This document shows positions 1 to 64,000 of a DNA stretch of 64,000 bases, piece after piece. Source of the stretch: Escherichia coli. Its GTDB lineage: Bacteria > Pseudomonadota > Gammaproteobacteria > Enterobacterales > Enterobacteriaceae. The notes beneath the pieces were generated by a model, which saw nothing but the letters and a program-made list of their open reading frames with translations, was not told the origin of the DNA and ran no database searches. The position numbers were made by a program, and so were the translations under genes. Position 1 is the first letter of the stretch. Every line of letters begins with the position of its first letter. The stretch is from the NCBI RefSeq assembly GCF_003018255.1, contig NZ_CP027440.1. One strand, given 5' to 3'.

Positions 1-688
1 CTGCTTCCGGTCCCGGATAGAGAAAAATGGTGGCTTCCACGCGATACGGGATGATTTCTGCGCTGCGAACCGTAAGACGGTCAGCCACCGGGCGGACGTT
101 CTCACTGTTCAGAGCTTTTTCCACCACGTCCAGCAGGTCTTTTTCTGCAGTTCCATCGCCTTCGCGGCTAAGGACAGTCAGCACCACCTCTGCAGGTGCC
201 GGGCTGGTTGCACTGGCATCCGCCACCCGACCGTCGGCGCTTCGGGCATGAAATTCATAAGCTGCAGTTGGCCCCGCAACAGAAAGCCCTTCAAAGGCTG
301 CAGGCACACGCAGGCGCAACGCTTCATCGCTTTCCATCACAGCTGCAACGGGCGGCACAGCATCATTATCAGCAGGCGTCACCGTCAGGCGTGTCACGTT
401 GTAGTTGGCAGCGAGCTGGTCAAGATCGCCGCCCATCGCGTAAGCCACCATCACCGCCTGCGCGGCTTCGTTAATGCGCTGGCGCAGAAGCAACTCACGG
501 TAAGCGTTCTCCTGCAACAATTTAGTGGCGGGTTCAGATTCCAGTTCCAGCGTGCGGATCACTGCTTCCTGCTCATCTTTCGGATGAAGCGCCACAAATT
601 CTGCCTTGCGTTCGGCAAGCAGCGTCTCAAAGTCCGGCACATCCACAATCTGCGGTGCAGGCAACTGCGAAAGGTCAATCACTGCCAT
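1..688 (-). CDS. Phage baseplate assembly protein (P2 gpJ-like), partial; runs off window start
   Basis: Minus-strand ATG at 688..686 translates MAVIDLSQLPAPQIVDV, like the gpJ N-terminus; sits after gpW in P2 order. Plus-strand ORFs here are antisense shadows. Confidence 0.8.
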   Translation of the reverse strand, partial: MAVIDLSQLPAPQIVDVPDFETLLAERKAEFVALHPKDEQEAVIRTLELESEPATKLLQENAYRELLLRQRINEAAQAVMVAYAMGGDLDQLAANYNVTRLTVTPADNDAVPPVAAVMESDEALRLRVPAAFEGLSVAGPTAAYEFHARSADGRVADASATSPAPAEVVLTVLSREGDGTAEKDLLDVVEKALNSENVRPVADRLTVRSAEIIPYRVEATIFLYPGPEA

Positions 689-1034
689 TCTCTGCTCCTG
701 TTGATACGGAAAGGGACACAGGCACACCGTTATTCCGCCGCCCGGTCAGCTCCACCACCATTGAACCGTCAAAATTGCTGTTGATGGTGATGGAATCCAG
801 CGTCAACCGTGGCTCCCAGCGACTCAGCGCCACATACACTGCAGACATGACCTGCAGGCGTAATGCCGGATTTTGTGGCTGATCTATCAGTGCCGACAGC
901 AGGGAACCATATTCCCGGCGGGCAATACGGCTACCCTGCGGTGTCAGCAGAATGTCCCGCACCGACTGGCGCAGATGATCAATATCAGTAATGACTTTGC
1001 CGCTGGTATTGTTCATCCCGCTATAAAGCGTCAT
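675..1034 (-). CDS. Baseplate protein gpW (GPW/gp25 family)
   Basis: 119 aa; position between gpV and gpJ as in P2; family-like sequence. Confidence 0.8.
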   Translation of the reverse strand: MTLYSGMNNTSGKVITDIDHLRQSVRDILLTPQGSRIARREYGSLLSALIDQPQNPALRLQVMSAVYVALSRWEPRLTLDSITINSNFDGSMVVELTGRRNNGVPVSLSVSTGAENGSD

Positions 1035-1609
1035 ACCGGGCCTCCGGTTGTATCGCCGCCTTTCAGGACGCCAGTATGCTGATGCGCATCAACCACGATC
1101 CCGTTAGAACTCATCGCTCCGCCGCCCTGGGTAACGCCACCATTGATCACCACTTCGCTGTTAATGCGCGTGCGGTCAGCCTCCAGTACAAACTCACTGG
1201 TTTTCATGGTGATGTTGTCAGCAGCCTCAATGACCATTGATTTGATGCCCCTGACATACCAGCGCCCGGTGGCGGGTTCGTATTCAAACCAGCCACCGTC
1301 AGGATGTTCTGTCACGCAGGCGTCCGCCGACGTCGACGGTGGTGCGAACTGATTCGAATAGACAGCGGGCAGCGCAAAGGCGGTTTCCAGATTGCCGCCC
1401 AGACTCAGCAGCACCACCTGCTCACCTTCCGATGGTCGCCACCATGTACGGGCATTCCCGGCACGCAGCGTCAGCCAGCTGATCCAGTTGGTTTCAAGCT
1501 CGCCCGTTTTCACCCGGCAAAGCCAGTTTTCCCTGTCCACTTCGGTGACTACCCCTGTGCGGATCAGGTTGGTGATAAGGCGCATGATTTCGGTTAATTG
1601 TGCGTTCAT
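1031..1609 (-). CDS. Baseplate spike/assembly protein gpV
   Basis: 192 aa; P2 gene order R-S-V-W-J; start overlaps gpW stop. Confidence 0.8.
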   Translation of the reverse strand: MNAQLTEIMRLITNLIRTGVVTEVDRENWLCRVKTGELETNWISWLTLRAGNARTWWRPSEGEQVVLLSLGGNLETAFALPAVYSNQFAPPSTSADACVTEHPDGGWFEYEPATGRWYVRGIKSMVIEAADNITMKTSEFVLEADRTRINSEVVINGGVTQGGGAMSSNGIVVDAHQHTGVLKGGDTTGGPV

Positions 1610-1677
1610 AGGGAAAGGTTGCCATCAGGGGAAGAAAGGCGGCAGTGCTGCAACTTGTATCAGTGCTGATACAAAGA

Positions 1678-2124
1678 TCACCCCGCCAGCCATTGCAGAA
1701 TCATGTCGCGGGTCATTGCCTCAACATCATCATTTACACCCAGCAGGCGGCGCTCTGCGTAACGGACCTCCGGTCCTTTGCGACTGACGCGATCACGCAG
1801 GCCGTAATGGTGAACACGGGCAATACGCTGCACCTTGCCTTCAAACTGTACGCTGGCAGAGTCGGCGCTGGCGGCAGTTTTCAGGTATTTTGTGGTGCGC
1901 AACTTTGCAAACATCTGACGTTTGATGCGGCCTTTTTTGCTGCGTGCTGTTACCCTGCGCGGTTCATAACTGCTGCCATCTGGATTGCGCTGCATCCTGA
2001 TATTCTGCTGCTGTGTCCGGCGCAGTTCCTGCGCCAGCTGGCGCATCATGCGGCTTCTCGTGGCTGGTTCCAGATTCGCCAGCAAGGCACTCAGCCAGTC
2101 GTCCACCTTCTGCAGTTCAGCCAC
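1678..2124 (-). CDS. Tail completion / virion morphogenesis protein gpS
   Basis: 148 aa; position and size match P2 S. Confidence 0.75.
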   Translation of the reverse strand: MAELQKVDDWLSALLANLEPATRSRMMRQLAQELRRTQQQNIRMQRNPDGSSYEPRRVTARSKKGRIKRQMFAKLRTTKYLKTAASADSASVQFEGKVQRIARVHHYGLRDRVSRKGPEVRYAERRLLGVNDDVEAMTRDMILQWLAG

Positions 2125-2569
2125 GTTTCACCGTCCACATTTCTTCAGGTTCATCGGGTTCTGCTACAGCTTCAACGCTCGACACACTGCCGTCAGTACT
2201 GACCAGCACACGTTCCGTCAATTGCAGGTTAAGGCTGATATCACAGACATCGTTGCGCAAAATATCCACCTCAAAGGTGAATAGCTTTTCCCGTAACGCC
2301 GGGTTATTGATGGCATCGGGCTGGTTATCCCGAAGCCACAGTAAAACCGGGGCCATCAGCAGATTCTGGTCGCCGCTGAAATCCTCAATCACCACGTTCA
2401 GGGTGTAGCGGTACTCCCATGACATGGAGCTGGCCCCCGTGGCAACCAGCGAACCGTTATCCACAAACAGATGCAGTTTGTCCGGGTTATTGCGGACATA
2501 AGGCACCGCTTTATTGAGGGCGTGGCGCAGGGATTGTGGTTTGTTCACTGTTTCGCTCCTGACACGCAA
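2117..2569 (-). CDS. Tail completion protein gpR
   Basis: 150 aa; the motif PDKLHLFVDNGSL resembles P2 R as I recall it; true start may lie a few codons in. Confidence 0.75.
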   Translation of the reverse strand: MRVRSETVNKPQSLRHALNKAVPYVRNNPDKLHLFVDNGSLVATGASSMSWEYRYTLNVVIEDFSGDQNLLMAPVLLWLRDNQPDAINNPALREKLFTFEVDILRNDVCDISLNLQLTERVLVSTDGSVSSVEAVAEPDEPEEMWTVKRG

Positions 2570-2801
2570 TAATCATGTCCACTTTGTCTGCACAGACCGC
2601 CCAGGCGGCCTCCGTTTCATCCAGCAACGCGTTCAGGCCACCGTTAGTGCGCGGCGCTGCCTGATCCAGCCGACACGGCGTCACTCGCGGACAACCACTG
2701 ACGGTAAGCTGCACCTCCGGTGAGTGTGGGGCGTTCCCGCAGCCGGATAATGTCAGCAGGCAAAGGAGTATCAGCCCAGCGGCGTAAATCCTCGTTCTCA
2801 C
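2511..2801 (-). CDS. Outer-membrane spanin lipoprotein (LysC/Rz1-like)
   Basis: 96 aa with N-terminal signal and lipobox LTLSGC; partly embedded in the LysB frame, as in P2 lysB/lysC. Confidence 0.6.
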   Translation of the reverse strand: MRTRIYAAGLILLCLLTLSGCGNAPHSPEVQLTVSGCPRVTPCRLDQAAPRTNGGLNALLDETEAAWAVCADKVDMIIACQERNSEQTTIPAPRPQ

Positions 2802-3072
2802 GTTTCAGTTCCTCAATCCGGTGTTGTCGTTGTCTCAGCAGTACACTGGTCTGTTCTGCTTCGGCATAGAGCCGCGCCTGCTCCCGATTATTGGTTTCAG
2901 TCAGAATGGACAGGCTGATAAGCTGGCTGTTGCTCTTTGCCAGTGCCTGGCTTTTGCTCCGAAGCTCGTCTGCCTGCGTGCTGATGGTCTGGCTGGCATC
3001 AGCCAGCCGCCACGTCTGCCAGCCCAGCGCCGCCAGTAATAACGCCAGCACAACCAGCAGCAACCGGTTCAT
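2644..3072 (-). CDS. Inner-membrane spanin (LysB/Rz-like)
   Basis: 142 aa; N-terminal TM helix then coiled-coil-like region; follows lysA. Confidence 0.7.
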   Translation of the reverse strand: MNRLLLVVLALLLAALGWQTWRLADASQTISTQADELRSKSQALAKSNSQLISLSILTETNNREQARLYAEAEQTSVLLRQRQHRIEELKRENEDLRRWADTPLPADIIRLRERPTLTGGAAYRQWLSASDAVSAGSGSAAH

Positions 3073-3446
3073 GCTGCTACCTGTTGCGCAATCTGATTAC
3101 GGATCATCCAGAAGGCAATAACGGTCAGCAGATAAAAGACCAGGGTAATAGCCCACCCCGTCCAGGCGAGGCTGACGACAATCAGCAATCGCATCACCCA
3201 GCTGATAAATACGTTTTCTTTTCGGGTAATGGTCTTTAGCAAAGATGCCCTCAACTCCTGCCAGAGCGGGCCGTTCTTAATTAACGCAGCCAGTGCTACC
3301 GGAATTACCGCCCATGTCAGCAAACAGGCTACCCAGACACCGGACGCTGCCAGTACCGGAAAAATCCCCTGCGGATACACCATTGCTGCGATCAACAGCG
3401 CCATCCATAACATCAGAAACAGCCCGCTGATTACTTTCTTTTTCAT
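3069..3446 (-). CDS. LysA-like polytopic membrane protein (lysis timing)
   Basis: About four predicted TM helices; start taken at MKKKVIS just after the endolysin stop. Confidence 0.65.
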   Translation of the reverse strand: MKKKVISGLFLMLWMALLIAAMVYPQGIFPVLAASGVWVACLLTWAVIPVALAALIKNGPLWQELRASLLKTITRKENVFISWVMRLLIVVSLAWTGWAITLVFYLLTVIAFWMIRNQIAQQVAA

Positions 3447-3447
3447 T

Positions 3448-3960
3448 TCAGTTTGCTCCCTGTAAGCACCAGGCCATCTCCCGCGCACGGCGGTTATCCA
3501 GCCCCTGATTAAAAACACCTTTCACATAAACCCAGCGCGGCAACTGTCGGCACGCATCCGCCCAGCGCCGCTGATTGAGTAATTTCACCAGTGTGGAACT
3601 GCAGGCATTGCCCGTTCCCACGTTGAAGGCAAACGACACCGCAGCGTCATACACCTTCTGCGGCGGCTGTTGCTTCACACACCTTTCCAGCGCCCGCTCC
3701 ACACGCAGCACGTTGGAGATCAGCCCTTCTGCTGCCTGTCGCTCCGTAATGGTTTTGCCGGGAATGACGCCCGACGTATTACCAATGCCGTCGGTCCAGA
3801 CACCCGCGCTGCACTGATACGGCTGCAGACGACAACCTTCGTAATCGGCAATCAGTTTCAGCCCTTCCACTGAGGTGTGAAGCTGCTGAAAACCCGGCAG
3901 CGTGGCAGCAATAGCCAGCACGGCCCCGACAAGGCAGCGTTTAACGATTGATGGATTCAT
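3448..3960 (-). CDS. Phage endolysin (lysozyme, P2 gpK-like), possibly signal-anchor-release type
   Basis: 170 aa; hydrophobic N-terminus CLVGAVLAIAATLPGF followed by a lysozyme-like domain (EGCRLQPYQC...GIGNT). Confidence 0.85.
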   Translation of the reverse strand: MNPSIVKRCLVGAVLAIAATLPGFQQLHTSVEGLKLIADYEGCRLQPYQCSAGVWTDGIGNTSGVIPGKTITERQAAEGLISNVLRVERALERCVKQQPPQKVYDAAVSFAFNVGTGNACSSTLVKLLNQRRWADACRQLPRWVYVKGVFNQGLDNRRAREMAWCLQGAN

Positions 3961-4156
3961 AGTCCTCCCGCGAGATCTGCCCGTCGCGCAGAAGCTGGTA
4001 GGCTTTGTGTTTGTAGTACCAGTTGATAGCCAGCATCAGCACACCAATCATCAGGCCGCCCAGCGTTGAGGCATCCTTGATGGACAAATCGCCCAGCCAG
4101 GCCAGCACGACGGCGATGCAATACGTGATAAAGGCGCTGATTCGCTCAAGCGTCAT
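3941..4156 (-). CDS. Holin (two TM helices)
   Basis: 71 aa with two hydrophobic helices and a charged C-terminus; immediately upstream of the endolysin. Confidence 0.75.
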   Translation of the reverse strand: MTLERISAFITYCIAVVLAWLGDLSIKDASTLGGLMIGVLMLAINWYYKHKAYQLLRDGQISREDYESINR

Positions 4157-4159
4157 AAT

Positions 4160-4363
4160 TCAGTCCCATAGCTGGACGGTCTGCACGGTGGTGGTGGTCG
4201 GAATGTCCGGCAGCTCCACCTGCAGCCCGTGAGGTAAAAAGGGGCCGTATTCGGCAAGCCCCGGATTTGCCTTCAGTACCTGCTCCGTGACACCCTGCGT
4301 GCGCCCGTAATGACGCCAGCAAAGCGCGTCCACCGTGTCATACTGATGCGCACGCACTTTCAT
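4160..4363 (-). CDS. Tail protein gpX
   Basis: 67 aa, same length as P2 X; position L-X-Y-K. Confidence 0.8.
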   Translation of the reverse strand: MKVRAHQYDTVDALCWRHYGRTQGVTEQVLKANPGLAEYGPFLPHGLQVELPDIPTTTTVQTVQLWD

Positions 4364-4890
4364 CAGATAAGCTCCACTGTGCAGTGCGGCGCATCCTGCA
4401 CCCGGCTGATGGCCCAGCGGGCGTCACGCCACAAATCACCGCTTGCTTCCGCCAGTTCCTCGCCCCGCTTCGCACCGGATGCCGTGGCGTCATAGTCCTG
4501 GTAACGTTCGTTGAGCATGGCGCGTGCCCAGCAGTAAACCGCGTTGAAATAGTGCTGAATGCGCTCGCTTTTGCCGTCCAGCTGTTCCGCCGGAACCTCA
4601 GCCAGCGACACATATCCCAGCATCTGCTGGCGTCTGCGAAACTCATACAGCTCTGCGTTGACCTCCGAAATTGCCGACAGGGCAACCTGCTTTAAACGCG
4701 GCTGCGTCACCGTGCCGTCAGTGCGCATCACGCTGCGAAACTCCGACAGGTCCACATCAGGCCAGAACGGCGTATTTCTGATGATTTCCGCCTGTTCCGG
4801 TGCCTGTTCTGGTGCAACAAACTTCATGCTGCTTTCTCCTGAAATAGAGGGCGGTGGACGGGATTTTGATGTGGCTATGCCTTTCGCCAC
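4363..4890 (-). CDS. Head completion/stabilisation protein gpL
   Basis: Position after the small terminase subunit; true start may be the internal MKFVAPEQ. Confidence 0.75.
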   Translation of the reverse strand: MAKGIATSKSRPPPSISGESSMKFVAPEQAPEQAEIIRNTPFWPDVDLSEFRSVMRTDGTVTQPRLKQVALSAISEVNAELYEFRRRQQMLGYVSLAEVPAEQLDGKSERIQHYFNAVYCWARAMLNERYQDYDATASGAKRGEELAEASGDLWRDARWAISRVQDAPHCTVELI

Positions 4891-4922
4891 CCCGTGCCGC
4901 CCGTGCGCGGGGGCACGTTCTG

Positions 4923-5573
4923 TCAGCGGCTGTCATTGCGCAGTCTGCGCTCCAGCTGCTGTTTGTCTTTTTTCACGCCACAGCGGGGAGCGAGCTGTAA
5001 CGCATGGTTGAGATGGTTAAGGGCAGAAGCCGGATTGCTTTCACTCAGGACAGCGCCAATCGCTTTATGCAGACGCGCCCGTGACTGGTCCGGCATATCC
5101 AGACCGTCTGTTAGTTCCAGTGTCTGCAGCAACAGATCGGCATCAAAGCCGGTGGCGGCAAGCATTGCGCTCTGCGCCGCGTCTGCCATTTCCTCTGCCA
5201 GCACGGTCTGCACGTTGCGGTTACCCAGCGGCATCACCCAGCCATGACGCAGGGCATGACGCCCGATCTCCAGCGCCCCGGCATAATCTCCGGCATCAAT
5301 GCGCCACAGCATCACGTACATCAGCACGTCATCCTGTTGAGCGCCTCCGGCAGCCAGAACGCCCTCCGCCCAGGCGGTATATTTCGGCAGCAGCTCCACC
5401 TTGATTTCCGCTTTTTTGACCGTGGACTGAACGCCCTTGAGACGGCGGCGGTCTTCCGCCAGTTGCAGCAGCATCAGGTCATAGCCCGACGCGTGGCAAA
5501 CACTGCCACCCTCGCGAGCGGCCTGTTCAGCCTGAACGCGCAGGCGATGCTGCCGTGCGGGACTCAGGCTCAT
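4923..5573 (-). CDS. Terminase small (endonuclease) subunit gpM
   Basis: 216 aa; position N-M-L as in P2. Confidence 0.8.
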   Translation of the reverse strand: MSLSPARQHRLRVQAEQAAREGGSVCHASGYDLMLLQLAEDRRRLKGVQSTVKKAEIKVELLPKYTAWAEGVLAAGGAQQDDVLMYVMLWRIDAGDYAGALEIGRHALRHGWVMPLGNRNVQTVLAEEMADAAQSAMLAATGFDADLLLQTLELTDGLDMPDQSRARLHKAIGAVLSESNPASALNHLNHALQLAPRCGVKKDKQQLERRLRNDSR

Positions 5574-5576
5574 GAA

Positions 5577-6635
5577 TTACGCTCCGGTTTCTGCTGCGGC
5601 GGCGCTGAAGTCACCAATCTGGATGTTTTCCACCAGTGCAGCGCAGCGATAGTCCTCAACCACATAGGCTTCGTTAACGGATTCAAAATTTTCAATCCGG
5701 TCACGTTTCGGGTTGTCGATAACTGAACGGCGGCGGGTATCTTCCTGCCAGTAGATGGACAGGTTATCCAGACGGGTGATCAGCAGCGCATTCGGCGGGA
5801 AGAACGGCGCACGCACCGCCTGCAGGCCACCCATGCGTTTCTGACTGATGATCATATCGGCAGCCAGTTTTTCACTGTTTTCCTGCTCTTTGTTGACCAG
5901 CGGGAAATACTTGTCAGACAGCAGTTCACGCCCGCAAATCACCACCAGATCGTCATCGTCCTGGTAGACCACGTCGATAAGCTCATTGACCGCATCCATC
6001 ACCACAGCGTCCAGGTTGGCATATTCGCCACCTTTCCCGACTTTCACCGCATCCGGTGTGGTTTCGCCGCCCGTGGTGGTGCTGCCCATGACGTGATCCG
6101 GTGCATCCTCACGGATTTTCTGCAGCCAGCCTTTGTTCACATCCTGCAGCAGCGGGTTTTCACTACGGTTGGAGGTTTTCGCACGCTTCACGCCGTTAAA
6201 GCCGATCATGATGCGGTCCAGTGCCTGACGTTTCACGATGGCGTCACGGATACGCACCTGGAAATCCTGAAACTTCGCCCACAGGTCCAGCTTCGCGTAG
6301 GTCAGCACCGTGTCAAAGTTGGTCTGCTCGCATTTATATTCCACATCGACCATCAGCGTCGGATCGACAGGTTCACGCTCTTTCGCGGTGGTGTCAGTGG
6401 TTCCGGCAATGGTGCTGCCAACACCCAGCCCCAGCAGCTGACCGGACTGCTCAGTCACTGGCGTGACGTTAATCAGCGTCAGGAAAGCGGCGGACTGCTG
6501 GATCTGGTCTTCCAGCGTCTGCTGCACAGACGGCTCCACAGTGAATTTGCTGGACAGTTCTTCAACTGCCACACCGTTCAGACGCGCCAGCTGCTGCAGG
6601 TAAGCGTTAAAAGCAAAGCGGGTATTCTTCTTCAT
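5577..6635 (-). CDS. Major capsid protein gpN
   Basis: 352 aa (P2 N about 357 aa); position O-N-M. Confidence 0.9.
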   Translation of the reverse strand: MKKNTRFAFNAYLQQLARLNGVAVEELSSKFTVEPSVQQTLEDQIQQSAAFLTLINVTPVTEQSGQLLGLGVGSTIAGTTDTTAKEREPVDPTLMVDVEYKCEQTNFDTVLTYAKLDLWAKFQDFQVRIRDAIVKRQALDRIMIGFNGVKRAKTSNRSENPLLQDVNKGWLQKIREDAPDHVMGSTTTGGETTPDAVKVGKGGEYANLDAVVMDAVNELIDVVYQDDDDLVVICGRELLSDKYFPLVNKEQENSEKLAADMIISQKRMGGLQAVRAPFFPPNALLITRLDNLSIYWQEDTRRRSVIDNPKRDRIENFESVNEAYVVEDYRCAALVENIQIGDFSAAAAETGA

Positions 6636-6651
6636 CGGGTTTTGTGCTCCA

Positions 6652-7485
6652 TCAGCAATTGGTCAGAGTGTCAGCGGGGGCGTTACCGCCTGTTGCACGC
6701 TGGCGGTAGTCCTGGCGGCTGTCTTCATGACTCAGCTTGTCCACCAGTTCGTTAAAGGCGGTTTGCTGTGCCTGCAGGGCAGTCTCCAGCTCAGACAGGC
6801 GTTCTTCCTGCTCAGACAGGGATTTTTCGGTGCGTGCGTTCAGGTTCTGCTGCTCAGTGGCGACCAGCTCCACGGCCTTATGCACATCAGAGAACCGGGC
6901 GTCATCGGACTGCTCTTTTTTGGTAAACAGCGCCGTGACGCGGGCAAACAGGGACGGTTTGTCGTCCTGGATTTCTTCCAGTTCGATCACCGTTTCCTCT
7001 GCAGCGGTAAAGAGATTGGCAGGATTCTGCTTGCGGTTTGCCAGCGGGTTATGGGCTGCACTGGCGCTGAATGTCAGCATTTCCGTACCCAGACTGGCAG
7101 GGTCATCAGTGGCAGCCAGGCCGACCAGGTAGGCTTTGCCCGTATCAGCGAACTTCGGGCTGACTTCCATAGAGGTGAATAATTTCTGGCCTTTTTTCAC
7201 CAGTTCCACCAGGGACTCCGTTGGCTCAACGTCGGCATACAGCGCCATCTTGCCTGCCAGCGGACCTTCCGTGATTTCTTCAGCAAACAGCGCCGTCACC
7301 TTGCCGTAGCGGTTAAAGATGCTGTCCGGCAGATAAGACTTGATGTGCTCAAGGTTAATCAGCGCGGTATACACCGCCGGGTTGTAGCTGGCTGCCATCT
7401 GTTCCAGCCATTCACGCTGGATTTCGCGTCCGTCGGTGGTGGCACCTTCCACCCCGATGCGAAAACGCTTTGCTTTCACTGTCAT
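6652..7485 (-). CDS. Capsid scaffolding protein gpO
   Basis: 277 aa; coiled-coil-rich C-terminus; divergent from the P/Q genes as in P2. Confidence 0.85.
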   Translation of the reverse strand: MTVKAKRFRIGVEGATTDGREIQREWLEQMAASYNPAVYTALINLEHIKSYLPDSIFNRYGKVTALFAEEITEGPLAGKMALYADVEPTESLVELVKKGQKLFTSMEVSPKFADTGKAYLVGLAATDDPASLGTEMLTFSASAAHNPLANRKQNPANLFTAAEETVIELEEIQDDKPSLFARVTALFTKKEQSDDARFSDVHKAVELVATEQQNLNARTEKSLSEQEERLSELETALQAQQTAFNELVDKLSHEDSRQDYRQRATGGNAPADTLTNC

Positions 7486-7627
7486 GAGCCGTGCTCCGTT
7501 AGAAAAAACTTACTGGAGCCTTATGGTTGCGGTGATGGGGGCAGTGAAACAATGCGCGGCATTTGTACCGACAACCACACAAACCGCAGGCGGGGAAAGC
7601 CTTCATTCAAGGCTGTAGGTTTGTACC

Positions 7628-9394
7628 ATGAACACCACACTGACACCCGCAGATCTCGATCCCCGTCGGCAGGCCATGCTGCTGTACTTTCAGGGATACC
7701 GCGTAGCCCGCATTGCTGAAATGCTGGGCGAGAAAGTTGCAACCGTTCACAGCTGGAAAAAACGCGACAAGTGGGGTGACTATGGGCCGCTGGATCAGAT
7801 GCAGCTCACCACCGCCGCACGCTACTGCCAGCTCATCATGAAGGAGCACAAAGAAGGGAAAGATTTCAAAGAGATTGACCTGCTGGCGCGCCAGTCTGAG
7901 CGCCACGCGCGGATCGGCAAGTTTAACAATGGCGGCAACGAATCCGACTTAAACCCTAACGTCGCCAACCGCAACAAAGGCCCACGCCGTCAGCCGGAAA
8001 AGAATGTTTTCACCGATGAGCAGATTGAGAAGCTGGAAGAAATCTTCCATTCCTCCATGTTCAACTACCAGCGCCACTGGTGGGAAGCCGGAAAAACCAA
8101 CCGCATCCGCAACCTGCTGAAGTCACGCCAGATCGGCGCGACCTTTTACTTTGCCCGTGAAGCCCTGATTGACGCCCTACTGACCGGACGTAACCAGATT
8201 TTCCTTTCCGCCAGCAAGGCACAGGCCCACGTCTTTAAGCAGTACATCATCGACTTCGCCAAAGAAGTGGAGGTGGAGTTGAAAGGCGATCCGATGGTGC
8301 TTCCTAACGGGGCCACGCTTTACTTCCTCGGCACCAATGCCCGCACGGCCCAGAGTTATCACGGCAACCTGTATCTGGATGAATATTTCTGGATACCGAA
8401 ATTCCAGGAGCTGCGCAAAGTGGCTTCCGGTATGGCTATTCACAAGAAATGGCGACAAACCTATTTTTCCACGCCATCCAGCCTGACACACAGTGCTTAT
8501 CCGTTCTGGTCCGGTGCGCTATTCAACCGTGGGCGCAACAAAGCAGATAAGGTGGACATCGACCTGTCCCACAGCAATCTGGCCCCCGGCCTGCTGTGCG
8601 CAGACGGGCAATACCGCCAGATTGTCACCGTGGAAGATGCAGTGCGCGGCGGATGTAACCTGTTCGACCTCGATCAGTTACGCATGGAGTACAGCCCGGA
8701 CGAATACCAGAACCTGCTGATGTGCGAGTTTGTGGACGATCTCGCGTCTGTGTTCCCACTCAGCGAGCTGCAGGCGTGCATGGTGGACAGCTGGGAAGTC
8801 TGGACCGACTTTCATGCACTGGCACTGCGCCCATTTGGCTGGCGCGAAGTGTGGATCGGTTATGACCCTGCGAAAGGTACGCAGAACGGCGACAGTGCCG
8901 GATGCGTGGTGGTGGCACCGCCAGCCGTGCCGGGCGGCAAGTTCCGCATTCTTGAGCGTCACCAGTGGCGCGGGATGGACTTTCGCGCCCAGGCTGACGC
9001 CATCAAAAAACTGACCGAACAGTACAACGTGACCTATATCGGCATCGACTCAACCGGCGTTGGTCACGGGGTTTATGAGAACGTGAAAGCGTTCTTTCCT
9101 GCCGTCCGGGAGTTTGTCTACAACCCCAACGTTAAAAACGCCCTGGTACTCAAGGCCTACGACATTATCAGCCACCGCCGTCTGGAGTTTGACGCCGGGC
9201 ACACCGACATTGCGCAGTCATTCATGGCAATCCGTCGCGCCACCACCGCCAGTGGCAACCGCCCGACCTATGAAGCCAGCCGCAGCGAAGAAGCCAGCCA
9301 CGCCGATCTGGCCTGGGCAACGATGCACGCACTGTTTAACGAACCGCTGCAGGGCGAATCCGCCAATACCAGCAATATTGTGGAGATTTTTTGA
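7628..9394 (+). CDS. Terminase large (ATPase) subunit gpP
   Basis: 588 aa; P2 P-like length and sequence. Confidence 0.9.
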   Translation: MNTTLTPADLDPRRQAMLLYFQGYRVARIAEMLGEKVATVHSWKKRDKWGDYGPLDQMQLTTAARYCQLIMKEHKEGKDFKEIDLLARQSERHARIGKFNNGGNESDLNPNVANRNKGPRRQPEKNVFTDEQIEKLEEIFHSSMFNYQRHWWEAGKTNRIRNLLKSRQIGATFYFAREALIDALLTGRNQIFLSASKAQAHVFKQYIIDFAKEVEVELKGDPMVLPNGATLYFLGTNARTAQSYHGNLYLDEYFWIPKFQELRKVASGMAIHKKWRQTYFSTPSSLTHSAYPFWSGALFNRGRNKADKVDIDLSHSNLAPGLLCADGQYRQIVTVEDAVRGGCNLFDLDQLRMEYSPDEYQNLLMCEFVDDLASVFPLSELQACMVDSWEVWTDFHALALRPFGWREVWIGYDPAKGTQNGDSAGCVVVAPPAVPGGKFRILERHQWRGMDFRAQADAIKKLTEQYNVTYIGIDSTGVGHGVYENVKAFFPAVREFVYNPNVKNALVLKAYDIISHRRLEFDAGHTDIAQSFMAIRRATTASGNRPTYEASRSEEASHADLAWATMHALFNEPLQGESANTSNIVEIF

Positions 9395-10419
9395 TGGGAA
9401 AGAGTAAGAAGAACCGCGCTGCGGCGACGAAACAGATCCAGCTTAAAAGTCAAACTACAGCCGAAGCATTCAGCTTCGGCGATCCCGTTCCTGTTCTGGA
9501 CCGCCGAGAATTACTGGACTATGTGGAATGCGTACAGATGGACCGTTGGTATGAGCCGCCCGTCAGCTTTGACGGACTGGCGCGCACCTTCCGCGCTGCA
9601 GTGCATCACAGTTCCCCGATTGCAGTAAAGTGCAACATTCTGACCAGTACCTACATCCCTCACCCGCTGCTCAGCCAGCAGGCTTTTTCACGTTTTGTGC
9701 AGGACTATCTGGTATTTGGTAACGCCTACCTGGAGAAACGCACGAACCGATTCGGTGAAGTTATCGCCCTTGAGCCTGCGCTGGCAAAATACACCCGACG
9801 CGGGTTAGACCTGGATACCTACTGGTTTGTGCAATACGGCATGACTACACAGCCGTATCAGTTCACGAAAGGCAGCATTTTTCACCTGATGGAACCGGAT
9901 ATCAACCAGGAGATCTACGGCCTGCCCGGTTATCTTTCTGCCATTCCGTCAGCCCTGCTCAACGAGTCCGCCACGCTGTTCCGCCGGAAGTATTACATTA
10001 ACGGTAGTCATGCAGGCTTCATCATGTACATGACCGATGCCGCGCAGAACCAGGAGGATGTGAACAACCTCCGCAATGCGATGAAAAGCGCCAAAGGCCC
10101 TGGCAACTTCCGCAATCTGTTTATGTACTCGCCTAACGGCAAAAAGGACGGACTTCAGATTATCCCGTTGTCAGAAGTCGCAGCGAAGGATGAGTTTCTG
10201 AATATCAAAAATGTTAGTCGCGATGACATGATGGCAGCACACCGCGTGCCGCCACAGATGATGGGGATAATGCCAAATAATGTCGGGGGGTTTGGGGATG
10301 TGGAAAAAGCGAGTTTAGTGTTTGTGAGGAACGAATTAATACCCTTACAGAAAAGGATGCAGGAATTAAATAAATGGCTTGAAGATAATATATTACAATT
10401 CAAACCATATAAATTTTAA
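9391..10419 (+). CDS. Portal protein gpQ
   Basis: 342 aa; start overlaps the gpP stop; P2 Q-like. Confidence 0.9.
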   Translation: MMGKSKKNRAAATKQIQLKSQTTAEAFSFGDPVPVLDRRELLDYVECVQMDRWYEPPVSFDGLARTFRAAVHHSSPIAVKCNILTSTYIPHPLLSQQAFSRFVQDYLVFGNAYLEKRTNRFGEVIALEPALAKYTRRGLDLDTYWFVQYGMTTQPYQFTKGSIFHLMEPDINQEIYGLPGYLSAIPSALLNESATLFRRKYYINGSHAGFIMYMTDAAQNQEDVNNLRNAMKSAKGPGNFRNLFMYSPNGKKDGLQIIPLSEVAAKDEFLNIKNVSRDDMMAAHRVPPQMMGIMPNNVGGFGDVEKASLVFVRNELIPLQKRMQELNKWLEDNILQFKPYKF

Positions 10420-10460
10420 CGAAAAATCAGCCTTGGCGTTCATAACGTTAGGGCTGTTCA

Positions 10461-12430
<1,970 letters not shown>

Positions 12431-12459
12431 ATTTTGCCTATTTTAGGTGATAGCGCGCG

Positions 12460-12478
12460 CTCGTATCCCCGCCACGCC
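12460..12478. other. Candidate phage cos site
   Basis: Minus-strand read GGCGTGGCGGGGATACGAG; the first 13 nt match the 19-nt cohesive end of phage 186 as I recall it (GGCGTGGCGGGGAAAGCAT). Lies between the tum-like module and the portal side, as expected in the P2/186 map. Confidence 0.45.
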
Positions 12479-12526
12479 TGCCCGCTTTATGTAGTGGTTT
12501 TCATGCACCTGCATGATCTACGCAAA

Positions 12527-12546
12527 AGCCCGCCAGTTCTGGCGGG
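12527..12546 (-). terminator. Rho-independent terminator-like hairpin downstream of the DinI-like gene
   Basis: Perfect 9-bp stem GCCCGCCAG/CTGGCGGGC followed by TTTTG on the minus strand. Confidence 0.5.
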
Positions 12547-12682
12547 CCTTAGCAAAAACGATCCTCAAACGATCATGCGATCTCATGCGGCATAGACATG
12601 CACTACAGAGCTAACGCCTCGCAAGGGCTCGTTGTTCAACCTTGCTGACGCCAGAAACAAGTTCAGACGCCAGCAACGTTTC

Positions 12683-12916
12683 TTAATGCAGCCAGCTGTC
12701 GTCTTCCCACACCTTTTGCATAATTTTCATCACTTGCTTCCTTTCTTCGTCCAGTTGCAGTCCTGTCAGTTCCACACCGTTAGAGCTACCTTTACGGATA
12801 CGAATTACCGTTTTGGGATACAGGGGGCGCAGATTGCGGTAAAGCTCGGATTCAAGGGCGTCCAGGGTAGACTGGCTAATCTTCTGCTCTTTATCGATCA
12901 TTATTTCAATGCGCAT
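12683..12916 (-). CDS. DinI-family protein (Tum C-terminal-like)
   Basis: Start at MRIEIMIDK gives about 77 aa, resembling E. coli DinI (MRIEV...); downstream of a LexA box. Confidence 0.7.
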   Translation of the reverse strand: MRIEIMIDKEQKISQSTLDALESELYRNLRPLYPKTVIRIRKGSSNGVELTGLQLDEERKQVMKIMQKVWEDDSWLH

Positions 12917-12926
12917 AAAAGTCACC

Positions 12927-13115
12927 TCAGCTGATGACATCCATTGAGCGGTTGTATTCGTGGGTTCTGATTTTTGCCATGAGTTCATCTGTCAGTTCAG
13001 AAACCCACTGCAGAGCCAGCCCCTTCTCTTCATCACTACACTCACTAGCCGCTACAAGCTTAAGAAAAAAATCAATGCGCTGGAGCTTCAAAGACTCCAA
13101 AAAATAGTCCTGCAT
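12927..13115 (-). CDS. Small SOS-controlled protein (possible Tum N-terminal part)
   Basis: About 62 aa from MQDYF; overlaps the DinI-like ORF in another frame; first ORF after the LexA box. Confidence 0.45.
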   Translation of the reverse strand: MQDYFLESLKLQRIDFFLKLVAASECSDEEKGLALQWVSELTDELMAKIRTHEYNRSMDVIS

Positions 13116-13158
13116 CTTTCCTCCTATGACACCACACGCAATACTGTATGTATAACCA

Positions 13159-13174
13159 CTGTTTATATTTACAG
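13159..13174. promoter_or_regulatory. LexA (SOS) box
   Basis: Exact CTGT-N8-ACAG palindrome CTGTTTATATTTACAG about 45 bp upstream of the small ORF, in an AT-rich promoter-like stretch. Confidence 0.7.
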
Positions 13175-13268
13175 TATATAATAATCTTACTGATGTAAAA
13201 CGTTTTTTTACATTCATCAGCCTGATATGCCTGGTATTATTAAGAGCACGAATTGTTAACCCGCGTAA

Positions 13269-15710
13269 TTAATACAGGTTCCGCCACTGATCATCTTCCT
13301 GCAAACGCTGGTTCCGATAGAAGATACGCAGGCCTGCTCCTGACGGAATACTGCCTCCGCGAAGGAGTAAATCGACCTCTTTCTCGCTGCCATCAAATCC
13401 TCTGGACTTCAGCTCATACACGAGCTGCAGTCGCTGATGGTCTGTAATTCGCTGTTTGTAGTCTTTACGCCGTTTCGGTTTCACCAGGCGTAACCTTGCA
13501 GCCAGTTCCCGGCGCTCTTTTTTGCTCATACTGTGCAGGTAATCGTGCAACTCCTTGTCATCCATGCGGGTAATGTCCGTTCTGGTATCCCCATCAGCTG
13601 ATTTGTCTTTCCCTTGTTGGTTCAAATTTTCAGCAAGGGGACAGTTATTGCCACGAGTCCAAGGGGCGCAAGCGCCCTGGTCGGCTGCCGCCTCCTGAAC
13701 GTCAACGGCCTTACGAACCATTTTCCACTTCACTGCATGAGTGCAGATCTTGCCCTCTGCAATGGGTGACCAGATGCCATAAATACGAATACCGTGATCA
13801 CCATAGGCGGTCGGCTCTTCGTTGATTTCATAAGCGGTTCTGATCAAGTGATATTTGCGGGGAACCAGTACGCCGCCCTGCTTCATAATGTAGGTGGCAA
13901 AACAGCCAGCATCAGCAGCAGCCAGAATGGCATCAAGGCGCGGGTTATCCAGTACCGACGCACCTGCTTTTTTGTCACCCTGTTGCCTTGCCGCCTGACC
14001 AGCCAGCAATCGCAGTTCACGGTAAGCCTGACGCCCCGGAATGCCAAAGAAGCGGAATTGCTGAACACGATGCAGAGACGCCCAGGCATTAACGTATTCA
14101 GCATTATCACGCAGGGATTTACCCGTTTCCTTGCTGATCTCGCCAGCCAGACCACGCCCGTCAATGTTCTTACTGATGTATTTCGCGATGTAGCTTGTTG
14201 GCGTACCTTTGCGCGGGTTTATCAGCTCAGACTTAAAGCGTGGCCCCGTGTTATTACCCAGCTCCTCGCGGTCTTCACGAATGGCAAACTTACGCAGCAA
14301 AGCAGTAATGGCGCGGCGATCTTTTTTGCGCATGAAACACAACAGGTGCCAGTGAACTGTGCCGTCATGATGCGGCTCAGCCACCCGCACGCCATACCAG
14401 CGCAACCCGGTTTTGTGCATAGCCTTACGAAATGCAGCAAACATGCCGACCAGATAATCGCTGCTTTGTCTTACCGTCGCGTTTGTCCAGGTCGGGTTTG
14501 GTCTGCCGTTATTGAGCGTGGAATGGAAACGCGACGGACAGGTGATGGTGTAGAAAACGGCACAGTCACTGCGCATTTCCGCGATAAGCTCCAGACCTTT
14601 AACACAGGCCATCATCTCATTGCGGCGATGCGCCGGGTTGCTGCTGCTGGCCTTTACCACATCTTCCATATCCAGCGTGTCGCCGTTTTCGTTCACCAGT
14701 TCATGAGAACGGAAAAACTCCAGCGACTTACGGCGCTGCTCACGTTTATGCATCACGGCTTCATAGCTGACATAGGGAGATGCTTTTTTGCTGACCAGGC
14801 AGACAGCACGCAACTGCTCTTCCCGCCATTCGCAGCGCATCTTCCATAATTTCCGATACCACCAGTCGGCACACAACATACGCGCCAGCGAACCCGGAAT
14901 GAGTTCATAGGGCACGGGTTTGCGACGCTTTCTTTTCCGACGAAGTTGCTCAAACGCAGGCGGGATAACATCCAGTCGCAGGGTTTCCGCTGCCACCTTT
15001 TCCCATGTCTTGCGGATTTCTTCTGGCTTAACATCATCGGTGGCGTACAAATCACCACAAGCGGCATCAAGGCACATGCTCATATGCGCAGCTACCAGGG
15101 TGGACAGGCGTTTCACCTGATCCTGACTCATTTCAGGCAGGATCAGCAGGCCGTCCAGCCCTTCATGGCTCGCCATAAAGCGAAAAGAAGTGGATAGCTG
15201 ACTGTCGCGTACATGCTCCAGCCGTTCCAGACATGGCTTAATCGTCTCACGCAAATAGCGAGAATAAGCCTTTGGCCTGCCCAGGCTGCTGAAGTATTCA
15301 ATACGTTGCATCAGCGGCTTGCTGATATGGGAAGGCTGGGCGTTAACGTCCGCCAGAATGACCATGTCCGGATTAAAACGCTGCTGCTCATGCGCCAGCT
15401 TTGCCCGGCTAATGAGCTTATCCTGCTCCATTTCGCGTTGGACAGGATCACGGGATTCATTAAAGAAATAACGCTCCCAGACCTGATCACTCAGTGCCTC
15501 GCGGCGCAGTTGTTCCTGCTCGTTATCGGCAGCGTACAGAGTGATCAGGTTTGAAAGCGCAGAAACCGGCGCAACTTCCGCCGGGTCCAGATAAGGGTTA
15601 ATGGCTTTCTTAGGTAAATTCCACGAATAACCCCCGGCAGAATTCTCAATGCTACCGGAAGTTACACTGACAAATGGATCGGCAAGACGGCCTGTGCTGA
15701 TCTCTGTCAC
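13269..15710 (-). CDS. Replication initiation endonuclease (P2/186 gpA-like)
   Basis: 813 aa; Y-x-K catalytic-tyrosine-like region (YIAKYISKN); position as in P2/186; start overlaps the upstream stop as ATGA. Confidence 0.85.
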
Positions 15711-16717
15711 TCACAGACTCCTGCATATACACTGCTGCACACCGCTTTATCATTCATGCCTGCCAGCAGGTCAAACTGCATACCGCCCCGAGTTGTTAAG
15801 GCCCAGTCCCGATAAGTTTCAATGCCATAAGCATCAACAGTTATGACTTCGATCCGTTTTTCATCACGGCGCGGATCATGCGTGGATGGAAAGAACGTTG
15901 AATTGCCACGTCTTGAACATTCCGCAACCAGTCTTTCCCACTCAGCCACTCGGCGGATTTCTTCTGGCCAGCGTTGGAAAATCTCAGCAAGTTCTGACTT
16001 GCGAGCATGAATACATGGCATACAACCGACACGACTGCATCCCTGCATATAAAGGGGGTTAGGCTTAATGCCATGACGTTTGGCAATAGCAAACACATCC
16101 TCATGCAGCCAATTAAGGATCGGACGATAAACATGCAGGCCCAGAGTATTGTCTGCATCGTCCTCCCACTCAGGCAACAATGCACGTTCCGGTGATTCCT
16201 GCCCCCGGACTCCTTGCCAGCTGATTACCTCATCGTATTCATCCAGAGCCGGATCGATTACCTGTGTACGTATTGGTTCATGTTTTAGTTCAAAAGTGCA
16301 GAAACGAGCTTTTGTTGAAGGGAAGCGACCTTTCCACATGCACAAATCAAGAAACGGAACGCCGGTTGGTTTAAGGATTTCCAGTGCCCGGTAAATACGT
16401 TCCTCAGCCTCATCTGTCGACATACCACATTCCTCAACGAGAGAAATGGGCCACTTTTCCGCAATGAATTTACGTTTCCCTTCTATCTGGCGTGTGAAAT
16501 CCGCTTTGACGCGAATAATCTTGCCCAGCTTTGATTCCAGATAATCCAGATATTCTATTGTCTGTGGATGTTCATGACCCGTATCGGCAAATACAGAAAT
16601 ATGCGGAACATCGTTTTCAATGGCTCTTAACCATTGAGCGAGACTATCTTTGCCACCAGAAGTAGTGATGATGTTAATGGTGCTTGAAGCAAAGCAACGC
16701 GGATCGATAGCATTCAT
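15707..16717 (-). CDS. PP-loop ATP pyrophosphatase, PAPS-reductase-like
   Basis: SGGKDS PP-loop motif near the N-terminus; C-terminal Cys clusters ([18 protein letters not shown]); ATGA-coupled to both neighbours. Confidence 0.75.
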
Positions 16718-17562
16718 GCGCGTACCTCAACGGTACGGTCAGAGCCGCTGGCAAAATCGACACCAAACCACCCAGCTGATTTGGTGGCAATGATTTCTGT
16801 TGCAGATTTACTCTCGCCAGCTGACACGCCAATGCTGCGTTTTGACTTGATGTAGTGGTGAGTGAAATTGCGATACAGCGAACGGATCAGGGATGTGTCA
16901 CTGTTAGAAACAATGACCGGATGACCTTCAGATGATCGATGTTCAAGAACGGATGCCAGGTGATACTGGTCATCTTCAGTGAAGCCATCAGTGTGATAGC
17001 CGGAAAACGTACCGTCATAAGGCGGATCGCAATATACCACATCCCCCACCTTCAACATCGCCAGCGTTTCATCAAAGCTGGCGCAGATAAACGTTGCCCG
17101 CTGGGCTTTCTCTGCAAATGCGCGAATTTCTTTTTCAGGGAAATACGGATTTTTATAATTACCGTAGGGAATGTTGAAATACCCGCTCTTGTTATAGCGA
17201 CATAGCCCACGGTAACCATGACGATTGAGATACAGAAAATATACCGCTTTCATGAAATCAGTAATTTCAGTGGAGTAATTAAACTCCTGCCTTATGTTGT
17301 AATAAGCCACCTCTCTGTTTGCTTCCTCAAATAAAGCTCTGGCACGAGATATAAACGCCTCACAATCAGCAGCAACCTTTTTATAGAGGTTGATTAAATC
17401 AGGATTAATATCCGCAACCAGATAGCTGGGGTAATCCGTCTCCATCATCACAGCACAAGAACCCGCGAAAGGTTCAACCAGTCGCGGGCCAGCAGGAAGG
17501 TATTTTTTCAGTTCGGACATAATGGCGGTTTTATTACCCGCCCATTTCAGGATGGTGCTCAT
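16714..17562 (-). CDS. dam: DNA adenine methyltransferase (Dam-like, N6-adenine)
   Basis: DPPY catalytic motif and an N-terminal SAM-binding region (FAGSCAV); start at [11 protein letters not shown] overlaps the upstream stop. Confidence 0.85.
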
Positions 17563-17861
17563 ACAGCACCTCCTGCAATAACATATCCTAAAGCTTCTAA
17601 TGGGGTTAATGAGCGAATTGATAGCATCACCCATTGTTCTGAAACTGCCATGACGTCATTAACCGGAAGCACATGAGAGATAACCGCGGCCCATTCCCTA
17701 CCCGTAAATACGCCATGCTTCCATTCGCAAAGAGAAAGAACATCACCAACTTTATAGCCACGATCGTCTTTACGAAGTTCAGCCGTCTTTTGACCTGCAA
17801 CCACAGCGTTGAAATACTTAGGTGCAATTTTTAATTGATGGATACGCACAGCCCCTGTCAT
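17559..17861 (-). CDS. ASCH/DUF3850-like small protein
   Basis: About 100 aa from [44 protein letters not shown] overlap with the TraR-like gene. Confidence 0.55.
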
Positions 17862-18085
17862 ACAGCACCTCCGTTGTAATGTTTGCCTTTCAGCTCTGCG
17901 ATTTCCTGACAGGTAATGCAAAGCTGCACTCCTGGAATGGCGCGGCGGCGTGCTGGCGGAATTGGCGCTTCACATTCAATGCAAAGCACGCGAGACACGC
18001 CCGGTGTTTTGGCACGGGCAGCACGGATATGGCGCTGGCGTTCTTCTTCAACGCGCTGCTGTACGAGATCCATTGCATCAGCCAT
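17858..18085 (-). CDS. TraR/DksA-family C4 zinc-finger protein
   Basis: 75 aa with CIECEAPIP...CITCQ four-cysteine finger. Confidence 0.75.
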
Positions 18086-18324
18086 TAGTGGATCTCCTGC
18101 GCTTCGTTCTGGATTGCTTCAGCGGTCACACGCAGCAGTTCTGCCGCTTCGACGTGGTTTAGCTGGCGGGATGTGATATGACACGCAAGACTATCAAGGC
18201 GGGCAGCCATTGCTTCAGCCCTTGCCCGGCGTTCTTCCAGACGAGCCTCTGTCAGTAAAATATTAAGCCCTGCGTCATCCGGTCCGGTTTTAGTCGTGAG
18301 GGTTTCAATATTACGCATAATCAA
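18085..18324 (-). CDS. Hypothetical phage early protein
   Basis: 79 aa ORF in the early operon; no recognisable motif. Confidence 0.45.
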   Translation of the reverse strand: MIMRNIETLTTKTGPDDAGLNILLTEARLEERRARAEAMAARLDSLACHITSRQLNHVEAAELLRVTAEAIQNEAQEIH

Positions 18325-18385
18325 TTCTCCTGAATTTAGATAAAGGGATGCCCGGCGGGTTTACGCCATTAATTTCATTAGCTGG

Positions 18386-18727
18386 TTAATTCGGCATGGT
18401 TAGCCGTCTGGGAAATAAGCTCACCACTGCACGAAAATGATTCATTGCTTTAATCAACTCCCGCTTTTCGTCAGTGGTCAGCTCATTAATGCTGATGCTA
18501 TGACGTTCAGCTGGAATTTTTGCCATAAAGAATATGGCAGCCAGTGCCCGTTTATTTTGTTCGCTATTGATATCCCGTGGATCACGCATATCTTTAATAA
18601 ACCGCTCAAGCTCTGACTCAATATTCAGGCCAAAAACTTTCGCCCTTAACTCCGCAATGTGATTAAGTCCATTCAGGCGTTCACCGGGGCTTAATGGAAC
18701 AGTCGCCGCAGCGCCATTAATTGCCAT
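18386..18727 (-). CDS. Hypothetical phage early protein
   Basis: 113 aa ORF co-directional with the early operon. Confidence 0.45.
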   Translation of the reverse strand: MAINGAAATVPLSPGERLNGLNHIAELRAKVFGLNIESELERFIKDMRDPRDINSEQNKRALAAIFFMAKIPAERHSISINELTTDEKRELIKAMNHFRAVVSLFPRRLTMPN

Positions 18728-18749
18728 AATTCATATCCCCAAAACGCAA

Positions 18750-18974
18750 CTATCGTTCTTTGTTCTTACGGTAACGTTCAAGAGGAGATACATTTTTTCG
18801 TATCGTCTCTTTAACCTGCTCTCCCCGTAAAAACGTCCCATCCTTTAGCGTGAAAAAGTAACTGCCATCGCCCGACAACGACGGATAACAACAGAGCAAA
18901 TCATCTTCAGGTACTGAATAACTCTCCCCTCTGTAACGAAACTGATAAACCACTTCACTTTCCGCTGCATACAT
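18750..18974 (-). CDS. Hypothetical small phage protein
   Basis: 74 aa ORF; overlaps the next ORF in another frame, so only one may be real. Confidence 0.3.
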   Translation of the reverse strand: MYAAESEVVYQFRYRGESYSVPEDDLLCCYPSLSGDGSYFFTLKDGTFLRGEQVKETIRKNVSPLERYRKNKER

Positions 18975-19141
18975 TTTGACTTTCTCCGTTTCCCCGTGGT
19001 CAATTCAGACAGCAATTCATCTTGTGAACGGCACGGATGCCAGCGTTTACCATCCTTACCCATGATCCAGCCGTGACCGTAGTGCATTGCCGGGCTTTGT
19101 TTTACCAGCAGCGATGCAAATGATGGTTCTTTCGTCAGCAT
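18845..19141 (-). CDS. Hypothetical small phage protein in the fil/dhr position
   Basis: Start MLTKEPS lies just after the CII stop; basic C-terminus. Confidence 0.3.
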   Translation of the reverse strand: MLTKEPSFASLLVKQSPAMHYGHGWIMGKDGKRWHPCRSQDELLSELTTGKRRKSKCMQRKVKWFISFVTEGRVIQYLKMICSVVIRRCRAMAVTFSR

Positions 19142-19148
19142 AAGCACC

Positions 19149-19658
19149 TCACAGCAAACCGAATGAAGCACCGAGGCCAGTCACGGTATCAACTGCACTC
19201 GCCATCGCAGGATTAGCCTGTAAACGGGCCTGCAATGAAACAGCCGCCAGCGCCATCAGTCGTGTTACAGAGTTAATGCTGCTGATAGCATCACGACGAC
19301 CTGCACTGGTTTTTACATCGCCAGATACCGCACCTGCCGCGACACGTCCTATCTCTGCAGTTGCACTCATGACGTAATGCGGCAGTTTCTCTTTTGCTAC
19401 CTCATTAATCGGTACACATGGCAGGCAGTGAATCTGTGCCAGAAAACCATCTACCAGCGTTGAATCTTCAGTCAGATCGGTAAGCAACCAAATTTCTGGT
19501 GCGGTTAATAAATGAGGTTGAGCTGGGTTCAGTTTGTTCCGCAGAATCTGCACATTCATGCCTGCACGTTCTGCCAGTTGCACCAGATTGTGGCGCAGTG
19601 CGAATGCACGACAGGCTTCATCAAAATGTGGATGTTTGGAAACTTGGTAATCAAACAT
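19149..19658 (-). CDS. CII-like transcriptional activator (phage 186 type)
   Basis: [19 protein letters not shown]... resembles the 186 CII N-terminus as I recall it; about 169 aa from the internal Met. Confidence 0.8.
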
Positions 19659-19722
19659 GGTTTTCAACTCCGAACTTATCGCAAAATCGAACTCAGCGTC
19701 TTATTGCGAAAATAGACGTCTA

Positions 19723-19926
19723 TTAAGCAGACAAAGCATCAACAGTCAGAGCAGCCAGGTTAATCATTACCTTTTCACGTTTTTTGTCTTTACGAAGACG
19801 ATGACGAGGTAGTCGGCCATCAGCCAACATGTCGTTAATCGTATCAATAGAAAGGCCAGTCAGTTCGCTATAACGTTCGATTGTGACATGTGGTGTATTC
19901 AGAGTAATTGAAATGTTAGGTGTCAT
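19723..19926 (-). CDS. Apl/Cox-like excisionase and repressor
   Basis: 67 aa HTH protein, first gene of the lytic operon, divergent from CI. Confidence 0.7.
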
Positions 19927-20069
19927 AAGGCAACATTCCTTCTAGATATGGCTTGTGGCGAGCCGTTGTTTGTCGTGATTAGTAGTGAAGGCTCCAAAAG
20001 AACACTTCTGGTTCAACTTTAAGATCTCTTTTGGAATCTGTCAACGAATTTTGGATTTCTTTGGAGGAC
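19927..20069. promoter_or_regulatory. Lysis-lysogeny switch region (pR/pL-like)
   Basis: Intergenic region between divergent apl and cI genes; inferred from 186 architecture, no promoter elements mapped. Confidence 0.4.
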
Positions 20070-20641
20070 TTGTGGATTTCAATAGCGGCGGTAAGAAAGC
20101 CATAGAACGTTTAGTTGAAGCATATGGGTTCGGTACCCGTCAGGCTCTCTGTGATCATTTAGGTGTTTCTAAGAGCACCATGGCAACGCGCTATATGCGT
20201 GATATTTTTCCAGCAGATTGGGTAATCCAGTGCGCCCTTGAAACGGGCACCTCGCTTAATTGGCTAACAACAGGGCATGGTTCAAAGCAAGCATCAGCAA
20301 ATACAAATACTATGGAAGTTGCTAAATATGTATTATCTGATGGGGCCTTGTGTGAAGACGGTTTTTATATTTTCGATAGGGAATTTCTACCGTCGGCATT
20401 CAAGAATATTTTTGCAATCACAGATAATAATTCTGAATTTGTTTGTGATAAGGAATTTGATGATATACGTGATGGTAAATGGGTAATAAGTATTGATGGC
20501 GAAATAACGATCCGTGACATTACTCGTTTACCCGGTGGAAGAATCTTCGTCGAGGGTGGAAACAGAGCCTTCGAATGCAAGATAGAAGACATTGAAATAA
20601 TTGGTAAAATTATAAGTTTAACAGTCAAGTATGTTAAATAG
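19985..20641 (+). CDS. CI-type immunity repressor (186 family)
   Basis: HTH region ([24 protein letters not shown]) plus C-terminal domain; ORF start is probably an over-call, true start likely near the GTG at about 20070. Confidence 0.75.
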
Positions 20642-20657
20642 TACCGGGAGGAAAACT

Positions 20658-20849
20658 ATGCTTGGTAAGGTATTTTTTGTGGTTTTGTCATGTTCTTTGT
20701 TATTAAACCCACTAACTACCTATGCTAGAAATTATCCCTGTTCAGGGAAAAAGGGAGGTGTTTCTCACTGTACCTCAGATGGCAAATTTGTTTGCAATGA
20801 TGGAACTATTAGTAAATCCAAAAAAATCTGTACTAAAAACTCACGATAA
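20658..20849 (+). CDS. Small secreted cysteine-rich protein (moron)
   Basis: 63 aa with signal peptide [23 protein letters not shown] and a mature part with six Cys; AT-rich; sits between cI and int. Confidence 0.5.
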
Positions 20850-21037
20850 CTTTTGCTTTTATATCTGCGCCTAAAATAAAAATGAGCCGCAGGTTAACCG
20901 CAAAAATTACATGCTCACATAGCAAAAAGAATAGCCAACTTAATTATGGCTTCAGTGAGATGTATGGTCGTAGGATTTCATACATTGACACTGGTTATAC
21001 ATACAGTGAAAATGCTCTCTACTGGAGGGCATTTTTT

Positions 21038-22081
21038 ATGGCAGTACGAAAACTAACCACAGGGAAATGGCTTTGCGAATGTTACCCCGCCGGACGCAGC
21101 GGGCGTCGCGTGCGTAAACAGTTCGCTACCAAAGGCGAAGCATTAGCTTTTGAGCGTCACACGATGGAGGAGGCAGAAGCTAAGCCTTGGCTTGGTGAAT
21201 CGGTAGACCGTCGAACTCTACAGGATATCGTTGAACTCTGGTTCAAACTGCACGGCAAATCCCTGACCGCTGGCGAGCATGTTTACGACAAGTTGATACT
21301 GATGGTCGATGCTCTCGGAAATCCCCTCGCCACCGATCTAACATCCAAAATGTTCGCGCACTATCGCGATAAGCGCCTGACGGGTGAAATCTACTTCAGC
21401 GAAAAATGGAAGAAAGGAGCCAGCCCGGTAACTATCAATCTGGAGCAAAGCTATCTGAGTGGGGTCTTTAGCGAGTTAGCCCGACTCGGTGAATGGACAG
21501 CACCAAATCCACTGGAGAACATGCGTAAATTCACCATTGCCGAAAAAGAAATGGCCTGGCTGACACATGAACAAATCACAGAGCTTCTGTTCGACTGTCA
21601 ACGCCAAAGCCCCCTGCTCGCTCTTGTCGTCAAAATCTGCTTGAGCACCGGAGCACGTTGGCGCGAAGCTGTGAACCTGACACGTTCTCAGGTCACGAAA
21701 TACCGAATCACATTTGTCAGAACTAAGGGCAAAAAAAACCGCAGCATTCCGATCAGCAAAGAGCTGTATGAGGAAATTGTTGCCCTAGACGGCTTCAAAT
21801 TATTTACTGACTGCTACTTCCAGTTTTTAGCCGTGATGGATAGAACCTCGATCGTACTACCACGCGGGCAACTTACCCACGTTCTACGCCATACGTTCGC
21901 AGCACATTTTATGATGTCCGGCGGGAACATTCTTGCTTTGCAAAAAATCCTGGGCCACCACGATATAAAAATGACTATGCGCTATGCACATCTTGCCCCT
22001 GATCACCTTGAAACAGCACTGCGTTTCAATCCATTAGCCACACTTTCCACTAAAGCAACGAACCTTGAAGCAAACAGCTAA
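21038..22081 (+). CDS. int: Tyrosine integrase (P2/186 family)
   Basis: C-terminal catalytic region HVLRHTFA...MRYAHL; start taken at MAVRKLTTGKW (347 aa). Confidence 0.9.
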   Translation: MAVRKLTTGKWLCECYPAGRSGRRVRKQFATKGEALAFERHTMEEAEAKPWLGESVDRRTLQDIVELWFKLHGKSLTAGEHVYDKLILMVDALGNPLATDLTSKMFAHYRDKRLTGEIYFSEKWKKGASPVTINLEQSYLSGVFSELARLGEWTAPNPLENMRKFTIAEKEMAWLTHEQITELLFDCQRQSPLLALVVKICLSTGARWREAVNLTRSQVTKYRITFVRTKGKKNRSIPISKELYEEIVALDGFKLFTDCYFQFLAVMDRTSIVLPRGQLTHVLRHTFAAHFMMSGGNILALQKILGHHDIKMTMRYAHLAPDHLETALRFNPLATLSTKATNLEANS

Positions 22082-22121
22082 CACGTTAAAATAGCGCACC
22101 TTCCCTTAATAGAGTAAAGCT

Positions 22122-22607
22122 ATGTCCGGCATTGCGGATTTTTTTTCAGTTGTGGCTGCAGTTGGGGCAGTTGTAATCATCCCTGCTGCATATCAACCTA
22201 TTTATCAATCATCTAAAACAAAAAACTATGAGTCTTTGGTAAAAGTTGATTGGGGCAATGAAGGTGACATCTCTACTTCTTATCCACATTTCATACATAT
22301 ACAGTTAGAGAAAGCAGAAGGTGATTGGACTTTTTCAGGAGAACTCATCTGCACAATTAATCCCGAAGAAAAGTTCGTCATTCAGGGTAAACTGAGATGT
22401 CTTAGGACTATAGATGCTGTAATACATCGTACTATTGGCTGGCGGGCTATTGAGATTGGAAAGGCTAAAATCAAGTATGACCGCCGCACAAATCAGTGTC
22501 GATTTATCCCACAAAAGGTTGCTCAGAAGAAACTTGAGACTGATTGCGAACGTGCAATCTTCAGCACCAGCCTCCCTTTATGGGGAAATGACAAATCTCC
22601 GGTATAA
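22122..22607 (+). CDS. Membrane-anchored hypothetical protein (moron between int and the prophage end)
   Basis: 161 aa with one N-terminal TM helix (FFSVVAAVGAVVIIPAAY); AT-rich codon usage unlike phage core genes. Confidence 0.5.
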   Translation: MSGIADFFSVVAAVGAVVIIPAAYQPIYQSSKTKNYESLVKVDWGNEGDISTSYPHFIHIQLEKAEGDWTFSGELICTINPEEKFVIQGKLRCLRTIDAVIHRTIGWRAIEIGKAKIKYDRRTNQCRFIPQKVAQKKLETDCERAIFSTSLPLWGNDKSPV

Positions 22608-22709
22608 GTGGCGACAAAGTGGCGGCAGCGGTTGGCATTGTCCCGTAATCGCCACTCCTTATCACTAACCTAACTTATTGATTGTCTTGCAACTCATTGT
22701 TATTTCTAA

Positions 22710-23699
22710 CCCATTTACATAAATGGCAATAAAGTTGAGCTATACGGCAAGATGGTTGGTGAGCGAATTCTGACCGACCGTGAAAATGGTGAAAAAGGCG
22801 ATAATTCTCAAGATACCTCTTATGCCCGTGTAGGCGTGAAAGGTGAAACTCAGATCAACCCTGAACTGACTGGTTACGGTCAGTTTGAACTAGACCTGGA
22901 AGCATCAAACAGACACAACCCTGACCAAACTCGTTTGGCATATGCTGGTTTGAGTTACAAAGATTTTGGTTCATTCGACTACGGTCGTAATGTCGGTGTC
23001 GCGTATGATGCAGAAGCATTTACTGATATGTTTGTTGAGTGGGGCGGTGACTCATGGGCTGGTACTGACCTGTTCATGACCAACCGTACCAACGGTGTTG
23101 CAACCTATCGTAACACAGATTTCTTTGGCATGGTTGAAGGTCTAAATTTTGCTCTGCAATATCAGGGTAAAAATGAAGGTACAGGCAACTACAAAGCAAA
23201 TGGCGATGGCCATGGTTTATCTGCAACTTACACTATTGACGGTTTCTCATTTGCTGGTGCTTATGCAAACTCTGACCGTACTGATTGGCAGTCTGGTGAT
23301 GGTAAAGGCGAAAGAGCCGAAGTTTGGGCGTTGTCAACAAAATATGACGCTAACAATGTCTATGCTGCTGTGATGTACGGTGAATCTCACAACATGAATT
23401 CCGACGACGGTGATGTTGTGAACAAAACACAAAACTTCGAAGCTGTTCTGCAATATCAGTTCGACTTTGGTCTGCGTCCATCCATCGGTTACTCCTATTC
23501 TAAAGCACTGGACGTAGCAGGTTACAAAGATTCTGATCGTCTGAACTATATTGAAATCGGTACCTGGTATTACTTCAATAAGAATATGAACGTATATACC
23601 GCTTATCAGATCAACCTGCTTGATAAGAGTGATTATGTTCTCGCTCATGGACTGAACACCGACGACCAACTGGCAGTTGGTATCGTCTACCAGTTCTAA
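22710..23699 (+). pseudogene. General porin gene (OmpC/OmpF/OmpS family), 5'-truncated
   Basis: Reading frame aligns to OmpC from about mature residue 3 onward (PIYINGNKVELYGK, then the C-terminal AVGIVYQF), but the signal peptide and promoter are absent and an in-frame stop lies at about 22707. Position upstream of hchA matches yedS in K-12. Confidence 0.7.
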
Positions 23700-23741
23700 T
23701 CAGCCAACGCGCCGAGGCGTGTTACTGTAAAACATAACACC

Positions 23742-23780
23742 AGCCTGAGTTCGTCCCTCATCGAACTCAGGCTTTTTTTA
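23742..23780 (+). terminator. Rho-independent terminator after the porin gene
   Basis: Hairpin CCTGAGTTCG...CGAACTCAGG followed by a T-run. Confidence 0.6.
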
Positions 23781-24294
23781 TTTGCATTTCATCGCCATCT
23801 GCGGCGCACGCAATTGCCAAAGCATATCGATACAGCCCCTTACCCTGCCCCTACTGGCACAATATCCTCTACCAGCAACTCTTCCAGCCAACACCCCAAA
23901 TGCATTTCTTTATAAATTTAATCTGTAACAAAACCGCTTCCCATATAGAAATATTTGCAAAAATAGTGCATGAAAAAAGCTTTTTCCCTACCAATCCGGG
24001 ATATAAATATTCATCAGTACCACAACATTCCACAGCACTAAATCTCTCCCCATCGCCCCCAAACCTCTGATAATGGTCTAAAATCATTGAGGCCACTTGC
24101 GACGACGTTACTCAATAAGGAAAGTTTGGCGTGAATAATATTCAACACCAGTGCAGCATCATAATTACATACTTACACCCGCCGACTACCGCTTTCGATA
24201 TATTGACTCAATTTTCCAGCCTGGGTAAAAATAACGACCAGCTCAGTCGCAAATATAGTGACTACCCTAACTAAGCAACAATAAGGAATACACT

Positions 24295-25146
24295 ATGACT
24301 GTTCAAACAAGTAAAAACCCGCAGGTCGATATTGCTGAAGATAATGCATTCTTCCCTTCAGAATATTCGCTTAGCCAATATACCAGTCCCGTCTCTGATC
24401 TTGATGGTGTGGACTATCCAAAACCGTATCGCGGTAAACATAAAATTCTGGTGATCGCCGCGGACGAACGTTATTTGCCGACCGATAACGGAAAACTGTT
24501 CTCGACCGGTAACCATCCGATTGAAACGTTGCTGCCGTTGTATCATCTCCACGCTGCAGGTTTCGAATTCGAAGTGGCGACCATTTCCGGTCTGATGACC
24601 AAGTTTGAATACTGGGCTATGCCACACAAAGATGAAAAAGTAATGCCATTCTTTGAGCAGCATAAATCGTTGTTCCGCAATCCGAAGAAACTCGCGGATG
24701 TTGTCGCCAGCCTCAACGCTGATAGCGAATATGCAGCAATCTTTGTTCCTGGTGGTCATGGCGCACTTATTGGTTTACCTGAAAGCCAGGACGTAGCTGC
24801 CGCTTTACAGTGGGCAATCAAAAATGACCGTTTTGTTATCTCCCTTTGCCACGGCCCGGCGGCTTTTCTGGCGCTTCGCCACGGCGATAACCCACTGAAT
24901 GGTTATTCCATTTGCGCATTCCCAGACGCCGCAGACAAACAAACGCCAGAGATAGGCTATATGCCGGGTCATCTCACCTGGTACTTCGGCGAAGAGCTGA
25001 AGAAAATGGGCATGAACATTATTAATGACGACATCACCGGGCGAGTACATAAGGACCGTAAAGTTCTCACCGGCGACAGTCCTTTCGCAGCGAATGCGTT
25101 GGGTAAACTGGCGGCGCAGGAAATGCTGGCAGCTTACGCGGGTTAA
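24295..25146 (+). CDS. hchA: Hsp31 glyoxalase III / protein deglycase
   Basis: 283 aa; DJ-1/PfpI-like sequence recognised as HchA. Confidence 0.9.
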   Translation: MTVQTSKNPQVDIAEDNAFFPSEYSLSQYTSPVSDLDGVDYPKPYRGKHKILVIAADERYLPTDNGKLFSTGNHPIETLLPLYHLHAAGFEFEVATISGLMTKFEYWAMPHKDEKVMPFFEQHKSLFRNPKKLADVVASLNADSEYAAIFVPGGHGALIGLPESQDVAAALQWAIKNDRFVISLCHGPAAFLALRHGDNPLNGYSICAFPDAADKQTPEIGYMPGHLTWYFGEELKKMGMNIINDDITGRVHKDRKVLTGDSPFAANALGKLAAQEMLAAYAG

Positions 25147-25253
25147 TCCCTGTTACGTTTGAATGTAAGCGCATAATCAATCGCAGCCGCGTTAGTACTC
25201 ACGACGTGGCTGCGTGTTTTCACGGTTAATTTATGGCGTACTGAAGCCCTATG

Positions 25254-26612
25254 TTAATTTCTTTGCGGTAACGTAATCCGGAATACATTATGCTTATTGA
25301 GATAGTGATACGTAGCACTTCCCCCATGCAATTCGGCAATCGCTTTGACTAAAGAAAGACCAAGTCCCTGACCTACGGAATGACGCGAATTATCTCCCCG
25401 CCAAAATCTACGGAAGAGTTTTTCAGGCTCATGAATTTTCGTTCCAGGGCTGGCGATATCAATATTAAGAGAGCCGTTGGTATCAAGAAAACTGGTTATA
25501 TGAATACGCGATTTTTCTGGCGAATATCGAATGGCGTTAACAATAAGATTCGATAACATTCGTTGCAGTAAAATTTTATCCGCAAAGATTTGCTGATTGC
25601 ACTCGACCTTAAGGCAAATCTCTTTCTCGTCTGAAAGGTATTCAAGATAGTCCAACAAATTTTCGACTTCCTTATTGAGAGAAAGCGAATCCAGTTTCAC
25701 CAAAACATTGTTTTTATCTGCCCTGGCAAGAAACAGTATGTTCTCTGTTAACCGCGAAATATTTTCCAGCTCTTCAATGTTTCCGGCAATTGTTTTTTGA
25801 TATTCAGCGATACTTCTGGTTTGACTGAGCGTAACCTGATTCTGACCCAGTAATGCATTAATTGGTGTTCTAAGTTCATGAGCGAGATCGTCAGCAAACT
25901 GACTTAGACGCTCAAAATCTTTGACTAAAGCATGATGCATTTTATTCAACGCCTGCCCAAGAGGTTTTAGTTCTCTCGGTAATGCGCTAACCTCAACAGG
26001 CTCCCGGTTATCGTTATAATTCAGCGCTTCCGTTACACCACTCAACTTTTTGATCTCTCGTAACCCCGTTCTGATTAACAGCGGACTTAATACTGAGCAA
26101 AGTACAATGGCGACAATGCAAATTATAATGCTATTGATTTTATACTGTTCAAGCATGTTATGTCTGGCTGAAGCCAATTTAGCCACAGTAACCGTTAATG
26201 ATGGCGAAACTTCATCAATATTAATTCGTAAAGCATCTATCTCTGTGTCATTAATAATGCTTCTGTAAATGCCAGCTGCGCTGATTGTCTCACTAGCAGG
26301 TATGTTATTTAACATGCCATCACTGACATTTGTCCGGTTAACAATTTTATTGATGCCATGACCATGAATGATCAAGATATCCTGACTAACATCCATCATC
26401 CGGTTAAAGTACACAGGTAACGTATCTGGATTTACCCCATCAATTAACAACTGCTTGATCTGCGCTGTCCGGTTAATGAGTGTTGTATCATCGCGCCATT
26501 TCAACTCACTTGCCAGGCCATTATAGAGAGTCCAGACAATTCCAGCGCCAGCAACAGACAGCAGCAATATAAAAAGCAAGGTTAAACGGACGGTTATTGA
26601 TAATCTTTTCAT
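25254..26612 (-). CDS. hprS: Two-component sensor histidine kinase
   Basis: 452 aa; two TM segments, HAMP, H-box (ELRTP) and ATPase domains; K-12 position of yedV. Confidence 0.85.
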   Translation of the reverse strand: MKRLSITVRLTLLFILLLSVAGAGIVWTLYNGLASELKWRDDTTLINRTAQIKQLLIDGVNPDTLPVYFNRMMDVSQDILIIHGHGINKIVNRTNVSDGMLNNIPASETISAAGIYRSIINDTEIDALRINIDEVSPSLTVTVAKLASARHNMLEQYKINSIIICIVAIVLCSVLSPLLIRTGLREIKKLSGVTEALNYNDNREPVEVSALPRELKPLGQALNKMHHALVKDFERLSQFADDLAHELRTPINALLGQNQVTLSQTRSIAEYQKTIAGNIEELENISRLTENILFLARADKNNVLVKLDSLSLNKEVENLLDYLEYLSDEKEICLKVECNQQIFADKILLQRMLSNLIVNAIRYSPEKSRIHITSFLDTNGSLNIDIASPGTKIHEPEKLFRRFWRGDNSRHSVGQGLGLSLVKAIAELHGGSATYHYLNKHNVFRITLPQRN

Positions 26613-27283
26613 TATTTTTTTACCGCTACGAATGAATATCCCATCCCACGGATTGTGGCAATGAGCTTTTCAGGAAAAGGATCATCAACTTTTGCGCGGA
26701 GCCTGCGAATGGCGACATCCACCGTATTGGTATCACTATCAAAGTTGATTCCCCAAATTTCACTCGCAATAACCGTTCTGGGTATAATTTCGCCAGCTCT
26801 GGAGGCCAGTAGCCAAAGTAACTGAAACTCCTTGCGCGTCAGTGTAATACTGATATTGTTCCTGCTCACACTTTGACTAACAGAGTCCATTCTTAAGCCA
26901 CTGATTTCTAATGTTGAATTCAAAGCGTGATGTTGCCTTAATTGTGCCCGAACCCTTGCCAGCAACTCAGAAAATGAAAAAGGTTTTACCAGATAATCAT
27001 TTGCCCCACTGTCCAGCCCTCTGACTCTGTCATCGATAGAATCCCTTGCAGTAAGGCAAATAACAGGGGTTTGCTTTGCTGTTCTTAACGTTTGTAAGAT
27101 CTGCCAGCCATCCATACCCGGAAGCATAATATCCAGAATGATCAATGCATAATCATCCTTCAGCGCAAGATAAAGCCCATCTCTGCCATCAGAAACGGCA
27201 TCAATGACATAACCCGCTTCGGAAAGCCCCTGCGTTACCCATTCCTGGGTCCTTTGATTATCTTCAATAAGTAGAATCTTCAT
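26612..27283 (-). CDS. hprR: OmpR-family response regulator
   Basis: Start at MKILLIEDN gives 223 aa; receiver plus winged-helix domains. Confidence 0.85.
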   Translation of the reverse strand: MKILLIEDNQRTQEWVTQGLSEAGYVIDAVSDGRDGLYLALKDDYALIILDIMLPGMDGWQILQTLRTAKQTPVICLTARDSIDDRVRGLDSGANDYLVKPFSFSELLARVRAQLRQHHALNSTLEISGLRMDSVSQSVSRNNISITLTRKEFQLLWLLASRAGEIIPRTVIASEIWGINFDSDTNTVDVAIRRLRAKVDDPFPEKLIATIRGMGYSFVAVKK

Positions 27284-27415
27284 GAAAATAATATGCCATA
27301 AATCATATGTTATAGAAACAGCCTGGTTCATTACAAAATTGTAATGCTGCTGTAAGGTTACCCTGGACGTTTTTTCGCTATCCTCAAAACTCATTCACAT
27401 GACAAGGATATAAAC

Positions 27416-27829
27416 ATGTTAAAGCGTTATTTAGTACTCTCCGTAGTAACGGCTGCATTTTCATTACCTTCTTTGGTCTATGCTGCACAACAAAACATTC
27501 TTAGCGTGCACATTTTGAACCAGCAAACAGGAAAACCCGCTGCCGACGTGACAGTCACTCTTGAAAAGAAAGCGGACAACGGCTGGTTACAACTTAATAC
27601 CGCCAAAACAGATAAGGATGGACGAATTAAGGCACTGTGGCCCGAGCAAACTGCAACTACGGGCGATTACCGTGTCGTATTTAAAACCGGGGACTATTTC
27701 AAGAAACAAAATCTTGAAAGTTTCTTCCCTGAGATCCCCGTTGAATTTCATATTAATAAAGTGAACGAGCATTATCATGTGCCTTTATTACTTAGCCAAT
27801 ATGGGTATTCAACCTATCGTGGCAGTTAA
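27416..27829 (+). CDS. hiuH: 5-hydroxyisourate hydrolase (transthyretin-like)
   Basis: 137 aa with signal peptide and C-terminal YRGS. Confidence 0.85.
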
Positions 27830-27931
27830 TGCATAAATATATAAAAGCAGATCTCTGCTACTGTTAGGGAGGTGACTCCCTGACAGATTAACAGTAAACG
27901 GCTCTTGCTGGCTAACGACAAAAAAGTGTGA

Positions 27932-28942
<1,011 letters not shown>

Positions 28943-29578
28943 ATGCGTCTGACAGCAAAACAGGTGACATGGCTGAAAGTTTGCCTGCATCTTGCCGGAT
29001 TGTTGCCGTTTCTCTGGCTGGTCTGGGCGATTAATCACGGTGGATTGGGTGCCGATCCGGTGAAAGATATTCAGCATTTTACTGGTCGCACTGCACTGAA
29101 ATTTTTGCTGGCGACCTTGTTAATCACACCTCTGGCACGCTACGCAAAACAGCCGTTATTGATACGCACTCGCCGCCTGTTAGGCTTATGGTGCTTTGCC
29201 TGGGCGACACTGCATTTAACCAGTTACGTATTGCTGGAGCTGGGCGTGAATAATCTGGCGTTATTAGGTAAGGAGTTAATTACTCGGCCTTATTTAACGT
29301 TAGGTATTATCAGCTGGGTAATTTTGCTTGCGTTAGCGTTCACTTCAACCCAGGCGATGCAGCGAAAACTCGGTAAACACTGGCAACAGTTGCATAACTT
29401 CGTCTATCTTGTCGCGATCCTGGCCCCAATACATTATTTGTGGTCAGTGAAGATTATTTCACCGCAGCCGCTCATCTACGCTGGGCTGGCGGTACTGCTT
29501 TTAGCCTTACGGTATAAGAAGTTGCTTTCCTTTTTCAACCGGTTACGCAAGCAGGTTCACAACAAATTATCTCTATAA
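28943..29578 (+). CDS. msrQ: Methionine sulfoxide reductase heme-binding membrane subunit
   Basis: 211 aa polytopic membrane protein adjacent to msrP. Confidence 0.9.
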
Positions 29579-29604
29579 CTTCATATTGCCGACAAAGTAC
29601 GCGT

Positions 29605-29645
29605 TATCCCTGCCGGATGCGGCGCGAGCGCCCTATCCGGCCCAC
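29605..29645. repeat. REP (repetitive extragenic palindromic) element
   Basis: GCCGGATGCGGCGCGAGCGCCCTATCCGGCC palindrome just after msrQ. Confidence 0.6.
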
Positions 29646-29775
29646 ACAGATCGCATCAAGTTATGTTTCGTTTGTCATCAACCTCAAATCATCGACATAA
29701 TTTATTTTATTTCAATAAGATAGATAAGCACACCTGAGAGAACTATTCTCTTGTCTCCTAAGAGTTGTTGCATTT

Positions 29776-29797
29776 TGTTATATGTTACAATATAACA
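29776..29797. promoter_or_regulatory. Zur-box-like palindrome upstream of zinT
   Basis: TGTTATATGTTACAATATAACA about 40 bp upstream of the zinT start. Confidence 0.55.
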
Positions 29798-29834
29798 TTA
29801 CACATCATATACATTAACTCTGGAGGAAACTGTT

Positions 29835-30485
29835 TTGGCGATTCGTCTTCATAAACTGGCTGTTGCTTTAGGTGTCTTTATTGTTAGCGCTCCTGCCTTT
29901 TCGCATGGTCATCACTCACACGGCAAACCCTTAACAGAGGTCGAACAAAAAGCTGCTAATGGTGTTTTTGATGATACCAATGTACAAAACCGAACGCTCA
30001 GTGACTGGGATGGAGTCTGGCAATCCGTTTACCCTTTACTGCAAAGTGGCAAACTTGATCCCGTCTTTCAGAAGAAAGCGGATGCAGATAAAACCAAACC
30101 ATTTGCTGAAATTAAAGATTATTATCGCAAAGGTTATGCGACAGATATCGAAATGATTGGCATTGAGGACGGCATTGTCGAATTCCATAGAAATAATGAA
30201 ACAACATCCTGTAAATATGATTACGATGGATACAAAATACTCACCTATAAATCAGGCAAGAAAGGCGTTCGTTACTTATTCGAATGTAAAGATCCTGAAA
30301 GCAAAGCCCCTAAATATATACAATTTAGCGATCATATAATTGCACCACGAAAATCATCTCATTTTCACATTTTTATGGGTAATGATTCCCAGCAATCTTT
30401 ATTGAATGAAATGGAAAACTGGCCAACGTATTATCCCTATCAGTTGAGTAGCGAAGAAGTGGTCGAGGAGATGATGTCTCATTGA
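29835..30485 (+). CDS. zinT: Periplasmic zinc/cadmium-binding protein
   Basis: 216 aa with signal peptide and His-rich stretch HGHHSHG. Confidence 0.9.
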
Positions 30486-30574
30486 TTTTTTTGCGCTGAC
30501 TTCAGTTATTTAACAGAACAGTGCCTGGTAGTAACAACAATAATTTACCAAGACAAATAAGTAAGACAAACTCA

Positions 30575-30608
30575 GACACGCTCATGCTTGAGACGTGTCT
30601 TTTTTATT
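30575..30608 (+). terminator. Rho-independent terminator
   Basis: Stem GACACG/CGTGTC followed by TTTTTTATT. Confidence 0.5.
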
Positions 30609-31154
30609 ATGTCTGTAGAAAAAAACTGAGAAAACGGCGAACAATAAATACACAACTCACCAATACAGACTGGCTGCGCCAATGTCTCCAGGAGCAAGTC
30701 ATCTGTCATGGTAAAGCTAACCAGAAATATAGGTTAATTTTGGTATTTAAACCTTTTTTACTTGTTAGTATGATACAAAGGCTTTCAAAAAAGCTGGGAA
30801 ATTCAACAACTCTTGGAAATTATGGACTTTGTCCCGCGGCTTTAATCTGACGGCCGCGTTCCTTTTTTTGCTCAATTATTGACCCCTTCTCTACGCAAAT
30901 TCAGTTCCCACCACTAACTTTGCGGCAGCTTCGTAGGATCAATGTCTAAAAGAATAATGGTGACCGATAAGAAAACGACTGAATAACTGCAGATTTTCGC
31001 TCGAGACCTTCTTGTCAGATCCATAGCGAATCAAGTGCTGAATGTCACAGTATCGAACAGAAAACAGTGACGATCTAACCCTTCAAGAATATTCTACGAT
31101 TGTTCTGTTTAGGAAAAGCAAGGCGGGAAGTCGGGAGATAAGTCATTGATAAAG

Positions 31155-31244
31155 TGGCGGAGAGAGGGGGATTTGAACCCCCGGTAGAGTTGCCCCTACT
31201 CCGGTTTTCGAGACCGGTCCGTTCAGCCGCTCCGGCATCTCTCC
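31155..31244 (-). tRNA. serU: tRNA-Ser (anticodon CGA)
   Basis: Minus strand reads GGAGAGATGCCGGAGCGGCTGAACGGACCGGTCTCGAAAACCGG...CTCTCCGCCA with a long variable arm. Confidence 0.9.
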
Positions 31245-31337
31245 GTTCAGATGGTTGCCATGATGCCAGGAAATTTGGCATTTTAACAGTCCCTGTCCGT
31301 GCAATTTTGTTCAAGTGACGAGTTTGCGAGCAAAACG

Positions 31338-32135
31338 ATGATTAAGTGGCCCTGGAAAGTACAAGAATCAGCACATCAAACTGCCCTTCCCTGGCAGGAA
31401 GCACTATCGATCCCCCTTTTAACGTGTCTGACGGAACAGGAACAAAGCAAATTAGTCACTCTTGCCGAACGTTTTTTACAGCAAAAGCGGCTTGTTCCTT
31501 TACAGGGCTTTGAACTGGATTCATTAAGAAGCTGCCGGATAGCACTTCTATTTTGCCTGCCCGTTCTGGAGTTAGGACTGGAATGGCTGGATGGTTTTCA
31601 TGAAGTCTTAATTTATCCTGCGCCATTTGTGGTCGATGATGAATGGGAAGACGATATCGGTCTGGTGCATAACCAACGTATTGTTCAGTCAGGTCAGAGC
31701 TGGCAGCAAGGGCCTATCGTTTTGAACTGGTTGGATATACAAGATTCTTTTGATGCTTCTGGTTTTAACCTGATTATTCATGAAGTCGCTCATAAGCTGG
31801 ACACCCGTAACGGCGATCGCGCCAGCGGAGTTCCCTTTATTCCGTTGCGTGAGGTTGCTGGCTGGGAACACGATCTTCATGCTGCAATGAACAACATTCA
31901 GGAAGAAATCGAATTGGTTGGCGAGAATGCGGCGAGCATTGATGCTTATGCTGCCAGTGATCCTGCTGAATGTTTTGCCGTACTTTCTGAATATTTCTTT
32001 AGCGCCCCAGAACTTTTTGCTCCACGTTTCCCTTCATTGTGGCAACGTTTCTGCCAATTTTATCAACAAGATCCTTTGCAGAGACTGCATCACGCTAATG
32101 ATACAGACTCGTTTTCGGCGACGAATGTTCATTAA
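31338..32135 (+). CDS. mtfA: Mlc titration factor A
   Basis: Start MIKWPWK; HEXXH-type motif (HEVAHKLD). Confidence 0.9.
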
Positions 32136-32235
32136 TTAACAACTTTGCAGATTAATTAACCAATTGAAATGACTTATGAAATTTAGTGTTGACAGACAAA
32201 GTACCGCTAAGTAATATGCGCCCCGTTCACACGAT

Positions 32236-32311
32236 TCCTCTGTAGTTCAGTCGGTAGAACGGCGGACTGTTAATCCGTATGTCACTGGTTCGAGTCCAGT
32301 CAGAGGAGCCA
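32236..32311 (+). tRNA. asnT: tRNA-Asn (GUU)
   Basis: TCCTCTGTAGTTCAGTCGGTAGAACGGCGGACTGTTAATCCG...AGGAGCCA. Confidence 0.95.
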
Positions 32312-32623
32312 AATTCTAAAAATTCGCTTTTTAGCGCAATGTCACTGACCTTAGTTGAGCATTGCTTTTTAACGGATAGCGGGTTTTTGACATCTTAAGC
32401 GCCCTCGACCTTTATGGTTGAGGGCGTTTTGCTATGAACGCCATCACCATTTTCCCCTCGATTACAAAACTTGAGTAATTCAGTAGTCTCCCCTCTTGCA
32501 ACTCACACCCAAAACTGCTTAACGAAAAGTTATTAATTTTCAATCATATTGCTATCAGGATTTACATTTTTTCGCTGTGCTAGAAAGGGCGCATTTATGT
32601 TAGCTCGTTCAGGGAAGGTAAGC

Positions 32624-44709: not shown

Positions 44710-44738
44710 AAAAAGCCTGCTTTCTAGCAGGCTTTTTG
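44710..44738. terminator. Terminator hairpin after asnV
   Basis: AAAAGCCTGC...GCAGGCTTTTT. Confidence 0.6.
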
Positions 44739-44758
44739 CTTTCTAATTACCAACGCTC

Positions 44759-45694
44759 TTAAAACATCTGTCTTGAACCAGAACTAATTTGCACAGGCAT
44801 TCCCGATCGACGTTGCAACGCAGCATTTGCGCGATTCACATCAACTTCTTGCCCGTTGATAAACGCCCGCAAAGATGGGGTTACCGGCAATGGCACTTTT
44901 CGGTCAGACTCATATTCAGCACGATTGCGCGATAGCGGCTCATGAACTTCCAGCCACTTTGAACCATCCGGTTCCGTTGTGTATTTCACTGGCTGGTCGA
45001 TAATTTGCACACGAGTACCTACAGGAACATTATCAAACAGATATTTGATATCGTCATTGCGCAGACGAATACAGCCCTGACTTACCCGGAGCCCAATACC
45101 AAAATTGGCATTGGTACCGTGGATGGCATACAACCTGCCAATATAAATCGCGTACAGCCCCATGGGATTATCGGGCCCCGCAGGAACAAATGCGGGCAAA
45201 CTCTCCCCTCGTTTCGCATATTCGCGCCGGGTGTTCGGCGTTGGCGTCCAGGTTGGTGCTTCTTGTTTACGTTCAACGGTAGTCACCCAGTTACGCGGGG
45301 TTTCTCGCCCAGCCTGGCCGATACCAATAGGAAAGACTTCCACAGTATTACTGTCTGGTGGGTAGTAATAAAGACGCATCTCAGCGACGTTAACCACAAT
45401 CCCTTTACGAATAGTGGCGGGCAAAATCAGTTGCTGCGGAATGGTGAGTTGCGAGCCTGACTTCGGCAAGAAAACATCAGCGCCCGGATTCGCTTCCAGC
45501 ATGTTACTTAACCCTTGCCCGTATTGTGCGGCAAAAGTCTCCAGCGGCTGGGTATTGTGATCAGGAACAGTTACAGTAAGCGACTGTCCCACTAAACGGC
45601 TACCCTCTGGAGGTAATGGATAAGTTACCGCCAGGCTATTATGGCTGGCAAAAAGTAGAGCAAATGAGCAAAAAATATTTACACGACGCATCAT
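44759..45694 (-). CDS. ldtA: L,D-transpeptidase
   Basis: 311 aa with signal peptide and YkuD domain (GTNANFGIG...SQGCIRL). Confidence 0.9.
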
Positions 45695-45755
45695 GTCCCT
45701 TTCCTAAGTCGCGAAAGCTATCGGTTAAGTATAGCTTTTATCAGACTTTTCGTTT

Positions 45756-46835
45756 TTAACTGTTCAAATCAGAAGTCGTATTCCCCGGTAGAACAATATT
45801 ACTGGCAGCAAGTTCGCCCATGTTGTTGTATATCGCACAAGCAGCTTCGATGATGGGCATCGCCAGAGCTGCGCCACTCCCCTCACCTAAACGCATCTCC
45901 ATATTGAGATAAGGCTCCAGCCCCAAATGCGACAGCGCTATACGCGCCCCTTTTTCTGCCGACAGGTGAGAAGGAATGAGATACGGTTTGATTGCAGGAG
46001 ACATCTGGCAGGCTGCGAGCGCAGCAGCATAAGAAAGAAATCCATCCAGCAACACGGGTAAACCGCAGGACGCAGCGCCTAACATCACGCCAGCCATTCC
46101 GACCAAATCAAATCCACCCACTTTTGCCAGGACATCAACGCCATCCTGCGTATTTGGTTGATTCAACGTAATCGCCCGGCGCACAACATCAATTTTATTA
46201 GCCAGTTTATCTGTCGGCAGGTTTGCGCCAATCCCAACCACTTCTTCAGGAGCCCGACCAGTGATTGTGCTCACTATCGCCGCTGCCGGTGTCGTGTTTG
46301 CCATCCCCAATTCACCTACACCAAACAGCGTGACACCGTTTTTTGCCAGATCCCGCGTATAGCATATGACGTCCAAAAGCAACGTTTCAGCCTGACGGCG
46401 ACTCATTGCCGGAGCTGAAGCAATATTGTCGCTACCTCGTGCGACACGCATGTTGATAAGCCCGGGGATAGGCTCAGCAGTATCAATACCAACATCAATT
46501 ACGTGGACGCTAGCGCCCGCTTGTGCTGCCAGCACACACACGCCGGTTGTTCCGCGGGTCATATTTTCAGCCTGAATGGCTGTCACTTCTTTTGGGGAAA
46601 TAGCGACCCCTTCCTCCCAGACGCCGTGATCGGCACACATAACCAGTACCGCTTTTTTGCCCACATGCGGTATGCCATTCAACCCCGGCATTCCCGCCAG
46701 TTGTACGCCAAGCGCCTCCAGCCTTCCCAGGCTACCAACAGGTTTGAGTAACCCGTCAATATGCCGTTGTGCACGCGACATAGCGGCAGGATCGATGGCA
46801 GGGATCGTATTCAGTAAATTGGCAAGTGTTTGCAT
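45756..46835 (-). CDS. cobT: Nicotinate-nucleotide--dimethylbenzimidazole phosphoribosyltransferase
   Basis: 359 aa. Confidence 0.9.
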
Positions 46836-46846
46836 GTCACGTCTCT

Positions 46847-47590
46847 TTATAGCAGTGCCAGCAGGAAGACCAGTTCACCAAGCTCTATGGCTGCTCCCAG
46901 CGTATCGCCGGTTTGCCCGCCCAGCGTACGTTTGAGAAGCTGACCGAGGATGAAAATCGCCACCATCGTCACCACCATAGCAGCCACACCATGCATACCT
47001 GGCAATAATACAGCAGCAAAAATAGCGGCTAAACCGAGTGTGACGCAGGTTTGTCGCCCATCAATTTTGCCAATGAACACATTGCCAAGCCCTTCTTCCC
47101 GGGCATAACGATGACGATACATCAATAATGCGGCAGTCCCGCGGCTAACCGCGCATGCTGCCGCCAGCGATGCAAGGATCGGTTCGCCACGCAGAGCCAA
47201 TTCGCTTAACACCAGAATCTTTGCCAGTACAACAAAAATCAATGCCAGACCGCCGTGGGTGCCTAAACGGCTATCACGCATGATTTCCAACATGCGATCG
47301 CGGCTACGTGCAGAAAATACGCCATCACAGGTATCGGCGAGGCCGTCCAGGTGGAATCCCCCGGTCATCAGCGCCAGCACCAGCACGCTAAACAGTGCCG
47401 CCAGTGGTACGCCACACCATGCCTGCAGCACCATGAAGACCAGCCCGCTAATCGCGCCAAGCAATAAACCAATTAAAGGAAAAGTAATAATACCGCGAGA
47501 ATAATGCTCGAAATCCAATCCCTGGGACCAGCGACGCGGCACAGGCAGACGCGTAATAAAAGAGAGCATCGCCCAAAATAATTTACTCAT
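46847..47590 (-). CDS. cobS: Cobalamin (5'-phosphate) synthase
   Basis: Start MSKLFWAML gives 247 aa; ATGA overlap with cobU. Confidence 0.9.
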
Positions 47591-48132
47591 TTGATTTTTA
47601 CTCCAATACCCGAAACCACCAGCCACACTTCATTTGCCGCAGCGGCCAGCTGCTGATTTACCCGCCCGGCAATATCACGAAAATGTCGTGCCAGACGACT
47701 CTCCGGCACAATCCCCATTCCCACTTCGTTAGTCACTAATACAACCTTTGCGGGGCAACGTTGGCAGGCAGCAATCAACGACTGAATCTCAGCATTAATC
47801 GCCTGTTCCATCGCCTGATAATCCCATTCATCAGGGTCTTTATCTCCGCCATAATCAAACAACAGATTAGTCACCATTGTGGTAACGCATTCCAGCAACA
47901 CAGTTTCATGCGGGTTAATGTCTGCATGAATTAATTCATCAAGATGTTGCCAGCGCTCCACCGTGCGCCAGTGCGCCGGGCGGCCTTGCCGATGATGTTC
48001 TATCCGTGCAGCCATCTCATTATCAAGGATTTGAGAGGTGGCGATATACAGAACCTGTGAAGAGTCCCCAATAAGCGCCTCTGCGTGGCGACTCTTCCCG
48101 CTCCGTGCGCCCCCCGTCACCAAAATCATCAT
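47587..48132 (-). CDS. cobU: Adenosylcobinamide kinase / guanylyltransferase
   Basis: Start [14 protein letters not shown] (P-loop) gives about 181 aa. Confidence 0.9.
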
Positions 48133-48264
48133 ACCGACTCCTGATTCAATTGTATGATGGTATTCATTGAACAGAACAATGGATCCCCACCGTTGCTGAC
48201 CGCAAAACATTTACGCGATTAATACTGCGCGTAATACAATTAAAAATCCAGCATTCTCAATCCA

Positions 48265-48771
48265 TTACGAAAGAAGATGGCATTGCGGGATAGCCAGACT
48301 TCCTCGTGTTAACGTACGACAAAATGCGTCATTGACAGCGGTTTCTCTGGAATGACAGATTTCATTCAGATAATGGATTAATGCTACAGCCCCACCAGCC
48401 GGACCAGTCAGCAAACGGGCATTGTGTTCTGCAATCACAATTACCGTCGTTCCTTCAGAATGAGCGAGCCATTCTGGTACGGATATCTCGCTTTCAGCTG
48501 CTATCAATAGCAGCACTGAATAATCGCCATACACATCTGATAACGATTGCACAGGCCCACCGTCAAGAGGCTGGAAATCTTGCTGCCAGTCCTCACCAAC
48601 AAAACAGGTTATTGGCAATATTTCAGCCAGATGTTTCGCCAGGTCCACATCTCCAGATAAGAGGCAAAAAAGAGCTATCGATTCGGGTTTTATCGTTTTC
48701 ATGCCTCTCGCCCTCCACTTAGTTTCCTGTAATGTCGGTCTGGTTGATGAGCCATGAAACAAGATTGCCAC
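48265..48771 (-). CDS. Hypothetical protein, possibly a fused remnant of the deleted cbi operon
   Basis: 168 aa ORF lying exactly where cbiA to cbiP sit in Salmonella, downstream of the riboswitch; no motif recognised. Confidence 0.35.
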   Translation of the reverse strand: MAILFHGSSTRPTLQETKWRARGMKTIKPESIALFCLLSGDVDLAKHLAEILPITCFVGEDWQQDFQPLDGGPVQSLSDVYGDYSVLLLIAAESEISVPEWLAHSEGTTVIVIAEHNARLLTGPAGGAVALIHYLNEICHSRETAVNDAFCRTLTRGSLAIPQCHLLS

Positions 48772-48929
48772 ACCTTAAGTGCAGCCCTGGTGCCTGTCGG
48801 CACTGCGATGAAAGAACTAAATGATGCCGCCATACCCTGATCCTTTCAGGGTGGTAGGGGTATAAAGACGCGCCTGTACTCTACTGGACGCTTCCGGGCA
48901 ACCCACTTCCCACCGAAGTTGTTGGTAAT

Positions 48930-49075
48930 GACTGACTGGCTGGTCTTCTGGCTTAGCGTCATCCTCTCCCGACCTTCCCAATCTCGCGATCAGTGGCATT
49001 TTCGGGTTTGTCAGCATTACAGCAGCGGGGGCTGCGAGGGATTTTCACCCTCTTCCCAGGCACAAATGTGCCACA
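48930..49075 (-). promoter_or_regulatory. Cobalamin (adenosylcobalamin) riboswitch aptamer, cbi-leader type
   Basis: Minus strand reads GGGAAGAGGGTGAAAATCCCTCGCAGCCCCCGCTGCTGTAA...GCCACTGATCGCGAGATTGGGAAGG...AGCCAGAAGACCAGCC, matching conserved riboswitch core and B12-box consensus. Confidence 0.8.
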
Positions 49076-49186
49076 CCTGTCAGCGTATGTTATGAGCTGA
49101 TTTCACTTTTCCCATAACAGGTAAATAACGTTAATTATTCATTGCAGAGTTTATTTAAACCGTCCTCTTTTTTTGGGGCATTTACT

Positions 49187-50101
49187 CTATACCGTTTCCA
49201 TCGCCGCATTTTCATTCACTTGCTGTCGATACACCTGCGGCGTAACCTGATAAGTCTGACGGAAAACTTTGCAAAAATAACTGGTTTGCGAAAAACCTAA
49301 ATTACGCGCAATGCTGGCGATGCTCCAGTCACTATGGCACAGTAACTCACGAGCGCTGGCCATCCGTTGTTGGTTTACCCACGCATTAAACCCAATCCCA
49401 TGGTATTTCTTAAATAACTTGCTGAAATAATAAGGGCTTAGATAAACGTGCGAGGCGACATCTTCCAGACGCAAATCGTCTGATAAATGCGCATCAATAT
49501 AGCGTAAAGCTTTTTTCATTTTATTGTCGTGGGGACCAGGCGCACGAGTCTGGCGCACCGAATCTGACTGAAATTTGTTCTCTTTAATAACAACAAAATT
49601 GAGTTGTTTTTTGAGGCAATTTTCCACAATCAACTTCAACAAATCAGCAGAGGCCATAACTCTTGAGTAATCCATCTCTGGGACTTTGCGAAATTCATTA
49701 AGTAATTCGGGATCTGCCTGCCAGCAATCATCGACATTCAGAATATCGACCAAATCGACATCATCATTACGCAGACGAACTTGCCCGCACAATACAAAAC
49801 CAACTAAATGTCCGGCGATTACCAGTGGAATAGAGAAATCGGTTAATCCGGCATGACAGCGATAAATACAAGGCTGATCGGATTTAGAGGCTTCCAGGCC
49901 CCCACAACGATCGCTCATGCGACATCGAGTACTCAGCTGAGGGTGTTGCCGCATCATCTGACAAAATGGAGTGAAGTTAAACAGCTCGGAAATTTCATCG
50001 CCGTGAATATTGACCACGACAACCGCAAGGCTGGTCGCCTGCGCAAAATCCTGCGCGATTTTATTAATGAGTTCTGAATTAAGTGTCGCCGCAGAAATCA
50101 T
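49187..50101 (-). CDS. pocR: AraC-family regulator of the pdu/cob regulon
   Basis: 304 aa; C-terminal AraC HTH. Confidence 0.9.
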   Translation of the reverse strand: MISAATLNSELINKIAQDFAQATSLAVVVVNIHGDEISELFNFTPFCQMMRQHPQLSTRCRMSDRCGGLEASKSDQPCIYRCHAGLTDFSIPLVIAGHLVGFVLCGQVRLRNDDVDLVDILNVDDCWQADPELLNEFRKVPEMDYSRVMASADLLKLIVENCLKKQLNFVVIKENKFQSDSVRQTRAPGPHDNKMKKALRYIDAHLSDDLRLEDVASHVYLSPYYFSKLFKKYHGIGFNAWVNQQRMASARELLCHSDWSIASIARNLGFSQTSYFCKVFRQTYQVTPQVYRQQVNENAAMETV

Positions 50102-50303
50102 GATAAAACCTCCCAGTTAATTTATTGTTATAGCAAAACAATTGTTTTACATTTAATCTTCACATCATCCTTGATGATTTACTGACGAGAAGCACAAAGG
50201 ACAATAACAAAAGCCTCCGTGAAGCGGGAGACTTTTTAATAAGTTCGGAAAGCAGATCACAAACAGTAAAAAAATAAACGTTTATAACTGCCAGATTATT
50301 TCG

Positions 50304-51113
50304 TTATTCGCTGATTTCTTTAGGCGTTACACTATTGACAGGTAAATTCTTTGCAATGAGATAGCGATAAATCGCCGCACCAACACATGCCCCAATGATC
50401 GGTGCAATAATGGGTACAATGAAATAAGGAATATTGCGTCCACCAGTCATCGCAATTTCCCCCCAACCCGCAAACCAGGTGAAAATTTTAGGTCCAAAAT
50501 CACGCGCTGGATTCATGGCAAAACCGGTTAATGGTCCGGTAGAAGCACCAATAACAGCAACCAGAATACCAATAAGTAAAGGCGCAAGCGGTCCTTTGGG
50601 TACGCCATTACCGTCATCGGTCAACGCCATAATCAACCCCATTAACATGGACGTTATGACCACTTCGACCAACGCAGCTTGCCATACATTAATCGCCGCT
50701 GCCGGATAAGTACTGAAGATACTGGCGAGTTGTAAACTTTCTGCGCTACCACGCACCATATTGTGAGCAGATTCAAAATCGGTAAATAAACTGCTGTAGA
50801 GAGAATATGCCAGAACCGCACCACCAAAGGCACCCGCTAATTGCGCCACACAAAATGGCAGCACTTTACGGGCTGGGAAAGAGGCAAACAGCCACAGAGC
50901 AATGGTAACTGCCGGGTTGAGATGAGCGCCGGAAATACCTGCCGTAAGGTAAACAGCAAGCGAAATCCCTAACCCCCAAATGATACAAATTTCCCACAGT
51001 CCCAGACTTGCCCCGGCAAGTTTCAGGGCGCACAAACAACCAATGCCAAAAAAGAGGAACAGTCCGGTGCCTAAAAACTCGGCAACGCATTGCGCCTTGA
51101 GTGAATCATTCAT
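50304..51113 (-). CDS. pduF: Propanediol diffusion facilitator (MIP/aquaporin family)
   Basis: Start MNDSLKAQ; NPA motifs (HLNPAVT, MNPARD). Confidence 0.9.
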   Translation of the reverse strand: MNDSLKAQCVAEFLGTGLFLFFGIGCLCALKLAGASLGLWEICIIWGLGISLAVYLTAGISGAHLNPAVTIALWLFASFPARKVLPFCVAQLAGAFGGAVLAYSLYSSLFTDFESAHNMVRGSAESLQLASIFSTYPAAAINVWQAALVEVVITSMLMGLIMALTDDGNGVPKGPLAPLLIGILVAVIGASTGPLTGFAMNPARDFGPKIFTWFAGWGEIAMTGGRNIPYFIVPIIAPIIGACVGAAIYRYLIAKNLPVNSVTPKEISE

Positions 51114-51623
51114 AGTGACACCTTCTTTACGGAGTTTTTCTTTATCAGCCAACTATGCGCTGATTGTTGTGTATACCGAGCGTAACTATAAAAAATTGCT
51201 CTGCAGAAAATATTGCCAACATGCATGACAGACTCGTGTAAAAATCGTGCTAACATAACAAATTATTGTCATTGCCGAATCATGCAACACAGCGTTAATC
51301 AGTGTTGAAAGTAATAATTACTGTCAAACTTTCACAATAAAAAATTGCCATCATGATATAATAAAATTGAAACAAATATCACAGTTCCTTCCTCGAACTA
51401 AACTCAACGAAATATTACTCGCGATTAAACTCACTAGCCAACGCAATTAATTCACATTGAAATATCCACAAAACAACTAATAAATTAACAACATATAGTT
51501 CATAAAAGCAATTTTATAATATTTGTTCTCTATTAATTTTCTCATTAGCCGATTAAGTCAGCCATTCTTTTTCCTCGCTTTTTTTTATAGTCATATCGTC
51601 AAAAAAATCCAGGCGAGGTCTTT

Positions 51624-51908
51624 ATGCAACAAGAAGCGTTAGGAATGGTAGAAACCAAAGGCTTAACTGCCGCCATAGAGGCCGCAGACGCCATGGTGAA
51701 GTCGGCAAATGTTTTGCTGGTCGGCTACGAAAAAATAGGTTCCGGGCTGGTGACCGTCATCGTTCGTGGTGATGTCGGGGCGGTAAAAGCGGCAACAGAC
51801 GCAGGTGCCGCAGCTGCGCGTAACGTCGGCGAAGTAAAAGCCGTACATGTTATTCCCCGCCCACATACCGATGTCGAAAAAATCTTACCAAAGGGAATTA
51901 ACCCATGA
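51624..51908 (+). CDS. pduA: Microcompartment shell protein (BMC-H)
   Basis: 94 aa BMC domain. Confidence 0.9.
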
Positions 51909-52717
51909 GCAGCAATGAACTGGTCAAACAGATCATGGCGCAGGTCATCGCTCGCGTAGCGACGCCAGAGCATGAGGTTCTCCCGAAAACCACTCATCAA
52001 ATACGAGAGACGGCTATGGCAGAAAAAAGCTGCACGTTAACAGAATTTGTTGGCACCGCTATTGGCGACACTGTAGGTCTGGTCATTGCGAACGTTGATA
52101 GCGCCCTGTTGGACGCGATGAAGCTTGAAAAACGCTATCGTTCCATTGGCATTCTGGGTGCGCGTATTGGCGCAGGGCCACACATTATGGCCGCTGATGA
52201 AGCGGTAAAAGCCACCAACACTGAAGTTATTAGCATTGAACTTCCTCGGGATACTAAAGGCGGTGCCGGACACGGCTCATTGATCCTCTTAGGTGGCAAC
52301 GATGTTTCCGACGTGAAACGCGGTATTGAAGTCGCCCTGAAAGAACTCGATCGGACCTTTGGCGATGTCTATGCCAACGAAGCCGGACATCTTGAGCTGC
52401 AATATACCGCCCGCGCCAGCTATGCACTGGAAAAAGCGTTTGGTGCACCATTGGGACGGGCTTGCGGCGTTATTGTCGGCGCTCCGGCTGCTGTGGGTGT
52501 TCTGATGGCAGACACCGCGCTGAAGTCCGCCAATGTGGATGTTGTGGCATACAGCTCCCCCGCTCAAGGCACCAGCTACAGCAATGAAGTCATTCTGATT
52601 ATCTCGGGTGACTCCGGCGCAGTCCGCCAGGCGGTCATCTCCGCACGCGAAATCGGTAAAACCGTGCTTTCGACTCTCGGCGATACACCGAAAAACGATC
52701 GCCCTTCCTACATCTGA
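51905..52717 (+). CDS. pduB: Microcompartment shell protein, tandem BMC
   Basis: 270 aa; an internal Met about 37 codons in could give the shorter PduB' form. Confidence 0.9.
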
Positions 52718-52735
52718 ATTCTCTGAGGCAGATTT

Positions 52736-54400
52736 ATGAGATCGAAAAGATTTGAAGCACTGGCAAAACGCCCGGTCAACCAGGACGGTTTCGTTAAAGA
52801 GTGGATTGAAGAAGGCTTCATTGCGATGGAAAGCCCGAACGATCCTAAACCGTCAATCAAAATTGTTAACGGCGTCGTTACCGAACTGGATGGAAAACCC
52901 GCCAGCCAGTTTGACCTGATCGACCACTTTATCGCCCGCTACGGCATCAATCTCGCGCGCGCCGAAGAAGTCATCGCGATGGATTCGGTAAAACTTGCCA
53001 ATATGTTGTGCGATCCAAATGTCAAACGTAGCGATATCGTTCCCCTTACCACAGCAATGACGCCTGCAAAAATCGTCGAAGTGGTTTCGCAGATGAACGT
53101 GGTAGAGATGATGATGGCGATGCAGAAAATGCGCGCCCGTCGAACACCATCACAACAGGCTCACGTCACCAACGTTAAAGATAACCCGGTACAAATTGCC
53201 GCCGACGCAGCTGAAGGCGCATGGCGCGGGTTTGATGAACAGGAAACCACCGTTGCCGTTGCTCGCTATGCACCGTTCAACGCCATCGCCCTGCTGGTCG
53301 GCTCACAGGTGGGACGTCCGGGCGTCTTGACCCAGTGTTCACTGGAAGAAGCCACCGAACTGAAACTCGGTATGTTAGGCCACACCTGTTACGCCGAAAC
53401 AATTTCTGTCTATGGTACAGAACCTGTTTTCACCGATGGCGATGATACCCCGTGGTCAAAAGGGTTTCTCGCGTCATCCTATGCGTCTCGCGGCTTAAAA
53501 ATGCGCTTTACTTCCGGCTCCGGCTCTGAAGTACAGATGGGTTACGCGGAAGGCAAATCAATGCTTTATCTCGAGGCTCGATGCATTTACATCACCAAAG
53601 CCGCAGGCGTTCAGGGTCTGCAGAATGGTTCGGTAAGCTGTATCGGTGTTCCATCAGCTGTGCCATCAGGCATCCGCGCAGTATTAGCGGAAAACTTAAT
53701 TTGCTCATCGCTGGATCTGGAATGCGCCTCCAGTAATGACCAGACCTTTACCCACTCGGATATGCGCCGTACCGCACGTTTCCTGATGCAATTTCTGCCA
53801 GGTACCGACTTTATCTCTTCCGGTTTTTCCGCTGTGCCGAACTACGACAACATGTTTGCTGGTTCAAACGAAGATGCTGAAGACTTCGATGATTACAACG
53901 TCATTCAGCGTGACCTGAAGGTTGATGGCGGCCTGCGACCAGTACGCGAAGAAGATGTTATCGCTATCCGCAATAAAGCCGCTCGCGCTTTACAGGCTGT
54001 CTTTGCCGGTATGGGACTACCGCCTATTACCGATGAAGAAGTCGAAGCGGCAACCTATGCCCACGGTTCAAAAGATATGCCTGAGCGCAATATTGTAGAA
54101 GACATCAAGTTCGCCCAGGAGATTATCAATAAAAACCGGAACAGCCTGGAAGTGGTGAAAGCCCTGGCGCAAGGCGGTTTTACCGATGTCGCCCAGGACA
54201 TGCTCAACATGCAAAAAGCAAAACTGACCGGCGATTATCTCCATACCTCAGCCATCATCGTCGATGACGGACAAGTGCTCTCTGCGGTCAATGACGTCAA
54301 TGATTACGCCGGACCGGCTACAGGTTACCGCCTGCAAGGGGAACGCTGGGAAGAGATCAAAAATATTCCCGGTGCACTTGATCCCAACGAAATTGACTAA
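52736..54400 (+). CDS. pduC: B12-dependent diol dehydratase large subunit
   Basis: 554 aa. Confidence 0.95.
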   Translation: MRSKRFEALAKRPVNQDGFVKEWIEEGFIAMESPNDPKPSIKIVNGVVTELDGKPASQFDLIDHFIARYGINLARAEEVIAMDSVKLANMLCDPNVKRSDIVPLTTAMTPAKIVEVVSQMNVVEMMMAMQKMRARRTPSQQAHVTNVKDNPVQIAADAAEGAWRGFDEQETTVAVARYAPFNAIALLVGSQVGRPGVLTQCSLEEATELKLGMLGHTCYAETISVYGTEPVFTDGDDTPWSKGFLASSYASRGLKMRFTSGSGSEVQMGYAEGKSMLYLEARCIYITKAAGVQGLQNGSVSCIGVPSAVPSGIRAVLAENLICSSLDLECASSNDQTFTHSDMRRTARFLMQFLPGTDFISSGFSAVPNYDNMFAGSNEDAEDFDDYNVIQRDLKVDGGLRPVREEDVIAIRNKAARALQAVFAGMGLPPITDEEVEAATYAHGSKDMPERNIVEDIKFAQEIINKNRNSLEVVKALAQGGFTDVAQDMLNMQKAKLTGDYLHTSAIIVDDGQVLSAVNDVNDYAGPATGYRLQGERWEEIKNIPGALDPNEID

Positions 54401-54409
54401 GGGTGAGAA

Positions 54410-55078
54410 ATGGAAATTAACGAAAAATTACTGCGTCAGATTATCGAAGACGTGCTGGCAGAAATGCAAACCAGCGACAAGCCCGTTTCATTTCGCGCAC
54501 CTGTCTCTGCAACTGCCTCTTCCGCGCCAGATACCGGAAATTTTCTGACCGAAATTGGCGAAGCCCAACAAGGCACTCAGCAAGATGAAGTCATTATTGC
54601 TGTAGGCCCGGCGTTCGGCCTGGCGCAAACCGTCAATATCATCGGTATTCCGCATAAAAACATTTTGCGCGAAGTGATTGCCGGTATCGAAGAAGAAGGC
54701 ATTAAAGCCCGTGTGATTCGCTGCTTTAAATCGTCCGATGTCGCATTCGTAGCAGTCGAAGGCGATCGTCTTAGTGGTTCAGGTATTGCTATCGGTATTC
54801 AGTCGAAAGGCACAACGGTTATCCACCAGCAGGGACTTCCTCCCTTGTCTAACCTGGAACTTTTCCCACAAGCGCCTTTGTTGACGCTGGATACTTATCG
54901 TCAGATTGGCAAAAACGCCGCGCGTTATGCGAAGCGCGAGTCTCCACAACCGGTGCCGACCCTCAACGATCAAATGGCGCGGCCGAAATACCAGGCCAAA
55001 TCTGCCATTTTGCATATTAAAGAGACGAAGTACGTGGTCACTGGCAAAAAACCGCAAGAACTGCGCGTGACGTTTTAA
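54410..55078 (+). CDS. pduD: Diol dehydratase medium subunit
   Basis: 222 aa. Confidence 0.9.
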
Positions 55079-55092
55079 CAAAGGAAACCTTC

Positions 55093-55611
55093 ATGAATAC
55101 CGATGCAATTGAGTCGATGGTCAGGGACGTGTTGAACCGCATGAACAGTTTACAGGATGCAGCTCCTGTTTCTGCGGTCCCCAGCGAGTCAATACAGAGC
55201 GCCAAAGTGACGGATTACCCGCTGGCAAATAAACATCCGGAATGGGTTAAAACAGCAACCAATAAAACGCTCGACGATTTCACTCTGGAAAATGTGCTCA
55301 GCGATAACGTCACCGCCCAGGATATGCGCATTACCCCTGAAACATTGCGTATTCAGGCTGCGATTGCCAGAGATGCTGGTCGCGATCGCCTGGCGATGAA
55401 TTTTGAACGCGCCGCTGAGCTTACCTCAGTACCGGATGATCGCATCCTCGAAATCTACAATGCGTTACGCCCTTATCGTTCGACTAAGCAAGAGCTTATT
55501 GCCATTGCTGACGATCTTGAACGGCGTTATCAGGCCAAAATTTGTGCTGCATTTGTCCGTGAAGCTGCGGAACTTTATGTCGAGCGCAAAAAACTGAAAG
55601 GCGACGATTAA
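55093..55611 (+). CDS. pduE: Diol dehydratase small subunit
   Basis: 172 aa. Confidence 0.9.
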   Translation: MNTDAIESMVRDVLNRMNSLQDAAPVSAVPSESIQSAKVTDYPLANKHPEWVKTATNKTLDDFTLENVLSDNVTAQDMRITPETLRIQAAIARDAGRDRLAMNFERAAELTSVPDDRILEIYNALRPYRSTKQELIAIADDLERRYQAKICAAFVREAAELYVERKKLKGDD

Positions 55612-55620
55612 GGACGAACT

Positions 55621-64000: not shown

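Follow-up and report, generated by a model that had tools for sequence, protein, structure and literature searches.

Lysis modules related to the cassette

The lysis genes of phage P2, Y-K-lysA-lysB-lysC, lie between the tail genes X and R and encode, in that order, a holin, an endolysin, LysA, LysB, and LysC. The class I holin Y has three TMDs; the endolysin K is soluble, does not belong to GH24, and lacks any hydrophobic stretch. The lysC gene of P2 starts in the +1 frame within lysB and ends within R, an overlapped arrangement that has been described for this phage (PMC3091744). More generally, spanins are termed “overlapped” when the o-spanin gene starts within the i-spanin gene and passes its stop (PMC6139136). 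Phage 186 is without lysA.

At the N-terminus of SAR (signal-anchor-release) endolysins, two or three basic residues precede a weakly hydrophobic TMD that lacks charges and is rich in small residues (PMC9239132). Signal peptidase leaves this signal in place, and the enzyme builds up on the membrane in an inactive, tethered form. The export of these enzymes needs no holin; as a rule, it is depolarization of the membrane by the holin that sets off their release and activation at the programmed time (PMC6116005, PMC9239132). Release and activation upon depolarization or through a pinholin have been called the “definitive test” of a SAR endolysin (PMC9239132). Lyz of phage P1 (PDB 1XJT, 1XJU) has the GH24 fold, a cysteine-bearing SAR segment, and the motif E-G-C-x6-C-x5-T, in which a Cys takes the place of the catalytic Asp; its partner holin is LydA/LydB. 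In phage 21, a small two-TMD class II holin (S21) is encoded directly upstream of the GH24 SAR endolysin R21 (PDB 3HDE), whose triad is E-D-T and whose regulation is conformational rather than disulfide based. In pinholins of the S21 type, TMD1 is a SAR domain in its own right, and the nanometer-scale holes are too small for a soluble endolysin. Another GH24 SAR-type endolysin, Lyz103 of Erwinia phage Era103, carries a Cys in its N-terminal segment, has Asp at the catalytic position, and differs in the arrangement of its other cysteines (C42, C45). That arrangement reportedly fits the published “disulfide caging” variant.

The closest described modules are those of Klebsiella phages KP12 (OM835953) and 4LV2017 (NC_047818) and Escherichia phage vB_EcoM-813R9 (ON470620), all of which have the same five genes in the same order as the cassette analyzed here. 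The KP12 genes were reported to include “overlapped” spanins and a Lyz-like endolysin whose SAR domain is conserved, and the purified enzyme gave lytic spots, although by the authors' own account its lysis of Gram-negative cells lacked proper verification (PMC9902359).

Organization and integrity of the cassette

The window, a stretch of 64,000 nucleotides from an Escherichia coli contig (NZ_CP027440.1), carries five intact, closely spaced lysis genes on its minus strand between positions 2511 and 4156, as seen in the ORF map. It is highly probable that these genes make up the lysis module within the late “O” operon of a P2-family (Peduoviridae, 186/Fels-2-like) prophage and that they likely encode a pathway built from a holin, a SAR endolysin, and spanins. 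The ORFs are real genes rather than chance reading frames, as indicated by matches to PF00959 for the endolysin (E=4.6e-40), PF16080 for the holin (E=4e-9), and PF23793 for LysC (E=8e-15) and by NCBIfam scores for LysB and LysC that are above the cut-offs. Plus-strand ORFs over the interval (e.g., 2013-2408 and 3229-3465) had no family support and appear to be antisense shadows.

The original prediction held that the cassette looked intact, and this was borne out. None of the five lysis genes contains a frameshift or a premature stop, all of the ORFs are uninterrupted and full length, and the encoded proteins are 94-100% identical, end to end, to proteins of an E. coli prophage and of phage vB_EcoM-813R9. 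At the DNA level, the cassette is 96.8-97.9% identical over 2 kb to those of KP12, 4LV2017, and 813R9, from which it differs only by point substitutions, and the same cassette is found in E. coli chromosomes at up to 99.1% identity. The interval also contains a fifth gene that had previously been overlooked, encoding a four-TMD LysA-like protein (3069-3446).

The cassette occupies the same position between X and R as the lysis genes of P2, and its genes follow the same order. LysA, LysB, and LysC are homologous to their P2 counterparts (26%, 31%, and 43% identity, respectively), and the alignment of LysC begins at residue 1. In contrast, an HP1-family holin with two TMDs stands in place of Y and a SAR-type GH24 lysozyme in place of K, and no homology of this pair to the P2 Y/K or 186 orf24/P proteins was found. 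The locus is thus a clean example of modular exchange, in which the holin-endolysin pair has been swapped and LysA, LysB, and LysC have been kept.

Holin

The first gene of the cassette (3941-4156, minus strand) encodes a protein of 71 aa with two TMDs predicted from hydropathy at about residues 6-24 and 29-47 and a charged C-terminal tail. It scores 36.7 bits against Pfam PF16080 (cut-off, 28.8), which identifies it as a class II holin of the HP1 family, and it also matches PHROG 20, “holin” (E=2e-26). Homologues were found in Peduoviridae phages only. The gene lies directly upstream of the endolysin gene, and its final 20 nt overlap the endolysin start. The pairing of a small two-TMD class II holin with a GH24 SAR-type endolysin directly downstream resembles that of S21 and R21; however, the match to the P21 S holin (S21 pinholin) family, PF04971, is under the cut-off (23.2 versus 26 bits), and TMD1, in which 32% of the residues are small, is not obviously SAR-like.

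Endolysin

The endolysin gene (3448-3960, minus strand) starts at an ATG with a GGGAGGA Shine-Dalgarno sequence upstream and encodes a GH24 muramidase of 170 aa that is a candidate SAR endolysin of the Lyz(P1) type. In addition to PF00959, it matches a PHROG endolysin family. The catalytic and putative caging motif, E41-G-C43-x6-C50-x5-T56 (codons 41-56; 3793-3840, minus strand), was located by alignment with P1 Lyz, and the E41-X8-C50-X5-T56 triad, together with the Pfam match and the fold, identifies a muralytic GH24 domain. Among solved structures, P1 Lyz is the nearest relative (1XJT; E=2e-26), with R21 and other GH24 enzymes further away. R21 ranks fifth by sequence, behind both forms of Lyz and two lysozymes unrelated to these, and third by structure.

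Residues E41, C43, C50, and T56 align one for one with E42, C44, C51, and T57 of Lyz, and Cys9 shares an alignment column with Cys13 of Lyz. The N-terminal Cys of Lyz103 also aligns with Cys9. An alignment of 19 sequences that extends down to 35% identity shows C9 and C43 in every sequence and C50 in nearly all, and two further conserved cysteines (C137, C165) are shared with Lyz. In a search of 1.8 billion cluster representatives, a Cys was present in the N-terminal hydrophobic segment of 28 of the 30 relatives that have both the E-x-C...C motif and such a segment but in only one of the seven that have another residue at the catalytic position. The protein thus has the sequence hallmarks of the Lyz(P1)-type subclass, namely, a Cys in place of the catalytic Asp, a putative caging Cys that follows the Glu by two residues, and a Cys in the putative SAR segment.

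The AlphaFold model of the endolysin (pLDDT of 93.1 overall and 94-96 for residues 11-30) is most similar to the full-length active form of Lyz (1XJT; TM, 0.85) and less similar to the inactive form without the SAR segment (TM, 0.58), although such a model may merely reproduce the Lyz crystal structure. The two enzymes also differ in several respects. They are only 37-40% identical, an 11-residue insertion in Lyz is absent from the cassette endolysin, Cys9 directly follows the basic residues rather than lying in the middle of the helix in the raw sequence, and the genomic context and the partner holin are not those of P1.

The N-terminal segment and its alternatives

The N-terminus of the endolysin reads MNPSIVKR-CLVGAVLAIAATLPGF-QQ, i.e., two basic residues (K7 R8) followed by 16 uncharged residues with a Kyte-Doolittle maximum of 2.08, in agreement with the earlier report of a hydrophobic segment in this ORF. 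The putative SAR domain, CLVGAVLAIAATLPGF (codons 9-24; 3889-3936, minus strand), carries Cys9, and 7 of its 16 residues are Gly, Ala, or Thr. It is far weaker than the other TMDs of the cassette, with a best 19-residue Hessa-scale sum of +5.5 (the TMDs of the holin, LysA, and LysB give -3.0 to +2.9), and it is also shorter and weaker than the segment of Lyz (+0.5). These features agree with those described for SAR N-termini, at the short and weak end of the range. Taken together, the Lyz-type motif, the conservation of Cys9, the weak N-terminal hydrophobicity, and the match of the model lend good computational support to the SAR endolysin that had been put forward as a possibility, and the enzyme is very probably of the P1 Lyz type, as judged from its sequence, its predicted structure, and analogy. 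Membrane tethering, the absence of cleavage, release, and disulfide isomerization would all follow by analogy with Lyz, at 37-40% identity. The enzyme had also been described as secretion-dependent rather than holin-dependent. This is half correct: SAR endolysins need no holin for export, but their release and activation are normally holin triggered, and an intact holin gene adjoins.

Two other explanations of the N-terminal segment have to be weighed against the SAR reading. If it were an ordinary Sec signal peptide cut by signal peptidase I, the product would be a soluble periplasmic lysozyme restrained by the disulfide cage alone or by some PMF-dependent inhibition, and the short core of only 16 residues, preceded by K7 R8 and containing an A-x-A-like A16-I-A18 ahead of Pro22-Gly23, does fit the n, h, and c regions of such a peptide. 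The equivalent A-I-A is, however, present in the SAR domain of P1 Lyz, which is uncleaved (PMC6116005). Precedents for cleavage can be cited, in that Lys44 is a secreted endolysin with a true signal peptide (PMC6116005) and T4 RI, long termed a SAR protein, was reportedly later found to be cleaved (PMC8385771). Nevertheless, the invariance of Cys9 down to 35% identity and its co-occurrence with C43 and C50 would be hard to explain for a segment that is discarded, and in the AlphaFold model residues 11-30 are packed on the catalytic body as in full-length active Lyz, so that we consider a cleaved signal peptide improbable. Far less probable still is a conventional cytoplasmic enzyme that would need large holin holes and in which the hydrophobicity of the N-terminus would be incidental. 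The same E-x-C...C motif is found in 27 GH24 cluster representatives that have no N-terminal extension, but among the relatives that bear one, the 40-residue extension before the catalytic Glu, with its basic residues and uncharged stretch, keeps its length and character. It also matches the structure of SAR-bearing Lyz, and a cytoplasmic location would leave the conserved trio of cysteines unexplained.

Proposed lysis pathway

With the endolysin taken as a SAR enzyme, homology suggests that the host Sec system would export the 170-aa GH24 lysozyme via its N-terminal segment, a weak helix of 16 residues with K7 R8 on the cytoplasmic side, and that this uncleaved segment would tether the inactive enzyme to the periplasmic face of the energized inner membrane. 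In the tethered enzyme, Cys50 at the catalytic position would be locked to Cys43 by a disulfide, as the motif common with P1 Lyz implies. The 71-aa, two-TMD HP1-family holin would meanwhile build up, trigger at a programmed time, and collapse the proton motive force, and the four-TMD LysA-like protein would probably tune the timing of the holin, like lysA in P2. Depolarization would then free the SAR helix from the bilayer, and Cys9 could attack the Cys43-Cys50 bond and release Cys50, with a Cys9-Cys43 disulfide taking its place; the SAR helix would pack on the catalytic body in the way seen in active Lyz, and murein would be degraded. In the last step, which is modeled on P2 and lambda, LysB in the inner membrane and the lipoprotein LysC in the outer membrane would disrupt the outer membrane.

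LysA-like protein

The LysA-like membrane protein (3069-3446, minus strand; 125 aa, four predicted TMDs) is a putative antiholin or lysis-timing factor. Its ATG is 1 nt past the endolysin stop, and its own stop overlaps the ATG of lysB (ATGA). It scores 127.3 bits against NCBIfam NF038378 (cut-off, 40), matched from profile position 1, and it is 26% identical to P2 LysA over 132 aligned positions (query residues 3-123; E=1.6e-6). Its four hydrophobic segments, its slot between the endolysin gene and lysB, and its family membership place it with P2 LysA. There was no match for the protein in a local copy of Pfam, although precomputed annotations list Pfam PF28015, “LysA,” on natural fusion proteins that contain this sequence. 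A longer ORF of 149 aa with a GTG start (3069-3518) was also considered, but the ATG at 3446 is preferred because of its GGGAG Shine-Dalgarno sequence and because the NF038378 match begins at position 1. The antiholin role is a putative one for P2 LysA and the LysA-like protein alike.

The endolysin and LysA-like genes are separate in the window, but many endolysin-LysA proteins of 296 aa were found in the homologue search, one set of which comes from assemblies with further frameshifts. A programmed frameshift joining the two genes was rejected, as the DNA alignment revealed independent 1-nt deletions at two different sites and no slippery site. The predicted topologies of the two parts of the fusion are also in conflict, in that the C-terminus of the endolysin would be periplasmic whereas the N-terminus of LysA (MKKK) is expected to be cytoplasmic. 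It could be argued that LysA controls the timing of lysis in general, through the membrane or through SAR-endolysin release in a releasin/anti-releasin manner, and is not a holin-specific antiholin, because a LysA homologue is kept in the same slot with LysB and LysC although the class II holin and the SAR lysozyme that replace Y/K are unrelated to them and because a widespread allele fuses LysA to the endolysin. We give this idea little credence; the simpler reading is that LysA travels with the LysB/LysC block and that the endolysin-LysA fusions represent decay.

Spanins

LysB (2644-3072, minus strand; 142 aa) matches TIGR03495 phage_LysB at 172.9 bits (cut-off, 92.75) and PHROG 89, “Rz-like spanin” (E=3e-45), and it has the makeup of an i-spanin, with an N-terminal TMD at about residues 3-21 followed by a periplasmic helical domain without cysteines. 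LysC (2511-2801, minus strand) is a 96-aa o-spanin precursor that scores 123.2 bits against NF038368 P2_Rz1 (cut-off, 27). The gene starts with a GTG codon 8 nt downstream of a GAGGA Shine-Dalgarno sequence, and both elements are kept in relatives. The precursor begins with the signal peptide MRTRIYAAGLILLCLLTLSG and has the lipobox L-S-G-C21 with Gly22 at the +2 position (outer-membrane sorting), as is characteristic of o-spanin lipoproteins, and the mature lipoprotein has 76 aa, including 8 Pro and 4 further Cys. Two shorter starts for LysC, giving 82 aa (PGAP) and 56 aa (the 813R9 record), were rejected because they begin within or past the signal peptide, whereas the 96-aa form aligns with P2 LysC from residue 1.

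The lysC gene starts 271 nt into lysB and shares 158 nt with it (2644-2801, minus strand), read in frame 0 for lysB and +1 for lysC; it then runs 133 nt beyond the lysB stop, and its final 38 nt overlap the tail gene R, so that the arrangement is as in P2. The original prediction of a lipoprotein o-spanin ORF lying partly within the i-spanin frame and extending past it was therefore accurate, but its description as “embedded,” the class of lambda Rz/Rz1, in which the i-spanin frame encloses the entire o-spanin gene, was wrong, since lysC ends downstream of lysB and hence belongs to the overlapped class. LysB and LysC are a genuine overlapped two-component spanin.

Prophage context

The window begins inside the baseplate genes, and the tail genes, gene D, and the gene for the Ogr/B-type late activator that would drive the operon fall outside it, so that the earlier suggestion of a lysis-competent prophage goes beyond what this stretch can support. 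The visible prophage genes, from W to int, are all full-length ORFs with strong family matches. A TGT-N12-ACA dyad in the O/P intergenic region (7564-7581) is a possible, if weak, site for an Ogr/B-type activator at the late promoter of O-N-M-L-X-lysis-R-S. This dyad and another at 1656-1673 occupy the two intergenic gaps that contain late promoters in P2, although over the whole window the count of such dyads is not above chance (11 found versus 16 expected). A consensus scan for promoters and terminators across positions 1500-7700 gave counts near chance and was uninformative.

The cassette could be intact in sequence and nevertheless belong to a defective or noninducible prophage, a well-preserved relic in which the lysis program is never expressed. 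The activator needed by late operons of the P2 family lies beyond the window, as do gene D and the tail genes, and the same cassette decays in other genomes, where endolysin-LysA, holin-endolysin, and endolysin-gpD fusions occur. Against this stand the full-length genes and strong family matches from W to int, the absence of frameshifts from the five lysis genes, whose products are 94-100% identical to the proteins of related phages and prophages, and the TGT-N12-ACA dyads in the gaps expected for late promoters, so that a relic seems rather unlikely. The cassette identifies the element as a prophage of the P2 family whose lysis module is uncorrupted.

Distribution and annotation

At ≥95% identity, the cassette is present in 1037 of 5426 complete E. 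coli genomes, or roughly a fifth. It is real and intact, but it is also ordinary and already described: the combination of a holin, a SAR endolysin, LysA, and overlapped spanins is a textbook one that is routinely named by the NCBI annotation pipeline and has appeared in print for phage KP12. Its discovery value is therefore small and its practical value modest. The endolysin of 813R9 is annotated 13 codons too short, and LysC is annotated as either 56 or 82 aa in public records. The corrected starts, which give a 96-aa LysC and a 170-aa endolysin, matter because the export signals of both proteins are at their N-termini.

Organization of the lysis cassette

Five tightly spaced genes occupy 2511 to 4156 on the minus strand of the window, flanked by tail gene X (4160 to 4363, PF05489) and tail-completion gene R (2117 to 2548, PF06891). 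They encode a holin (3941 to 4156, 71 aa), an endolysin (3448 to 3960, 170 aa), a LysA-like protein (3069 to 3446, 125 aa), the i-spanin LysB (2644 to 3072, 142 aa), and the o-spanin LysC (2511 to 2801, 96 aa), all on that strand. The end of the holin gene overlaps the start of the endolysin gene by 20 nt, and the endolysin ATG follows a GGGAGGA Shine-Dalgarno sequence; 1 nt separates the endolysin stop from the LysA ATG, an ATGA is common to the lysA stop and the lysB start, and the GTG start of lysC lies 8 nt downstream of a GAGGA Shine-Dalgarno sequence. Such junctions are typical of phage operons with translational coupling. The reading of the cassette as intact holds, with none of the five genes interrupted and all five proteins aligning from end to end, at 94 to 100% identity, with counterparts from an E. 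coli prophage and Escherichia phage vB_EcoM-813R9. The original prediction is confirmed as an observation and is largely right as an interpretation; it missed the LysA-like gene, and its term for the spanin architecture, the continuing role of the holin, and its inference of prophage competence need correction.

Endolysin

The endolysin is a GH24 lysozyme (PF00959, E = 4.6e-40) whose top sequence match among all solved structures is Lyz, the signal-anchor-release (SAR) endolysin of phage P1 (1XJT, E = 2e-26), with R21 of phage 21 behind it. The hydrophobic N-terminal segment that had been predicted is present: the protein begins MNPSIVKR-CLVGAVLAIAATLPGF-QQ, with two basic residues followed by 16 uncharged ones. 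In the active-site region, DYEGCRLQPYQCSAGVWTDGIGNT lines up position by position with NAEGCRRDPYMCPAGVWTDGIGNT of Lyz, which pairs E41, C43, C50, and T56 with E42, C44, C51, and T57. Across 19 aligned sequences with identities as low as 35%, the cysteine of the N-terminal segment, Cys9, shares a column with Lyz Cys13, and Cys9, E41, and C43 are invariant. Searching 1.8 billion cluster representatives yielded 125 usable relatives; a cysteine lies in the N-terminal hydrophobic segment of 28 of the 30 that have this segment together with an E-x-C...C motif and of 1 of the 7 that have it with another residue at the catalytic position, counts that are phylogenetically nonindependent. The AlphaFold model (pLDDT 93.1; 94 to 96 for residues 11 to 30) has its best PDB match in full-length, active Lyz (1XJT; TM 0.85), compared with 0.58 for the inactive SAR-less form (1XJU).

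By every sequence-level criterion, the protein is predicted to be a Lyz-type SAR endolysin. On the Hessa scale, the sum for the segment over its best 19 residues is +5.5 kcal/mol; the helices of the holin, LysA, and LysB give −3.0 to +2.9, and the SAR domain of Lyz gives +0.5. By this comparison the segment is a weak membrane anchor. That the segment is instead a cleavable signal peptide is a minority alternative that we consider improbable; in its favor, the uncharged stretch is short and has A-I-A inside it, and a SAR assignment has been reversed once already, that of T4 RI (PMC8385771). For a SAR endolysin, noncleavage, tethering, release, and disulfide isomerization would be expected by analogy with P1 (the mechanism is reviewed in PMC6116005 and PMC9239132).

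Holin, LysA-like protein, and spanins

The holin, with two hydrophobic helices and a charged tail, scores above the Pfam cutoff for the HP1 holin family and just under that for the P21 S family; it may form either pinholes or large holes. Its occurrence is confined to Peduoviridae phages, the Fels-2 relatives RE2010 and SEN8 among them. The LysA-like protein has four hydrophobic segments, belongs to NCBIfam NF038378 and Pfam LysA, and is 26% identical to P2 LysA, which is described as nonessential with an effect on lysis timing (P2 record features) and has been called an antiholin (PMC3091744). PHROG 162 and RefSeq phage records mislabel this membrane protein as “endolysin.”

The endolysin and LysA genes are unfused in the window, but in other genomes (relatives of 3440 to 3500; loci L008 to L011) they are joined as a 296-aa open reading frame, represented by P0012, P0018, and about 40 further clusters. 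The fusions arose through single-base deletions, independent of one another, close to the 3′ end of the endolysin gene. One allele, CCTGGTG to CCTGTG, recurs in 48 or more blocks of the collection, Illumina metagenome contigs among them; the other, GCGGGAG to GCGGAG, comes from assemblies in which further frameshifts occur and probably reflects a sequencing error. Because the topology predicted for the fused protein contradicts itself, decay is the more likely explanation.

LysB and LysC score far above curated equivalog cutoffs and are 31% and 43% identical to their P2 counterparts. The LysC signal peptide is classical, with LSG|C21 as its terminal lipobox and a Gly at position +2, and alignment with P2 LysC from the first residue confirms the 96-aa GTG start. 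As proposed, the o-spanin frame lies partly within that of the i-spanin and runs beyond it: lysC begins 271 nt inside lysB in the +1 frame; 158 nt are common to the two genes, and lysC continues 133 nt past the lysB stop, its last 38 nt overlapping gene R. As Kongari et al. define the terms (PMC6139136), this arrangement is “overlapped,” as in P2, rather than “embedded,” as in lambda and as the cassette had been labeled. Public annotations of relatives contain start errors: PGAP places the LysC start within the signal peptide (82 aa; 1612 to 1860 of related locus L001), and the 813R9 record (L002, 1115 to 1285 and 2049 to 2522) gives LysC 56 aa and the endolysin 157 aa, with loss of the SAR N terminus.

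Prophage context and prior description

The cassette belongs to a P2-family (Peduoviridae) prophage of the 186/Fels-2 type, as shown by the genes around it, among them V, S, R, X, L, M, N (P2-family capsid), O, P (terminase), Q (portal), and A (replication), together with those for a CII-like regulator, a CI-like repressor, and an integrase. Its integrase-side end lies near 22.7 kb; the window starts within the baseplate genes, leaving the tail end out of view. Since the late activator (Ogr/B type) and tail genes fall outside the window, the lysis competence suggested for the prophage cannot be judged. The cassette has the gene order and position of the P2 lysis module, but only LysA, LysB, and LysC are homologous to its members, whereas neither the holin nor the endolysin is related to P2 Y and K or to the orf24 and P proteins of 186. 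Thus, in this lineage the holin-endolysin pair ahead of the conserved LysA/B/C block has been swapped. TGT-N12-ACA dyads lie exactly within the O/P (7564 to 7581) and S/V (1656 to 1673) intergenic gaps, the positions of late promoters activated by Ogr in P2; over the whole window the motif is not enriched (11 found versus about 16 expected).

The 2-kb interval is 96.8 to 97.9% identical to Klebsiella phages KP12 and 4LV2017, vB_EcoM-813R9, and dozens of induced Klebsiella prophages, and it occurs in 1037 of 5426 complete E. coli genomes (top matches, 99.1% identity), where PGAP names the products HP1 family holin, lysozyme, DNZ54_00345 family protein, LysB, and LysC. The KP12 endolysin was reported to resemble Lyz with a conserved SAR domain, and the KP12 spanins to overlap as in P2; the purified enzyme gave lytic spots, an activity that the authors discuss as not properly verified (PMC9902359). 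Given that description and this frequency, the cassette is already known.

Other features of the window

A gene for a 646-aa retron reverse transcriptase-Toprim protein (10461 to 12401, minus strand; low GC, 0.35), type I-C of the Ec67 family (PADLOC E = 9e-217), is named “retron Ec67 family RNA-directed DNA polymerase/endonuclease” by PGAP in relatives. It lies between Q and A, the cargo slot of old/tin in P2, so the prophage resembles a phiR67-type retronphage. An Rfam gathering scan of the surrounding gap (10420 to 13268) gave no match, and the msr/msd RNA was not located. In the early region, adjacent minus-strand genes (15707 to 17634) encode an orphan or type II DNA methyltransferase (306 aa) and a PAPS-reductase-like protein (336 aa) with SspD/DndC/BrxP-like matches, possibly a DNA modification or antirestriction module. 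A 161-aa plus-strand open reading frame (22122 to 22607) that follows the integrase closely, where prophage and chromosome meet, has no match in PHROG or PADLOC. At 99% identity, at most one genome of the complete-genome collection matches the first 25 kb, and at most one matches 22.6 to 40 kb. The chromosomal flank (31155 to 44703, 48921 to 49095, and 50162 to 50245) is the E. coli amn/hprS/shiA/msrP/yeeO region, at 97 to 98.6% identity, and carries tRNA-Ser(CGA), four identical tRNA-Asn genes, a cobalamin riboswitch (107.5 bits), and the sRNA STnc230.

Follow-up and report, generated by a model that had tools for sequence, protein, structure and literature searches.

A cos-like motif next to a retron raises two questions about this stretch of Escherichia coli DNA (64 kb of contig NZ_CP027440.1, referred to as the window): whether the motif belongs to the cohesive-end packaging site (cos) of the surrounding prophage, and how the retron came to lie beside it. 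We consider it very probable (roughly 0.9) that the region 12453-12604 is the cos site of a prophage of the P2/186 family, Fels-2/Elveevirus type, and that retron Ec67 occupies the slot between cos and the portal gene.

The cohesive-end motif and the conserved module around it

A reading of the sequence alone had recorded a cos-like motif at 12437-12480, a span that comprises the motif proper and approximately 23 bp of retron-side sequence. The motif proper, read directly from the sequence, is a 19-mer:

12460-12478, minus strand: cohesive-end 19-mer; the minus strand reads GGCGTGGCGGGGATACGAG and the plus strand CTCGTATCCCCGCCACGCC

The minus-strand letters given in this sequence-only reading are exact, and its statement that the first 13 nucleotides equal the cohesive end of phage 186 agrees with the GenBank record of 186, in which cos is annotated at 1-19 as GGCGTGGCGGGGAAAGCAT. 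Overall, the window matches this record at 15 of 19 positions (four differences), with nucleotides 1-13 identical. The cosL annotated in the P2 record, GGCGAGGCGGGGAAAGCAC, and the corresponding sequence of P4 each match the window at 14 of 19 positions, i.e., they differ at five. The window sequence fits the G+C-rich 19-nt cohesive-end pattern of P2/186-family cos sites (GGCGnGGCGGGGAnnnnnn). A search of both strands of the 64-kb window for the 13-mer GGCGTGGCGGGGA, allowing up to one mismatch, returned a single occurrence, compared with 0.05 expected from shuffled sequences.

All 19 nucleotides are identical in Fels-2, SEN8, Cartapus, MLG42, 813R9, and E. coli B. The SEN8 record opens at this 19-mer, and the SEN8 genome announcement gives the predicted cos site as 'ggcgtggcggggatacgag', the same sequence as in the window. 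The record of Cartapus, in which the block is annotated as putative cos, begins 32 nt upstream of the 19-mer, and the record of EtG opens at the 19-mer position. The phage records were searched for experimentally determined ends at the window 19-mer, and none were found; the cos assignments of SEN8, Cartapus, and EtG are based on homology. The cos sites of P2, 186, and P4 are reportedly those described by Wang et al. in 1973 and by Ziermann and Calendar in 1990.

Ten sequences were aligned around the motif (the window, 186, P2, P4, SEN8, EtG, Cartapus, Fels-2, vB_EcoM-813R9, and vB_YpM_MLG42). For the linear records of 186, P2, P4, SEN8, EtG, and Cartapus, the right and left ends were joined before alignment. 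An alignment to the cos regions of P2 and 186 had been proposed as a check on the motif; the window block aligns with both and also with P4. The following elements were distinguished:

12453-12604, minus strand: whole conserved cos module, approximately 150 bp, with P2/186/P4 architecture and breakpoints on both sides
12453-12507, minus strand: 55-bp cos core, consisting of TGCATGAAAACC...AAGCGGGCA, the 19-mer, and CGCGCGC; defined by alignment and corresponding to the conserved core of P2/P4
12459-12453, minus strand: (C/T)GCGCGC, common to all ten aligned sequences
12488-12480, minus strand: AAGCGGGCA, common to all ten aligned sequences
12514-12496, minus strand: ATGCAnnTGCAT-AAAACC, common to all ten aligned sequences
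12503-12514, minus strand: ATGCAnnTGCAT, candidate terminase recognition element
12574-12603, minus strand: three (T)GCAT(G) repeats, candidate terminase recognition elements
12525-12550, minus strand: G+C-rich hairpin followed by UUUU, −25.1 kcal/mol, z −5.0, inside the cos module

The GCAT repeats, AAAACC, AAGnGGGC, the frame of the 19-mer, and GCGCGC are invariant across the ten sequences. Within the 55-bp core, a concept that goes back to Ziermann & Calendar (1990) as cited in PMC9594776 and PMC5694545, identity to the window amounts to 44/55 for 186, 42/55 for P2, and 43/55 for P4, and to 54-55/55 for the group of Fels-2, SEN8, Cartapus, MLG42, and 813R9. The cos region of the window is identical to that of phage vB_EcoM-813R9 in 160 of 160 bp. 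Directly past CGCGCGC on the portal side, identity falls to 5-15 of 33 positions in every comparison. Database searches and the alignment place the left breakpoint at 12452/12453 in all relatives, so that similarity ends 7 bp past the cohesive end. The right breakpoint lies at 12601-12604 in the Fels-2-type phages and in 12 Ec67-bearing E. coli genomes. Because of these sharp limits on both sides, the cos module can be described as an island of approximately 150 bp with variable DNA on either side. The block alignment, the 160-bp identity to 813R9, and the SEN8 19-mer all support the identification of the motif as cos that had been proposed from the sequence alone.

In the alignment, 186 and P4 have a hairpin at the place equivalent to 12525-12550 of the window. 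Judged by its fold and the adjoining uridines, this hairpin is likely the terminator of the orf62/dinI-like operon, which lies upstream on the same strand. The consensus scan for promoters and terminators missed this hairpin, which has a short U-tract.

Gene order on both sides of cos

On the minus strand, the order is gpA, a LexA box, orf62, a dinI-like gene, the putative terminator, cos, retron Ec67, a second hairpin, and the convergent portal gene. This order confirms the previous placement of the retron on the portal side of cos. Retron transcription proceeds in the direction of the portal gene and away from cos. On the replication side, the following features were found:

12683-13174, minus strand: SOS module, comprising the LexA box, orf62, and the DinI-like gene
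13159-13174, minus strand: LexA box CTGTTTATATTTACAG, the only perfect CTGT-N8-ACAG box in the 64-kb window
13115-12927, minus strand: orf62
12916-12683, minus strand: DinI-like gene, 77 aa, with a C-terminal match to the Tum/DinI family
13269-15710, minus strand: replication endonuclease, homolog of P2 gpA (phrog_91, E = 4e-288)

The LexA box lies between the stop codon of gpA and the orf62 operon. The DinI-like protein matches positions 64-148 of the 151 positions of the phrog_189 profile and stays below the NCBIfam cutoff for DinI. An SOS/Tum-like module on the replication side of cos had been proposed from the sequence; its position holds, and a LexA box lies upstream, but the label Tum-like is only partly justified, as the gene encodes a DinI-like protein of 77 aa and not a full-length Tum, which comprises 146 aa in 186. 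LexA box and operon mirror the p95/LexA/tum region at the right end of 186.

To the right of the cos module (boundary at 12601-12604), additional genes separate cos from the dinI-like gene in other genomes (L019, 22305-23090), namely a DUF8087 gene in strain E7-1N7, a hypothetical gene in GF4-3, and STM2726 in Fels-2. Cargo slots are therefore present on both sides of cos in the relatives, and the right-hand slot of the window is empty.

The portal side carries the retron cassette, the portal gene, and the terminase genes:

12390-12452, minus strand: retron-side junction and presumed msr promoter region, the first sequence that is not found in retron-less relatives
12259-12389, minus strand: msr-msd of retron Ec67, assigned by RNA fold
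10461-12221, minus strand: ret, encoding a reverse transcriptase (RT) fused to a Toprim endonuclease domain, 586 aa, type I-C, ATG at 12221
10428-10456, plus strand: 13-bp hairpin in the 41-bp spacer between ret and the portal gene, −17.9 kcal/mol, z −4.5; on the minus strand −12 kcal/mol, followed by AUUUUU
9391-10419, plus strand: portal gene, homolog of P2 Q and 186 W (phrog_68, E = 7e-175), full length and convergent on cos
7628-9394, plus strand: large (ATPase) subunit of the terminase, homolog of P2 gpP
4923-5573, minus strand: small/endonuclease subunit of the terminase, homolog of P2 gpM, ORF of 216 aa

To the left of 12452, the G+C content of the cassette is 30-35%, compared with 50-60% in the phage flanks. 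The minus strand from 12394 to 12256 folds with −59.3 kcal/mol (z −4.7), which is typical of a retron ncRNA. In this fold, a2 (12389-12377) pairs with a1 (12271-12259) over 13 bp, and the branching G of CAGA is located at 12376; CAGA is the branch (priming) context of Ec67 (PMC6868368). Judging from the fold and from the name Ec67, the 67-nt msd would comprise 12273-12339. No retron or other relevant RNA family was returned by an Rfam scan of 9000-14000 at E ≤ 1. The consensus scan for promoters and terminators gave no more sites than shuffled sequences and no convincing sigma-70 promoter for msr, and the promoter is presumed to lie within 12390-12452.

The ret product scores 704.4 bits against NCBIfam NF038237 (retron Ec67 family RNA-directed DNA polymerase/endonuclease; cutoff 450) and reaches E = 1.5e-216 against the PADLOC model RT-Toprim_I-C. 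Its 586 aa equal the published length of RT-Eco2 (586 residues; PMC6868368). Ec67 in this window is an anti-phage retron of type I-C. The ret ORF also runs upstream of the ATG through msd/msr (12222-12401), and the mechanically called ORF starts at 12401 and has 646 aa; PGAP calls in the relatives have 626 or 646 aa, compared with the published 586 aa. Since the frame continues upstream of the canonical ATG, the database entries are probably over-extended.

The portal protein is full length by alignment with the portal proteins of 186, P2, and 813R9, and the cognate gpM-, gpP-, and gpQ-like ORFs are all intact in the same element. In a relative that is 99.6% identical, the counterpart of the gpM-like protein is annotated as 'terminase endonuclease subunit'. 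The portal stop and the ret stop had been reported to be only 41 bp apart, too close for cos to lie between them; this spacer (10420-10460) has the length given and contains no cos-like motif. Its hairpin at 10428-10456 is possibly a bidirectional terminator, given the stems predicted on both strands. DNA homology of the portal gene to close relatives fades at 10364-10410. The last approximately 55 nt of the gene (10364-10419) are AT-rich like the cassette and diverged from the close relatives, and the encoded C-terminus is still typical of the family. On the portal side, the junction is thus fuzzy and falls within the final part of the gene; the cassette apparently came with a portal 3' end of its own, derived from another P2-like phage. 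A search for direct or inverted repeats on either side of the cassette, as a sign of transposition, found none.

The cargo slot in related phages and genomes

A cargo hotspot next to cos is said to have been treated earlier by Dodd and Egan in 1996 and by Nakayama in 1999. In the sequences compared here, six different occupants share the CGCGCGC junction, and the slot is empty in 186, P2, and EtG. The occupants are listed by phage or strain:

813R9: a Hypoth_Ymh-domain gene at the CGCGCGC junction
Fels-2: an ORF of 565 aa at the CGCGCGC junction
Cartapus: a DUF4145 gene at the CGCGCGC junction
SEN8: two genes at the CGCGCGC junction, one of them encoding a putative HNH endonuclease
E. coli GF4-3: an Ec67-family retron with 74% identical DNA, starting with T directly after CGCGCGC (L017, 1430-3448)
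E. coli B: retron Ec86 with effector gene, msr-msd, and RT

The promoter-proximal region of the GF4-3 retron is homologous to 12390-12452 of the window but diverged. In 186, P2, and EtG, approximately 140 bp separate the 19-mer from the portal terminator and approximately 170 bp separate it from the portal stop. P4 diverges straight after CGCGCGC, and the gop locus follows. The retron-cos arrangement of the window is found at ≥99% identity in 14 complete E. coli genomes of the collection. The presence of the GF4-3 variant in the same slot suggests that the Ec67 retron family has long resided next to cos.

The hotspot is bounded by gpA and the portal gene. In PMC5694545, the interval that separates cosL from the gpQ homolog is termed a hotspot for foreign genes, and the cos-proximal gpA-gpQ region of P2-like phages has been described as an anti-phage hotspot that includes retrons (Rousset, 2022; PMC9122126). 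The window does not differ in kind from this hotspot. As far as the work of Dodd & Egan (1996; Virology 219:115) is related in PMC6868368, PMC7826664, and PMC5694545, the arrangement was described there, and according to the same three articles Ec67 takes the place of the DNA from cos to the end of the portal (packaging) gene. Ec67 and Ec86 both replace the same approximately 180 bp (PMC6868368). The cos sites of P2, 186, and P4 resemble that of the window in the 19-nt G+C-rich end, the 55-bp core, and the upstream GCAT repeats, as well as in their position between accessory genes on the gpA side and a portal gene that is transcribed towards cos.

Ec67 (Retron-Eco2) in its 186-related prophage (Hsu et al., 1990, and Dodd & Egan, 1996, as related in citing articles) corresponds to the window in retron family, slot, and the presence of a Dam methylase gene in the early region. 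In E. coli B, Ec86 (Retron-Eco1) adjoins exactly the same 19-mer, with the CGCGCGC junction again 7 bp past it (+7), occupies the same position between cos and the portal gene, and is likewise transcribed away from cos. It differs from Ec67 by an RT of the St85 family and a separate effector gene, and the prophage that carries it is clearly defective, gpA and CII being truncated. Hence, the arrangement in the window is already known; it reproduces the one attributed to Dodd & Egan (1996) in the citing articles and the hotspot of Rousset (2022). Since the former described the arrangement and the latter generalized it, knowledge of it is unchanged by the present analysis. Added here are the window coordinates for cos, the predicted nick sites, and the retron parts, together with the two-sided island of approximately 150 bp and the fuzzy portal-side junction. 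These data anchor the prophage map at the place where the virion chromosome would begin and end, and they assign retron Ec67 as passenger cargo to a known cos-proximal defence hotspot rather than treating it as an independent element. For annotation, they provide the cos coordinates, a corrected ret start, and the placement of msr-msd.

Predicted packaging and alternative explanations

Homology with P2 and 186 predicts that the terminase (small subunit 4923-5573, large subunit 7628-9394) recognizes the conserved block, which extends mainly to the replication-gene side of the cleavage site and contains the repeated GCAT elements as putative binding sites. The nick positions predicted from the note in the 186 record are staggered by 19 nt (between 12479 and 12478 on the minus strand, between 12460 and 12459 on the plus strand), and cleavage at these positions would produce 5' overhangs of 19 nt. 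The left end of the linear virion DNA would then consist of the 5' overhang GGCGTGGCGGGGATACGAG and 7 bp, followed by the retron. Thus, the retron would provide the first genes at the left end of the virion DNA, and the LexA-controlled DinI-like operon would be the last at the right end, together with the GCAT repeats. CGCGCGC, the 7 bp next to the overhang, would be the last sequence needed for cos. The DNA between this point and the portal 3' end would represent a dispensable slot, the cargo of which differs among P2-like phages. According to the conservation pattern, the requirements lie within the 19-mer, the next 7 bp, and approximately 125 bp on the replication-gene side, and the portal side would tolerate replacement for this reason.

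Two alternatives concern the nature of the motif. A chance resemblance of the G+C-rich 13-mer, with the packaging site located elsewhere, was rejected. The initial evidence consisted of 13 nucleotides, and four of the six remaining ones differ from 186; however, the low expected count applies even with one mismatch, no other copy is present in the window, the surrounding 150 bp can be aligned to the cos regions of P2, 186, and P4, and a site between gpA and the portal gene is canonical. The motif could also be a true cos homolog but a non-functional relic, either in a defective prophage or because the placement of the retron, 7 bp from the cohesive end, removed packaging sequence; virion DNA ends would then never form at this site. 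We regard this as unlikely, though it has several observations on its side. The window begins inside the baseplate genes, so that the tail half of the prophage lies outside it; the closest relative, NZ_CP148326 (99.6% identical), has a truncated prophage, and the Ec86 prophage of E. coli B is a remnant. Furthermore, 186 and P2 are still alike for approximately 20 bp beyond CGCGCGC (GGTGG...), a stretch that the window lacks. However, P4, which is packaged by the P2 terminase, also loses similarity straight after CGCGCGC, and in the phages Cartapus, SEN8, and MLG42 the same +7 junction is occupied by unrelated cargo. Over 160 bp, the cis element agrees with its counterpart in phage 813R9 at 100% of positions, the ORFs for terminase, portal, capsid, and scaffold are intact in the prophage of the window, and strain E7-1N7 has an apparently complete Ec67 prophage with the same retron-cos arrangement. 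We retain the reading of 12453-12604 as a cos site with the retron in the adjoining slot.

With regard to the origin of this arrangement, exchange of the cassette between P2-like phages through recombination in the conserved flanks (cos and the portal 3' end) is the most likely route, because the portal 3' end is AT-rich, flanking repeats are absent, and the junction is common to unrelated cargo. Self-insertion of the retron beside cos by a site-specific or retro-transposition mechanism, instead of passive cassette exchange, is highly improbable. Such a mechanism would fit the observation that Ec67, Ec86, and the diverged Ec67 variant all abut cos at the same base, and the title of Hsu et al. 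(1990) indicates that a transposable element was originally proposed. Yet, cargo unrelated to retrons is found at the identical junction, neither direct nor inverted repeats surround the cassette, the retron has no integrase or transposase, and the portal-side junction is fuzzy within the AT-rich last approximately 55 nt, as expected for homologous exchange. It also appears very unlikely that the left DNA end made by the terminase serves to capture cargo, or that the position of the retron and its promoter at the tip of the virion chromosome couples retron expression or triggering to DNA entry, circularization, or cos cleavage. The data are fully explained by a dispensable slot between two conserved recombination anchors.

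Some further features of the prophage were noted. In NZ_CP148326, the prophage is cut inside the tail-fibre gene and abuts clpS (L005, 1-1048; L018). As it is devoid of the sheath, tube, tape-measure, and D genes, this prophage must be defective. In the window, a PAPS-reductase-like gene (336 aa) is located directly upstream of the prophage Dam methylase gene (15707-17634); it was absent at this position from the Ec67 prophages examined in the E. coli collection. Compared with sequenced Ec67 prophages, the window prophage has a mosaic backbone. None of the genomes in the collection is identical to the window; for window positions 1-3000, the best match reaches 99.3%. Its immunity/integration end (19985-25146) encodes a repressor of 218 aa and an integrase of 399 aa (20882-22081), and it includes an N-terminally truncated OmpC/PhoE-like porin ORF and hchA. 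The integrase abuts the truncated porin gene and hchA, whereas the relatives are located beside rcdA, which indicates that the window prophage uses a different attachment site from the rcdA-adjacent one.

Follow-up and report, generated by a model that had tools for sequence, protein, structure and literature searches.

The region downstream of the replication gene A in the 64-kb window (the whole stretch of DNA analysed here) is very probably the SOS operon of a P2-like prophage of the 186/Fels-2 type that carries the retron Ec67, with tum in its split form. By analogy with 186, PSP3, and Fels-2, it is also highly likely that this region represents a LexA-repressed tumA-tumB operon, in which the first product would inactivate the prophage repressor CI and the second would modulate RecA. 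The anatomy of the locus, the homologies of its proteins, the conservation of its elements, and the selection on its genes are observations of the present analysis; for LexA control and antirepressor activity, the basis is the published work on 186, PSP3, and Fels-2, and both are proposed here by comparison. The module is the textbook SOS switch of the 186-type phages, of which the split form has already been described for PSP3 and Fels-2, and its kind is already known. The locus itself has been known since the work on the retron Ec67, and its DinI-like gene has been on database record for decades; in 2003, for example, the entry for SopEphi described its own copy as “similar to DinI-like protein in retron EC67”. 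The additions made here are modest, and consist of a colicin-like double operator and an antirepressor that is decoupled from the immunity type.

The module lies on the minus strand, downstream of gene A, which ends at position 13269, and close to the cos (right) end of a P2/186-like prophage that has a CI/Apl/CII switch. The ORF list of the window indicates a P2/186-type prophage with int, cI, an apl-like gene, and cII, and the order on the minus strand is gene A, the LexA box, the 62-aa ORF, the DinI-like ORF, and then the retron Ec67. The same order is found in an E. coli chromosome that is 99.2% identical to the window and has been annotated by the NCBI PGAP, where int, CI, a small Apl/Cox-like gene, CII, and Fil are followed, further on, by the Dam methylase, gene A, the 62-aa gene, and the DinI-like gene, and these, in turn, by the reverse transcriptase of the retron Ec67 and the portal and terminase genes. 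The module region is matched in 1280 of the 5426 complete E. coli genomes, and the retron version in 14. This gene context, together with the conservation of the LexA box and the homologies to Tum and DinI, bears out the preliminary description, in which the sequence was read as a LexA-controlled Tum/DinI-like module that corresponds in map position to tum of 186.

When the ORFs are called at their greatest length, a frame of 96 aa from position 13217 and another of 101 aa from 12988 overlap in different frames. The 96-aa version, however, would begin upstream of the promoter and read across both operators, and the 101-aa version passes over an ATG placed behind a ribosome-binding site. With the starts that have ribosome-binding sites, the tumA-like gene of 62 aa, the presumed antirepressor of the prophage CI, occupies positions 12927..13115 of the minus strand (ATG at 13115, TGA ending at 12927), with the Shine-Dalgarno sequence AGGAGG at 13120..13125 (minus), 4 nt before the ATG. 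The tumB or DinI-like gene, of 77 aa, occupies 12683..12916 of the same strand (ATG at 12916, end at 12683), and the two genes are 10 nt apart, with the TGA of the first being followed by GAGGTG and then by the ATG of the second. In the 99.2%-identical genome, the PGAP annotation also gives genes of 189 bp and 234 bp with a 10-nt gap, and Fels-2 is annotated likewise. The overlap is an artefact of the calling of the longest ORFs; the ORF of roughly 62 aa and the DinI-family ORF noticed at the outset are both real, and the overlap that had been attributed to them is not. A small hairpin (GTCATC-agctga-GGTGAC; 12921..12938, minus) covers the tumA stop codon and the ribosome-binding site of tumB, and is the only minus-strand match inside the module in a scan for terminator-like sequences; the other match of this type is on the plus strand, at 12482-12497, adjoining cos. 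The tumA/tumB junctions of Klebsiella phi4.1 and MLG42 also have hairpins, of a different sequence, and a possible role for the hairpin of the window is the translational coupling of tumA and tumB.

The 62-aa protein is, by profile comparison, a homologue of the N-terminal half of Tum. It falls in phrog_698 (E = 3.6e-38), with further matches to phrog_8554 and phrog_1993, and the first 61 residues of Tum match phrog_1993, phrog_37919, phrog_8554, and phrog_698, the last of these in exact register. When 28 diverse members of the 62-aa family were combined in a profile and this was compared with 186 Tum by hhalign, residues 3-44 of the family were aligned with residues 3-44 of Tum, with a probability of 94.9% and an E-value of 4.5e-8. 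The homology is visible by profiles only, and the pairwise BLASTP comparison of the 62-aa ORF with 186 Tum returned no alignment. The protein is identical to STM2728 of Fels-2 at 61 of 62 residues (98%), and has only 22% identity with the 60-aa TumA of PSP3. No family match to the 62-aa ORF was found in Pfam or NCBIfam. The AlphaFold model of the protein is a two-helix hairpin (pLDDT 88), for which the Foldseek search of the PDB recovered only generic helical hairpins, none of them at E <= 0.001. In ESSI2_ev040, Cronobacter ESSI-2, and Yersinia YenM_06.16-2, the gene of the N-domain follows a LexA box without any dinI beside it, and the small protein is therefore the autonomous core of the module. 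In related E. coli genomes and phage records, this gene is labelled “hypothetical protein” or, in places, “levan regulatory protein”, and it could now be named in annotations as a TumA-type antirepressor.

The assignment of the second ORF to the DinI family, which had been proposed from the sequence at first sight, is confirmed. The 77-aa protein matches the Pfam DinI family (PF06183) over its full length (E = 8.2e-23, model positions 1-63 of 63), aligns with residues 71-145 of 186 Tum at 41% identity (E = 3e-24), and can be aligned end to end with the solved structure of the E. coli DinI (1GHH). It shares the fold family with the E. coli DinI, but has only 30% identity with it, and reaches 42.7 bits against the NCBIfam equivalog NF007893, for which the cut-off is 111 bits; given this score, far below the cut-off, the protein is DinI-like, and is not the orthologue of the host DinI. 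It is identical to STM2726.1 of Fels-2 at 77 of 77 residues and 78% identical to TumB of PSP3, and its start codon corresponds in position to the internal GTG from which 186 makes its short Tum product. As a member of this family, it would be expected to bind RecA filaments. Given the two sets of homologies, the two ORFs jointly cover both halves of Tum, and the alignment with 186 Tum that the preliminary description had suggested is thus obtained by BLASTP for the DinI-like ORF and by profiles (hhalign) for the 62-aa ORF.

A number of related systems provide a framework for the interpretation of this locus. The closest is Fels-2, which shares the gene lengths (189 + 234 bp), the 10-nt gap, the near identity of the proteins (98% and 100%), the double LexA box, and the site after gene A, but differs in its CI, which is only 40% identical to that of the window, in its non-retron cargo beyond cos, in an extra gene of 243 aa that separates the DinI-like gene from the terminator/cos block, and in the lack of the GGTTGAACAACGAG block described below. 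In PSP3, two genes also follow a LexA box, and tumB is 78% identical, but tumA has 60 aa and only 22% identity, the gap is of 3 nt, the LexA box is single, and two more genes precede cos. The annotation of PSP3 describes tumA as “similar to 5' end 186 tum; UV induction of prophage” and tumB as “similar to dinI and 3' end of 186 tum”. Phage 186 itself shares the map position, a LexA box over a TACTGT -10 hexamer, the homology of both halves, and the separate production of the DinI-like half, whereas in 186 the halves are fused in one protein of 146 aa, behind a single LexA box, and are followed by orf97 and the terminators t95a and t95b. The splitting of tum by a stop codon in Fels-2 and PSP3 was described by Lemire et al. 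(PMC3121763), where the upstream gene of PSP3 is said, from a personal communication quoted there, to be an antirepressor (PMC3121763). The dinI-gfoA/gftA operons of the Gifsy prophages are also LexA-repressed, and also combine a DinI homologue with a small antirepressor (PMC3121763), but have the reverse order, with dinI first, and their antirepressors and the repressors that these target belong to other families.

The exact palindrome CTGT-N8-ACAG that had been noticed upstream of the 62-aa ORF is present as CTGTTTATATTTACAG at 13159..13174, and is the only instance in the 64-kb window. It is contained in LexA box 1, the 20-mer TACTGTAAATATAAACAGTG (13157..13176, minus), which fits the LexA consensus TACTGTATATATATACAGTA at 17 of 20 positions. 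A second box, CAGTGGTTATACATACAGTA (13142..13161, minus), is half-degenerate, with 15 of 20 positions of the consensus, and overlaps the first by 5 nt, that is, at an offset of 15 bp. The left arm of box 1 is at the same time the putative -10 hexamer TACTGT (13171..13176, minus), which is the same as the annotated -10 of the 186 promoter p95, and 17 nt upstream of it, by analogy, is the putative -35 hexamer TTTACA (13194..13199, minus) of the tum promoter, the equivalent of p95. A hexamer similar to TTTACA or TTCACA is kept at the place of the -35 in the related loci, and the -35 of 186 p95 is annotated as TTCACA. The record of 186 (NC_001317) annotates p95, the LexA site over the -10, and tum with its internal starts, and this annotated LexA site in the p95 operator aligns with the box of the window. 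On these comparisons, the LexA operator would overlap the promoter of the operon. The -10 TACTGT is weak, and the tum promoter was not called in the generic scan of the window for promoters and terminators. The AT-rich palindrome ATGTAAAA-aaacg-TTTTACAT (13213..13193), upstream of the box, was considered as a terminator of gene A, and was dropped because SopEphi, MLG42, and Klebsiella phi4.1 do not share it.

The double box has the form CTGT-N8-ACAGTGG-N8-ACAG in all six of the Fels-2-type loci examined (Fels-2, SopEphi, MLG42, Klebsiella phi4.1, phage 500465-1, and the 99.2%-identical E. coli genome); 186 and PSP3 have a single LexA box each. A search with the 51 nt of the operator region matched approximately 800 plasmid records, with 80-90% identity over about 42 nt, and the two of these records that were opened are the promoters of a colicin-like tRNase and of a pore-forming colicin. 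In the alignment, the core TACTGT...CAGTGGTTATAT.TACAGTATT is common to the operator of the window and to both colicin promoters. The colicin operon promoters of the Col plasmids thus resemble the present operator in their two LexA boxes at a 15-bp offset, in the shared junction CAGTGG, and in an identity of about 84-86% over approximately 42 nt, but the placement of the -35 and -10 is unrelated to that of the tum operon, as are the genes downstream. The resemblance may represent convergence rather than common descent, which is possible because the geometry of the overlap and the LexA consensus fix most of the positions. The double SOS boxes of the colicins bind two LexA dimers (PMC2994835), and a similar arrangement at the tum promoter would be expected to keep it tightly repressed, with expression only under a strong or prolonged SOS signal.

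The presumed target of the 62-aa protein is the prophage CI, which is encoded by the cI gene at 19985..20641 (plus strand, start codon uncertain). In phage 186, Tum sequesters CI after the derepression of p95 by the loss of LexA repression (PMC7708051), and, by analogy, the 62-aa protein presumably binds the CI of the window and blocks its binding to the operators, which would render the prophage inducible by the SOS response. No CI in the phage collection is more than 56% identical to that of the window, and this holds also for the CIs of the phages with an identical 62-aa protein. This protein is 100% identical in vB_EcoM-813R9, Cartapus, and the Klebsiella phages Kp4860-7 and Kp4845-2, and the CIs of these four phages have 73-83% identity with the window CI in the N-terminal DNA-binding domain, against 29-40% in the C-terminal domain. 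In a set of 12 related phages, in which shared ancestry and co-evolution are incompletely separated, the identity of the TumA-type protein tracks that of the CI N-terminal domain (Mantel r = 0.86, p = 0.0006), and is not correlated with that of the C-terminal domain (r = 0.30, p = 0.07). This covariation, in a small sample of kin, suggests that the conserved N-terminal DNA-binding domain of CI is where the 62-aa antirepressor binds, and that a single antirepressor may work with more than one type of immunity. Docking at this end of the repressor also fits the known effect of the antirepressor, which is to block operator binding.

A wider reading of these data, which is conceivable and on the whole rather doubtful, is that the protein is a broad-range antirepressor, which docks on the N-terminal domain of CI and not on the variable remainder, and which serves or could cross-induce many immunity types, with the double operator setting a high threshold of damage. 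If this reading were true, one identical antirepressor would be at work across the P2-like prophages of Escherichia, Klebsiella, and Salmonella. The pairing of one antirepressor with widely different CIs, which have only the N-terminal domain in common, provides a prediction of the docking domain, and of a possible cross-induction between heteroimmune prophages.

The operation of the module may be envisaged as follows. In the undamaged cell, LexA dimers would occupy the two overlapping operators, and would cover the -10 hexamer and the start of transcription. Damage to the DNA would activate RecA, leading to the self-cleavage of LexA and the firing of the promoter, with one transcript providing two proteins. 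The 62-aa protein would bind the prophage CI stoichiometrically and reversibly, keeping it off its operators, which would, in turn, derepress the lytic promoter and induce the prophage. The 77-aa TumB, as the equivalent of the short Tum that is made from the internal GTG in 186, would bind RecA filaments and tune the strength or the duration of the SOS response, and the transcript would end at a GC hairpin with a run of U, 47 nt before cos. Within this scheme, we infer the domain targeted on CI, the translational coupling of the two genes, and the tight or late induction through the double operator.

Three alternative readings were considered. The LexA-like palindrome might be a chance match in AT-rich DNA, with the operon being transcribed by read-through from gene A, and the motif CTGT-N8-ACAG alone, which is expected 0.67 times per 64 kb at the composition of the window, is not significant by itself; the weakness of the predicted -10 would also be consistent with a fortuitous match. 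However, sites with three or fewer mismatches to the full LexA consensus occur once in the window and in none of 100 shuffled sequences, and each of the 10 loci compared has a strong box (16-19 of 20 positions) ahead of the homologous ORF, at 38-68 nt from its start codon (the window, Fels-2, SopEphi, Yersinia MLG42, Klebsiella phi4.1, ESSI2_ev040, Cronobacter ESSI-2, Yersinia YenM_06.16-2, PSP3, and 186, with the 220 nt upstream of the ORF being taken from each), at the same place and within flanks that have diverged. The annotation of 186, moreover, gives the site as the operator of p95, which is SOS-dependent, and a chance origin of the box is barely credible. The preliminary description had also left a choice between a frameshifted tum and a genuine arrangement of two genes. 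A tum gene disrupted through a frameshift, nonsense mutation, or sequencing error, with pseudogene halves that no longer work as they do in 186, would account for the single protein of 146 aa that spans both halves in 186, and for the overlap of the longest ORFs of the window in different frames, but its probability is negligible in the face of the distribution and the evolution of the two genes. The two-gene layout, with its own ribosome-binding site and ATG, recurs in Fels-2, SopEphi, MLG42, the Klebsiella phages, and PSP3, and the module region in the 1280 E. coli genomes cited above. In the window, Fels-2, SopEphi, MLG42, and Klebsiella phi4.1, the dN/dS ratio lies between 0.08 and 0.12 in the 62-aa gene and between 0.03 and 0.10 in the DinI-like gene, that is, approximately 0.1 in both halves, with a near-saturated dS of 0.5-1.0, which indicates that both frames have been maintained for a long time. 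No fusion to DinI was found among the 66 family representatives (at 50% identity) or the best 120 of 482 close relatives, and the longer entries of the family are gene calls that have been extended upstream. Even in 186, the DinI-like half is also made as a product of its own, which starts at an internal GTG preceded by AAGGAGG, at a position equivalent to that of the ATG in the window. The split of tum is genuine and old, given the strong purifying selection on both genes, so that, of the two options, it is the two-gene arrangement that stands, and the frameshift that falls.

There is somewhat more to be said for an SOS accessory operon that does not induce the prophage, in which the DinI-like protein acts on the host RecA and the 62-aa protein is either otherwise employed or left without a partner after recombination has exchanged the immunity region. 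This would be compatible with the presence of an identical 62-aa protein alongside CIs that are only 40-56% identical to that of the window, and with the searches of Pfam and of structures, which gave the 62-aa protein no independent functional handle. The pattern within CI argues against it, however, given that the N-terminal domains remain 70-83% identical while the C-terminal domains drop to 27-40%, which fits a conserved docking surface. The maintenance of the N-domain gene behind a LexA box even where dinI is absent, the strong purifying selection, and the induction of Fels-2, with its 98%-identical protein, when LexA is absent, also count against an operon with no part in induction, and the accessory role is considered quite improbable in comparison with an antirepressor that acts on CI.

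Downstream of tumB, the putative terminator of the operon is a GC-rich hairpin followed by UUUU in the cos-proximal right end (12524..12550, minus), recognized by folding. The structure, AAGGCCCGCCA-GAAC-UGGCGGGCUUU and then U, has 11 pairs and a GAAC loop, and the 71-nt segment that contains it folds at -28.9 kcal/mol (z = -3.5). Only four U follow the hairpin, some of which are paired within the stem, and it is not listed by the simple scan for terminators. The hairpin is conserved in phage 500465-1, MLG42, and Fels-2, and its core, GCCAGnnCTGGCG, is found even in 186 and PSP3, where there is no run of U after it; a role in packaging, in addition to termination, is therefore possible. The hairpin was also considered as a counterpart of the 186 terminator t95b, but no t95b sequence is found in the window, and in the alignment the hairpin corresponds to the final 65 nt of 186. 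As it is kept in relatives that have no retron, the hairpin is no adaptation to this cargo, but belongs to the conserved right end of the phage itself, where it stands 47 nt ahead of cos with or without a retron. The strong hairpin that had been described as a terminator insulating the retron is thus real, and the retron-specific function that was assigned to it is not upheld. In the prophage, it may well stop SOS transcripts from crossing cos.

Between tumB and the hairpin lies an invariant bipartite block, GGTTGAACAACGAG-N4/5-GCGAGGCGTTAG (12610..12641, minus), which was recognized by its conservation in the relatives, being present in 186, PSP3, SopEphi, MLG42, Klebsiella phi4.1, and 500465-1, and absent from Fels-2. 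An RNA stem was considered for this block, and was abandoned, as it had no covariation support. The search of Rfam over positions 12150-13300 found no RNA family, the retron msr included. The cohesive-end sequence GGCGTGGCGGGGATACGAG of cos is at 12460..12478 (minus), and the linear genomes of 186 and PSP3 end at the base just before it, in ...CATAAAG(T/C)GGGCA, which corresponds to position 12479 of the window; the 19 nt of GGCGTGGCGGGGATACGAG (12478..12460) have what we take to be the form of a P2/186 cohesive end. The homology with the retron-less relatives 500465-1, MLG42, and Fels-2 crosses cos and ends at approximately position 12453, where the retron Ec67 cargo begins. The cargo beyond cos differs from phage to phage, being the retron Ec67 in the window and, for example, a TIR-domain protein in 500465-1.

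The part of the CI repressor that is common to the window and the phages carrying an identical copy of the presumed 62-aa antirepressor (TumA-type) is restricted to the N-terminal domain. The repressor gene is found on the plus strand (window 19985-20641), and its start codon is uncertain, the expected start having no ATG nearby. In a collection of 50,697 phage records, the best identity of this repressor to any CI was 56%, while in the phages with the identical antirepressor, identity to the window CI was 70-83% in the N-terminal domain and 27-40% in the C-terminal domain. In Klebsiella phage Kp4860-7 (L015), the frame located 5' of cI carries the CI N-terminal domain once more, in tandem (KVIERILMAYGFKSRQAF...WLAFG); a tblastn search of these phage records gave matches at two places. 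A comparable upstream N-terminal duplicate is present in PSP3, in the frame of the annotated cI.

The tum promoter contains a predicted double LexA operator (window 13142-13176), which is almost identical in sequence to the double SOS box of the colicin promoters of small Col plasmids (L012:1497-1538 and L013:1501-1543, for example). A nucleotide search with the operator region recovered approximately 800 plasmid records, with 80-90% identity across some 42 nt. Further along the same operon, a small hairpin, GTCATC-agctga-GGTGAC (window 12921-12938, minus strand), spans both the stop codon of tumA and the ribosome-binding site of tumB. The tumA/tumB junctions of Klebsiella phi4.1 and MLG42 also have hairpins, but their sequences differ from that of the window, and the presence of these junction structures hints at a translational coupling of tumA and tumB.

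A bipartite DNA block, GGTTGAACAACGAG-N4/5-GCGAGGCGTTAG, lies 42 nt 3' of the stop codon of the dinI-like gene (window 12610-12641, minus strand), and is invariant within surroundings that have otherwise diverged among SopEphi, MLG42, Klebsiella phi4.1, phage 500465-1, 186, and PSP3. The block follows orf97 in 186 and is located between orf37 and orf38 in PSP3, whereas Fels-2, unlike the window, lacks it. A search for RNA covariation in the block of the related phages found none.

The cos cohesive-end sequence, GGCGTGGCGGGGATACGAG, is found at window 12460-12478 (minus strand), and the linear 186 and PSP3 genomes have the immediately preceding base as their last one. The match to the retron-less relatives breaks off at around 12453, just beyond cos, which indicates that the retron Ec67 cargo (from about 12453 down to 10461) occupies a slot with cos on one side and the portal gene on the other; in phage 500465-1, this slot holds a TIR-domain gene instead. 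No Rfam model detected the msr/msd of the retron in a scan of window 12150-13300. The reverse transcriptase ORF (window 10461-12401, minus strand) has 646 open codons, counted from the first ATG, in comparison with the 626-codon version annotated in a relative. The sequence MTKTSKLD starts at codon 61 of this ORF, and the reported length of RT-Eco2 is 586 residues (PMC6868368).

The interval between cI and int looks like a further cargo slot of the same prophage family. In NZ_CP148326, a genome that is 99% identical and also carries the retron, this interval is taken up by a 558-aa DUF4041 gene (L003:12025-13701), whereas the ORF found there in the window (20631-20849, plus strand) is 72 aa long and has a signal sequence like that of a lipoprotein.

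Follow-up and report, generated by a model that had tools for sequence, protein, structure and literature searches.

An orf84-type PP-loop protein in the early operon of a retron-Ec67 prophage: a candidate nucleic-acid-directed counter-defence enzyme that assorts independently of its Dam neighbour

The closest described defence enzymes to the protein studied here are DndC, SspD and BrxP, phosphorothioation PP-loop enzymes that have a PAPS_reduct fold, a canonical PP-loop and cluster-type cysteines. Few phage genes are reported as sulfur auxiliary metabolic genes more often than PAPS-reductase-like ones, and a 2026 preprint calls the presence of the latter in prophages 'puzzling'. PAPS reductases have also been described in Aca-regulated anti-defence operons, where evasion of RM or phosphorothioate systems was proposed as their function. 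A fusion of a PAPS domain and a Dam domain, p0018 of a Vibrio crassostreae podophage, has been linked to escape from Dnd restriction (Piel et al., bioRxiv 10.1101/2021.05.05.442762); the anti-Dnd phenotype was obtained by exchanging p0018 and another gene, p0019, jointly (same preprint). In phage 186, the gene orf84 (CP84, NP_052288) lies directly upstream of the replication gene A, and its RefSeq annotation reads 'not essential; translation to end of orf84 appears necessary for translation of A protein'.

We analyzed a window (the whole stretch of 64,000 nucleotides of Escherichia coli DNA) that contains an orthologue of orf84, with 81.4% identity over residues 4-336 (Table 1). The host element is a retron-Ec67, 186-type prophage, and the Dam and PP-loop genes lie within its early lytic operon. 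Like orf84, the PP-loop gene is found in an early lytic operon directly upstream of A, overlaps it by four bases, and belongs to the same PHROG. The two loci differ in the preceding genes, which encode a DnaQ-like exonuclease and a DUF5405 protein in phage 186 and the ASCH-like protein and Dam in the prophage, and in the junction with A, which is ATGA in phage 186 and GTGA in the prophage. The Shine-Dalgarno sequence of the prophage A gene sits inside the codons for the C-terminal tail of the PP-loop protein. The TraR/DksA gene forms the conserved left border of a variable slot.

Table 1. Positions of genes, gene junctions and protein motifs in the window
Feature	Coordinates	Strand	Evidence
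TraR/DksA C4 zinc-finger protein, 75 aa	17858-18085	-	TIGR02419 65.8 bits (cut-off 59.7); phrog_54
TraR/ASCH overlap	17858-17861	-	ATGA, read from sequence
DUF3850/ASCH-like small protein, 100 aa	17559-17861	-	Pfam DUF3850 1.4e-23, ASCH 2.3e-5; phrog_986 2e-39
ASCH-like stop/Dam start overlap	17559-17562	-	ATGA, read from sequence
Dam-family N6-adenine DNA methyltransferase, 282 aa	16714-17562	-	TIGR00571
FAGSC in Dam	17455-17469	-	Read from sequence
DPPY in Dam, residues 179-182	17017-17028	-	Read from sequence
Dam stop/PP-loop start overlap	16714-16717	-	ATGA, read from sequence
orf84-type PP-loop/PAPS_reduct-fold protein, 336 aa	15707-16717	-	Pfam, PHROGs, identity to phage 186 orf84
PP-loop motif SGGKDS, residues 20-25	16643-16660	-	Each residue 88-95% conserved, 118 family representatives
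FCTFELK, C140 and K145	16283-16303	-	Both 100% conserved, 118 representatives
GCMPC, cluster-type CxxC (C232-x-x-C235)	16013-16027	-	C232 100%, C235 97%, 118 representatives
C-terminal 10-residue tail, C327 and C335	15710-15739	-	C335 97%, E336 90%, G333 92%, C327 79%, 118 representatives
PP-loop stop/gene A start overlap	15707-15710	-	GTGA; AGGAG Shine-Dalgarno just upstream
Gene A replication endonuclease	13269-15710	-	Homologous to 186 A; GTG start
Retron RT	10464-12221	-	Matches PDB entry 'Retron Ec67 protein' over all 586 residues

The open reading frames and coordinates given in an earlier note on this DNA were exact, all on the minus strand. The note also attributed a Dam methylase to the Ec67 retron element; this agrees with the match of the RT and with the literature, a Dam ORF in the 34-kb Ec67 element being credited to Hsu et al. 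1990 in a passage of PMC7826664. The note had described three consecutive ATGA overlaps running from the ASCH-like gene to gene A. There are three, and they start one gene further upstream, at the TraR/ASCH junction; the PP-loop/A junction is not one of them. The idea that these overlaps signal a pairing of Dam with the PP-loop gene was not upheld. Four-base overlaps are generic, occurring at every junction of the prophage operon and of phage 186, whatever the gene content. The PP-loop/A stop-start overlap is beyond chance: of 83 related P2/186-like loci, 78 have it (40 GTGA and 38 ATGA).

The Dam cassette is an orthodox GATC-type N6-adenine methyltransferase. It scored 319.7 bits against TIGR00571 (cut-off 114.85) and 249 bits against the E. 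coli Dam structures 2g1p/4gol, over residues 4-263. It is a phage-borne paralogue, distinct from the host gene, and its score against the equivalog model for chromosomal E. coli Dam, NF008152, was 285.4 bits, below the cut-off of 441.

Dam and the PP-loop gene do not form an obligate pair and assort independently within P2-like phages. Among 5426 E. coli genomes, 1239 had the Dam cassette, 37 had the PP-loop gene, and 23 had both; Dam without the PP-loop gene was thus found in approximately 1200. A Dam that is 95-97% identical lies directly before A, without a PP-loop gene, in Klebsiella P2-like phages (42). Conversely, the PP-loop gene occurs without Dam in approximately 32 of 80 related loci and in phage 186, which has orf84 and no Dam. 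Phage Dam adjoins 62% of the E. coli PP-loop genes, a proportion that may not exceed the base rate for the slot, given how common Dam is there. Dam and the PP-loop gene are best explained as separate accessory cassettes, both located in the variable slot that the TraR-like gene and the replication initiator A enclose. Their pairing in the window brings together two known cassettes and is ordinary and rare.

The PP-loop protein matched Pfam PAPS_reduct (2e-33) and, in PHROGs, phrog_424 (1.4e-82, residues 2-335) and phrog_15238 (3.3e-86). The SGGKDS motif that the earlier note had pointed out is there, and cysteines occupy residues 8, 97, 126, 140, 227, 232, 235, 267, 327 and 335. Elements conserved among the 118 representatives are SGGKDS, DTGxE, C140, K145, GxRxxES, NPLY, RVGCxPC and a C-terminal GxCE, and the consensus of the tail is CxSxYGLCE. 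The catalytic motifs are strictly conserved over hundreds of 50%-identity clusters. We read the FCTFELK segment as the probable counterpart of CCxxRKVEPL in APS reductases. An AF2 model of the protein had a pLDDT of 93 (approximately 70 in the C-terminal tail). Its best Foldseek matches were the PAPS/APS reductases 6vpu, 2oq2, 1sur and 2goy (E ~1e-7, TM(target) ~0.6, 18-20% identity), and TtuA was also among the structural matches. A conserved insertion of approximately 70 residues separates the CxxC from the tail cysteine. The protein has both the SGGxDS PP-loop and the conserved cluster-type cysteines of the DndC/SspD-like ATP pyrophosphatase class, with activity and cluster binding predicted from these motifs.

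The protein shares with CysH the overall fold, the DTG and GxRxxQS-like motifs, and an APS-reductase-like CxxC with a tail cysteine. It differs in being approximately 90 residues longer, in lying in a phage operon, and in two motifs. The CysH PP-loop is degenerate, whereas the loop found here, SGGKDS, is the canonical ATP-pyrophosphatase loop; and ECGLH, the C-terminal catalytic motif of CysH, was sought in the PP-loop protein and is absent. E. coli CysH could be aligned with it in only two short blocks, at 27-34% identity. The cut-offs of all four curated NCBIfam sulfonucleotide-reductase models were missed: NF002537 (63.8 vs 154), TIGR00434 (37.4 vs 165.1), TIGR02055 (48.3 vs 235.3) and TIGR02057 (36.9 vs 254.2). 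Other NCBIfam matches, at 47-52 bits, were to families described only as 'hypothetical protein'. The sulfate-assimilation genes cysDN and cysIJ were absent from the neighbourhoods in 44 lineages, which contain methyltransferase, ParB-like, ASCH-like and replication genes instead. PHROGs classes the family under auxiliary metabolic genes. We rejected an assimilatory PAPS/APS reductase identity on the basis of the four failed models, the missing ECGLH and the phage operon context. The earlier note had treated the protein as something other than a sulfate-assimilation CysH, and this view was borne out by HMM scores far below cut-off, the canonical PP-loop and the location in a phage early operon.

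Among defence-system profiles, SspD was the closest (82 bits), followed by BrxP (43 bits) and DndC (24 bits). The SspD match (PADLOC PDLC02782; 81.6 bits, E 1.8e-23) covers residues 126-264 only, on profile positions 71-202 of 277. DndC TIGR03183 gave 17.2 bits, below its cut-off of 290.4, and the PADLOC DndC models gave at most 24 bits. Unlike these enzymes, the PP-loop protein carries a conserved C-terminal extension of its own (residues 240-336) and stands without their partner genes: dndA/D/E are absent from the window operon and from 80 related loci, and SspA/B/C or BREX partner genes are absent near the PP-loop gene. Going by its published description, the Vibrio phage protein p0018 resembles the prophage locus in two respects: a PAPS_reduct domain is paired with an N6-adenine methyltransferase, and anti-Dnd counter-defence has been proposed. 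It is, however, a single 479-aa polypeptide with the PAPS domain (~170 aa) first, whereas the prophage has two overlapping genes with Dam first. Phage 44E38.1 did not surface when the phage collection was searched by tblastn. The lambda NinC family is another phage PAPS_reduct-fold family of early or nin regions; it is a distinct subfamily of approximately 250-290 aa and was reached only via an intermediate Vibrio phage protein.

Across unrelated phages, the PP-loop family is strongly linked to DNA methyltransferases. In 18 of 44 lineages a methyltransferase gene is found no more than 300 bp from the PP-loop gene; the count rises to 26 at 2 kb, and only two more lineages have one between 2 and 6 kb. 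The flank-corrected density over the 44 lineages was 0.44/kb within 500 bp and 0.001-0.04/kb beyond, a 10-30-fold difference, and a seed-independent count of the motif [DNS]PP[YFW] likewise decayed with distance. At least five families are represented among the linked enzymes (Dam/D12, C5, N4/N6, phrog_954 and phrog_111). The partners include m6A, m4C and m5C methyltransferases, which speaks against a single hypermodification of the methylated base common to all of them. Methyltransferase and PP-loop genes overlap by four bases in phiE125 and Agrobacterium phage Rivra. The two domains are also joined in proteins of 555-563 aa, in which a phrog_799 methyltransferase (DPGCGKG...NPPF) forms the N-terminal part and the PP-loop domain follows. 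This fusion family comprises at least 17 clusters at 48-100% identity and includes the P0257 group. ParB-N-like genes recur as a second type of neighbour, and an archaeal virus encodes a ParB_N-PAPS fusion; the target of ParB N-terminal domains is DNA. Close linkage could also come from accessory genes heaping up in one hot spot. The earlier suggestion that Dam and the PP-loop protein together modify phage DNA or counter restriction retains support from the methyltransferase linkage, the fusions and the Vibrio anti-Dnd fusion; as a statement about this particular pair it is weakened by the independence of the two cassettes.

We hold with moderate confidence that the PP-loop protein is a DndC/SspD-like, nucleic-acid-directed counter-defence enzyme, and we infer its substrate, sulfur chemistry and counter-defence role; what the analysis demonstrates is the gene identities, the orthology, the motif conservation, the overlaps, the methyltransferase linkage and the fusions. 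The intact adenylation loop, the iron-sulfur-type cysteines, the failed CysH models, and the linkage and fusions to methyltransferases and ParB domains argue for nucleic acid over sulfate. The protein has the fold of a PAPS reductase but, unlike CysH, an intact ATP-pyrophosphatase PP-loop. Three invariant cysteines appear to be placed like the iron-sulfur-cluster ligands of APS reductases and DndC, with an invariant cysteine on a probably flexible tail. A nucleic-acid substrate would be adenylated with ATP and sulfur passed on via the cluster or the tail cysteine, in a DNA-modifying or modification-mimicking reaction of the DndC/SspD type. By pairing or fusing the enzyme with DNA methyltransferases, phages would defend themselves epigenetically against restriction that is modification-dependent or phosphorothioate-based. 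Because the PP-loop protein is made just before A, we propose that it acts on replicating phage DNA. If the nucleic-acid reading is true, many virome annotations need re-reading, and the family would have an activity of a new sort, either DNA-marking or directed against phosphorothioate restriction. For genetic work on the family in E. coli, phage 186 and the Ec67 prophage are tractable systems.

A bolder version, which we regard as doubtful and offer tentatively, is that phages widely mark their DNA with a two-component system made up of an orf84-type enzyme and an adjacent or fused DNA methyltransferase. Sequence recognition or base flipping would fall to the methyltransferase, and the iron-sulfur PP-loop enzyme would install a hitherto undescribed, ATP-dependent sulfur mark on phage DNA, either a phosphorothioate without DndD/E or a thiolated base. 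If so, the 'cysH auxiliary metabolic genes' of this family in viromes would mostly be epigenetic counter-defence genes.

The alternative that survives best, unlikely on balance although it has to be taken seriously, is that unrelated genes share a hot spot, with Dam methylating phage GATC sites and the PP-loop enzyme acting off DNA, in tRNA/RNA thiolation or another modification like TtuA/TtcA, or on a small molecule. The independent assortment in P2-like phages, the generic overlaps and the structural match to TtuA fit this alternative, as do the recurrent PUA/ASCH-type neighbours, which are RNA-binding folds, a 'PUA-PAPS reductase-like fusion' annotated in a Sulfolobus virus, and the 'hypothetical protein' NCBIfam matches, which are about as good as the CysH match. 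A shared hot spot does not readily account for linkage to several methyltransferase families with a density that falls more than ten-fold past 500 bp, though the DNA farther out is also accessory-rich, or for the stable methyltransferase-PP-loop fusions, the ParB-N neighbours and fusion, and the anti-Dnd phenotype of the Vibrio phage fusion.

Counter-defence might also work without DNA modification, with a DndC/SspD look-alike that poisons or hijacks the host phosphorothioation machinery (IscS/DndA, DndD/E, SspB/C) or drains sulfur and so blunts phosphorothioate-dependent restriction. The profile matches to SspD, BrxP and DndC, the lack of DNA-targeting partners other than methyltransferases, and the tie between the Vibrio PAPS-Dam fusion and anti-Dnd activity are compatible with such a role. 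We consider it improbable: strict conservation of the catalytic motifs is unexpected for a decoy. The family also appears to be frequent in hosts that seldom carry Dnd or Ssp.

The position before A raises a further possibility, that in P2/186 phages the PP-loop ORF is kept chiefly as a translational leader and its enzyme activity is irrelevant. As the 186 annotation implies, ribosomes finishing orf84 would re-initiate on A, whose start overlaps the orf84 stop, and this arrangement is conserved in the Ec67-type prophage. The dependence of A translation on the end of orf84, the dispensability of orf84 and the conserved overlap are what a leader would predict, but the family occurs with identical invariant residues in many phages that have no downstream gene A. 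Relatives without the PP-loop gene have other genes, such as Dam, before A with the same four-base overlap, and therefore no particular ORF is needed for the coupling. A leader function as the main reason for retention is thus very improbable, and re-initiation would be a second role of a nucleic-acid-directed enzyme.

That the protein is a true auxiliary metabolic PAPS/APS reductase, boosting sulfite and cysteine supply in infection, is scarcely credible, since the Pfam domain, the solved-structure matches, the APS-reductase-like CxxC and tail cysteine, and the PHROGs class are set against failure in all four curated models, the two short CysH blocks, the canonical loop, the missing ECGLH, the conserved insertion, and neighbours that are methyltransferase and ParB-like genes and never cys genes. 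PAPS/APS reductase auxiliary metabolic gene is the usual annotation of the family in viromes.

The interval 15707-17562 contained exactly two genes, both on the minus strand, encoding a Dam methyltransferase and a PP-loop protein. The Dam/PP-loop operon described in the earlier note from the sequence alone was borne out, with one start codon corrected. In the window sequence, the TraR/ASCH, ASCH/Dam and Dam/PP-loop junctions each overlap by ATGA, and the PP-loop/A junction overlaps by GTGA, preceded by AGGAG. Three ATGA overlaps had been proposed; this number was correct, but the set is shifted by one gene because A starts with GTG. A promoter scan found no minus-strand promoter-like site in 15300-19800, and terminator-like sites in that region were no more frequent than expected from shuffled sequence, both of which are consistent with a single operon. 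An Rfam scan of the window gave no match in the Dam/PP-loop region. The Dam coding sequence contains, at its 3' end and about 45 nt ahead of the PP-loop start, a hairpin with a 10-bp stem and a T-rich tail, in a region where terminator-like sites do not exceed the shuffled expectation. This hairpin is similar to terminators inside the early operon of 186 that are read through only with active translation or antitermination.

Features of the window and of comparison loci, with coordinates on the sequence named
Feature	Sequence	Coordinates	Strand	Remark
Retron Ec67 reverse transcriptase	window	10464-12221	-	
Gene A, replication endonuclease	window	13269-15710	-	downstream of PP-loop gene
Antisense ORF, 351 aa	window	13794-14849	+	within gene A
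PP-loop C-terminal codons	window	15710-15739	-	contain the Shine-Dalgarno of A (AGGAG)
PP-loop protein gene, 336 aa	window	15707-16717	-	ORF read from window
Dam gene, 282 aa	window	16714-17562	-	ORF read from window
Hairpin	window	16761-16786	-	
DUF3850/ASCH-like gene	window	17559-17861	-	upstream of Dam
TraR/DksA zinc-finger gene	window	17858-18085	-	upstream of ASCH-like gene
tRNA gene	window	31158		
tRNA genes (four)	window	32236, 40398, 42219, 44628		identical scores
Cobalamin riboswitch	window	48921-49095		107 bits
sRNA STnc230	window	50162-50245		
Gene A, PGAP start	L002 (strain EC416)	5563-7944		compare window 13269-15710
PP-loop gene between two methyltransferases	L061 (P2-like contig)	4473-8024		
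Cupin gene	L134	6948-7559		phrog_4786, 1.8e-49
ParB_N-PAPS_reduct fusion	L177 (Methanoculleus virus Blf4)	1242-2486		deposited as 'DNA modification methylase'
PUA-PAPS reductase fusion	KP238129.1 (Sulfolobus monocaudavirus SMV2)	35713-36150		per record annotation
NinC	LC730321.1 (lambda)	41184-41912		
NinC relative	L176	1549-2298		

The Dam protein is an orthodox phage-borne Dam. It scored 319.7 bits against TIGR00571 (cut-off 114.85) and 285 bits against the chromosomal-Dam equivalog, under the cut-off of 441. Residues 4-263 align to E. coli Dam structures (249 bits), and the DPPY motif occupies residues 179-182.

The PP-loop protein belongs to a known family, that of phage 186 orf84 (81% identity), which is biochemically uncharacterised. 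Residues 16-237 match Pfam PAPS_reduct (2e-33), and the protein matches phrog_424 (1.4e-82) and phrog_15238. According to the 186 RefSeq record, orf84 has no assigned function and is non-essential, and its translation to the end is apparently needed for translation of A; both the PP-loop ORF and its cis role are thus already known. Both the orf84-family membership and the role as translational leader for A are secure. Our literature search turned up no biochemical work on orf84-family proteins, and nothing useful on IbrA/IbrB or on 186 orf84.

Clustered at 50% identity, the family comprises 343 clusters with a threshold of E≤1e-30 and 2293 with E≤1e-3. An alignment of 118 cluster representatives showed conservation of SGGKDS, D45-T-G-x-E49, C140, K145, G169-x-R-x-x-E-S-x-x-R178, N220-P-L-Y, R229-V-G-C232-x-P-C235, K240, W260-E261 and W305, and of C327...G333-x-C335-E336 at the C-terminus. 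The earlier note's description of SGGKDS (residues 20-25) and of the cysteines holds. The alignment suggests that three cluster-type cysteines are positioned as in APS reductases and DndC, and that a further cysteine lies on a mobile tail (pLDDT about 70). CysH is not known to have an intact ATP-pyrophosphatase loop; the PP-loop protein differs in having one. Together, the intact loop, the cluster-type cysteines and the tail cysteine would be hallmarks of an adenylating, sulfur-handling enzyme.

The protein is not an ordinary CysH orthologue, the identity that the earlier note had set against its own proposal: scores against four curated sulfonucleotide-reductase models were all far under cut-off, the motifs also disagree, and BLASTP against E. 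coli CysH aligned two short blocks and nothing more. Nor is it a DndC, with 17 bits against the curated model (cut-off 290). The best defence-system profile was SspD (82 bits, partial match), followed by BrxP (43) and DndC (24). Solved structures were matched at about 1e-6 by sequence and with a TM-score of about 0.6 by fold, at 18-20% identity.

The PP-loop/A junction was GTGA or ATGA in 78 of 83 loci, and the conserved coupling is that of the last gene of the slot, whichever it is, with A. The AGGAG of A lies inside codons of the conserved PP-loop C-terminus (A-G-V-C-E), placing one stretch under both protein and translation-initiation constraint. In strain EC416, PGAP starts A 57 nt past the PP-loop stop codon; since the overlapping GTG/ATG start is kept in those 78 loci and is also used in the phage 186 record, the PGAP gene appears to be too short. 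The 351-aa antisense ORF within A most likely arose by chance in GC-rich coding sequence.

Within the P2/186 lineage, the Dam/PP-loop pair is not a unit. The start/stop overlaps are no evidence of a partnership, because four-base overlaps join every gene of the operon, and of phage 186, regardless of cassette; they indicate operon compaction and translational coupling. Pairing is also not obligate, as each gene occurs without the other. In 80 close viral contigs, the gene immediately ahead of the PP-loop gene was Dam (about 30), TraR (about 16), DUF5405 (about 16) or another, and about 32 of the 80 loci, like phage 186, have the PP-loop gene without Dam. In phage 186, this place is taken by an exonuclease gene and DUF5405. 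PP-loop genes of 92-93% identity were found both with and without Dam (loci L024 and L025). Conversely, in 42 Klebsiella P2-like phages Dam (95-97% identical) immediately precedes A, overlapping it by four bases, and there is no PP-loop gene. Among 5426 complete E. coli genomes, 1239 have the Dam cassette and 37 the PP-loop gene; for 23 of these 37, identity is at least 95% and Dam is adjacent, and for the other 14, identity is about 73% and A is adjacent. The pair in the window is a facultative, rare combination of two known cassettes. In one P2-like contig (L061), the PP-loop gene lies between Dam, 574 nt upstream, and a C5-type methyltransferase that follows with a four-base overlap and precedes A.

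Across phages, the PP-loop family is linked to DNA METHYLTRANSFERASES. In phiE125, gp56 (a site-specific, M.Cfr9I-like DNA methyltransferase) overlaps the PAPS-reductase-like gp57 by four bases, with a ParB-like gene next in order. Agrobacterium phage Rivra has a methyltransferase on either side of the PP-loop gene, each with a four-base overlap. A methyltransferase lies within one to three genes in Shewanella SFCi1, Stenotrophomonas S1, Serratia Parlo, Acidovorax Alfacinha3, a Porphyromonas phage and Bacteroides BS-TP4.

We quantified this linkage after adding 76 more distant viral loci and clustering all PP-loop proteins at 70% identity into 44 lineages. Methyltransferases were detected by iterated HMMs; the search with the N-terminal domain of P0257, a methyltransferase/PP-loop fusion, excluded PP-loop ORFs. 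Of the 44 lineages, 18 had a methyltransferase no more than 300 bp from the PP-loop gene and 26 had one within 2 kb; the range between 2 and 6 kb added just two. With lineages equally weighted and truncated flanks corrected for, density was 0.44 genes/kb within 500 bp, compared to 0.001-0.04/kb in each of the bins between 0.5 and 6 kb. Ascertainment bias, from seeds drawn from neighbours, does not account for the enrichment: a seed-independent count of ORFs of at least 150 aa with [DNS]PP[YFW] decayed alike (weighted 8.3 within 500 bp; at most 1.1 in any other bin). At least five methyltransferase families are represented among the partners (Dam/D12, C5 including phrog_363 and others, N4/N6, phrog_954 and phrog_111). 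ParB-N-like genes were a second recurrent neighbour within 500 bp (weighted 4.0, seven lineages) and ASCH-like genes a weak third (weighted 2.1 of 44). In three lineages, a cupin gene that PHROGs label 'cysteine dioxygenase' begins at the PP-loop stop codon and may be a further sulfur-related partner.

Some relatives are fused to such partners. In P0257 (560 aa), a complete PP-loop domain follows an N-terminal methyltransferase (phrog_799, 3e-50; motifs DPGCGKG and NPPF). Because this architecture occurs in at least 17 clusters (555-563 aa, 48-100% identity; a protein of Vibrio sp. HA2012 among them), it is a stable fusion rather than an artefact of gene calling. ParB_N and PUA fusions occur in two archaeal viruses (see table). 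Lambda NinC and its relatives form a separate PAPS_reduct-fold subfamily, with 541 phage records that include Stx and chi-like phages and numerous Vibrio phages. A Vibrio crassostreae podophage encodes p0018 (479 aa), with an N-terminal PAPS and a C-terminal Dam domain, and a sister phage given p0018 together with p0019 could infect a Dnd-defended host (Piel et al., bioRxiv 10.1101/2021.05.05.442762). A 2026 preprint places PAPS reductases in Aca-regulated operons, with evasion of restriction-modification or phosphorothioate systems as their proposed role; in other recent work, the PAPS reductases of prophages still count as genes of sulfur metabolism whose presence is puzzling.

Accessory genes gather in the same hot spots, and adjacency alone could arise in this way. 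Against this explanation, methyltransferase density falls more than 10-fold within 0.5 kb, the methyltransferase classes are varied, fusions are conserved and ParB links are present. These four lines of evidence favor DNA as the shared substrate and a joint purpose of shielding phage DNA against host restriction. The earlier proposal that the pair may modify phage DNA or counter restriction finds partial support: its direction is reasonable and has precedent, but the particular pair is facultative and rare, and the overlaps are generic. We give roughly even chances to the PP-loop protein being a nucleic-acid-directed counter-defence enzyme of the DndC/SspD type; the more specific idea, that it puts a sulfur mark on DNA, we consider unlikely. 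The methyltransferases differ in chemistry, which speaks against a hypermodification of the methylated base that all would share. Such diversity fits better with the methyltransferase as a DNA-recognition partner, or with the two activities as parallel layers of epigenetic camouflage.

The reverse transcriptase matches the PDB entries 'Retron Ec67 protein' (9i2f, 9lm3) over all 586 residues (1322 bits), identifying the element as a 186-related prophage carrying retron Ec67. A Dam ORF in the Ec67 element is on record (Hsu et al. 1990; Dodd & Egan 1996; cited in PMC7826664 and PMC6868368). The reverse transcriptase gene adjoins the portal gene, within a P2-type defence hot spot, and a 99.7%-related E. 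coli prophage has a P-loop NTPase gene in its place. Outside the prophage, the window contains five tRNA genes, a cobalamin riboswitch and the sRNA STnc230.

Follow-up and report, generated by a model that had tools for sequence, protein, structure and literature searches.

The window examined here, a stretch of 64,000 nt of Escherichia coli DNA, carries six intact, closely packed ORFs on the minus strand between cII and dam (17559-19141). They are probably six real genes of an early-operon accessory segment, two of which overlap as a result of mosaic history and not of special decoding. Judging from gene content and order, 17559-19141 is the accessory part of an early lytic operon belonging to a common type of 186/P2-like (Peduoviridae) E. 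coli prophage. The preliminary description of this DNA had indeed placed these genes in the early operon, between cII and dam, which is borne out by the Pfam matches of both flanking genes and by the synteny with phages 186 and P2. The features, in gene order, are as follows.

19149..19658, minus strand: cII (upstream flank), CP76-family lysogeny-establishment regulator (Pfam Phage_CP76, 144.2 bits)
18845..19141, minus strand: fil, 98 aa (Pfam Phage_186_Fil, PHROG and identity to 186 Fil)
18845..18974, minus strand: overlap of the fil 3' end with the ORF74 5' end, 130 nt in two frames
18750..18974, minus strand: ORF74, 74 aa (phrog_4312; RefSeq WP_001374083.1)
18386..18727, minus strand: DUF5347-family gene, 113 aa (Pfam DUF5347, 114.5 bits; phrog_602)
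18340..18369, minus strand: tR1-like sequence between the DUF5347 and DUF2732 genes (by-eye alignment with the annotated 186 tR1)
18085..18318, minus strand: DUF2732-family gene, 77 aa (Pfam DUF2732, 101.2 bits)
17858..18085, minus strand: TraR/DksA-type C4 zinc-finger protein, 75 aa (zf-dskA_traR, TIGR02419)
17559..17861, minus strand: DUF3850/ASCH (PUA-like) protein, 100 aa (Pfam DUF3850, 83.6 bits; ASCH, 25.7 bits for a cut-off of 21.2)
16714..17562, minus strand: dam (downstream flank), D12-class adenine methylase (Pfam MethyltransfD12, 254.8 bits)

On the strength of their matches, the six small ORFs are all real genes that belong to known families. A Shine-Dalgarno (SD) sequence lies 5-10 nt 5' of every start, five of the six score above curated Pfam cut-offs (E 3e-11 to 3e-33) and all six match PHROG families (E 1e-30 to 5e-68), ORF74 being the only one with a PHROG but no Pfam family. 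Four of these ORFs had previously been called unassigned; this no longer holds for three of them, which belong to Phage_186_Fil, DUF5347 and DUF2732, and it stands for ORF74 with respect to Pfam, its family being found in PHROG only. The ASCH-like and TraR-type assignments given to the other two were confirmed by Pfam, NCBIfam and PDB matches. Homology to structural genes, named beforehand as counter-evidence, was found for none of the six ORFs. Prophages of RefSeq E. coli genomes share 99.8% identity with the segment 17559-19141.

The complete gene order is cox/apl, cII, fil, ORF74, DUF5347, the tR1-like site, DUF2732, TraR-like, DUF3850, dam, a PAPS-reductase-like gene and A. Transcription of the operon would run leftward, from a promoter beside the cI/cox switch. 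The last four junctions are arranged for translational coupling (TAATG, ATGA, ATGA), and an ATGA joins the overlapping DUF3850 stop and dam start. Inside the region, promoter and terminator consensus matches did not exceed the frequency seen after shuffling and no Rfam family was found; PADLOC defence models gave no match to the six proteins at E <= 0.01. A search of the available literature library on 186 fil and dhr, on the DUF families and on the RefSeq accessions yielded only a TraR-homolog paper and a ParB-DUF3850 preprint of use.

The first gene of the segment, fil, begins with an ATG preceded by the SD sequence GAGGTG and lies directly downstream of cII, 7 nt after its stop, the same gap as in 186. 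Its product matches Pfam Phage_186_Fil (PF10893) with 78.1 bits for a cut-off of 25, residues 5-59 covering model positions 1-54 of 56; it also matches phrog_32377 and phrog_816, both labelled 'cell division inhibitor', and is 63% identical to 186 Fil. The protein consists of a core (residues 1-55), of which 40-52 residues are kept across the loci compared, and of a lineage-specific tail (residues 56-98) encoded by the same nucleotides as ORF74 in the other frame. Similarity to other Fil proteins stops near residue 52-55. Lineages with ORF74 encode a Fil of 81, 98 or 112 aa, the others one of 62-75 aa. The AlphaFold2 model of Fil (pLDDT 67, pTM 0.28) is unreliable and too poor for a structure search. 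According to the annotation of the 186 record, overexpression of 186 fil blocks cell division; by analogy, Fil would block host cell division after induction or infection of the phage described here.

The second gene, ORF74, is best read as an independent coding gene of a conserved family of 65-76 aa proteins. It matches phrog_4312 over its full length (E 3.7e-53) and has its own SD sequence, GGAG, 9 nt 5' of its ATG. We found 37 homologs down to 53% identity; with profile matches included, the family extends over 26-80% identity, all members being 65-76 aa long and sharing a conserved core motif. None of the 40 haplotypes has a disrupted ORF74. Its homologs also occur in other contexts: in Edwardsiella, one stands alone and the genome has a separate fil of 62 aa, at another locus (L091) a homolog is present without a called fil, and at a third (L101) it lies between dam and A. 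In other lineages, ORF74 is usually paired with a convergent gene, a partner absent from the window. AlphaFold2 predicts five beta-strands and a C-terminal helix (mean pLDDT 80.8). Profile matches to giant repeat proteins of 853-3520 aa were also obtained, which we consider spurious since they concern short Ig-like or low-complexity repeats.

The preliminary description further stated that this is the place where 186 encodes the host-takeover functions fil and dhr. In the window, 18845-19141 is the fil homolog itself and not an unassigned gene in the place of fil, and no dhr homolog was detected. ORF74 had been considered as a candidate Dhr homolog because it follows fil and shows a motif likeness by eye, which was rejected: BLASTP gave no alignment, and hhalign, comparing profiles built from 15 ORF74 and 10 Dhr sequences, gave a probability of 0.6%. 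The position after fil is the only feature that ORF74 and 186 Dhr have in common.

The coding ambiguity noted earlier for two ORFs overlapping in different frames is real, in that the overlap measures 130 nt and PGAP annotates the locus inconsistently, either as the 98-aa Fil alone or as ORF74 plus a 'Fil pseudogene, missing C-terminus'. Comparison largely resolves it: both ORFs appear to be coding, and ORF74 alone appears to constrain the nucleotides of the overlap. Twelve variants fall within the overlap at the population level; read in the ORF74 frame, nine are synonymous and three non-synonymous, compared with four and eight in the fil frame, and none affects an ORF74 codon position 2. In divergent loci, the residues kept over the same nucleotides numbered 28/42 in ORF74 vs 18/42 in the Fil tail, 27/42 vs 12/42, and 9/25 vs 3/25. 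The overlap is 79, 130 or 172 nt long depending on the lineage, and the Fil tail 26, 43 or 57 codons.

From a mechanistic point of view, the mosaic origin that we favour would operate as follows. In this phage group, the fil 3' end normally crosses the SD sequence and start codon of the next gene, with an overlap of 14 nt for dhr in 186 and of 37 nt for the DUF5347 gene in RE2010. The slot 3' of fil would have been taken up by an ORF74-bearing module of about 290 nt, and the fil frame would therefore read on through the 5' half of ORF74 to the first chance stop, giving a 98-aa Fil. The tail of Fil would then be a tolerated by-product, and ORF74 the gene constraining those nucleotides. The module borders can be seen by comparison: RE2010 and Cartapus match the window almost exactly up to about fil codon 47 and again from about DUF5347 codon 4, with the ORF74 of the window in between, and in complete E. 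coli genomes that match the fil 5' end only, the match ends at window position 19004/19010.

The majority PGAP annotation amounts to a rival explanation, in which the 98-aa Fil is the sole real gene and ORF74 a spurious alternative-frame ORF. Most RefSeq E. coli annotations do report a 'Fil family protein' alone (27 of the 29 full-length rows), and the 98-aa form of Fil has a PHROG of its own, phrog_32377. A spurious ORF is nevertheless contradicted by homologs with conserved core motif and length down to 26% identity, by stand-alone copies away from fil, and by the SD sequence and mostly synonymous overlap substitutions of ORF74 on nucleotides where the Fil tail is not conserved; we hold this reading to be very improbable. 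Conversely, the minority PGAP annotation would make ORF74 the only functional gene and fil a pseudogene whose C-terminus was lost when the ORF74 module was inserted. It is in strain C51 that PGAP flags fil as 'incomplete, missing C-terminus', and the point near residue 52-55 where Fil homology ends can be read in the same way. Such a loss appears unlikely, however, given that the fil ORF, its ATG and its SD sequence are preserved in 40/40 haplotypes and likewise in divergent ORF74-bearing loci, that the Phage_186_Fil model is covered almost to its end by a visibly conserved core, and that each lineage has a different Fil C-terminus, 186, for which the function was shown, being no exception. 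A further rival, a programmed -1 ribosomal frameshift joining Fil to ORF74 into a fusion of about 129 aa beside the two separate products, would be compatible with the position of ORF74 in the -1 frame relative to fil and with a 129-aa Fil::ORF74 fusion (P0017, 12 members) recorded among public assemblies. Within the overlap, though, the fil frame contains no slippery heptamer of the form X XXY YYZ, strict or relaxed, the P0017 frame switch sits at a GGGG run and looks like a mutation or assembly error, and ORF74 has a start of its own and stands alone elsewhere, so that frameshifting seems extremely improbable.

The remaining rival is that the overlap is functionally dual-coding, the 43-residue Fil tail having been recruited (e.g., as a basic amphipathic helix) and/or fil translation over the ORF74 ribosome-binding site tuning ORF74 output. 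Third positions of ORF74 are indeed less polymorphic in the overlap (6/43 codons) than in the single-coding flanks (29/86; Fisher p = 0.02), a weak sign that the Fil tail may be under some constraint; mosaic ancestry could also produce such a population-level deficit of synonymous polymorphism, and deeper comparisons showed 39-63% synonymous differences within the overlap. Three lineages share the position of the Fil stop, all Fil tails are basic and hydrophobic whatever encodes them (net charge +5 to +13), and AlphaFold2 draws residues 40-97 as one helix (pLDDT 67-87), albeit in the model with pTM 0.28. The shared stop, however, exists because conserved ORF74 codons for L-K create it, and the basic patch because the purine-rich SD sequence of ORF74 is read in another frame. 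Moreover, when ORF74 was recoded synonymously, the median open run of the fil frame was 43 codons, equal to the observed run, and 55% of the recodings kept this frame open for at least 43 codons; the length of the tail is thus what the ORF74 protein sequence alone leads one to expect. Functional dual coding would show as conservation of both frames and maintenance of the overlap length; here conservation is seen in the frame of ORF74, and the poorly conserved Fil tail varies in length with the lineage. A composition-level function of the basic, hydrophobic tail may exist, yet we regard functional dual coding of the overlap as unlikely on the whole. Its most elaborate form appears quite doubtful to us: the tail, overprinted on ORF74, would for instance direct the division inhibitor to the membrane or nucleoid, the Fil:ORF74 ratio would be set by ribosomes that pass over the start of ORF74 while translating fil, and ORF74 would be the lytic-phase half of a conserved convergent cassette of two genes (phrog_4312 with phrog_26925) whose prophage-expressed partner was lost in this lineage.

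With the mosaic origin as the preferred explanation, these results chiefly lead to a correction of annotation. The fil and ORF74 arrangement is present in about 11% of complete E. coli genomes (594/5426), PGAP usually reports one of the two genes or a fil pseudogene, and the phrog_4312 small protein family is therefore systematically under-annotated. The locus also exemplifies how modular exchange at gene junctions can generate long, selectively neutral C-terminal extensions, which are not to be taken for new domains or dual-coding genes. With overlapping or overprinted phage genes in general, the locus has in common two long same-strand ORFs in different frames, here sharing 130 nt; the window differs in having one conserved frame, that of ORF74, the other being a variable extension of an older gene and not a second conserved domain. 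The host-takeover functions of the segment (Fil, TraR-like) have already been described in 186 and P2 and are ordinary phage biology.

Comparison with known phages places the segment more precisely. The early lytic operon of phage 186 has the same gene order and strand logic, with cII followed by fil, a fil 3' end overlapping the next gene, a tR1-like site before the DUF2732 gene, an adjoining TraR-like gene, and a PAPS-reductase-like gene before A. It differs in carrying dhr where the window has ORF74 and the DUF5347 gene, in a fil overlap of 14 nt instead of 130 nt, and in 'exonuclease subunit' and DUF5405 genes where the window has DUF3850 and dam. In the Felsduovirus/Elveevirus phages RE2010, SEN8 and Cartapus, cII, the first 47 or so codons of fil, DUF5347, DUF2732, the TraR-like gene and dam are nearly the same as in the window; unlike the window, they lack ORF74 and encode a 66-aa Fil whose stop lies 37 nt into the DUF5347 gene. 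RE2010 and Cartapus are also without DUF3850, and SEN8 has an exonuclease-subunit gene in that slot. The same fil and ORF74 overlap was found in Klebsiella phage 4LV2017 and Escherichia phage vB_EcoM-813R9 (96-97% DNA identity), ORF74 being left unannotated in both records.

Downstream of ORF74 lies the DUF5347 gene, which the 813R9 record labels 'replication protein GpB'. An identification with P2 gpB, suggested by this GenBank label and by position, was not supported by the profile comparison: hhalign gave a probability of 2.3% with profiles that were shallow on both sides, and gpB has no PF17282 match; pairwise BLASTP of the two proteins gave E 0.002 over 58 aa, and a distant homology may exist. 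The tR1-like site that follows has a weakened T tract, and its fold alone is indistinguishable from that of shuffled sequence (z = 0.06). As regards the DUF2732 gene, the mechanical ORF starts at TTG 18324 and PGAP places the start at ATG 18318. Its counterparts are the 186 gene at 24433-24666, annotated as non-essential in that phage and encoding a protein 46% identical, and P2 Orf80. The products of ORF74, DUF5347 and DUF2732 would be non-essential host-interaction proteins, most likely binding a host or phage protein.

The TraR-like protein scores 43.5 bits with Pfam zf-dskA_traR (cut-off 24.9) and 65.8 with NCBIfam TIGR02419 (cut-off 59.7), and it matches the TraR-RNAP structures 5W1S and 6N57 (E about 3e-9). 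It is 68% identical to the 186 zinc-finger protein and 47% to P2 Orf82. Like F-plasmid TraR, lambda Orf73 and P2 Orf82, this 75-aa protein combines a C4 zinc finger, whose four CxxC...CxxC cysteines align with TraR, with N-terminal D3 and D6. Position 8 of the DxxDxA motif, A in the motif itself, is V in the window protein and I in P2 Orf82. For P2 Orf82, RNAP binding and in vitro inhibition of rrnB P1 have been demonstrated; this protein likewise lacks A8 and is active but weaker (PMC9239242). By its identity to P2 Orf82, the window protein would be expected to bind the RNAP secondary channel and to down-regulate rRNA promoters.

The last gene before dam encodes the DUF3850 protein, for which the mechanical ORF reaches TTG 17921; ATG 17861 is favoured by PGAP and by the ATGA that it forms with the stop of the preceding gene. 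The protein matches PDB 3IUW (E 7.8e-10), is 47% identical to P2 Orf91 with the domain covered in full, and shares DUF3850 with these ASCH/PUA-like relatives and with ParB-CTPase-DUF3850 fusions; through its PUA-like fold it would bind nucleic acid. Its gene sits immediately before dam in a cassette slot of variable content, and phages 813R9 and 4LV2017, otherwise 96-97% identical, are without it. In the window, DUF3850 is a stand-alone protein of 100 aa encoded before dam, whereas in P2 its counterpart lies after A.

The end of a 186/P2-like (Peduoviridae) prophage that holds its control and replication genes lies between 13 and 22 kb of the window; there the minus strand carries, in order, the cox/apl-like gene, cII, the block of six small early-operon genes (17559-19141), dam, the PAPS-reductase-like gene and A.

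Genes of the control and replication end (window positions, strand, assignment)
20882-22081, +, integrase
19985-20641, +, 186-type cI repressor
19723-19926, -, cox/apl-like gene
19149-19658, -, cII
18845-19141, -, fil; Pfam Phage_186_Fil, E 3.9e-22
18750-18974, -, ORF74; no Pfam family; PHROGs phrog_4312, E 4e-53, full length
18386-18727, -, DUF5347 gene; Pfam DUF5347, E 3e-33
18085-18318, -, DUF2732 gene; Pfam DUF2732, E 3e-29
17858-18085, -, zinc-finger gene; Pfam zf-dskA_traR, E 3e-11
17559-17861, -, ASCH-like gene; Pfam DUF3850, E 1e-23; ASCH, E 2e-5
16714-17562, -, dam
15707-16717, -, PAPS-reductase-like gene
13269-15710, -, replication endonuclease A

All six ORFs of the block lay where the preliminary description had placed them, intact, on the same strand and each preceded by a Shine-Dalgarno sequence (SD), the sole corrections being two start codons (17861 instead of 17921, and 18318 instead of 18324). 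Its ASCH-like and TraR-type zinc finger assignments were indeed borne out by Pfam matches to DUF3850/ASCH and zf-dskA_traR. By contrast, its count of four unassigned ORFs did not hold: one is fil, whose product shares 63% identity with 186 Fil across 72 residues, and two more belong to Pfam DUF families also carried by 186 and P2. PHROGs families were matched by all six proteins, ORF74 included. The block does occupy the fil/dhr position of 186, as had been proposed, but a dhr homolog is absent; ORF74, which takes the position of dhr after fil, was rejected as a Dhr homolog (no BLASTP similarity, profile-profile probability 0.6%). The downstream genes overlap at their junctions (TAATG for DUF2732/TraR-like, ATGA for TraR-like/DUF3850 and for DUF3850/dam), and such overlaps are typical of translationally coupled phage operons. 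Identity of the block reached 99.8% with prophages of RefSeq E. coli chromosomes and 96-97% with Escherichia phage vB_EcoM-813R9 and Klebsiella phage 4LV2017, this fil being found in 1237 of 5426 complete E. coli genomes, and fil with ORF74 in 594. The block is an ordinary, already catalogued part of a very common prophage. At 18340-18369 (-), between the genes for DUF5347 and DUF2732, lies GGCGTAAACCCGCCGGGCATCCCTTTAT, homologous to the annotated 186 tR1 terminator; its T tract is weakened and its fold was not better than that of shuffled sequence.

The overlap between 18750-18974 and 18845-19141, which had been said to leave the coding assignment ambiguous, is real: the two ORFs share 130 nt, and relative to fil ORF74 is read in the -1 frame. 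Sequence comparison indicates that both ORFs are genes and that ORF74 alone constrains the shared nucleotides. Where the fil frame continues into ORF74 in divergent lineages, overlaps of 79, 130 or 172 nt give Fil proteins of 81, 98 or 112 aa; the shared nucleotides conserved 28/42, 27/42 and 9/25 residues when translated in the ORF74 frame, and 18/42, 12/42 and 3/25 in that of the Fil tail (residues 56-98 in the window). Fil residues 1-55 were conserved at 40-52 of 55 positions across divergent ORF74-bearing loci. Population variation, taken from 40 distinct haplotypes among the gathered loci, likewise followed the ORF74 frame: of 12 variants in the overlap, nine were synonymous for ORF74 and none fell at an ORF74 second codon position, while eight altered the Fil tail; the five common variants were all silent in ORF74, and four of them altered Fil.

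ORF74 also stands as a gene elsewhere. A word-seeded search gave 37 homologs and an exhaustive profile search further small proteins, all of 65-76 aa and from 80% down to 26% identical to the window protein, with an invariant core (F12, P31, S32, G46, R50, E56) and the motif ..YPS..GDGSYFFTLKDG..FRGE.VKEV; giant proteins among the profile matches were spurious, reflecting short repeat matches. In Edwardsiella prophages the family gene stands alone, a separate 62-aa fil ORF lying two genes upstream; in another prophage (L101) it lies between dam and A, and in a P2-immunity prophage upstream of fil.

Two other readings of the overlap were weighed. A -1 frameshift could join Fil to ORF74, and a 129-aa Fil::ORF74 fusion protein (P0017) is indeed present in public assemblies; yet there is no slippery heptamer in the overlap, and the change of frame in the fusion falls at a GGGG run, suggestive of a mutation or an assembly error. 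Alternatively, the Fil tail may be functional and the overlap dual-coding, in line with the basic and hydrophobic character of all Fil tails and with the lower third-position polymorphism of ORF74 in the overlap (6/43 codons) than in the single-coding flanks (29/86; Fisher p = 0.02). However, synonymous differences in the overlap amounted to 39-63% in deeper comparisons, ORF74 is clearly mosaic in one close pair, and the Fil model from AlphaFold2 (pTM 0.28) cannot be relied on; we consider dual coding improbable.

The overlap probably arose by module exchange. In the related phages RE2010, Cartapus and SEN8, which have no ORF74, fil encodes 66 aa, and the beginning of the DUF5347 gene is covered by its final 37 nt, whereas in phage 186 fil overlaps dhr by 14 nt. 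By alignment, near-identity between the window and RE2010 extends to about fil codon 47 and resumes at about DUF5347 codon 4, the differing segment comprising a diverged 3' end of fil, an SD, ORF74 itself and a new leader for DUF5347; in E. coli genomes matching the fil 5' end only, the match ends at window 19004/19010. These junctions in 186, RE2010-type phages and the window, with the 19004/19010 break, indicate that fil in every case extends through the ribosome-binding site and start of whichever gene comes next. The basic patch of Fil (KRRKSK in the window, KKRGNK in RE2010) is the purine-rich SD translated in the frame of fil, and with ORF74 in the slot this frame by chance stays open for 43 codons. 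When ORF74 was recoded with synonymous codons 20,000 times, the fil frame stayed open for a median of 43 codons and 55% of recodings equalled or exceeded the observed run; selection is therefore not needed for the long Fil tail. The stop common to three lineages stems from conserved ORF74 codons CTA-AAG (L-K) read out of frame. The overlap thus involves two genes, of which only ORF74 has its frame under constraint, the extension of Fil being neutral and a product of module exchange.

Public annotation of the overlap is self-contradictory, and ORF74 is systematically under-annotated. In strain C51, the NCBI pipeline PGAP lists ORF74 (WP_001374083.1) with a 'Fil pseudogene, missing C-terminus', while in most other genomes it calls the 98-aa Fil (WP_000956176.1) alone; in an evenly spaced sample of matches, an extra 'hypothetical protein' was listed in only 2 of 29 full-length rows. 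Where PGAP annotates ORF74, fil becomes a pseudogene. Phage records (813R9, 4LV2017) annotate the 98-aa Fil, or nothing. An in-frame 122-aa deletion fusion, cII(1-68)::ORF74(21-74) (P0021), occurs in 19 contigs, NCBI E. coli included, and suggests that copies of this prophage are in decay.

ORF74-family genes usually have a convergent partner of about 82-91 aa (phrog_26925), which follows the ORF74 homolog and overlaps its 3' end in at least six divergent lineages.

Partner genes of the phrog_26925 type (comparison locus, position, strand)
L095, 3216-3464, -
L097, 2085-2333, -
L099, 1204-1452, -
L091, 4209-4460, -
L104, 237-491, -
L105, 3196-3471, -
L102, 537-809, -

In one lineage (L105/L106) the pair lies upstream of fil, and therefore behaves as a mobile two-gene cassette. 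ORF74 stands without a partner in the window, where no phrog_26925 homolog was found anywhere in the 64 kb, and in Klebsiella phage 4LV2017, L100 and the Edwardsiella and L101 prophages. This synteny hints that ORF74 may act together with a gene whose transcription runs counter to the lytic operon, or may oppose it. Its predicted fold, of fair confidence (pLDDT 80.8), has five strands and a C-terminal helix; Foldseek returned no significant structural neighbour, its best-ranked PDB matches being Sac7d/Sso7d-type small barrels (TM ~0.4). With 12 acidic and 12 basic residues, the protein is close to neutral, and our guess for now is that its binding target is a protein of the host or the phage.

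Regarding the other genes, Fil is probably a cell-division inhibitor by homology to 186 Fil, whose record states that 'overexpression blocks cell division'. The zinc-finger protein matched TIGR02419 above cut-off and the TraR chains of TraR-RNAP cryo-EM structures, retains D3, D6 and the four cysteines, and is 47% identical to P2 Orf82, which complements a dksA mutant, competes with DksA for RNAP and inhibits rrnB P1 in vitro (PMC9239242); A8 of the DxxDxA motif is missing in both (Orf82: PMC9239242). From these matches, the kept residues and the activity of Orf82, reprogramming of host transcription via the RNAP secondary channel is therefore likely. The DUF3850/ASCH protein has a PUA-like fold and is 47% identical to P2 Orf91, within a phage-enriched family without demonstrated activity (bioRxiv 10.1101/2025.10.10.680097). 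Its slot between the TraR-like gene and dam (17559-17861), compared across L001, L002, L007, L094, L099 and L105, takes up variable cassettes: a 100-aa DUF3850 gene occupies it in the window, an exonuclease-subunit gene in 186 and SEN8, and a gene for a 170-aa DUF3850 protein in L099, and it is empty in 813R9 and 4LV2017, while L105 has a 222-aa one in the corresponding region, dam being absent. The DUF2732 gene has counterparts in 186 and P2, where the annotation reads non-essential, function unknown. One phage record labels the DUF5347 gene 'replication protein GpB'; a link to P2 gpB is not supported, the pairwise match being weak (E 0.002) and the profile comparison giving a probability of 2.3%.

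The PAPS-reductase-domain gene (15707-16717, -) lies between dam and A, as in 186, where translation of its equivalent, orf84, to the ORF end is annotated as required for A translation; the closely related prophages L004-L006 do not have it, and dam is joined directly to A. A 72-aa ORF between cI and the integrase (20631-20849, +), with a hydrophobic N-terminus, six cysteines and no match in a Pfam search, may be a secreted or lipoprotein-like moron. A 646-aa ORF (10461-12401, -) lies between the portal/terminase genes and A, a site often occupied in P2-like phages by morons for lysogenic conversion or defence. The host flank holds a porin-family ORF (22752-23699, +), its N-terminus possibly truncated, together with tRNA-Ser, four tRNA-Asn genes, a cobalamin riboswitch and the sRNA STnc230, these further features being listed jointly with it at 31155-44703, 48921-49095 and 50162-50245.

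Follow-up and report, generated by a model that had tools for sequence, protein, structure and literature searches.

Between the integrase gene and the end of a prophage in Escherichia coli (GCF_003018255.1, NZ_CP027440.1) lies an open reading frame that carries no annotation beyond 'hypothetical protein'. The question raised by this locus is whether the frame is a gene, what kind of site it occupies and what its product might do for the phage or the lysogen. The DNA analysed, referred to here as the window, is one strand of 64,000 nucleotides, and its left half is a 186/P2-like prophage. A first-pass annotation made from the sequence alone had described the frame as a membrane-anchored moron of 161 aa with one N-terminal transmembrane (TM) helix and a soluble domain, and had named remote-homology searches and structure prediction as ways of checking this. 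Both were carried out, together with comparisons of the locus across E. coli genomes and of the protein across its family.

The prophage end and the gene ORF161

The features of the prophage, its cargo and the adjoining host DNA are collected in Table 1. The gene cI is the first of a co-directional lysogenic gene string, and cI, the ydcA-like gene, int and the frame under study, called ORF161, are all co-oriented (+). In another genome, a prophage segment that is 99.9% identical carries the annotation 'phage repressor protein CI'. The interval between cI and int is also variable, and holds a 323-aa gene in CFT073 and an AAA ATPase and DUF4276 pair in strain H32. Downstream of ORF161 the conserved att arm leads to the junction with the host, which reads ...ACATAAATGG on the prophage side and CAATAAAG... 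on the host side (...TAAATGG followed by CAAT...). Of the two attachment sites the window covers attR; attL lies outside it. The prophage splits a yedS-type porin gene at approximately codon 28; in strain A37, where the gene is intact, its start maps 86 nt 5' of the junction point, and beyond the porin gene are found hchA and then hprS/hprR of the host. The position given to ORF161 by the first-pass annotation, between int and the att-side junction, is therefore the one found here.

Table 1. Coordinates in the window of the prophage, cargo and host features discussed in the text.
Feature	Position (nt)	Strand	Remarks
Capsid and terminase genes, with P/Q	7628-10419 (P/Q)		186/P2-like prophage
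Cargo gene of the prophage	10461-12221	-	
Replication gene A	13269-15710		followed by a PAPS-reductase-like gene and Dam methylase
TraR/DksA, cII, Fil and Apl-position gene	between Dam methylase and cI	-	
186-type CI repressor gene	20072..20641	+	RefSeq start (the ORF listing gives GTG at 19985); PHROG 4, E 2e-46
Small YdcA-family gene, between cI and int	20658..20849	+	annotated as YdcA family or hypothetical; PHROG 6000
Tyrosine integrase gene (int), 347 aa	21038..22081	+	RefSeq start 21038; PHROG 1, E 1e-74
Inserted cargo cassette	22043..22606	+	new Int tail, 40-bp spacer and ORF161; from alignments with H1 and other-cargo prophages
Promoter-like site	22065..22092	+	weak; TTGAAG, 16 nt, TAAAAT; 30 nt 5' of the ORF161 start codon, inside the new tail of int
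ORF161 (WP_000014148.1)	22122..22607	+	predicted bitopic inner-membrane protein with cytoplasmic beta-barrel
Single TM helix, codons 4-22	22131..22187	+	Kyte-Doolittle 2.25; basic juxtamembrane helix onward to about residue 40 (nt 22241)
Predicted 8-stranded up-and-down beta-barrel, codons 42-157	22245..22592	+	holds the family-invariant residues
Conserved att arm	22607..22726 (120 bp)	+	inverted repeat AGTGGCGA...TCGCCACT
Orphaned remnant of the ancestral int 3' end, now non-coding	22607..22648	+	reads SGDKVAAAVGIVP, then a stop
Prophage/host junction, attR crossover region	22721..22727	.	approximate; from three-way alignments of lysogens at the rcdA and porin sites with an uninterrupted porin gene
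yedS-type porin gene, 3' part (host DNA)	22727..23699	+	98.4-98.8% identical to the E. coli porin-hchA region

The ORF listing of the window contains an ATG-started frame of 161 aa exactly where it had been proposed, and the identical product is entered in RefSeq as WP_000014148.1, 'hypothetical protein'. Homologues in other assemblies keep its frame, length and N-terminus at 55-68% identity. Against the L003 homologue the dN/dS ratio was 0.117 (Nei-Gojobori), with pN at 0.20 and pS at 0.70, so that synonymous sites are near saturation; against L013 the synonymous sites were saturated. Because the homologues retain frame, length and N-terminus, because dN/dS is low and because distant members have motifs in common with it, ORF161 is, on the pattern of its conservation, evidently a real gene under purifying selection and not a chance ORF. 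It is also AT-rich, as had been claimed, with a GC content of 40.9% (GC3 34%), where int has 49.3% and the window as a whole 48.5%; its base composition deviates from that of the flanking phage genes, as is looked for in moron cargo.

The promoter-like site upstream of ORF161 scored 9/12 in the promoter consensus scan, and the number of such sites in the region does not exceed that expected from shuffled sequence. No terminator-like site was found by the scan 3' of the ORF161 stop on the + strand, and a search of Rfam at E up to 0.1 found no ncRNA in or around the locus. In phage 186 the lysogenic cI-int transcript runs from pL. Because ORF161 lies on the same strand, 3' of cI and int, it is likely to be made in the lysogen; its transcription would come either from read-through of the cI-int transcript or from a putative weak promoter in the new int tail.

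A cargo slot in the 3' end of int

The C-termini of Int were compared between the window, H1, PE15, CFT073 and H32, and the int-tail slot was defined as the interval between ...NPLAT and GTGGCGACAAAGTGGCGGCAGCG. Int of the window diverges after ...RFNPLAT(L), and its last 11 residues are a new tail, STKATNLEANS (nt 22046-22078). In the prophage of H1, where the slot is empty, Int ends in ...RFNPLATLPSGDKVAAAVGITP followed by the stop, and the 14 codons at its end coincide with the initial 42 nt of the att arm. The same 42 nt that encode the true Int C-terminus in H1 (SGDKVAAAVGITP and stop) are present in the window directly after the ORF161 stop, as a remnant that runs from AGTGGCGAC to ...CCGTAA. 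The breakpoints of the cassette are thus located after the NPLAT codons on the left and just before AGTGGCGACAAAG on the right. Judged from these alignments, the cargo was evidently spliced into the last ~14 codons of an ancestral int, and the slot is not simply intergenic.

The same breakpoints (...NPLAT on the left and GTGGCGACAAAG on the right) are used by three other cargos, and the remnant of the int 3' end is also found 3' of these. The slot holds an 89-aa gene in CFT073, HS and ETEC4089, a 104-aa ORF in H32, and a Panacea-domain antitoxin with a 251-aa protein in PE15 and many others; in H1 it is empty, and sequenced phages such as Klebsiella phage 4LV2017 have int joined directly to the att arm. 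From the occurrence of different cassettes at two identical breakpoints, the slot can be read with confidence as a reusable cargo site in a dispensable int tail, with at least five states that have their breakpoints in common. The first-pass annotation had called this a typical place for cargo, which is correct in that the slot holds swapped cassettes and that P2-like phages carry 3% of their recognisable defence systems in the int-att interval, which makes it a documented, minor hotspot, but not in the word typical, as cargo in this position is described in the literature as 'atypical' for integrated elements (bioRxiv 10.64898/2026.02.27.708500).

The att arm was detected in 1,142 of 5,426 complete E. 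coli genomes, mostly at ~78-88% identity and always at the int-proximal prophage end. ORF161 was detected in five of the 5,426, each time at 99.7-99.9% identity together with int, and these five are the only carriers among the 1,142 genomes with the att arm. It is missing from sequenced relatives with the same int-att module. In EC21Z-137 and 89-3156, the two of the five carriers that were examined, the prophage adjoins rcdA and is not in the porin gene. The main cos-proximal hotspot of these prophages was compared as well, and is occupied by retron I-C (RT-Toprim) in the window, by SIR2/ATPase and HIRAN in 89-3156 and by hypothetical genes in EC21Z-137. A link between ORF161 and the retron was rejected, since the other ORF161 prophages hold different cargo in the main hotspot; ORF161 assorts independently of it.

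Because its presence is variable, its slot takes alternative cassettes, its composition deviates and phages with the same module lack it, the description of ORF161 as accessory, moron-type cargo of a 186-like prophage, already given in the first-pass annotation, is supported at the sequence level. Whatever ORF161 does, the locus shows that the int 3' end of 186-like prophages contains a precisely delimited cargo slot that is used repeatedly, of which the orphaned Int tail is the scar, and this slot provides a handle for mining more cargo across >1,000 E. coli prophages.

Topology, fold and family of the protein

The one N-terminal TM helix of the first-pass annotation was recovered, as the highest Kyte-Doolittle 19-mer score of ORF161, 2.25, falls on residues 4-22 and the segment ranked second reaches only 0.45. 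The hydrophobic stretch is ~19-21 residues long; the flank on its N side (MSG...D) has no K/R, and a K/R cluster (K32, K34 and K41) follows on its C side. One strong hydrophobic segment is present in each of 14 aligned family members, of which 13 are plainly single-segment, the second hydrophobic segment of P0011 lying in a likely mis-called N-terminal extension. Across the family 0-1 K/R precede the segment (3 in P0018), mostly accompanied by an acidic residue, and 2-7 K/R lie within the 15 residues that follow it. A cleavable Sec or lipoprotein signal peptide, expected of secreted or lipoprotein 8-stranded barrels such as avidins, bacterial lipocalins and Tp0435-like proteins, is unsupported because neither a basic n-region nor an L-x-x-C lipobox is present in ORF161. 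Because of the charge distribution and the positive-inside rule, the protein is predicted to be a reverse signal-anchor, with a very short N-terminus (~3 residues) outside and the soluble domain in the cytoplasm.

Structure prediction with AF2 gave an unusable result in a first run on five close sequences (pLDDT 47). With a set of eight diverse sequences the model became usable because distant members had been added (pLDDT 77.6, pTM 0.65, with two of the five models poor). It predicts a continuous helix over residues 2-40, eight antiparallel strands over residues 42-157 and a short helix at 141-146, that is, a TM helix with a soluble 8-stranded beta-barrel. Comparison of the fold of the barrel lists Gid4/Gid10, lipocalins and nitrophorins. 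A fold search of AFDB50 returned uncharacterised proteins only, the nearest being from Salmonella, Flavobacterium and others; these align over their full length, which suggests that they are modelled with the same TM-plus-barrel layout. No significant viral match was found by Foldseek in BFVD, where a viral S-2TMbeta protein was weak at E 0.2. The fold class, a small 8-stranded up-and-down barrel, is well supported as a prediction; a placing of the modelled barrel in any one barrel family is not supported.

The soluble domain had been said to have no recognised motif, and this agrees with the profile searches, in which no Pfam, PHROGs, NCBIfam or PADLOC model matched ORF161, permissive thresholds (E up to 10) included; PADLOC gave 0 families at E up to 10 and PHROG none at E up to 0.01. 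PDB sequences, searched with a profile, likewise gave no match to ORF161, and Cap15 was not returned. With tblastn, no match was found in 50,697 phage records, and the sole match in the plasmid collection was a weak one from Acinetobacter. An exhaustive HMMER scan of 1.84 billion representatives produced three true relatives, and iterated word-indexed searches of 5.8 billion clusters produced 17 clusters of the family at E up to 0.1 (16 at E up to 5e-5), from Escherichia, Salmonella, Pantoea, Acinetobacter and metagenomes. None of the searches identified ORF161 as a conserved phage structural or replication protein, and from their results its family is evidently unannotated, and no protein related to it in sequence has a known function.

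Members as distant as 20-30% identity carry the motifs W-x-NEGD and GWR and a C-terminal W, as ORF161 does. In the 14-sequence alignment W44, N46, E47, G48, G73, G106 and W154 are invariant, and D49, R108 and K118 nearly so. The seven invariant positions (two W, three G, N and E) may serve nothing but the structure, through barrel closure and turns. One cluster, P0002, has an internal 22-codon deletion, and one family member has a faint match to Hol_Tox (E 8.6e-3) which is driven by the TM segment.

The genomic contexts of the family were also examined. Members occur as prophage cargo adjoining umuDC, with AbiH in one such locus (L019), and elsewhere adjoin HEPN and HipA, adjoin MazE/PIN, or lie in an integrase island with Mrr and FRG. 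Directly 3' of the Acinetobacter members are unrelated multi-TM proteins, which is what a modular membrane component would lead one to expect. Another context is beside a small terminase gene, in a pair with a PD-(D/E)xK-nuclease-like protein. Such a protein, of 191-194 aa, is encoded upstream of the member in a Pantoea remnant and in a 140-kb phage contig; it matched neither Pfam nor PHROG, and the window contains no homologue of it. A conserved universal partner gene was rejected, since the nuclease-like protein was seen in Pantoea and the large phage and the Acinetobacter neighbours are unrelated. In E. coli and Salmonella the gene occurs alone, without a linked partner, and member P0010 sits between ordinary metabolic genes (purine-catabolism and urease) with no mobile context. 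The contexts are consistent, by association only, with a role in conflict, and for a family of ~17 clusters guilt by association is weak.

Possible functions and comparison with known systems

The closest architecture with a known mechanism is that of the S-2TMbeta proteins, which disrupt the inner membrane through ligand-controlled oligomerisation (PMC12657218). In Cap15, the binding of a cyclic nucleotide by the barrel leads to disruption of the inner membrane; in OptE, disruption follows the removal of an inhibitory ligand, and the active form is thought to be oligomeric, as it is for Cap15 (PMC12657218). Because of this architecture, the reading favoured here for ORF161, by analogy and tentatively, is that of a lysogen-expressed sensor-effector of abortive infection. 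The barrel (42-157) would be tethered at the inner face of the inner membrane by the N-terminal TM anchor and would act as the sensor in the cytoplasm, the trigger being perhaps a nucleotide or other small molecule, or else something made by the phage. On binding or releasing the trigger the protein would switch to an oligomer, the TM helices would compromise the inner membrane, and the infection would be aborted. Because no signal synthase is linked, ORF161 would act as a stand-alone, single-gene module. Made in the lysogen, it may protect the latter against other phages. This model is possible, though we regard it as doubtful. That ORF161 founds an undescribed '1TM-beta-barrel' family, in which one polypeptide senses through the barrel and disrupts the membrane through the lone TM helix, without a synthase, as a minimal counterpart of Cap15 and OptE carried in an exchangeable slot of 186-like prophages, is a bolder proposal and an unlikely one.

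ORF161 is nevertheless a reasonable candidate for a new phage-defence factor. If it defends against phages, a very small, single-gene membrane system would be added to the defence repertoire, and the TM plus beta-barrel design of effector could work without a linked cyclase; if no phenotype is found, ORF161 is one more ORFan moron. A hypothetical membrane protein in a prophage is unsurprising to the specialist. ORF161 is still a good and cheap candidate for plaque assays, given a predicted layout that is Cap15-like but lacks a cyclase, a family that is extremely rare and an int-tail slot that is cleanly defined.

Defence without killing the cell was considered as well. As a superinfection exclusion (Sie) protein, the membrane-tethered ORF161 would block entry of the phage genome, acting from the cytoplasmic face on an inner-membrane component of DNA translocation. 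A small, membrane-anchored product of a single gene, in the cargo slot of a temperate phage, with no linked partner in E. coli or Salmonella and plausibly made in the lysogen given its co-orientation with cI and int, is in keeping with this. However, with only ~3 residues predicted outside and the whole folded domain in the cytoplasm, the protein is less suited to a block on the periplasmic side; a barrel of the ligand-binding type is not a known Sie fold; and ORF161 matched no described Sie family (gp15 of HK97, SieA, Imm, Sp, Cor or Llp) in PHROG, Pfam, NCBIfam or the tblastn search of 50,697 phage records. Exclusion is accordingly viewed as rather improbable.

Many prophage morons are not defence genes, and the barrel may instead bind a ligand or protein of the host and alter envelope physiology, stress tolerance or colonisation, as a factor of lysogenic conversion or fitness. 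Barrels of the avidin/lipocalin type with eight strands generally bind small hydrophobic or cofactor-like ligands, PADLOC does not recognise ORF161, and the family member located between purine-catabolism and urease genes has no mobile context. Such a role is not probable, as the contexts of the family are mostly prophage ends, integrase islands and islands rich in TA and defence genes, a Panacea-type TA pair is carried in the same slot of sister prophages, and the extreme rarity of the gene (5/5,426) is as expected of conflict genes with a fast turnover.

The layout of a TM segment and a cytoplasmic beta-barrel, as in Cap15 and OptE, would also suit an orphan effector or guard, the barrel of which binds, or is held inactive by, a cyclic nucleotide made by a host CBASS, Pycsar or type III CRISPR system or by a phage. 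No linked synthase is present in the three ORF161 prophages examined, and W44, E47, D49, R108 and K118 are compatible with a nucleotide pocket. We consider this quite improbable: S-2TMbeta proteins have no homology to it in sequence, the match in fold is a generic one, and the need for a host that makes the right signal fits poorly with a scattered occurrence in Escherichia, Salmonella, Pantoea and Acinetobacter.

More improbable again is an addiction element, in which a membrane toxin, restrained by an antisense RNA or small ORF that is not annotated, stabilises the prophage or the cassette. The product is membrane-inserting, a toxin-antitoxin-type pair with a Panacea domain occupies the same slot in relatives and one family member has the faint, TM-driven Hol_Tox match; but a protein of 161 aa with a folded domain of 115 residues does not resemble a type I toxin, the gene is found by itself in E. 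coli and Salmonella, and the search for an antitoxin returned no candidate, Rfam being empty and the only antisense ORF that at 22335-22514. Finally, a spurious or decaying ORF in junk DNA by the att site, for which its AT-richness, the bare annotation 'hypothetical' and the deletion in P0002 could be cited, is effectively refuted by the dN/dS of 0.12 with saturated synonymous sites, the full-length conservation to 20-30% identity over several genera with invariant motifs, and the compact, confidently predicted fold.

Comparison with described proteins begins with the fold. Avidin/streptavidin, the calycin/lipocalin barrels and designed barrels (6czj and 8ah9) have their fold class in common with ORF161, at 8-11% identity and with no signature motif. 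These barrels are secreted, periplasmic or lipoprotein ligand binders, or artificial, whereas in ORF161 a reverse signal-anchor precedes the barrel, for which a cytoplasmic location is predicted. Bitopic regulators of the ToxS type likewise combine an N-terminal TM helix with a lipocalin-like barrel, but this barrel is periplasmic and works with ToxR; the charge distribution of ORF161 predicts the opposite orientation, and it has no ToxR-like partner.

The Sie membrane proteins HK97 gp15, P22 SieA and T4 Imm and Sp are small, single-gene inner-membrane products of phages and prophages, encoded at accessory positions, which protect the lysogen. ORF161 is like them in being small, encoded by a single gene, located in the inner membrane by prediction and carried at an accessory position; it differs in having no sequence or profile similarity to any of them, and in that its folded domain is a predicted cytoplasmic beta-barrel.

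With the S-2TMbeta proteins Cap15 and OptE, the predicted ORF161 product has in common an N-terminal membrane anchor, a small cytoplasmic beta-barrel of ~100-115 residues and an occurrence in phage-defence loci and prophages. The S-2TMbeta element is obligately two-pass, whereas ORF161 has one TM helix; neither ORF161 nor its family members match the Pfam S-2TMbeta model, ORF161 matches none of the PADLOC CBASS-effector models, and the profile search of the PDB did not return Cap15; there is no CD-NTase/SMODS or mCpol gene in the operon or the prophage, where the neighbours are int and the att arm; and the similarity in fold is no better than to unrelated 8-stranded barrels. On these comparisons ORF161 may at most work like an S-2TMbeta effector, and is evidently not a member of that family.

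The known cargo of P2/186 hotspots includes old, tin and Z/fun, the retrons Ec67 and Ec86, PARIS and others, and the Panacea PanA/SocA pair occupies the same int-att slot in sister prophages. The ORF161 cassette differs from these in that it consists of one gene, whose family is unannotated and which PADLOC does not match, and in that it lies not in the major cos-proximal hotspot but spliced into the int 3' end. It resembles them in being a variable, AT-rich cassette which is exchanged horizontally at fixed breakpoints, and as a genetic object ORF161 is an ordinary moron of a P2/186-like hotspot, although its protein family is unannotated.

Cargo cassettes at the int tail

The last ~14 codons of int serve as the splice site for cargo cassettes, and the breakpoints are fixed between the window (22043-22648) and the comparison loci L002, L005, L024 (CFT073) and L027 (strain H32). 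As a result of this splicing, the short Int tail differs from variant to variant across the same loci, and the ancestral tail, SGDKVAAAVGI(T/V)P*, is left behind as an orphaned copy. The slot was found in at least five states. In the window it holds ORF161, the 161-aa cargo gene, within whose first nine codons a terminator-like scan match (22124-22146, + strand) consists of a short GC hairpin and, after it, seven consecutive Ts; the count of such sites in the region does not exceed shuffle expectation.

This prophage lineage has a second variable slot between cI and int, with different occupants in the window, CFT073 and strain H32. A PAPS-reductase-like and Dam-type methyltransferase pair was also observed, between replication gene A and the TraR/DksA gene.

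Features of the prophage and of the comparison loci
Feature	Locus	Coordinates	Strand	Remark
RT-Toprim, 586 aa	window	10461-12221	-	main cos-proximal hotspot cargo; PADLOC RT-Toprim_I-C, E 1.5e-216
PAPS-reductase/DndC/SspD-like gene	window	15707-16717	-	PADLOC SspD, E 1.8e-23
Dam-type orphan methyltransferase gene	window	16714-17634	-	start overlapped by the PAPS-reductase/DndC/SspD-like gene
YdcA-family gene, 63 aa	window	20658-20849		cI-int occupant
Hypothetical gene, 323 aa	L024 (CFT073)	1080-2051		cI-int occupant
AAA ATPase + DUF4276 pair	L027 (strain H32)	28-1761		cI-int occupant
191-194-aa upstream protein	L007; L009	7253-7837; 9277-9852		140-kb phage contig; Pantoea prophage remnant
Acinetobacter downstream membrane proteins	L018; L021; L014	8505-8957; 8488-8940; 8549-9298

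Host integration sites

The prophage interrupts a yedS-type porin gene ~86 nt past its start codon (window 22721-23699), and the resulting 5'-truncated porin adjoins hchA; the uninterrupted gene is found in A37 and Nissle-like strains, among others. The module of int, ORF161 and att arm (window 21038-22726) shares 99.7-99.9% identity with its copies in L001 and L029. Its neighbour is rcdA/ybjK in those complete genomes of E. coli that were examined, whereas in the window its host site is the porin gene. The porin site is also occupied by H1, a prophage with an empty int-att slot and a diverged int. As the junction sequence common to the rcdA and porin sites is only about TAAATGG, this comparison of sequences suggests that att-site usage is relaxed or dual. 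Downstream of the prophage, one tRNA-Ser(CGA) and four tRNA-Asn(GTT) genes lie within window 31155-44703, and this cluster could provide island integration sites.

Neighbours of distant ORF161 family members

A conserved 191-194-aa protein precedes distant members of the ORF161 family in a 140-kb phage contig and a Pantoea prophage remnant. It had no Pfam or PHROG matches and carries a D...E-x-K-like motif (FIDVVY...FLEIK); it may be a nuclease partner. In Acinetobacter, a co-directional membrane protein is encoded 27-71 nt downstream of the family gene, being a 150-aa two-TM coiled-coil protein in some loci and an unrelated 249-aa multi-TM protein in others.

A retron in the cos-proximal hotspot

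No Rfam match to msr/msd models was obtained upstream of the RT-Toprim gene (window 12222-12680). The RT-Toprim is that of an Ec67/Retron-Eco2-type retron, and a retron of this type has been described at the equivalent position in 186-related prophages (PMC6868368).

Follow-up and report, generated by a model that had tools for sequence, protein, structure and literature searches.

A P2-like prophage end within the porin gene yedS of Escherichia coli, probably at a secondary attachment site

The window, a stretch of 64,000 nucleotides from Escherichia coli (contig NZ_CP027440.1), opens inside a prophage, of which it holds the right-hand ~22.7 kb (positions 1–22726), from the interior of baseplate gene J to the right attachment site attR, with the genes in the same order as in the compared loci L006 and L020. 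The whole prophage would measure ~34.8 kb and is P2-like (Peduoviridae) with a 186-type switch. Annotated prophages have their genes in the same succession (W, V, S, R, lysis, L, M, N, O, P, Q, cargo, A, cII, apl, cI, int), and Pfam assignments for L013 and L015, both 99.99% identical, are in agreement; the P2-type morphogenesis genes follow the P2 order and a divergent cI versus apl-cII switch is present. A cII-type regulator of the Phage_CP76 family (19149–19667, minus strand) was assigned by Pfam, L013 6398–6907 corresponding to window 19149–19658. It is followed by an ORF of 67 residues in the apl position (19723–19926, minus strand; assigned by position) and by the CI immunity repressor of 189 residues (20072–20641, plus strand; Pfam Phage_CI_repr and Phage_CI_C). 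Between cI and int lies a small gene for a YdcA-family lipoprotein (20658–20849). The words 'YdcA family protein' in the matches suggested integration at the ydcA locus, but they refer in fact to this small phage gene. The tyrosine integrase (347 residues; 21038–22081, plus strand) is transcribed towards att; Pfam Int_N and Phage_integrase domains were found on the identical gene of L013 and L015, the gene is annotated 'phage integrase' in L002, and NCBIfam gave weak Xer/integron matches. ORF161, a cargo gene of 161 residues between int and att (22122–22607, plus strand; stop codon 22605–22607), had no PADLOC or NCBIfam match. Look-ups for another ORF of the window, at 248–784, were empty, and it is probably not a real gene.

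The cargo spot between portal gene Q and replication gene A holds a fusion of a retron Ec67-type reverse transcriptase with a Toprim endonuclease (10461–12401, minus strand; PADLOC RT-Toprim_I-C, 719 bits; NCBIfam retron_Ec67_fus, 704 bits against a cut-off of 450), and no Rfam family was matched at this ORF. Extra cargo beside gene A (15707–17940, minus strand) encodes a PAPS-reductase-like protein (336 residues), a D12 adenine methyltransferase and a DUF3850/ASCH protein, according to Pfam labels taken from the identical locus L013; this block may be a DNA-modification module. The otherwise near-identical EC21Z-137 phage is without the PAPS-reductase and DUF3850/ASCH genes and keeps the adenine methylase. 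In related phages the spot between cI and int holds variable cargo (a DUF4041 protein, a KAP P-loop NTPase or an SMC-like ATPase), and the spot between int and att holds ORF161, a 110-residue ORF or a Panacea/SocA-domain protein; examples of variable cargo are found at L004 348–2024, L005 1063–2394 and L008 1–1423.

Beyond ORF161 lies the P arm of attR, non-coding phage DNA (22608–22726, plus strand) that is identical to the arm of the same phage at rcdA up to 22726; in genomes with the same phage located elsewhere, phage homology stops exactly at this base. The arm contains two direct repeats, AACTTATTGATT (22672–22683) and AACTCATTGTTA (22691–22702), which are putative arm-type Int sites. 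The 22-nt motif TGGCGACAAAGTGGCGGCAGCG / TGGCGACAAARTGGCGGCAGCG occurs once on the P arm (22609–22630) and once, in the same orientation, on the P' arm (L020 8143–8165; L057 7432–7453). In the circular phage its two copies would flank the core ~100 bp off on either side, and the motif is a candidate binding site for the Int arms or for the Apl excisionase. The last six bases, AAATGG (22721–22726, plus strand), make up the left end of the canonical 14-bp core ATGGGTTTTTTGTT; in alignments of attR, attL, the intact porin and the primary site, they are the sole stretch common to attP and the yedS allele of the window. In attP of the PhiECO1 class the core is preceded by the hairpin arm AACCCATTTACATAA; the window holds the P side only, to ...TAAATGG, and the P' side (GTTTTTTGTTGCC...) is known from the sequences of relatives. 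A perfect inverted repeat in attP, AACCCATTTA-CA-TAAATGGGTT followed by TTTTGTT, looks like a terminator (−9.7 kcal/mol by folding). The window carries half of this hairpin, AACCCATTTA-CA-TAAATGG (22708–22726), with porin sequence in place of the U-run and the hairpin down to −3.7 kcal/mol by folding. No tRNA and no Rfam family were found at the junction.

Host sequence resumes with a general porin gene of the yedS type, of which the 3' portion is present (22727–23699, plus strand); it comprises 93% of the gene, beginning at the third position of codon 29. Base 22727 is the first that can be assigned to the host without ambiguity, and phage and host homology overlap in AAATGG. Megablast/blastn matches to E. 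coli porin genes begin at 22713–22723, depending on the allele compared; the apparent porin 'IY' at 22713–22718 arises because the phage arm looks like porin there, its ATTTACATAAATGG resembling ATTTATAATAAAAATGG of the porin and translating as I-Y-I-N. That the prophage boundary coincides with a 5'-truncated porin gene, as the initial annotation proposed, is thus borne out, with the phage ending at 22726 and the host beginning at 22727. The porin start had been placed at about 22710, at mature residue 3; the abrupt start stands, whereas the position was slightly early, since the junction lies at 22721–22726 and mature residues 1–6 are missing. The in-frame stop seen just upstream is the TAA at 22707–22709 (plus strand), supplied in the porin frame by the phage arm. 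The reported lack of a start codon, signal peptide and promoter also holds: the frame runs uninterrupted from 22710 as far as its stop codon (23697–23699), the first in-frame ATG, at 22752, is precursor Met38, and no sigma-70-like promoter was found on the plus strand between 22092 and 24203. Because the phage TAA is in frame and there is neither start codon nor export signal, no porin can be made.

Translated from 22722, the remnant is identical at 325 of 325 positions to residues 28–352 of the intact 352-residue porin of strain A3; what has been lost is the 21-residue signal peptide and mature residues 1–6 (AEIYNK). The remnant carries the whole 16-strand porin domain (Pfam Porin_1), and the NCBIfam profiles for PhoE, OmpF and OmpC were matched from position 28–29 to the end with scores below the equivalog cut-offs, implying that it is a paralogue of these porins. 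At the junction site an intact yedS of the window type reads ...TAT AAT AAA AAT GGC AAT AAA GTT G... (Y-N-K-N-G-N-K-V; AAAAATGGCAATAAAG). The intrinsic terminator of the porin gene follows at 23742–23780 (plus strand; 12-bp stem and T-run). Next comes hchA (24295–25146, plus strand), the usual downstream neighbour of yedS according to the ORF list and neighbourhood comparison, and the order hchA-hprS-hprR past the remnant is the normal E. coli yedS neighbourhood. With a complete and otherwise undamaged porin 3' part in its usual chromosomal place, the feature is not a product of chance. The host part of the window is otherwise ordinary E. coli backbone, with tRNA-Ser, four tRNA-Asn genes and a cobalamin riboswitch upstream of cobUST (31155–44703; 48921–49095). 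The best complete-genome match was only 98.7% over 21 kb, and closed genomes therefore cover the source lineage poorly.

The junction in the window lies in yedS and not at ybjL-rcdA, the site that the same phage uses in other genomes. The primary attB is the ybjL terminator in the ybjL-rcdA intergenic region, with the 14-bp core given above, which was derived by comparing attL and attR at the rcdA site with the P' arm from several genomes. The empty K-12 site reads ...CCCATCAACC...GGTTGATGGGTTTTTTGTTATC, a hairpin of −23 kcal/mol and then a U-run. The ybjL-rcdA site corresponds to the 'PhiECO1' integration-site class (Nilsson et al., 2011; PMC3448106), and the P2-like prophage of E. coli HS adjoins rcdA (bioRxiv 10.1101/2024.06.12.598711). 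Of 5426 complete E. coli genomes, 1123, about a fifth, carry the rcdA-side junction. In five complete genomes the same phage end adjoins rcdA, with int, ORF161 and the arm 99.7–99.9% identical, and contig L031 has, beside rcdA, a phage that matches the window at 99.957% identity as far as 22726. From these alignments the porin gene appears to be a rare secondary attachment site, with 4–6 bp of identity to the 14-bp core.

The use of porin genes recurs. At the yedS site at least five different P arms were found (that of the window with L015; L014; that of L017 with L019; L032; and OkiPb01675), and the yedS attL contigs carry at least six different tape-measure alleles, indicating that several phages or several events used this site. 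The insertions span two yedS alleles and at least three host backgrounds. The yedS contigs L013, L015, L029 and L030, 99.985–99.99% identical to the window, are read from their sequences as one clone and not as a sign of site preference; the exact ORF161 protein occurs on 24 long contigs, beside hchA (yedS) on 23 and beside rcdA on one. At the homologous codon (...TAT AAC AAA GAT GG|C AAC AAA...), ompF is split by related prophages in two of the 5426 complete genomes, both from clinical strains, namely HZ13 (NZ_CP128609.1), a human isolate from Hangzhou with no sample source recorded, and the ST131 isolate 4224 (NZ_CP103592.1), from blood in Houston. The ompF attL of 4224 is reciprocal. Strain 4224 is a double lysogen with one prophage at ybjL-rcdA and one in ompF (L054 3224–36477; L005/L057), and the two copies have identical accessions for all proteins compared (CI, YdcA-family, KAP NTPase, Int, ogr, D, U and T). 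In HZ13 the primary attB is empty with its core intact (L056 10330–10360) and the phage is in ompF, so that occupancy of the primary site is not required for use of a porin site; an account in which the phage turns to a secondary site only because its primary site is taken holds for 4224 and fails for HZ13. The primary site of HZ13 differs from that of K-12 only by a T-to-C change in the terminator stem, 5 nt left of the core (GGCTGATGGG versus GGTTGATGGG). The short-read contigs L019 (1–30) and L017 (1–75) start exactly 30 nt (k−1) before the phage-porin junction; such breaks would arise at a de Bruijn branch if the P arm had two continuations in the sample, through another copy of the prophage, free attP or a mixed population.

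Both ends of such an insertion can be seen in the complete genome of OkiPb01675, where a related 33.5-kb prophage, its int with ~86% nucleotide identity, occupies the same porin position. It is flanked on one side by drpB and a 90-nt porin 5' fragment and on the other by the porin 3' part and hchA. Its attL reads ...AAAGATGG|GTTTTTTGTTGCC (in longer form ...TACAATAAAGATGG|GTTTTTTGTTGCCCG) and its attR ...CATAAATGG|CAATAAAG (in longer form ...TTTACATAAATGG|CAATAAAGTTGA); the junctions are reciprocal and no host DNA was lost. For the window type, a 33-codon attL fusion ORF was predicted from the intact window-type yedS allele and the phage P' arm, and the predicted peptide was found exactly on at least 23 public contigs, each time between drpB and phage ogr/D. 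These attL contigs end ~8.0 kb into the phage, at the invertase gene, and the attR contigs of the window lineage begin 24.6 kb before the porin ORF; the breaks are consistent with one ~34.8-kb prophage with an invertible tail-fibre segment between. Reciprocal attL/attR junctions are thus observed in OkiPb01675, in ST131 4224 and, for the yedS allele of the window, on the attL contigs, the window itself covering the attR side. We infer that in the window genome the porin 5' end is retained at attL, ~12.1 kb to the left of position 1. This attL would consist of drpB and the first 80 nt of yedS, fused as ...AAAAATGG|GTTTTTTGTT, with yedS nt 1–80 ending in ...GAAATTTATAATAAAAATGG and followed by GTTTTTTGTTGCCTGAAATTTAAGC and ogr.

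The same-lineage contigs L013, L015, L029 and L030 either end before attL or are not walkable to it, and no complete RefSeq E. coli genome spans the window junction. A scan of the GTDB species representatives for the junction pattern found nothing. GPW proved too conserved to serve as a lineage marker (28,594 blocks). The tape-measure allele of L022 was found at both sites, with no named contig of the window's lineage among its carriers. A 91.8-kb contig with attL, reached via the tail-fibre-region protein of L021, was set aside as a different phage, with 96% identity and an extra DUF6216 gene.

The truncation of yedS is very probably explained by Int-mediated recombination of a P2-like phage into a secondary site within the gene. 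Of the two origins offered in the initial annotation, integration into the porin 5' end is accordingly favoured over a later deletion, on account of the canonical att end, the reciprocal junctions of OkiPb01675 and the attL fusion ORF on at least 23 contigs. A deletion that removed the porin 5' end up to the phage end, after integration nearby or upstream of yedS, has in its favour that the window stops short of attL and that yedS is prone to other inactivating lesions. However, such a deletion would need to end precisely on the canonical base 22726, within the 6-bp core identity, the same junction recurs with different phages, in two yedS alleles and in ompF, and the reciprocal attL junctions keep exactly the 80 nt that are missing; it is very improbable. 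Similarly hard to sustain is an integrase of changed specificity, for which the porin N-terminal coding sequence would be the primary attB. The phage with ORF161 does sit at yedS on 23 of the 24 longest contigs, but these 23 are near-identical and probably represent one clone, the same int and P arm (99.96–99.9% at the nucleotide level) are found at rcdA in L031 and the five complete genomes, and among the 5426 complete genomes porin sites are occupied in three (two in ompF, one in yedS) against 1123 for ybjL-rcdA, which leaves this explanation scarcely probable.

A different arrangement would result if integration into yedS had been followed by recombination, giving a recombinant prophage or a chromosome rearranged between the related prophages at ybjL-rcdA and yedS, in which case the partner end may not lie beside drpB. 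Strain 4224 shows that the same phage can occupy both of two sites in a double lysogen, the same tape-measure allele occurs at both sites, and the break of L019 exactly k−1 = 30 nt before the junction hints at two continuations of the P arm. Yet the 23 long contigs of the lineage are collinear with the window across the junction and there is no direct evidence of an inversion, making such a rearrangement improbable.

Direct Int-mediated insertion into yedS suggests the following course. A temperate P2-like phage with a 186-type CI/Apl/CII switch and a PhiECO1-class module would have been inserted by Int into yedS, with strand exchange restricted to the shared AAATGG, a microhomology at the core's left edge. 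The resulting attL would keep the promoter, the signal peptide and mature residues 1–6, fused to phage DNA as the 33-codon ORF, and attR, the end present in the window, would keep residues 7 onward behind the in-frame phage TAA. In every porin event the sequence to the right of ATGG is that of the phage at attL and of the host at attR, and the crossover therefore took place in, or at the edge of, (AA)ATGG. Of the 14 bp of the core, the window allele shares AAATGG, and the other yedS allele and ompF share ATGG. Right of ATGG, yedS reads CAATAAA-GTTG and ompF CAACAAA-GTAG, versus GTTTTTT-GTTG in attP; yedS and attP thus have an A/T-rich 7-mer and then GTTG at the same spacing. The overlap region would begin at ATGG, with the porins homologous in its left part only and the exchange halted by heterology, and on these alignments the crossover was presumably limited by heterology within the overlap region. 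Excision would be expected to restore the porin gene. A crossover at the centre of the attP inverted repeat (TTTACA) was also considered and fails to reproduce the observed junction sequences. Motifs of 4–6 bp are not unique in the genome, and the repeated targeting of porin genes goes beyond what microhomology explains.

Prophage insertion is one of several lesions of yedS. The same truncation in prophage-free strains, which the initial annotation had named as an argument against its reading, is matched on the surface only: an ORF of 315 residues identical to that of the window is called there (L010, L011, L016, L012 and L018), but the cause is a 1-nt deletion or IS1. In L010, L011 and L016 one nucleotide is deleted in the signal-peptide codons; L012 has IS1 after codon 33 with a 9-bp duplication, and L018 has IS1 within the signal peptide (lesions at L010 9885–10020, L012 9100–10020 and L018 1–130). 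One of the IS1 target duplications, AAGTTGAGC, lies 7 nt downstream of the phage crossover point. yedS is a pseudogene in K-12 as well. As the gene is often dead by other lesions, its loss in the window genome probably matters little. The suggestion that loss of a porin receptor next to a prophage could matter for phage resistance found no support, since nothing examined ties YedS to phage adsorption and yedS is inactivated in other ways elsewhere.

For annotation, yedS is here a pseudogene split by a prophage, and the boundary at 22721–22726 marks attR of a P2-like prophage that appears to be complete. Beyond this genome, a very common family of E. coli prophages has a recurrent secondary target in porin genes, ompF included. 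Loss of OmpF is a recognised contributor to beta-lactam and tetracycline tolerance, and the ompF insertions are potentially more relevant than the loss of yedS; the lesions sought by routine resistance pipelines are IS elements and point mutations rather than a 34-kb prophage. It is conceivable, though unlikely, that the DNA of the porin mature N-terminus (YNK[ND]GNK: ...AAA RAT GGC AAY AAA GT...) is a genuine, repeatedly used alternative attB and that the prophages act as precisely excisable switches of ompF and yedS. If so, a channel used by antibiotics, colicins and phages would be lost on integration, a change that could be selected in clinical strains, and excision would restore the gene exactly.

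The closest known relatives are the PhiECO1-class prophages of E. coli HS, CFT073 and ATCC 8739 and of Salmonella Typhi (PhiSEN1), with which the phage of the window shares gene order, the 186-type switch, the integrase family, the P arm and the phage end to the base. Whereas these prophages reside at ybjL-rcdA, the phage of the window interrupts a porin gene whose identity with the core is limited to AAATGG. Lysogeny at secondary sites is classical for P2 and lambda. Besides locI, P2 uses the secondary sites locII, locIII and locH (Bertani and Six; Barreiro and Haggard-Ljungquist, 1992). As in P2, a preferred site is accompanied by rare sites with partial core identity, and double lysogens occur (4224). 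In contrast to P2, the integrase and the core are different, and the secondary site of the window type lies in coding sequence, with insertions in either of two porin paralogues. Klebsiella phage 4LV2017 (Elveevirus) and Escherichia phage vB_EcoM-813R9 have an integrase of ~80% nucleotide identity and nearly the same attP (...AACCCGTTTACATAAATGGGTTTTTTGTTGCC), the annotated att of 4LV2017 being ATGGGTTTTTTGTTGCCTGC; they differ in host and cargo, and no porin insertion was seen for either. In a search of the full-text literature, no report of P2-like prophages in yedS or ompF was found, only a study of lambda, in which insertion outside the normal site, into ompF, made cells more tolerant of tetracycline under laboratory conditions (Tanouchi and Covert, 2017; PMC5605937). 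The type of event, secondary-site lysogeny, is therefore known, and the recurrent porin target is without report in the literature searched. In the lambda study, likewise, a porin was disrupted at a non-canonical site and drug susceptibility was altered without transfer of a resistance gene. That study was a laboratory screen with lambda Int, whereas the porin events described here, known from sequence, were found in natural isolates, involve a P2-like Int and fall at one precise codon. The knock-out of porin genes by these prophages is thus recurrent, yet mechanistically ordinary.

Follow-up and report, generated by a model that had tools for sequence, protein, structure and literature searches.

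In a 64,000-nt window of Escherichia coli DNA (contig NZ_CP027440.1, assembly GCF_003018255.1), the interval between zinT and the tRNA gene serU (30486-31154) is best explained as a non-coding spacer that is one of two old zinT-serU haplotypes in Escherichia, an explanation that is probable when taken as a whole. One haplotype is distinguished from the other by a sharply bordered segmental replacement, and the strain has inherited the yodB-less version rather than deleting a yodB of its own. Relative to K-12 the locus resembles a deletion, yet the K-12 arrangement is probably the derived one, and the adjacent tRNA gene is not responsible for the difference.

The left anchor of the locus is zinT (yodA; 29835-30485, plus strand), which encodes a periplasmic zinc-binding protein. 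Its 216-aa ORF matches Pfam PF09223 (ZinT, E=1.3e-84), its stop codon ends at 30485, and the gene is annotated as zinT in the nearest genomes. The right anchor is serU, a convergently transcribed tRNA-Ser(CGA) gene on the minus strand at 31155-31244 (ARAGORN; Rfam tRNA, 57 bits). Divergent from serU lies mtfA (31338-32135, plus strand; Pfam Peptidase_M90, E=4.6e-60), which carries the mtfA annotation in neighboring genomes. The spacer between the anchors measures 669 bp and has 39.2% G+C versus 48.5% for the whole window, in an AT-rich trough that extends over zinT itself as well. The initial annotation had described an AT-rich interval of about 670 bp with one short implausible ORF and no yodB-like ORF between zinT and serU; both statements proved accurate, with the coordinates of zinT and serU exact.

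In K-12 (NC_000913.3), the order is zinT (b1973), yodB (b1974, a putative cytochrome b561), serU (b1975), and mtfA (b1976), with nothing else annotated between them, and a K-12-type laboratory strain has an identical gene order. The zinT-yodB-tRNA-Ser order that the initial annotation gave for K-12 is thus correct. The zinT-serU interval spans 1,442 bp in K-12 versus 669 bp in the window. Megablast and MAFFT alignments define a haplotype-specific segment of 222 bp (30486-30707) that occupies the place of 995 bp in K-12, namely a 342-bp spacer, yodB (531 bp, 42% G+C), and 122 further bases. The borders of this segment are abrupt. The window and K-12 share 97.5% nucleotide identity in zinT up to the stop codon (versus 87.9% for the window and E. 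albertii); exactly at the stop codon, identity falls within a few bases from ∼97.5% to ∼55-60%, and it recovers ∼425-447 bp before serU. The remaining 447 bp (30708-31154) form a non-coding stretch that is present in both haplotypes and abuts the serU 3′ end. It is 95-96% identical to K-12-type strains, and the MG1655 annotation of this stretch is empty. Its 20 mismatches with K-12 include a cluster of six at 30715-30730, the others being sparse, and the transition zone reaches ∼30730. serU is 100% identical to K-12 over 90 nt.

The 222-bp segment has weak similarity to the K-12 zinT-yodB spacer (local score 24.5 versus 12.2±1.8 for shuffled sequence), with its first ∼200 bp aligning. The sole clearly shared piece is a 37-nt terminator hairpin, in which 29 of 37 positions are identical. 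A simple deletion allele of the K-12 arrangement was considered and rejected, because the 222 bp are not contained in the K-12 995 bp and, apart from the hairpin, have no counterpart there above ∼60% identity. The initial annotation had offered a deletion or a replacement; alignment to K-12 supports a replacement-type indel and disposes of the simple deletion.

Searches for yodB itself were negative. K-12 YodB matches Pfam PF01292 (Ni_hydr_CYTB) with E=3e-22, and no ORF in the interval matched any Pfam family. A tblastn search with K-12 YodB at E≤100 returned nothing in 30486-31154, the best match elsewhere in the window having E=0.11, so the translated search that the initial annotation had named as a way of exposing a diverged yodB yielded none. 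A blastn search with the K-12-specific yodB segment found no match anywhere in the window. Frameshifted yodB variants do occur in some assemblies (P0047 and P0059), but given these empty searches and the recurrence of the interval in thousands of independent complete genomes at 96-99.4% identity, it is exceedingly improbable that yodB is present in a form too diverged or frameshifted to detect or that the interval is an assembly artifact.

The sole long ORF in the interval (30521-30850, 109 aa, GTG start) was evaluated as a gene and rejected. In addition to lacking a Pfam match, it overlaps the zinT terminator hairpin and runs through it, its reading frame is not open in E. albertii, and in strain 55989 it has accumulated nine amino-acid changes versus just 12 nt differences across the 222-bp segment. 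RefSeq annotation under the match to the interval was absent in 30 of 30 sampled genomes. An Rfam 15 search of 29500-32400 at E≤1 gave tRNAs plus sub-threshold noise; two tRNAs alone pass the gathering score, and matches to sX4 and Plastid-psbI-rps4 overlap serU at scores far under their gathering scores.

The yodB-less arrangement is common. Among 5,426 complete E. coli genomes, the 222-bp segment was found in 2,304 (∼42%), the K-12-type yodB segment in 3,114, and the 447-bp block in 5,420. The first two figures are separate match counts that add up to 5,418 of 5,426, consistent with alternative haplotypes. Strains without yodB include CE10, ST95-32, APEC O2-211, uk_P46212, 55989, and E110019, and strains with it include K-12 derivatives, HS, O157:H7, O111:H8, O121, and B7A. 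Judging from the named strains CE10, ST95, and ST131, the basal groups B2, D, and F presumably lack yodB. The yodB-less strains are assumed to fall mainly in phylogroups B2 and F, with some in B1, to which we take 55989 and E110019 to belong; the yodB-containing strains are assumed to fall in A, B1, and E. zinT sequences track the haplotype: those of one class share 98.6-99.5% identity, and those of different classes share 97.5-97.8%.

The best match to the interval among complete genomes is 99.4% identical. The closest complete genome, DETEC-S792 (98.8% over 24 kb), has the same organization, with the spacer unannotated. Over 22000-46000, none of the 5,426 complete E. coli genomes exceeds 98.8% identity and the next best reaches ∼97.3%, indicating that the lineage of the window is poorly represented among complete genomes.

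Because ∼42% of complete E. coli genomes and E. albertii share the yodB-less arrangement, the presence or absence of yodB is an ordinary gene-content polymorphism. It is already recognized as such: two ST410 sub-clones differ in yodB, and a qPCR marker has been based on the gene (PMC10786849). No papers were found when the literature was searched for yodB and zinT together. The initial annotation implied an event private to this strain, which is at odds with the occurrence of the haplotype in 2,304 of 5,426 genomes and in E. albertii. The absence of yodB matters little; yodB is an E. coli accessory gene whose presence or absence is visible in every pangenome.

A location next to a tRNA gene had suggested a recombination hotspot, and in other strains serU does act as a hotspot of integration. 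CP-933U in O157 and PAI-CFT073-serU are presumably serU-linked elements. In O157:H7, espJ comes directly after yodB with no intact serU between them, many genomes match the query only as far as 14 or 62 nt into the tRNA, and the GenBank record of phage SerU-LTIIb ends in yodB. An Stx1d prophage sits between serU and yodB (PMC9729726). In the window, serU is unoccupied by any island or prophage. A second copy of the serU 3′ end was not found in the 64-kb window with three mismatches allowed, no integrase ORF is present in the interval, and a search of both alleles for direct or inverted repeats (att sites, target-site duplications, and insertion sequence ends) gave chance-level short repeats only. 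One of these, an 11-nt AATGATG(T/C)CTC repeat at the zinT and yodB ends, was examined as a recombination site and rejected, as recombination there would not yield the observed junction.

The lack of an att repeat, an integrase, or a second tRNA end, together with the 447 conserved base pairs that separate the variable segment from serU, indicates that tRNA-targeted integration was not involved. Thus, the hotspot proposal is correct as a description of serU in other strains and fails as the mechanism here. A recent, strain-specific deletion or island excision at serU by tRNA-targeted site-specific recombination would draw on the standing of serU as a real integration site elsewhere, but the same sequence is present in 2,304 genomes and E. 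albertii, the closest genome is identically organized without yodB, and the traces of such recombination are absent across the 447 bases up to the tRNA 3′ end. A recent excision is therefore highly improbable.

Outgroups bear on the age and polarity of the polymorphism. A ZinT scan of species-representative genomes recovered 80 loci, in which Escherichia is represented, besides E. coli-type contigs, by two loci, neither of them from E. fergusonii, E. marmotae, E. ruysiae, or clade I. The locus of E. albertii NBRC 107761 reads msrQ-zinT-564 bp-serU-mtfA, without yodB. Its spacer aligns to that of the window over the whole length, through the junction, and the 222-bp part scores 47.0 against a null of 11.4±1.6. 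About 110 bp are missing from the E. albertii spacer, including a second hairpin (see below). The other locus, from Escherichia sp. MOD1-EC7003, is a third allele in which the equivalent of 30488-31008 (521 bp) is missing, and this larger deletion makes it uninformative on yodB. There, the 146 bp nearest serU are followed by 14 nt from the end of the tRNA gene, after which comes an island whose first ORF is integrase-like and 408 aa long. By sequence reading, this first ORF of the island (L003 4981-8112) appears to be a P4-type tyrosine integrase, and the next ORF, of 565 aa, has a C-terminal part resembling pentapeptide repeats. Among the other ∼75 enterobacterial species in the set, zinT never lies beside yodB, msrQ, or serU. 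Two diverged-looking members of ZinT clusters (P0250 and P0251) were tried as outgroups and rejected as ordinary K-12-type E. coli. Likewise, P0047 and P0059 were rejected as diverged orthologues, as their loci are of the E. coli type, flanked by the usual genes, and carry a frameshifted yodB.

The relatives of YodB provide a second line of evidence. YodB is 99% identical within E. coli, and identities elsewhere do not exceed 80%. Copies of 80% identity come from IMG/VR viral contigs and belong to family phrog_31729; their place is past the Q, holin, and endolysin genes, between the Rz spanin gene and HNH/TerS/TerL but on the opposite strand. Copies of 75-77% identity occupy the equivalent lysis/packaging position in Citrobacter and Hafnia prophages. 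Copies of 72-74% are found in a Citrobacter chromosomal islet, the one at 72% being flanked by a Bor-like gene and the one at 74% by a DinI gene. In Salmonella, a homologue of 65% identity occupies a non-syntenic site. Thus, the nearest relatives outside E. coli (72-80%) are mostly cargo genes, or morons, of lambdoid prophages, the others being in non-syntenic chromosomal islets. Between the K-12 segment and the prophage loci, 71% DNA identity extends over yodB and the 88 bp upstream of it, which is the extent expected for a moron consisting of a promoter plus a gene. A tblastn search of the phage genomes in INPHARED gave no yodB-like gene other than the host flank in phage SerU-LTIIb and 27% matches in Acinetobacter records, so the moron evidence rests on the prophage and IMG/VR contexts. 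Prophage homologues with 70-73% DNA identity show the family to be mobile and do not point to any particular donor. As a separate observation, a YodB-like cytochrome b561 annotated as “unknown function” (phrog_31729) recurs in lambdoid prophages of Citrobacter, Hafnia, and their relatives (L104 4959-5561; L083, L087, and L100), and such recurrent cargo may help in thinking about the function of YodB.

Taken together, these data suggest that yodB was probably gained in the K-12-type lineage and that the yodB-less state is ancestral. A gain is favored over an ancient loss because E. albertii is yodB-less and collinear, the relatives of YodB are mostly prophage morons, and no zinT-adjacent yodB was found outside E. 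coli among the enterobacterial species recovered; E. albertii is the one outgroup that informs on this polarity. The direction implied by the initial annotation, a loss relative to K-12, is probably the reverse of what occurred. The low G+C of yodB is weak evidence, since zinT is itself AT-rich and is non-syntenic outside Escherichia.

Alternatively, the ancestor of Escherichia may have had zinT-yodB-serU and lost or replaced yodB once, before or around the split of E. coli and E. albertii, with both haplotypes since persisting in E. coli or being exchanged by recombination; the window would then carry an old deletion or replacement allele. This is possible, given a homologous and equally old zinT terminator at a near-equal offset in the K-12-type spacer, which makes that haplotype old as well, and given one informative outgroup. 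The spacer is also prone to deletion, as E. albertii lacks ∼110 bp and MOD1-EC7003 lacks 521 bp, and yodB has been lost again within ST410 (PMC10786849). However, yodB is beside zinT or serU in no species outside E. coli among those recovered, E. albertii aligns collinearly across the yodB-less junction, and one deletion cannot interconvert the alleles because the 222 bp do not form part of the K-12 sequence. An ancient loss is accordingly viewed as somewhat unlikely.

Under the favored gain, the yodB haplotype would have entered the ancestor of K-12-type lineages by replacement recombination into an ancestral yodB-less locus. The divergence of the donor would have equaled or exceeded that of E. 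albertii, and the crossovers would have fallen at the extreme end of zinT and at ∼30708-30730. The imported 995 bp would have comprised a strongly diverged zinT terminator region, the yodB promoter, yodB (cytochrome b561, PF01292), and 122 bases, with yodB itself coming from a mobile gene family whose members are often morons in lambdoid prophages.

Two hairpins punctuate the spacer. A consensus promoter/terminator scan missed both owing to its loop and bulge limits, and they were detected by direct folding instead. The first is an 11-bp interrupted hairpin on the plus strand (30574-30600) followed by UUUUUUAUU, with a folding energy of -17.9 kcal/mol and z=-3.45. By its structure, the element at 30574-30609 is a good candidate for an intrinsic (Rho-independent) terminator of zinT. 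It lies 88 nt from the stop codon in the window and 93 nt in K-12, and in E. albertii it is kept with a compensatory change of A-U to G-C. In K-12, the stem is retained and the U-tract is absent (GUAUAUUAAU follows). Since the K-12 hairpin lacks a U-tract, transcription of zinT might read through into yodB.

The second terminator-like hairpin, CGCGGCC...GGCCGCG (30835-30858), is followed by UUCCUUUUUUU (element 30835-30869, plus strand). Its folding energy is -14.9 kcal/mol (z=-2.19), and it is identical in K-12. It lies ∼250 nt downstream of yodB in K-12-type strains, and for that reason it is probably a yodB terminator that was left in place, or else an element that was already there.

These elements permit a joint reading, in which the polymorphism is long-lived, dating back to the E. 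coli/E. albertii split or earlier, and a phage-derived YodB was captured directly behind zinT; with the U-tract of the zinT terminator lost there, read-through would place yodB under the control of Zur (zinc starvation). Such a reading is speculative, with a low probability. If true, K-12-type strains would have a redox function linked to zinc limitation, and yodB-less lineages, many extraintestinal pathogens among them, would do without it.

The 146 bp nearest serU (31009-31154) stand out by their conservation across Escherichia. They are ∼90% identical in E. albertii versus ∼60% for the remaining spacer, which is about the conservation of coding sequence, and they are the only part of the spacer that survives in the MOD1-EC7003 deletion allele. 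The core of this block spans about 31028-31110. On the serU strand it has no stable RNA fold (z=+1.1) and no Rfam match. It contains no conserved ORF, as the ATG of a 35-aa ORF (31042-31149) is absent in E. albertii. The block may be a tRNA trailer or processing element (tRNA 3′-trailer RNA) or a protein-binding site.

Several neighboring features of the window were noted in passing. A short way upstream of zinT, at 29776-29797, is a perfect 8-nt inverted repeat, TGTTATAT-N6-ATATAACA, which is a candidate for the Zur box of zinT regulation. Between msrQ and zinT (29577-29642) is a REP-like palindrome, where an naRNA4 match is sub-threshold (35.8 bits versus a gathering score of 59.5). Beyond mtfA, four tRNA-Asn(GUU) genes lie at 32236, 40395, 42219, and 44628 (asnT, asnW, asnU, and asnV). 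yeeJ, which encodes an inverse autotransporter adhesin and is 7,020 bp long in K-12, is reduced to ∼1.8 kb of remnants at ∼32624-34379. DETEC-S792 has two pseudogene fragments annotated at the corresponding place, and the asnT-asnW distance is 8.16 kb in both. As the yeeJ remnant comes directly after asnT, the strain has no HPI island at that tRNA gene.

Among known loci, those of CE10, ST95-32, APEC O2-211, 55989, and DETEC-S792 share the organization of the window and its 669-bp spacer length, at 94.6-99.4% identity. E. albertii NBRC 107761 is collinear with it, including the junction, and differs by the ∼110-bp absence that removes the second hairpin. The K-12 locus is alike in the identity and orientation of the flanking genes, in zinT (97.5%), in the shared 447 bp (95-96%), and in the near-equal offset of the terminator hairpin; it differs in having yodB and in lacking the terminator U-tract that is present in the window. 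Elements at serU in other strains insert between the 447-bp block and serU and duplicate 14-62 nt of the tRNA 3′ end, whereas nothing is inserted there in the window and the polymorphism in yodB is away from the att position, beyond the 447-bp block. Finally, phage morons such as bor have their own promoter and sit between the lysis and packaging modules, exactly the position occupied by the closest relatives of YodB outside E. coli. Nothing of this kind is present in the window itself. Although K-12 yodB is outside any prophage and its DNA identity to the phage copies is ∼71-73%, it is plausibly a captured moron.
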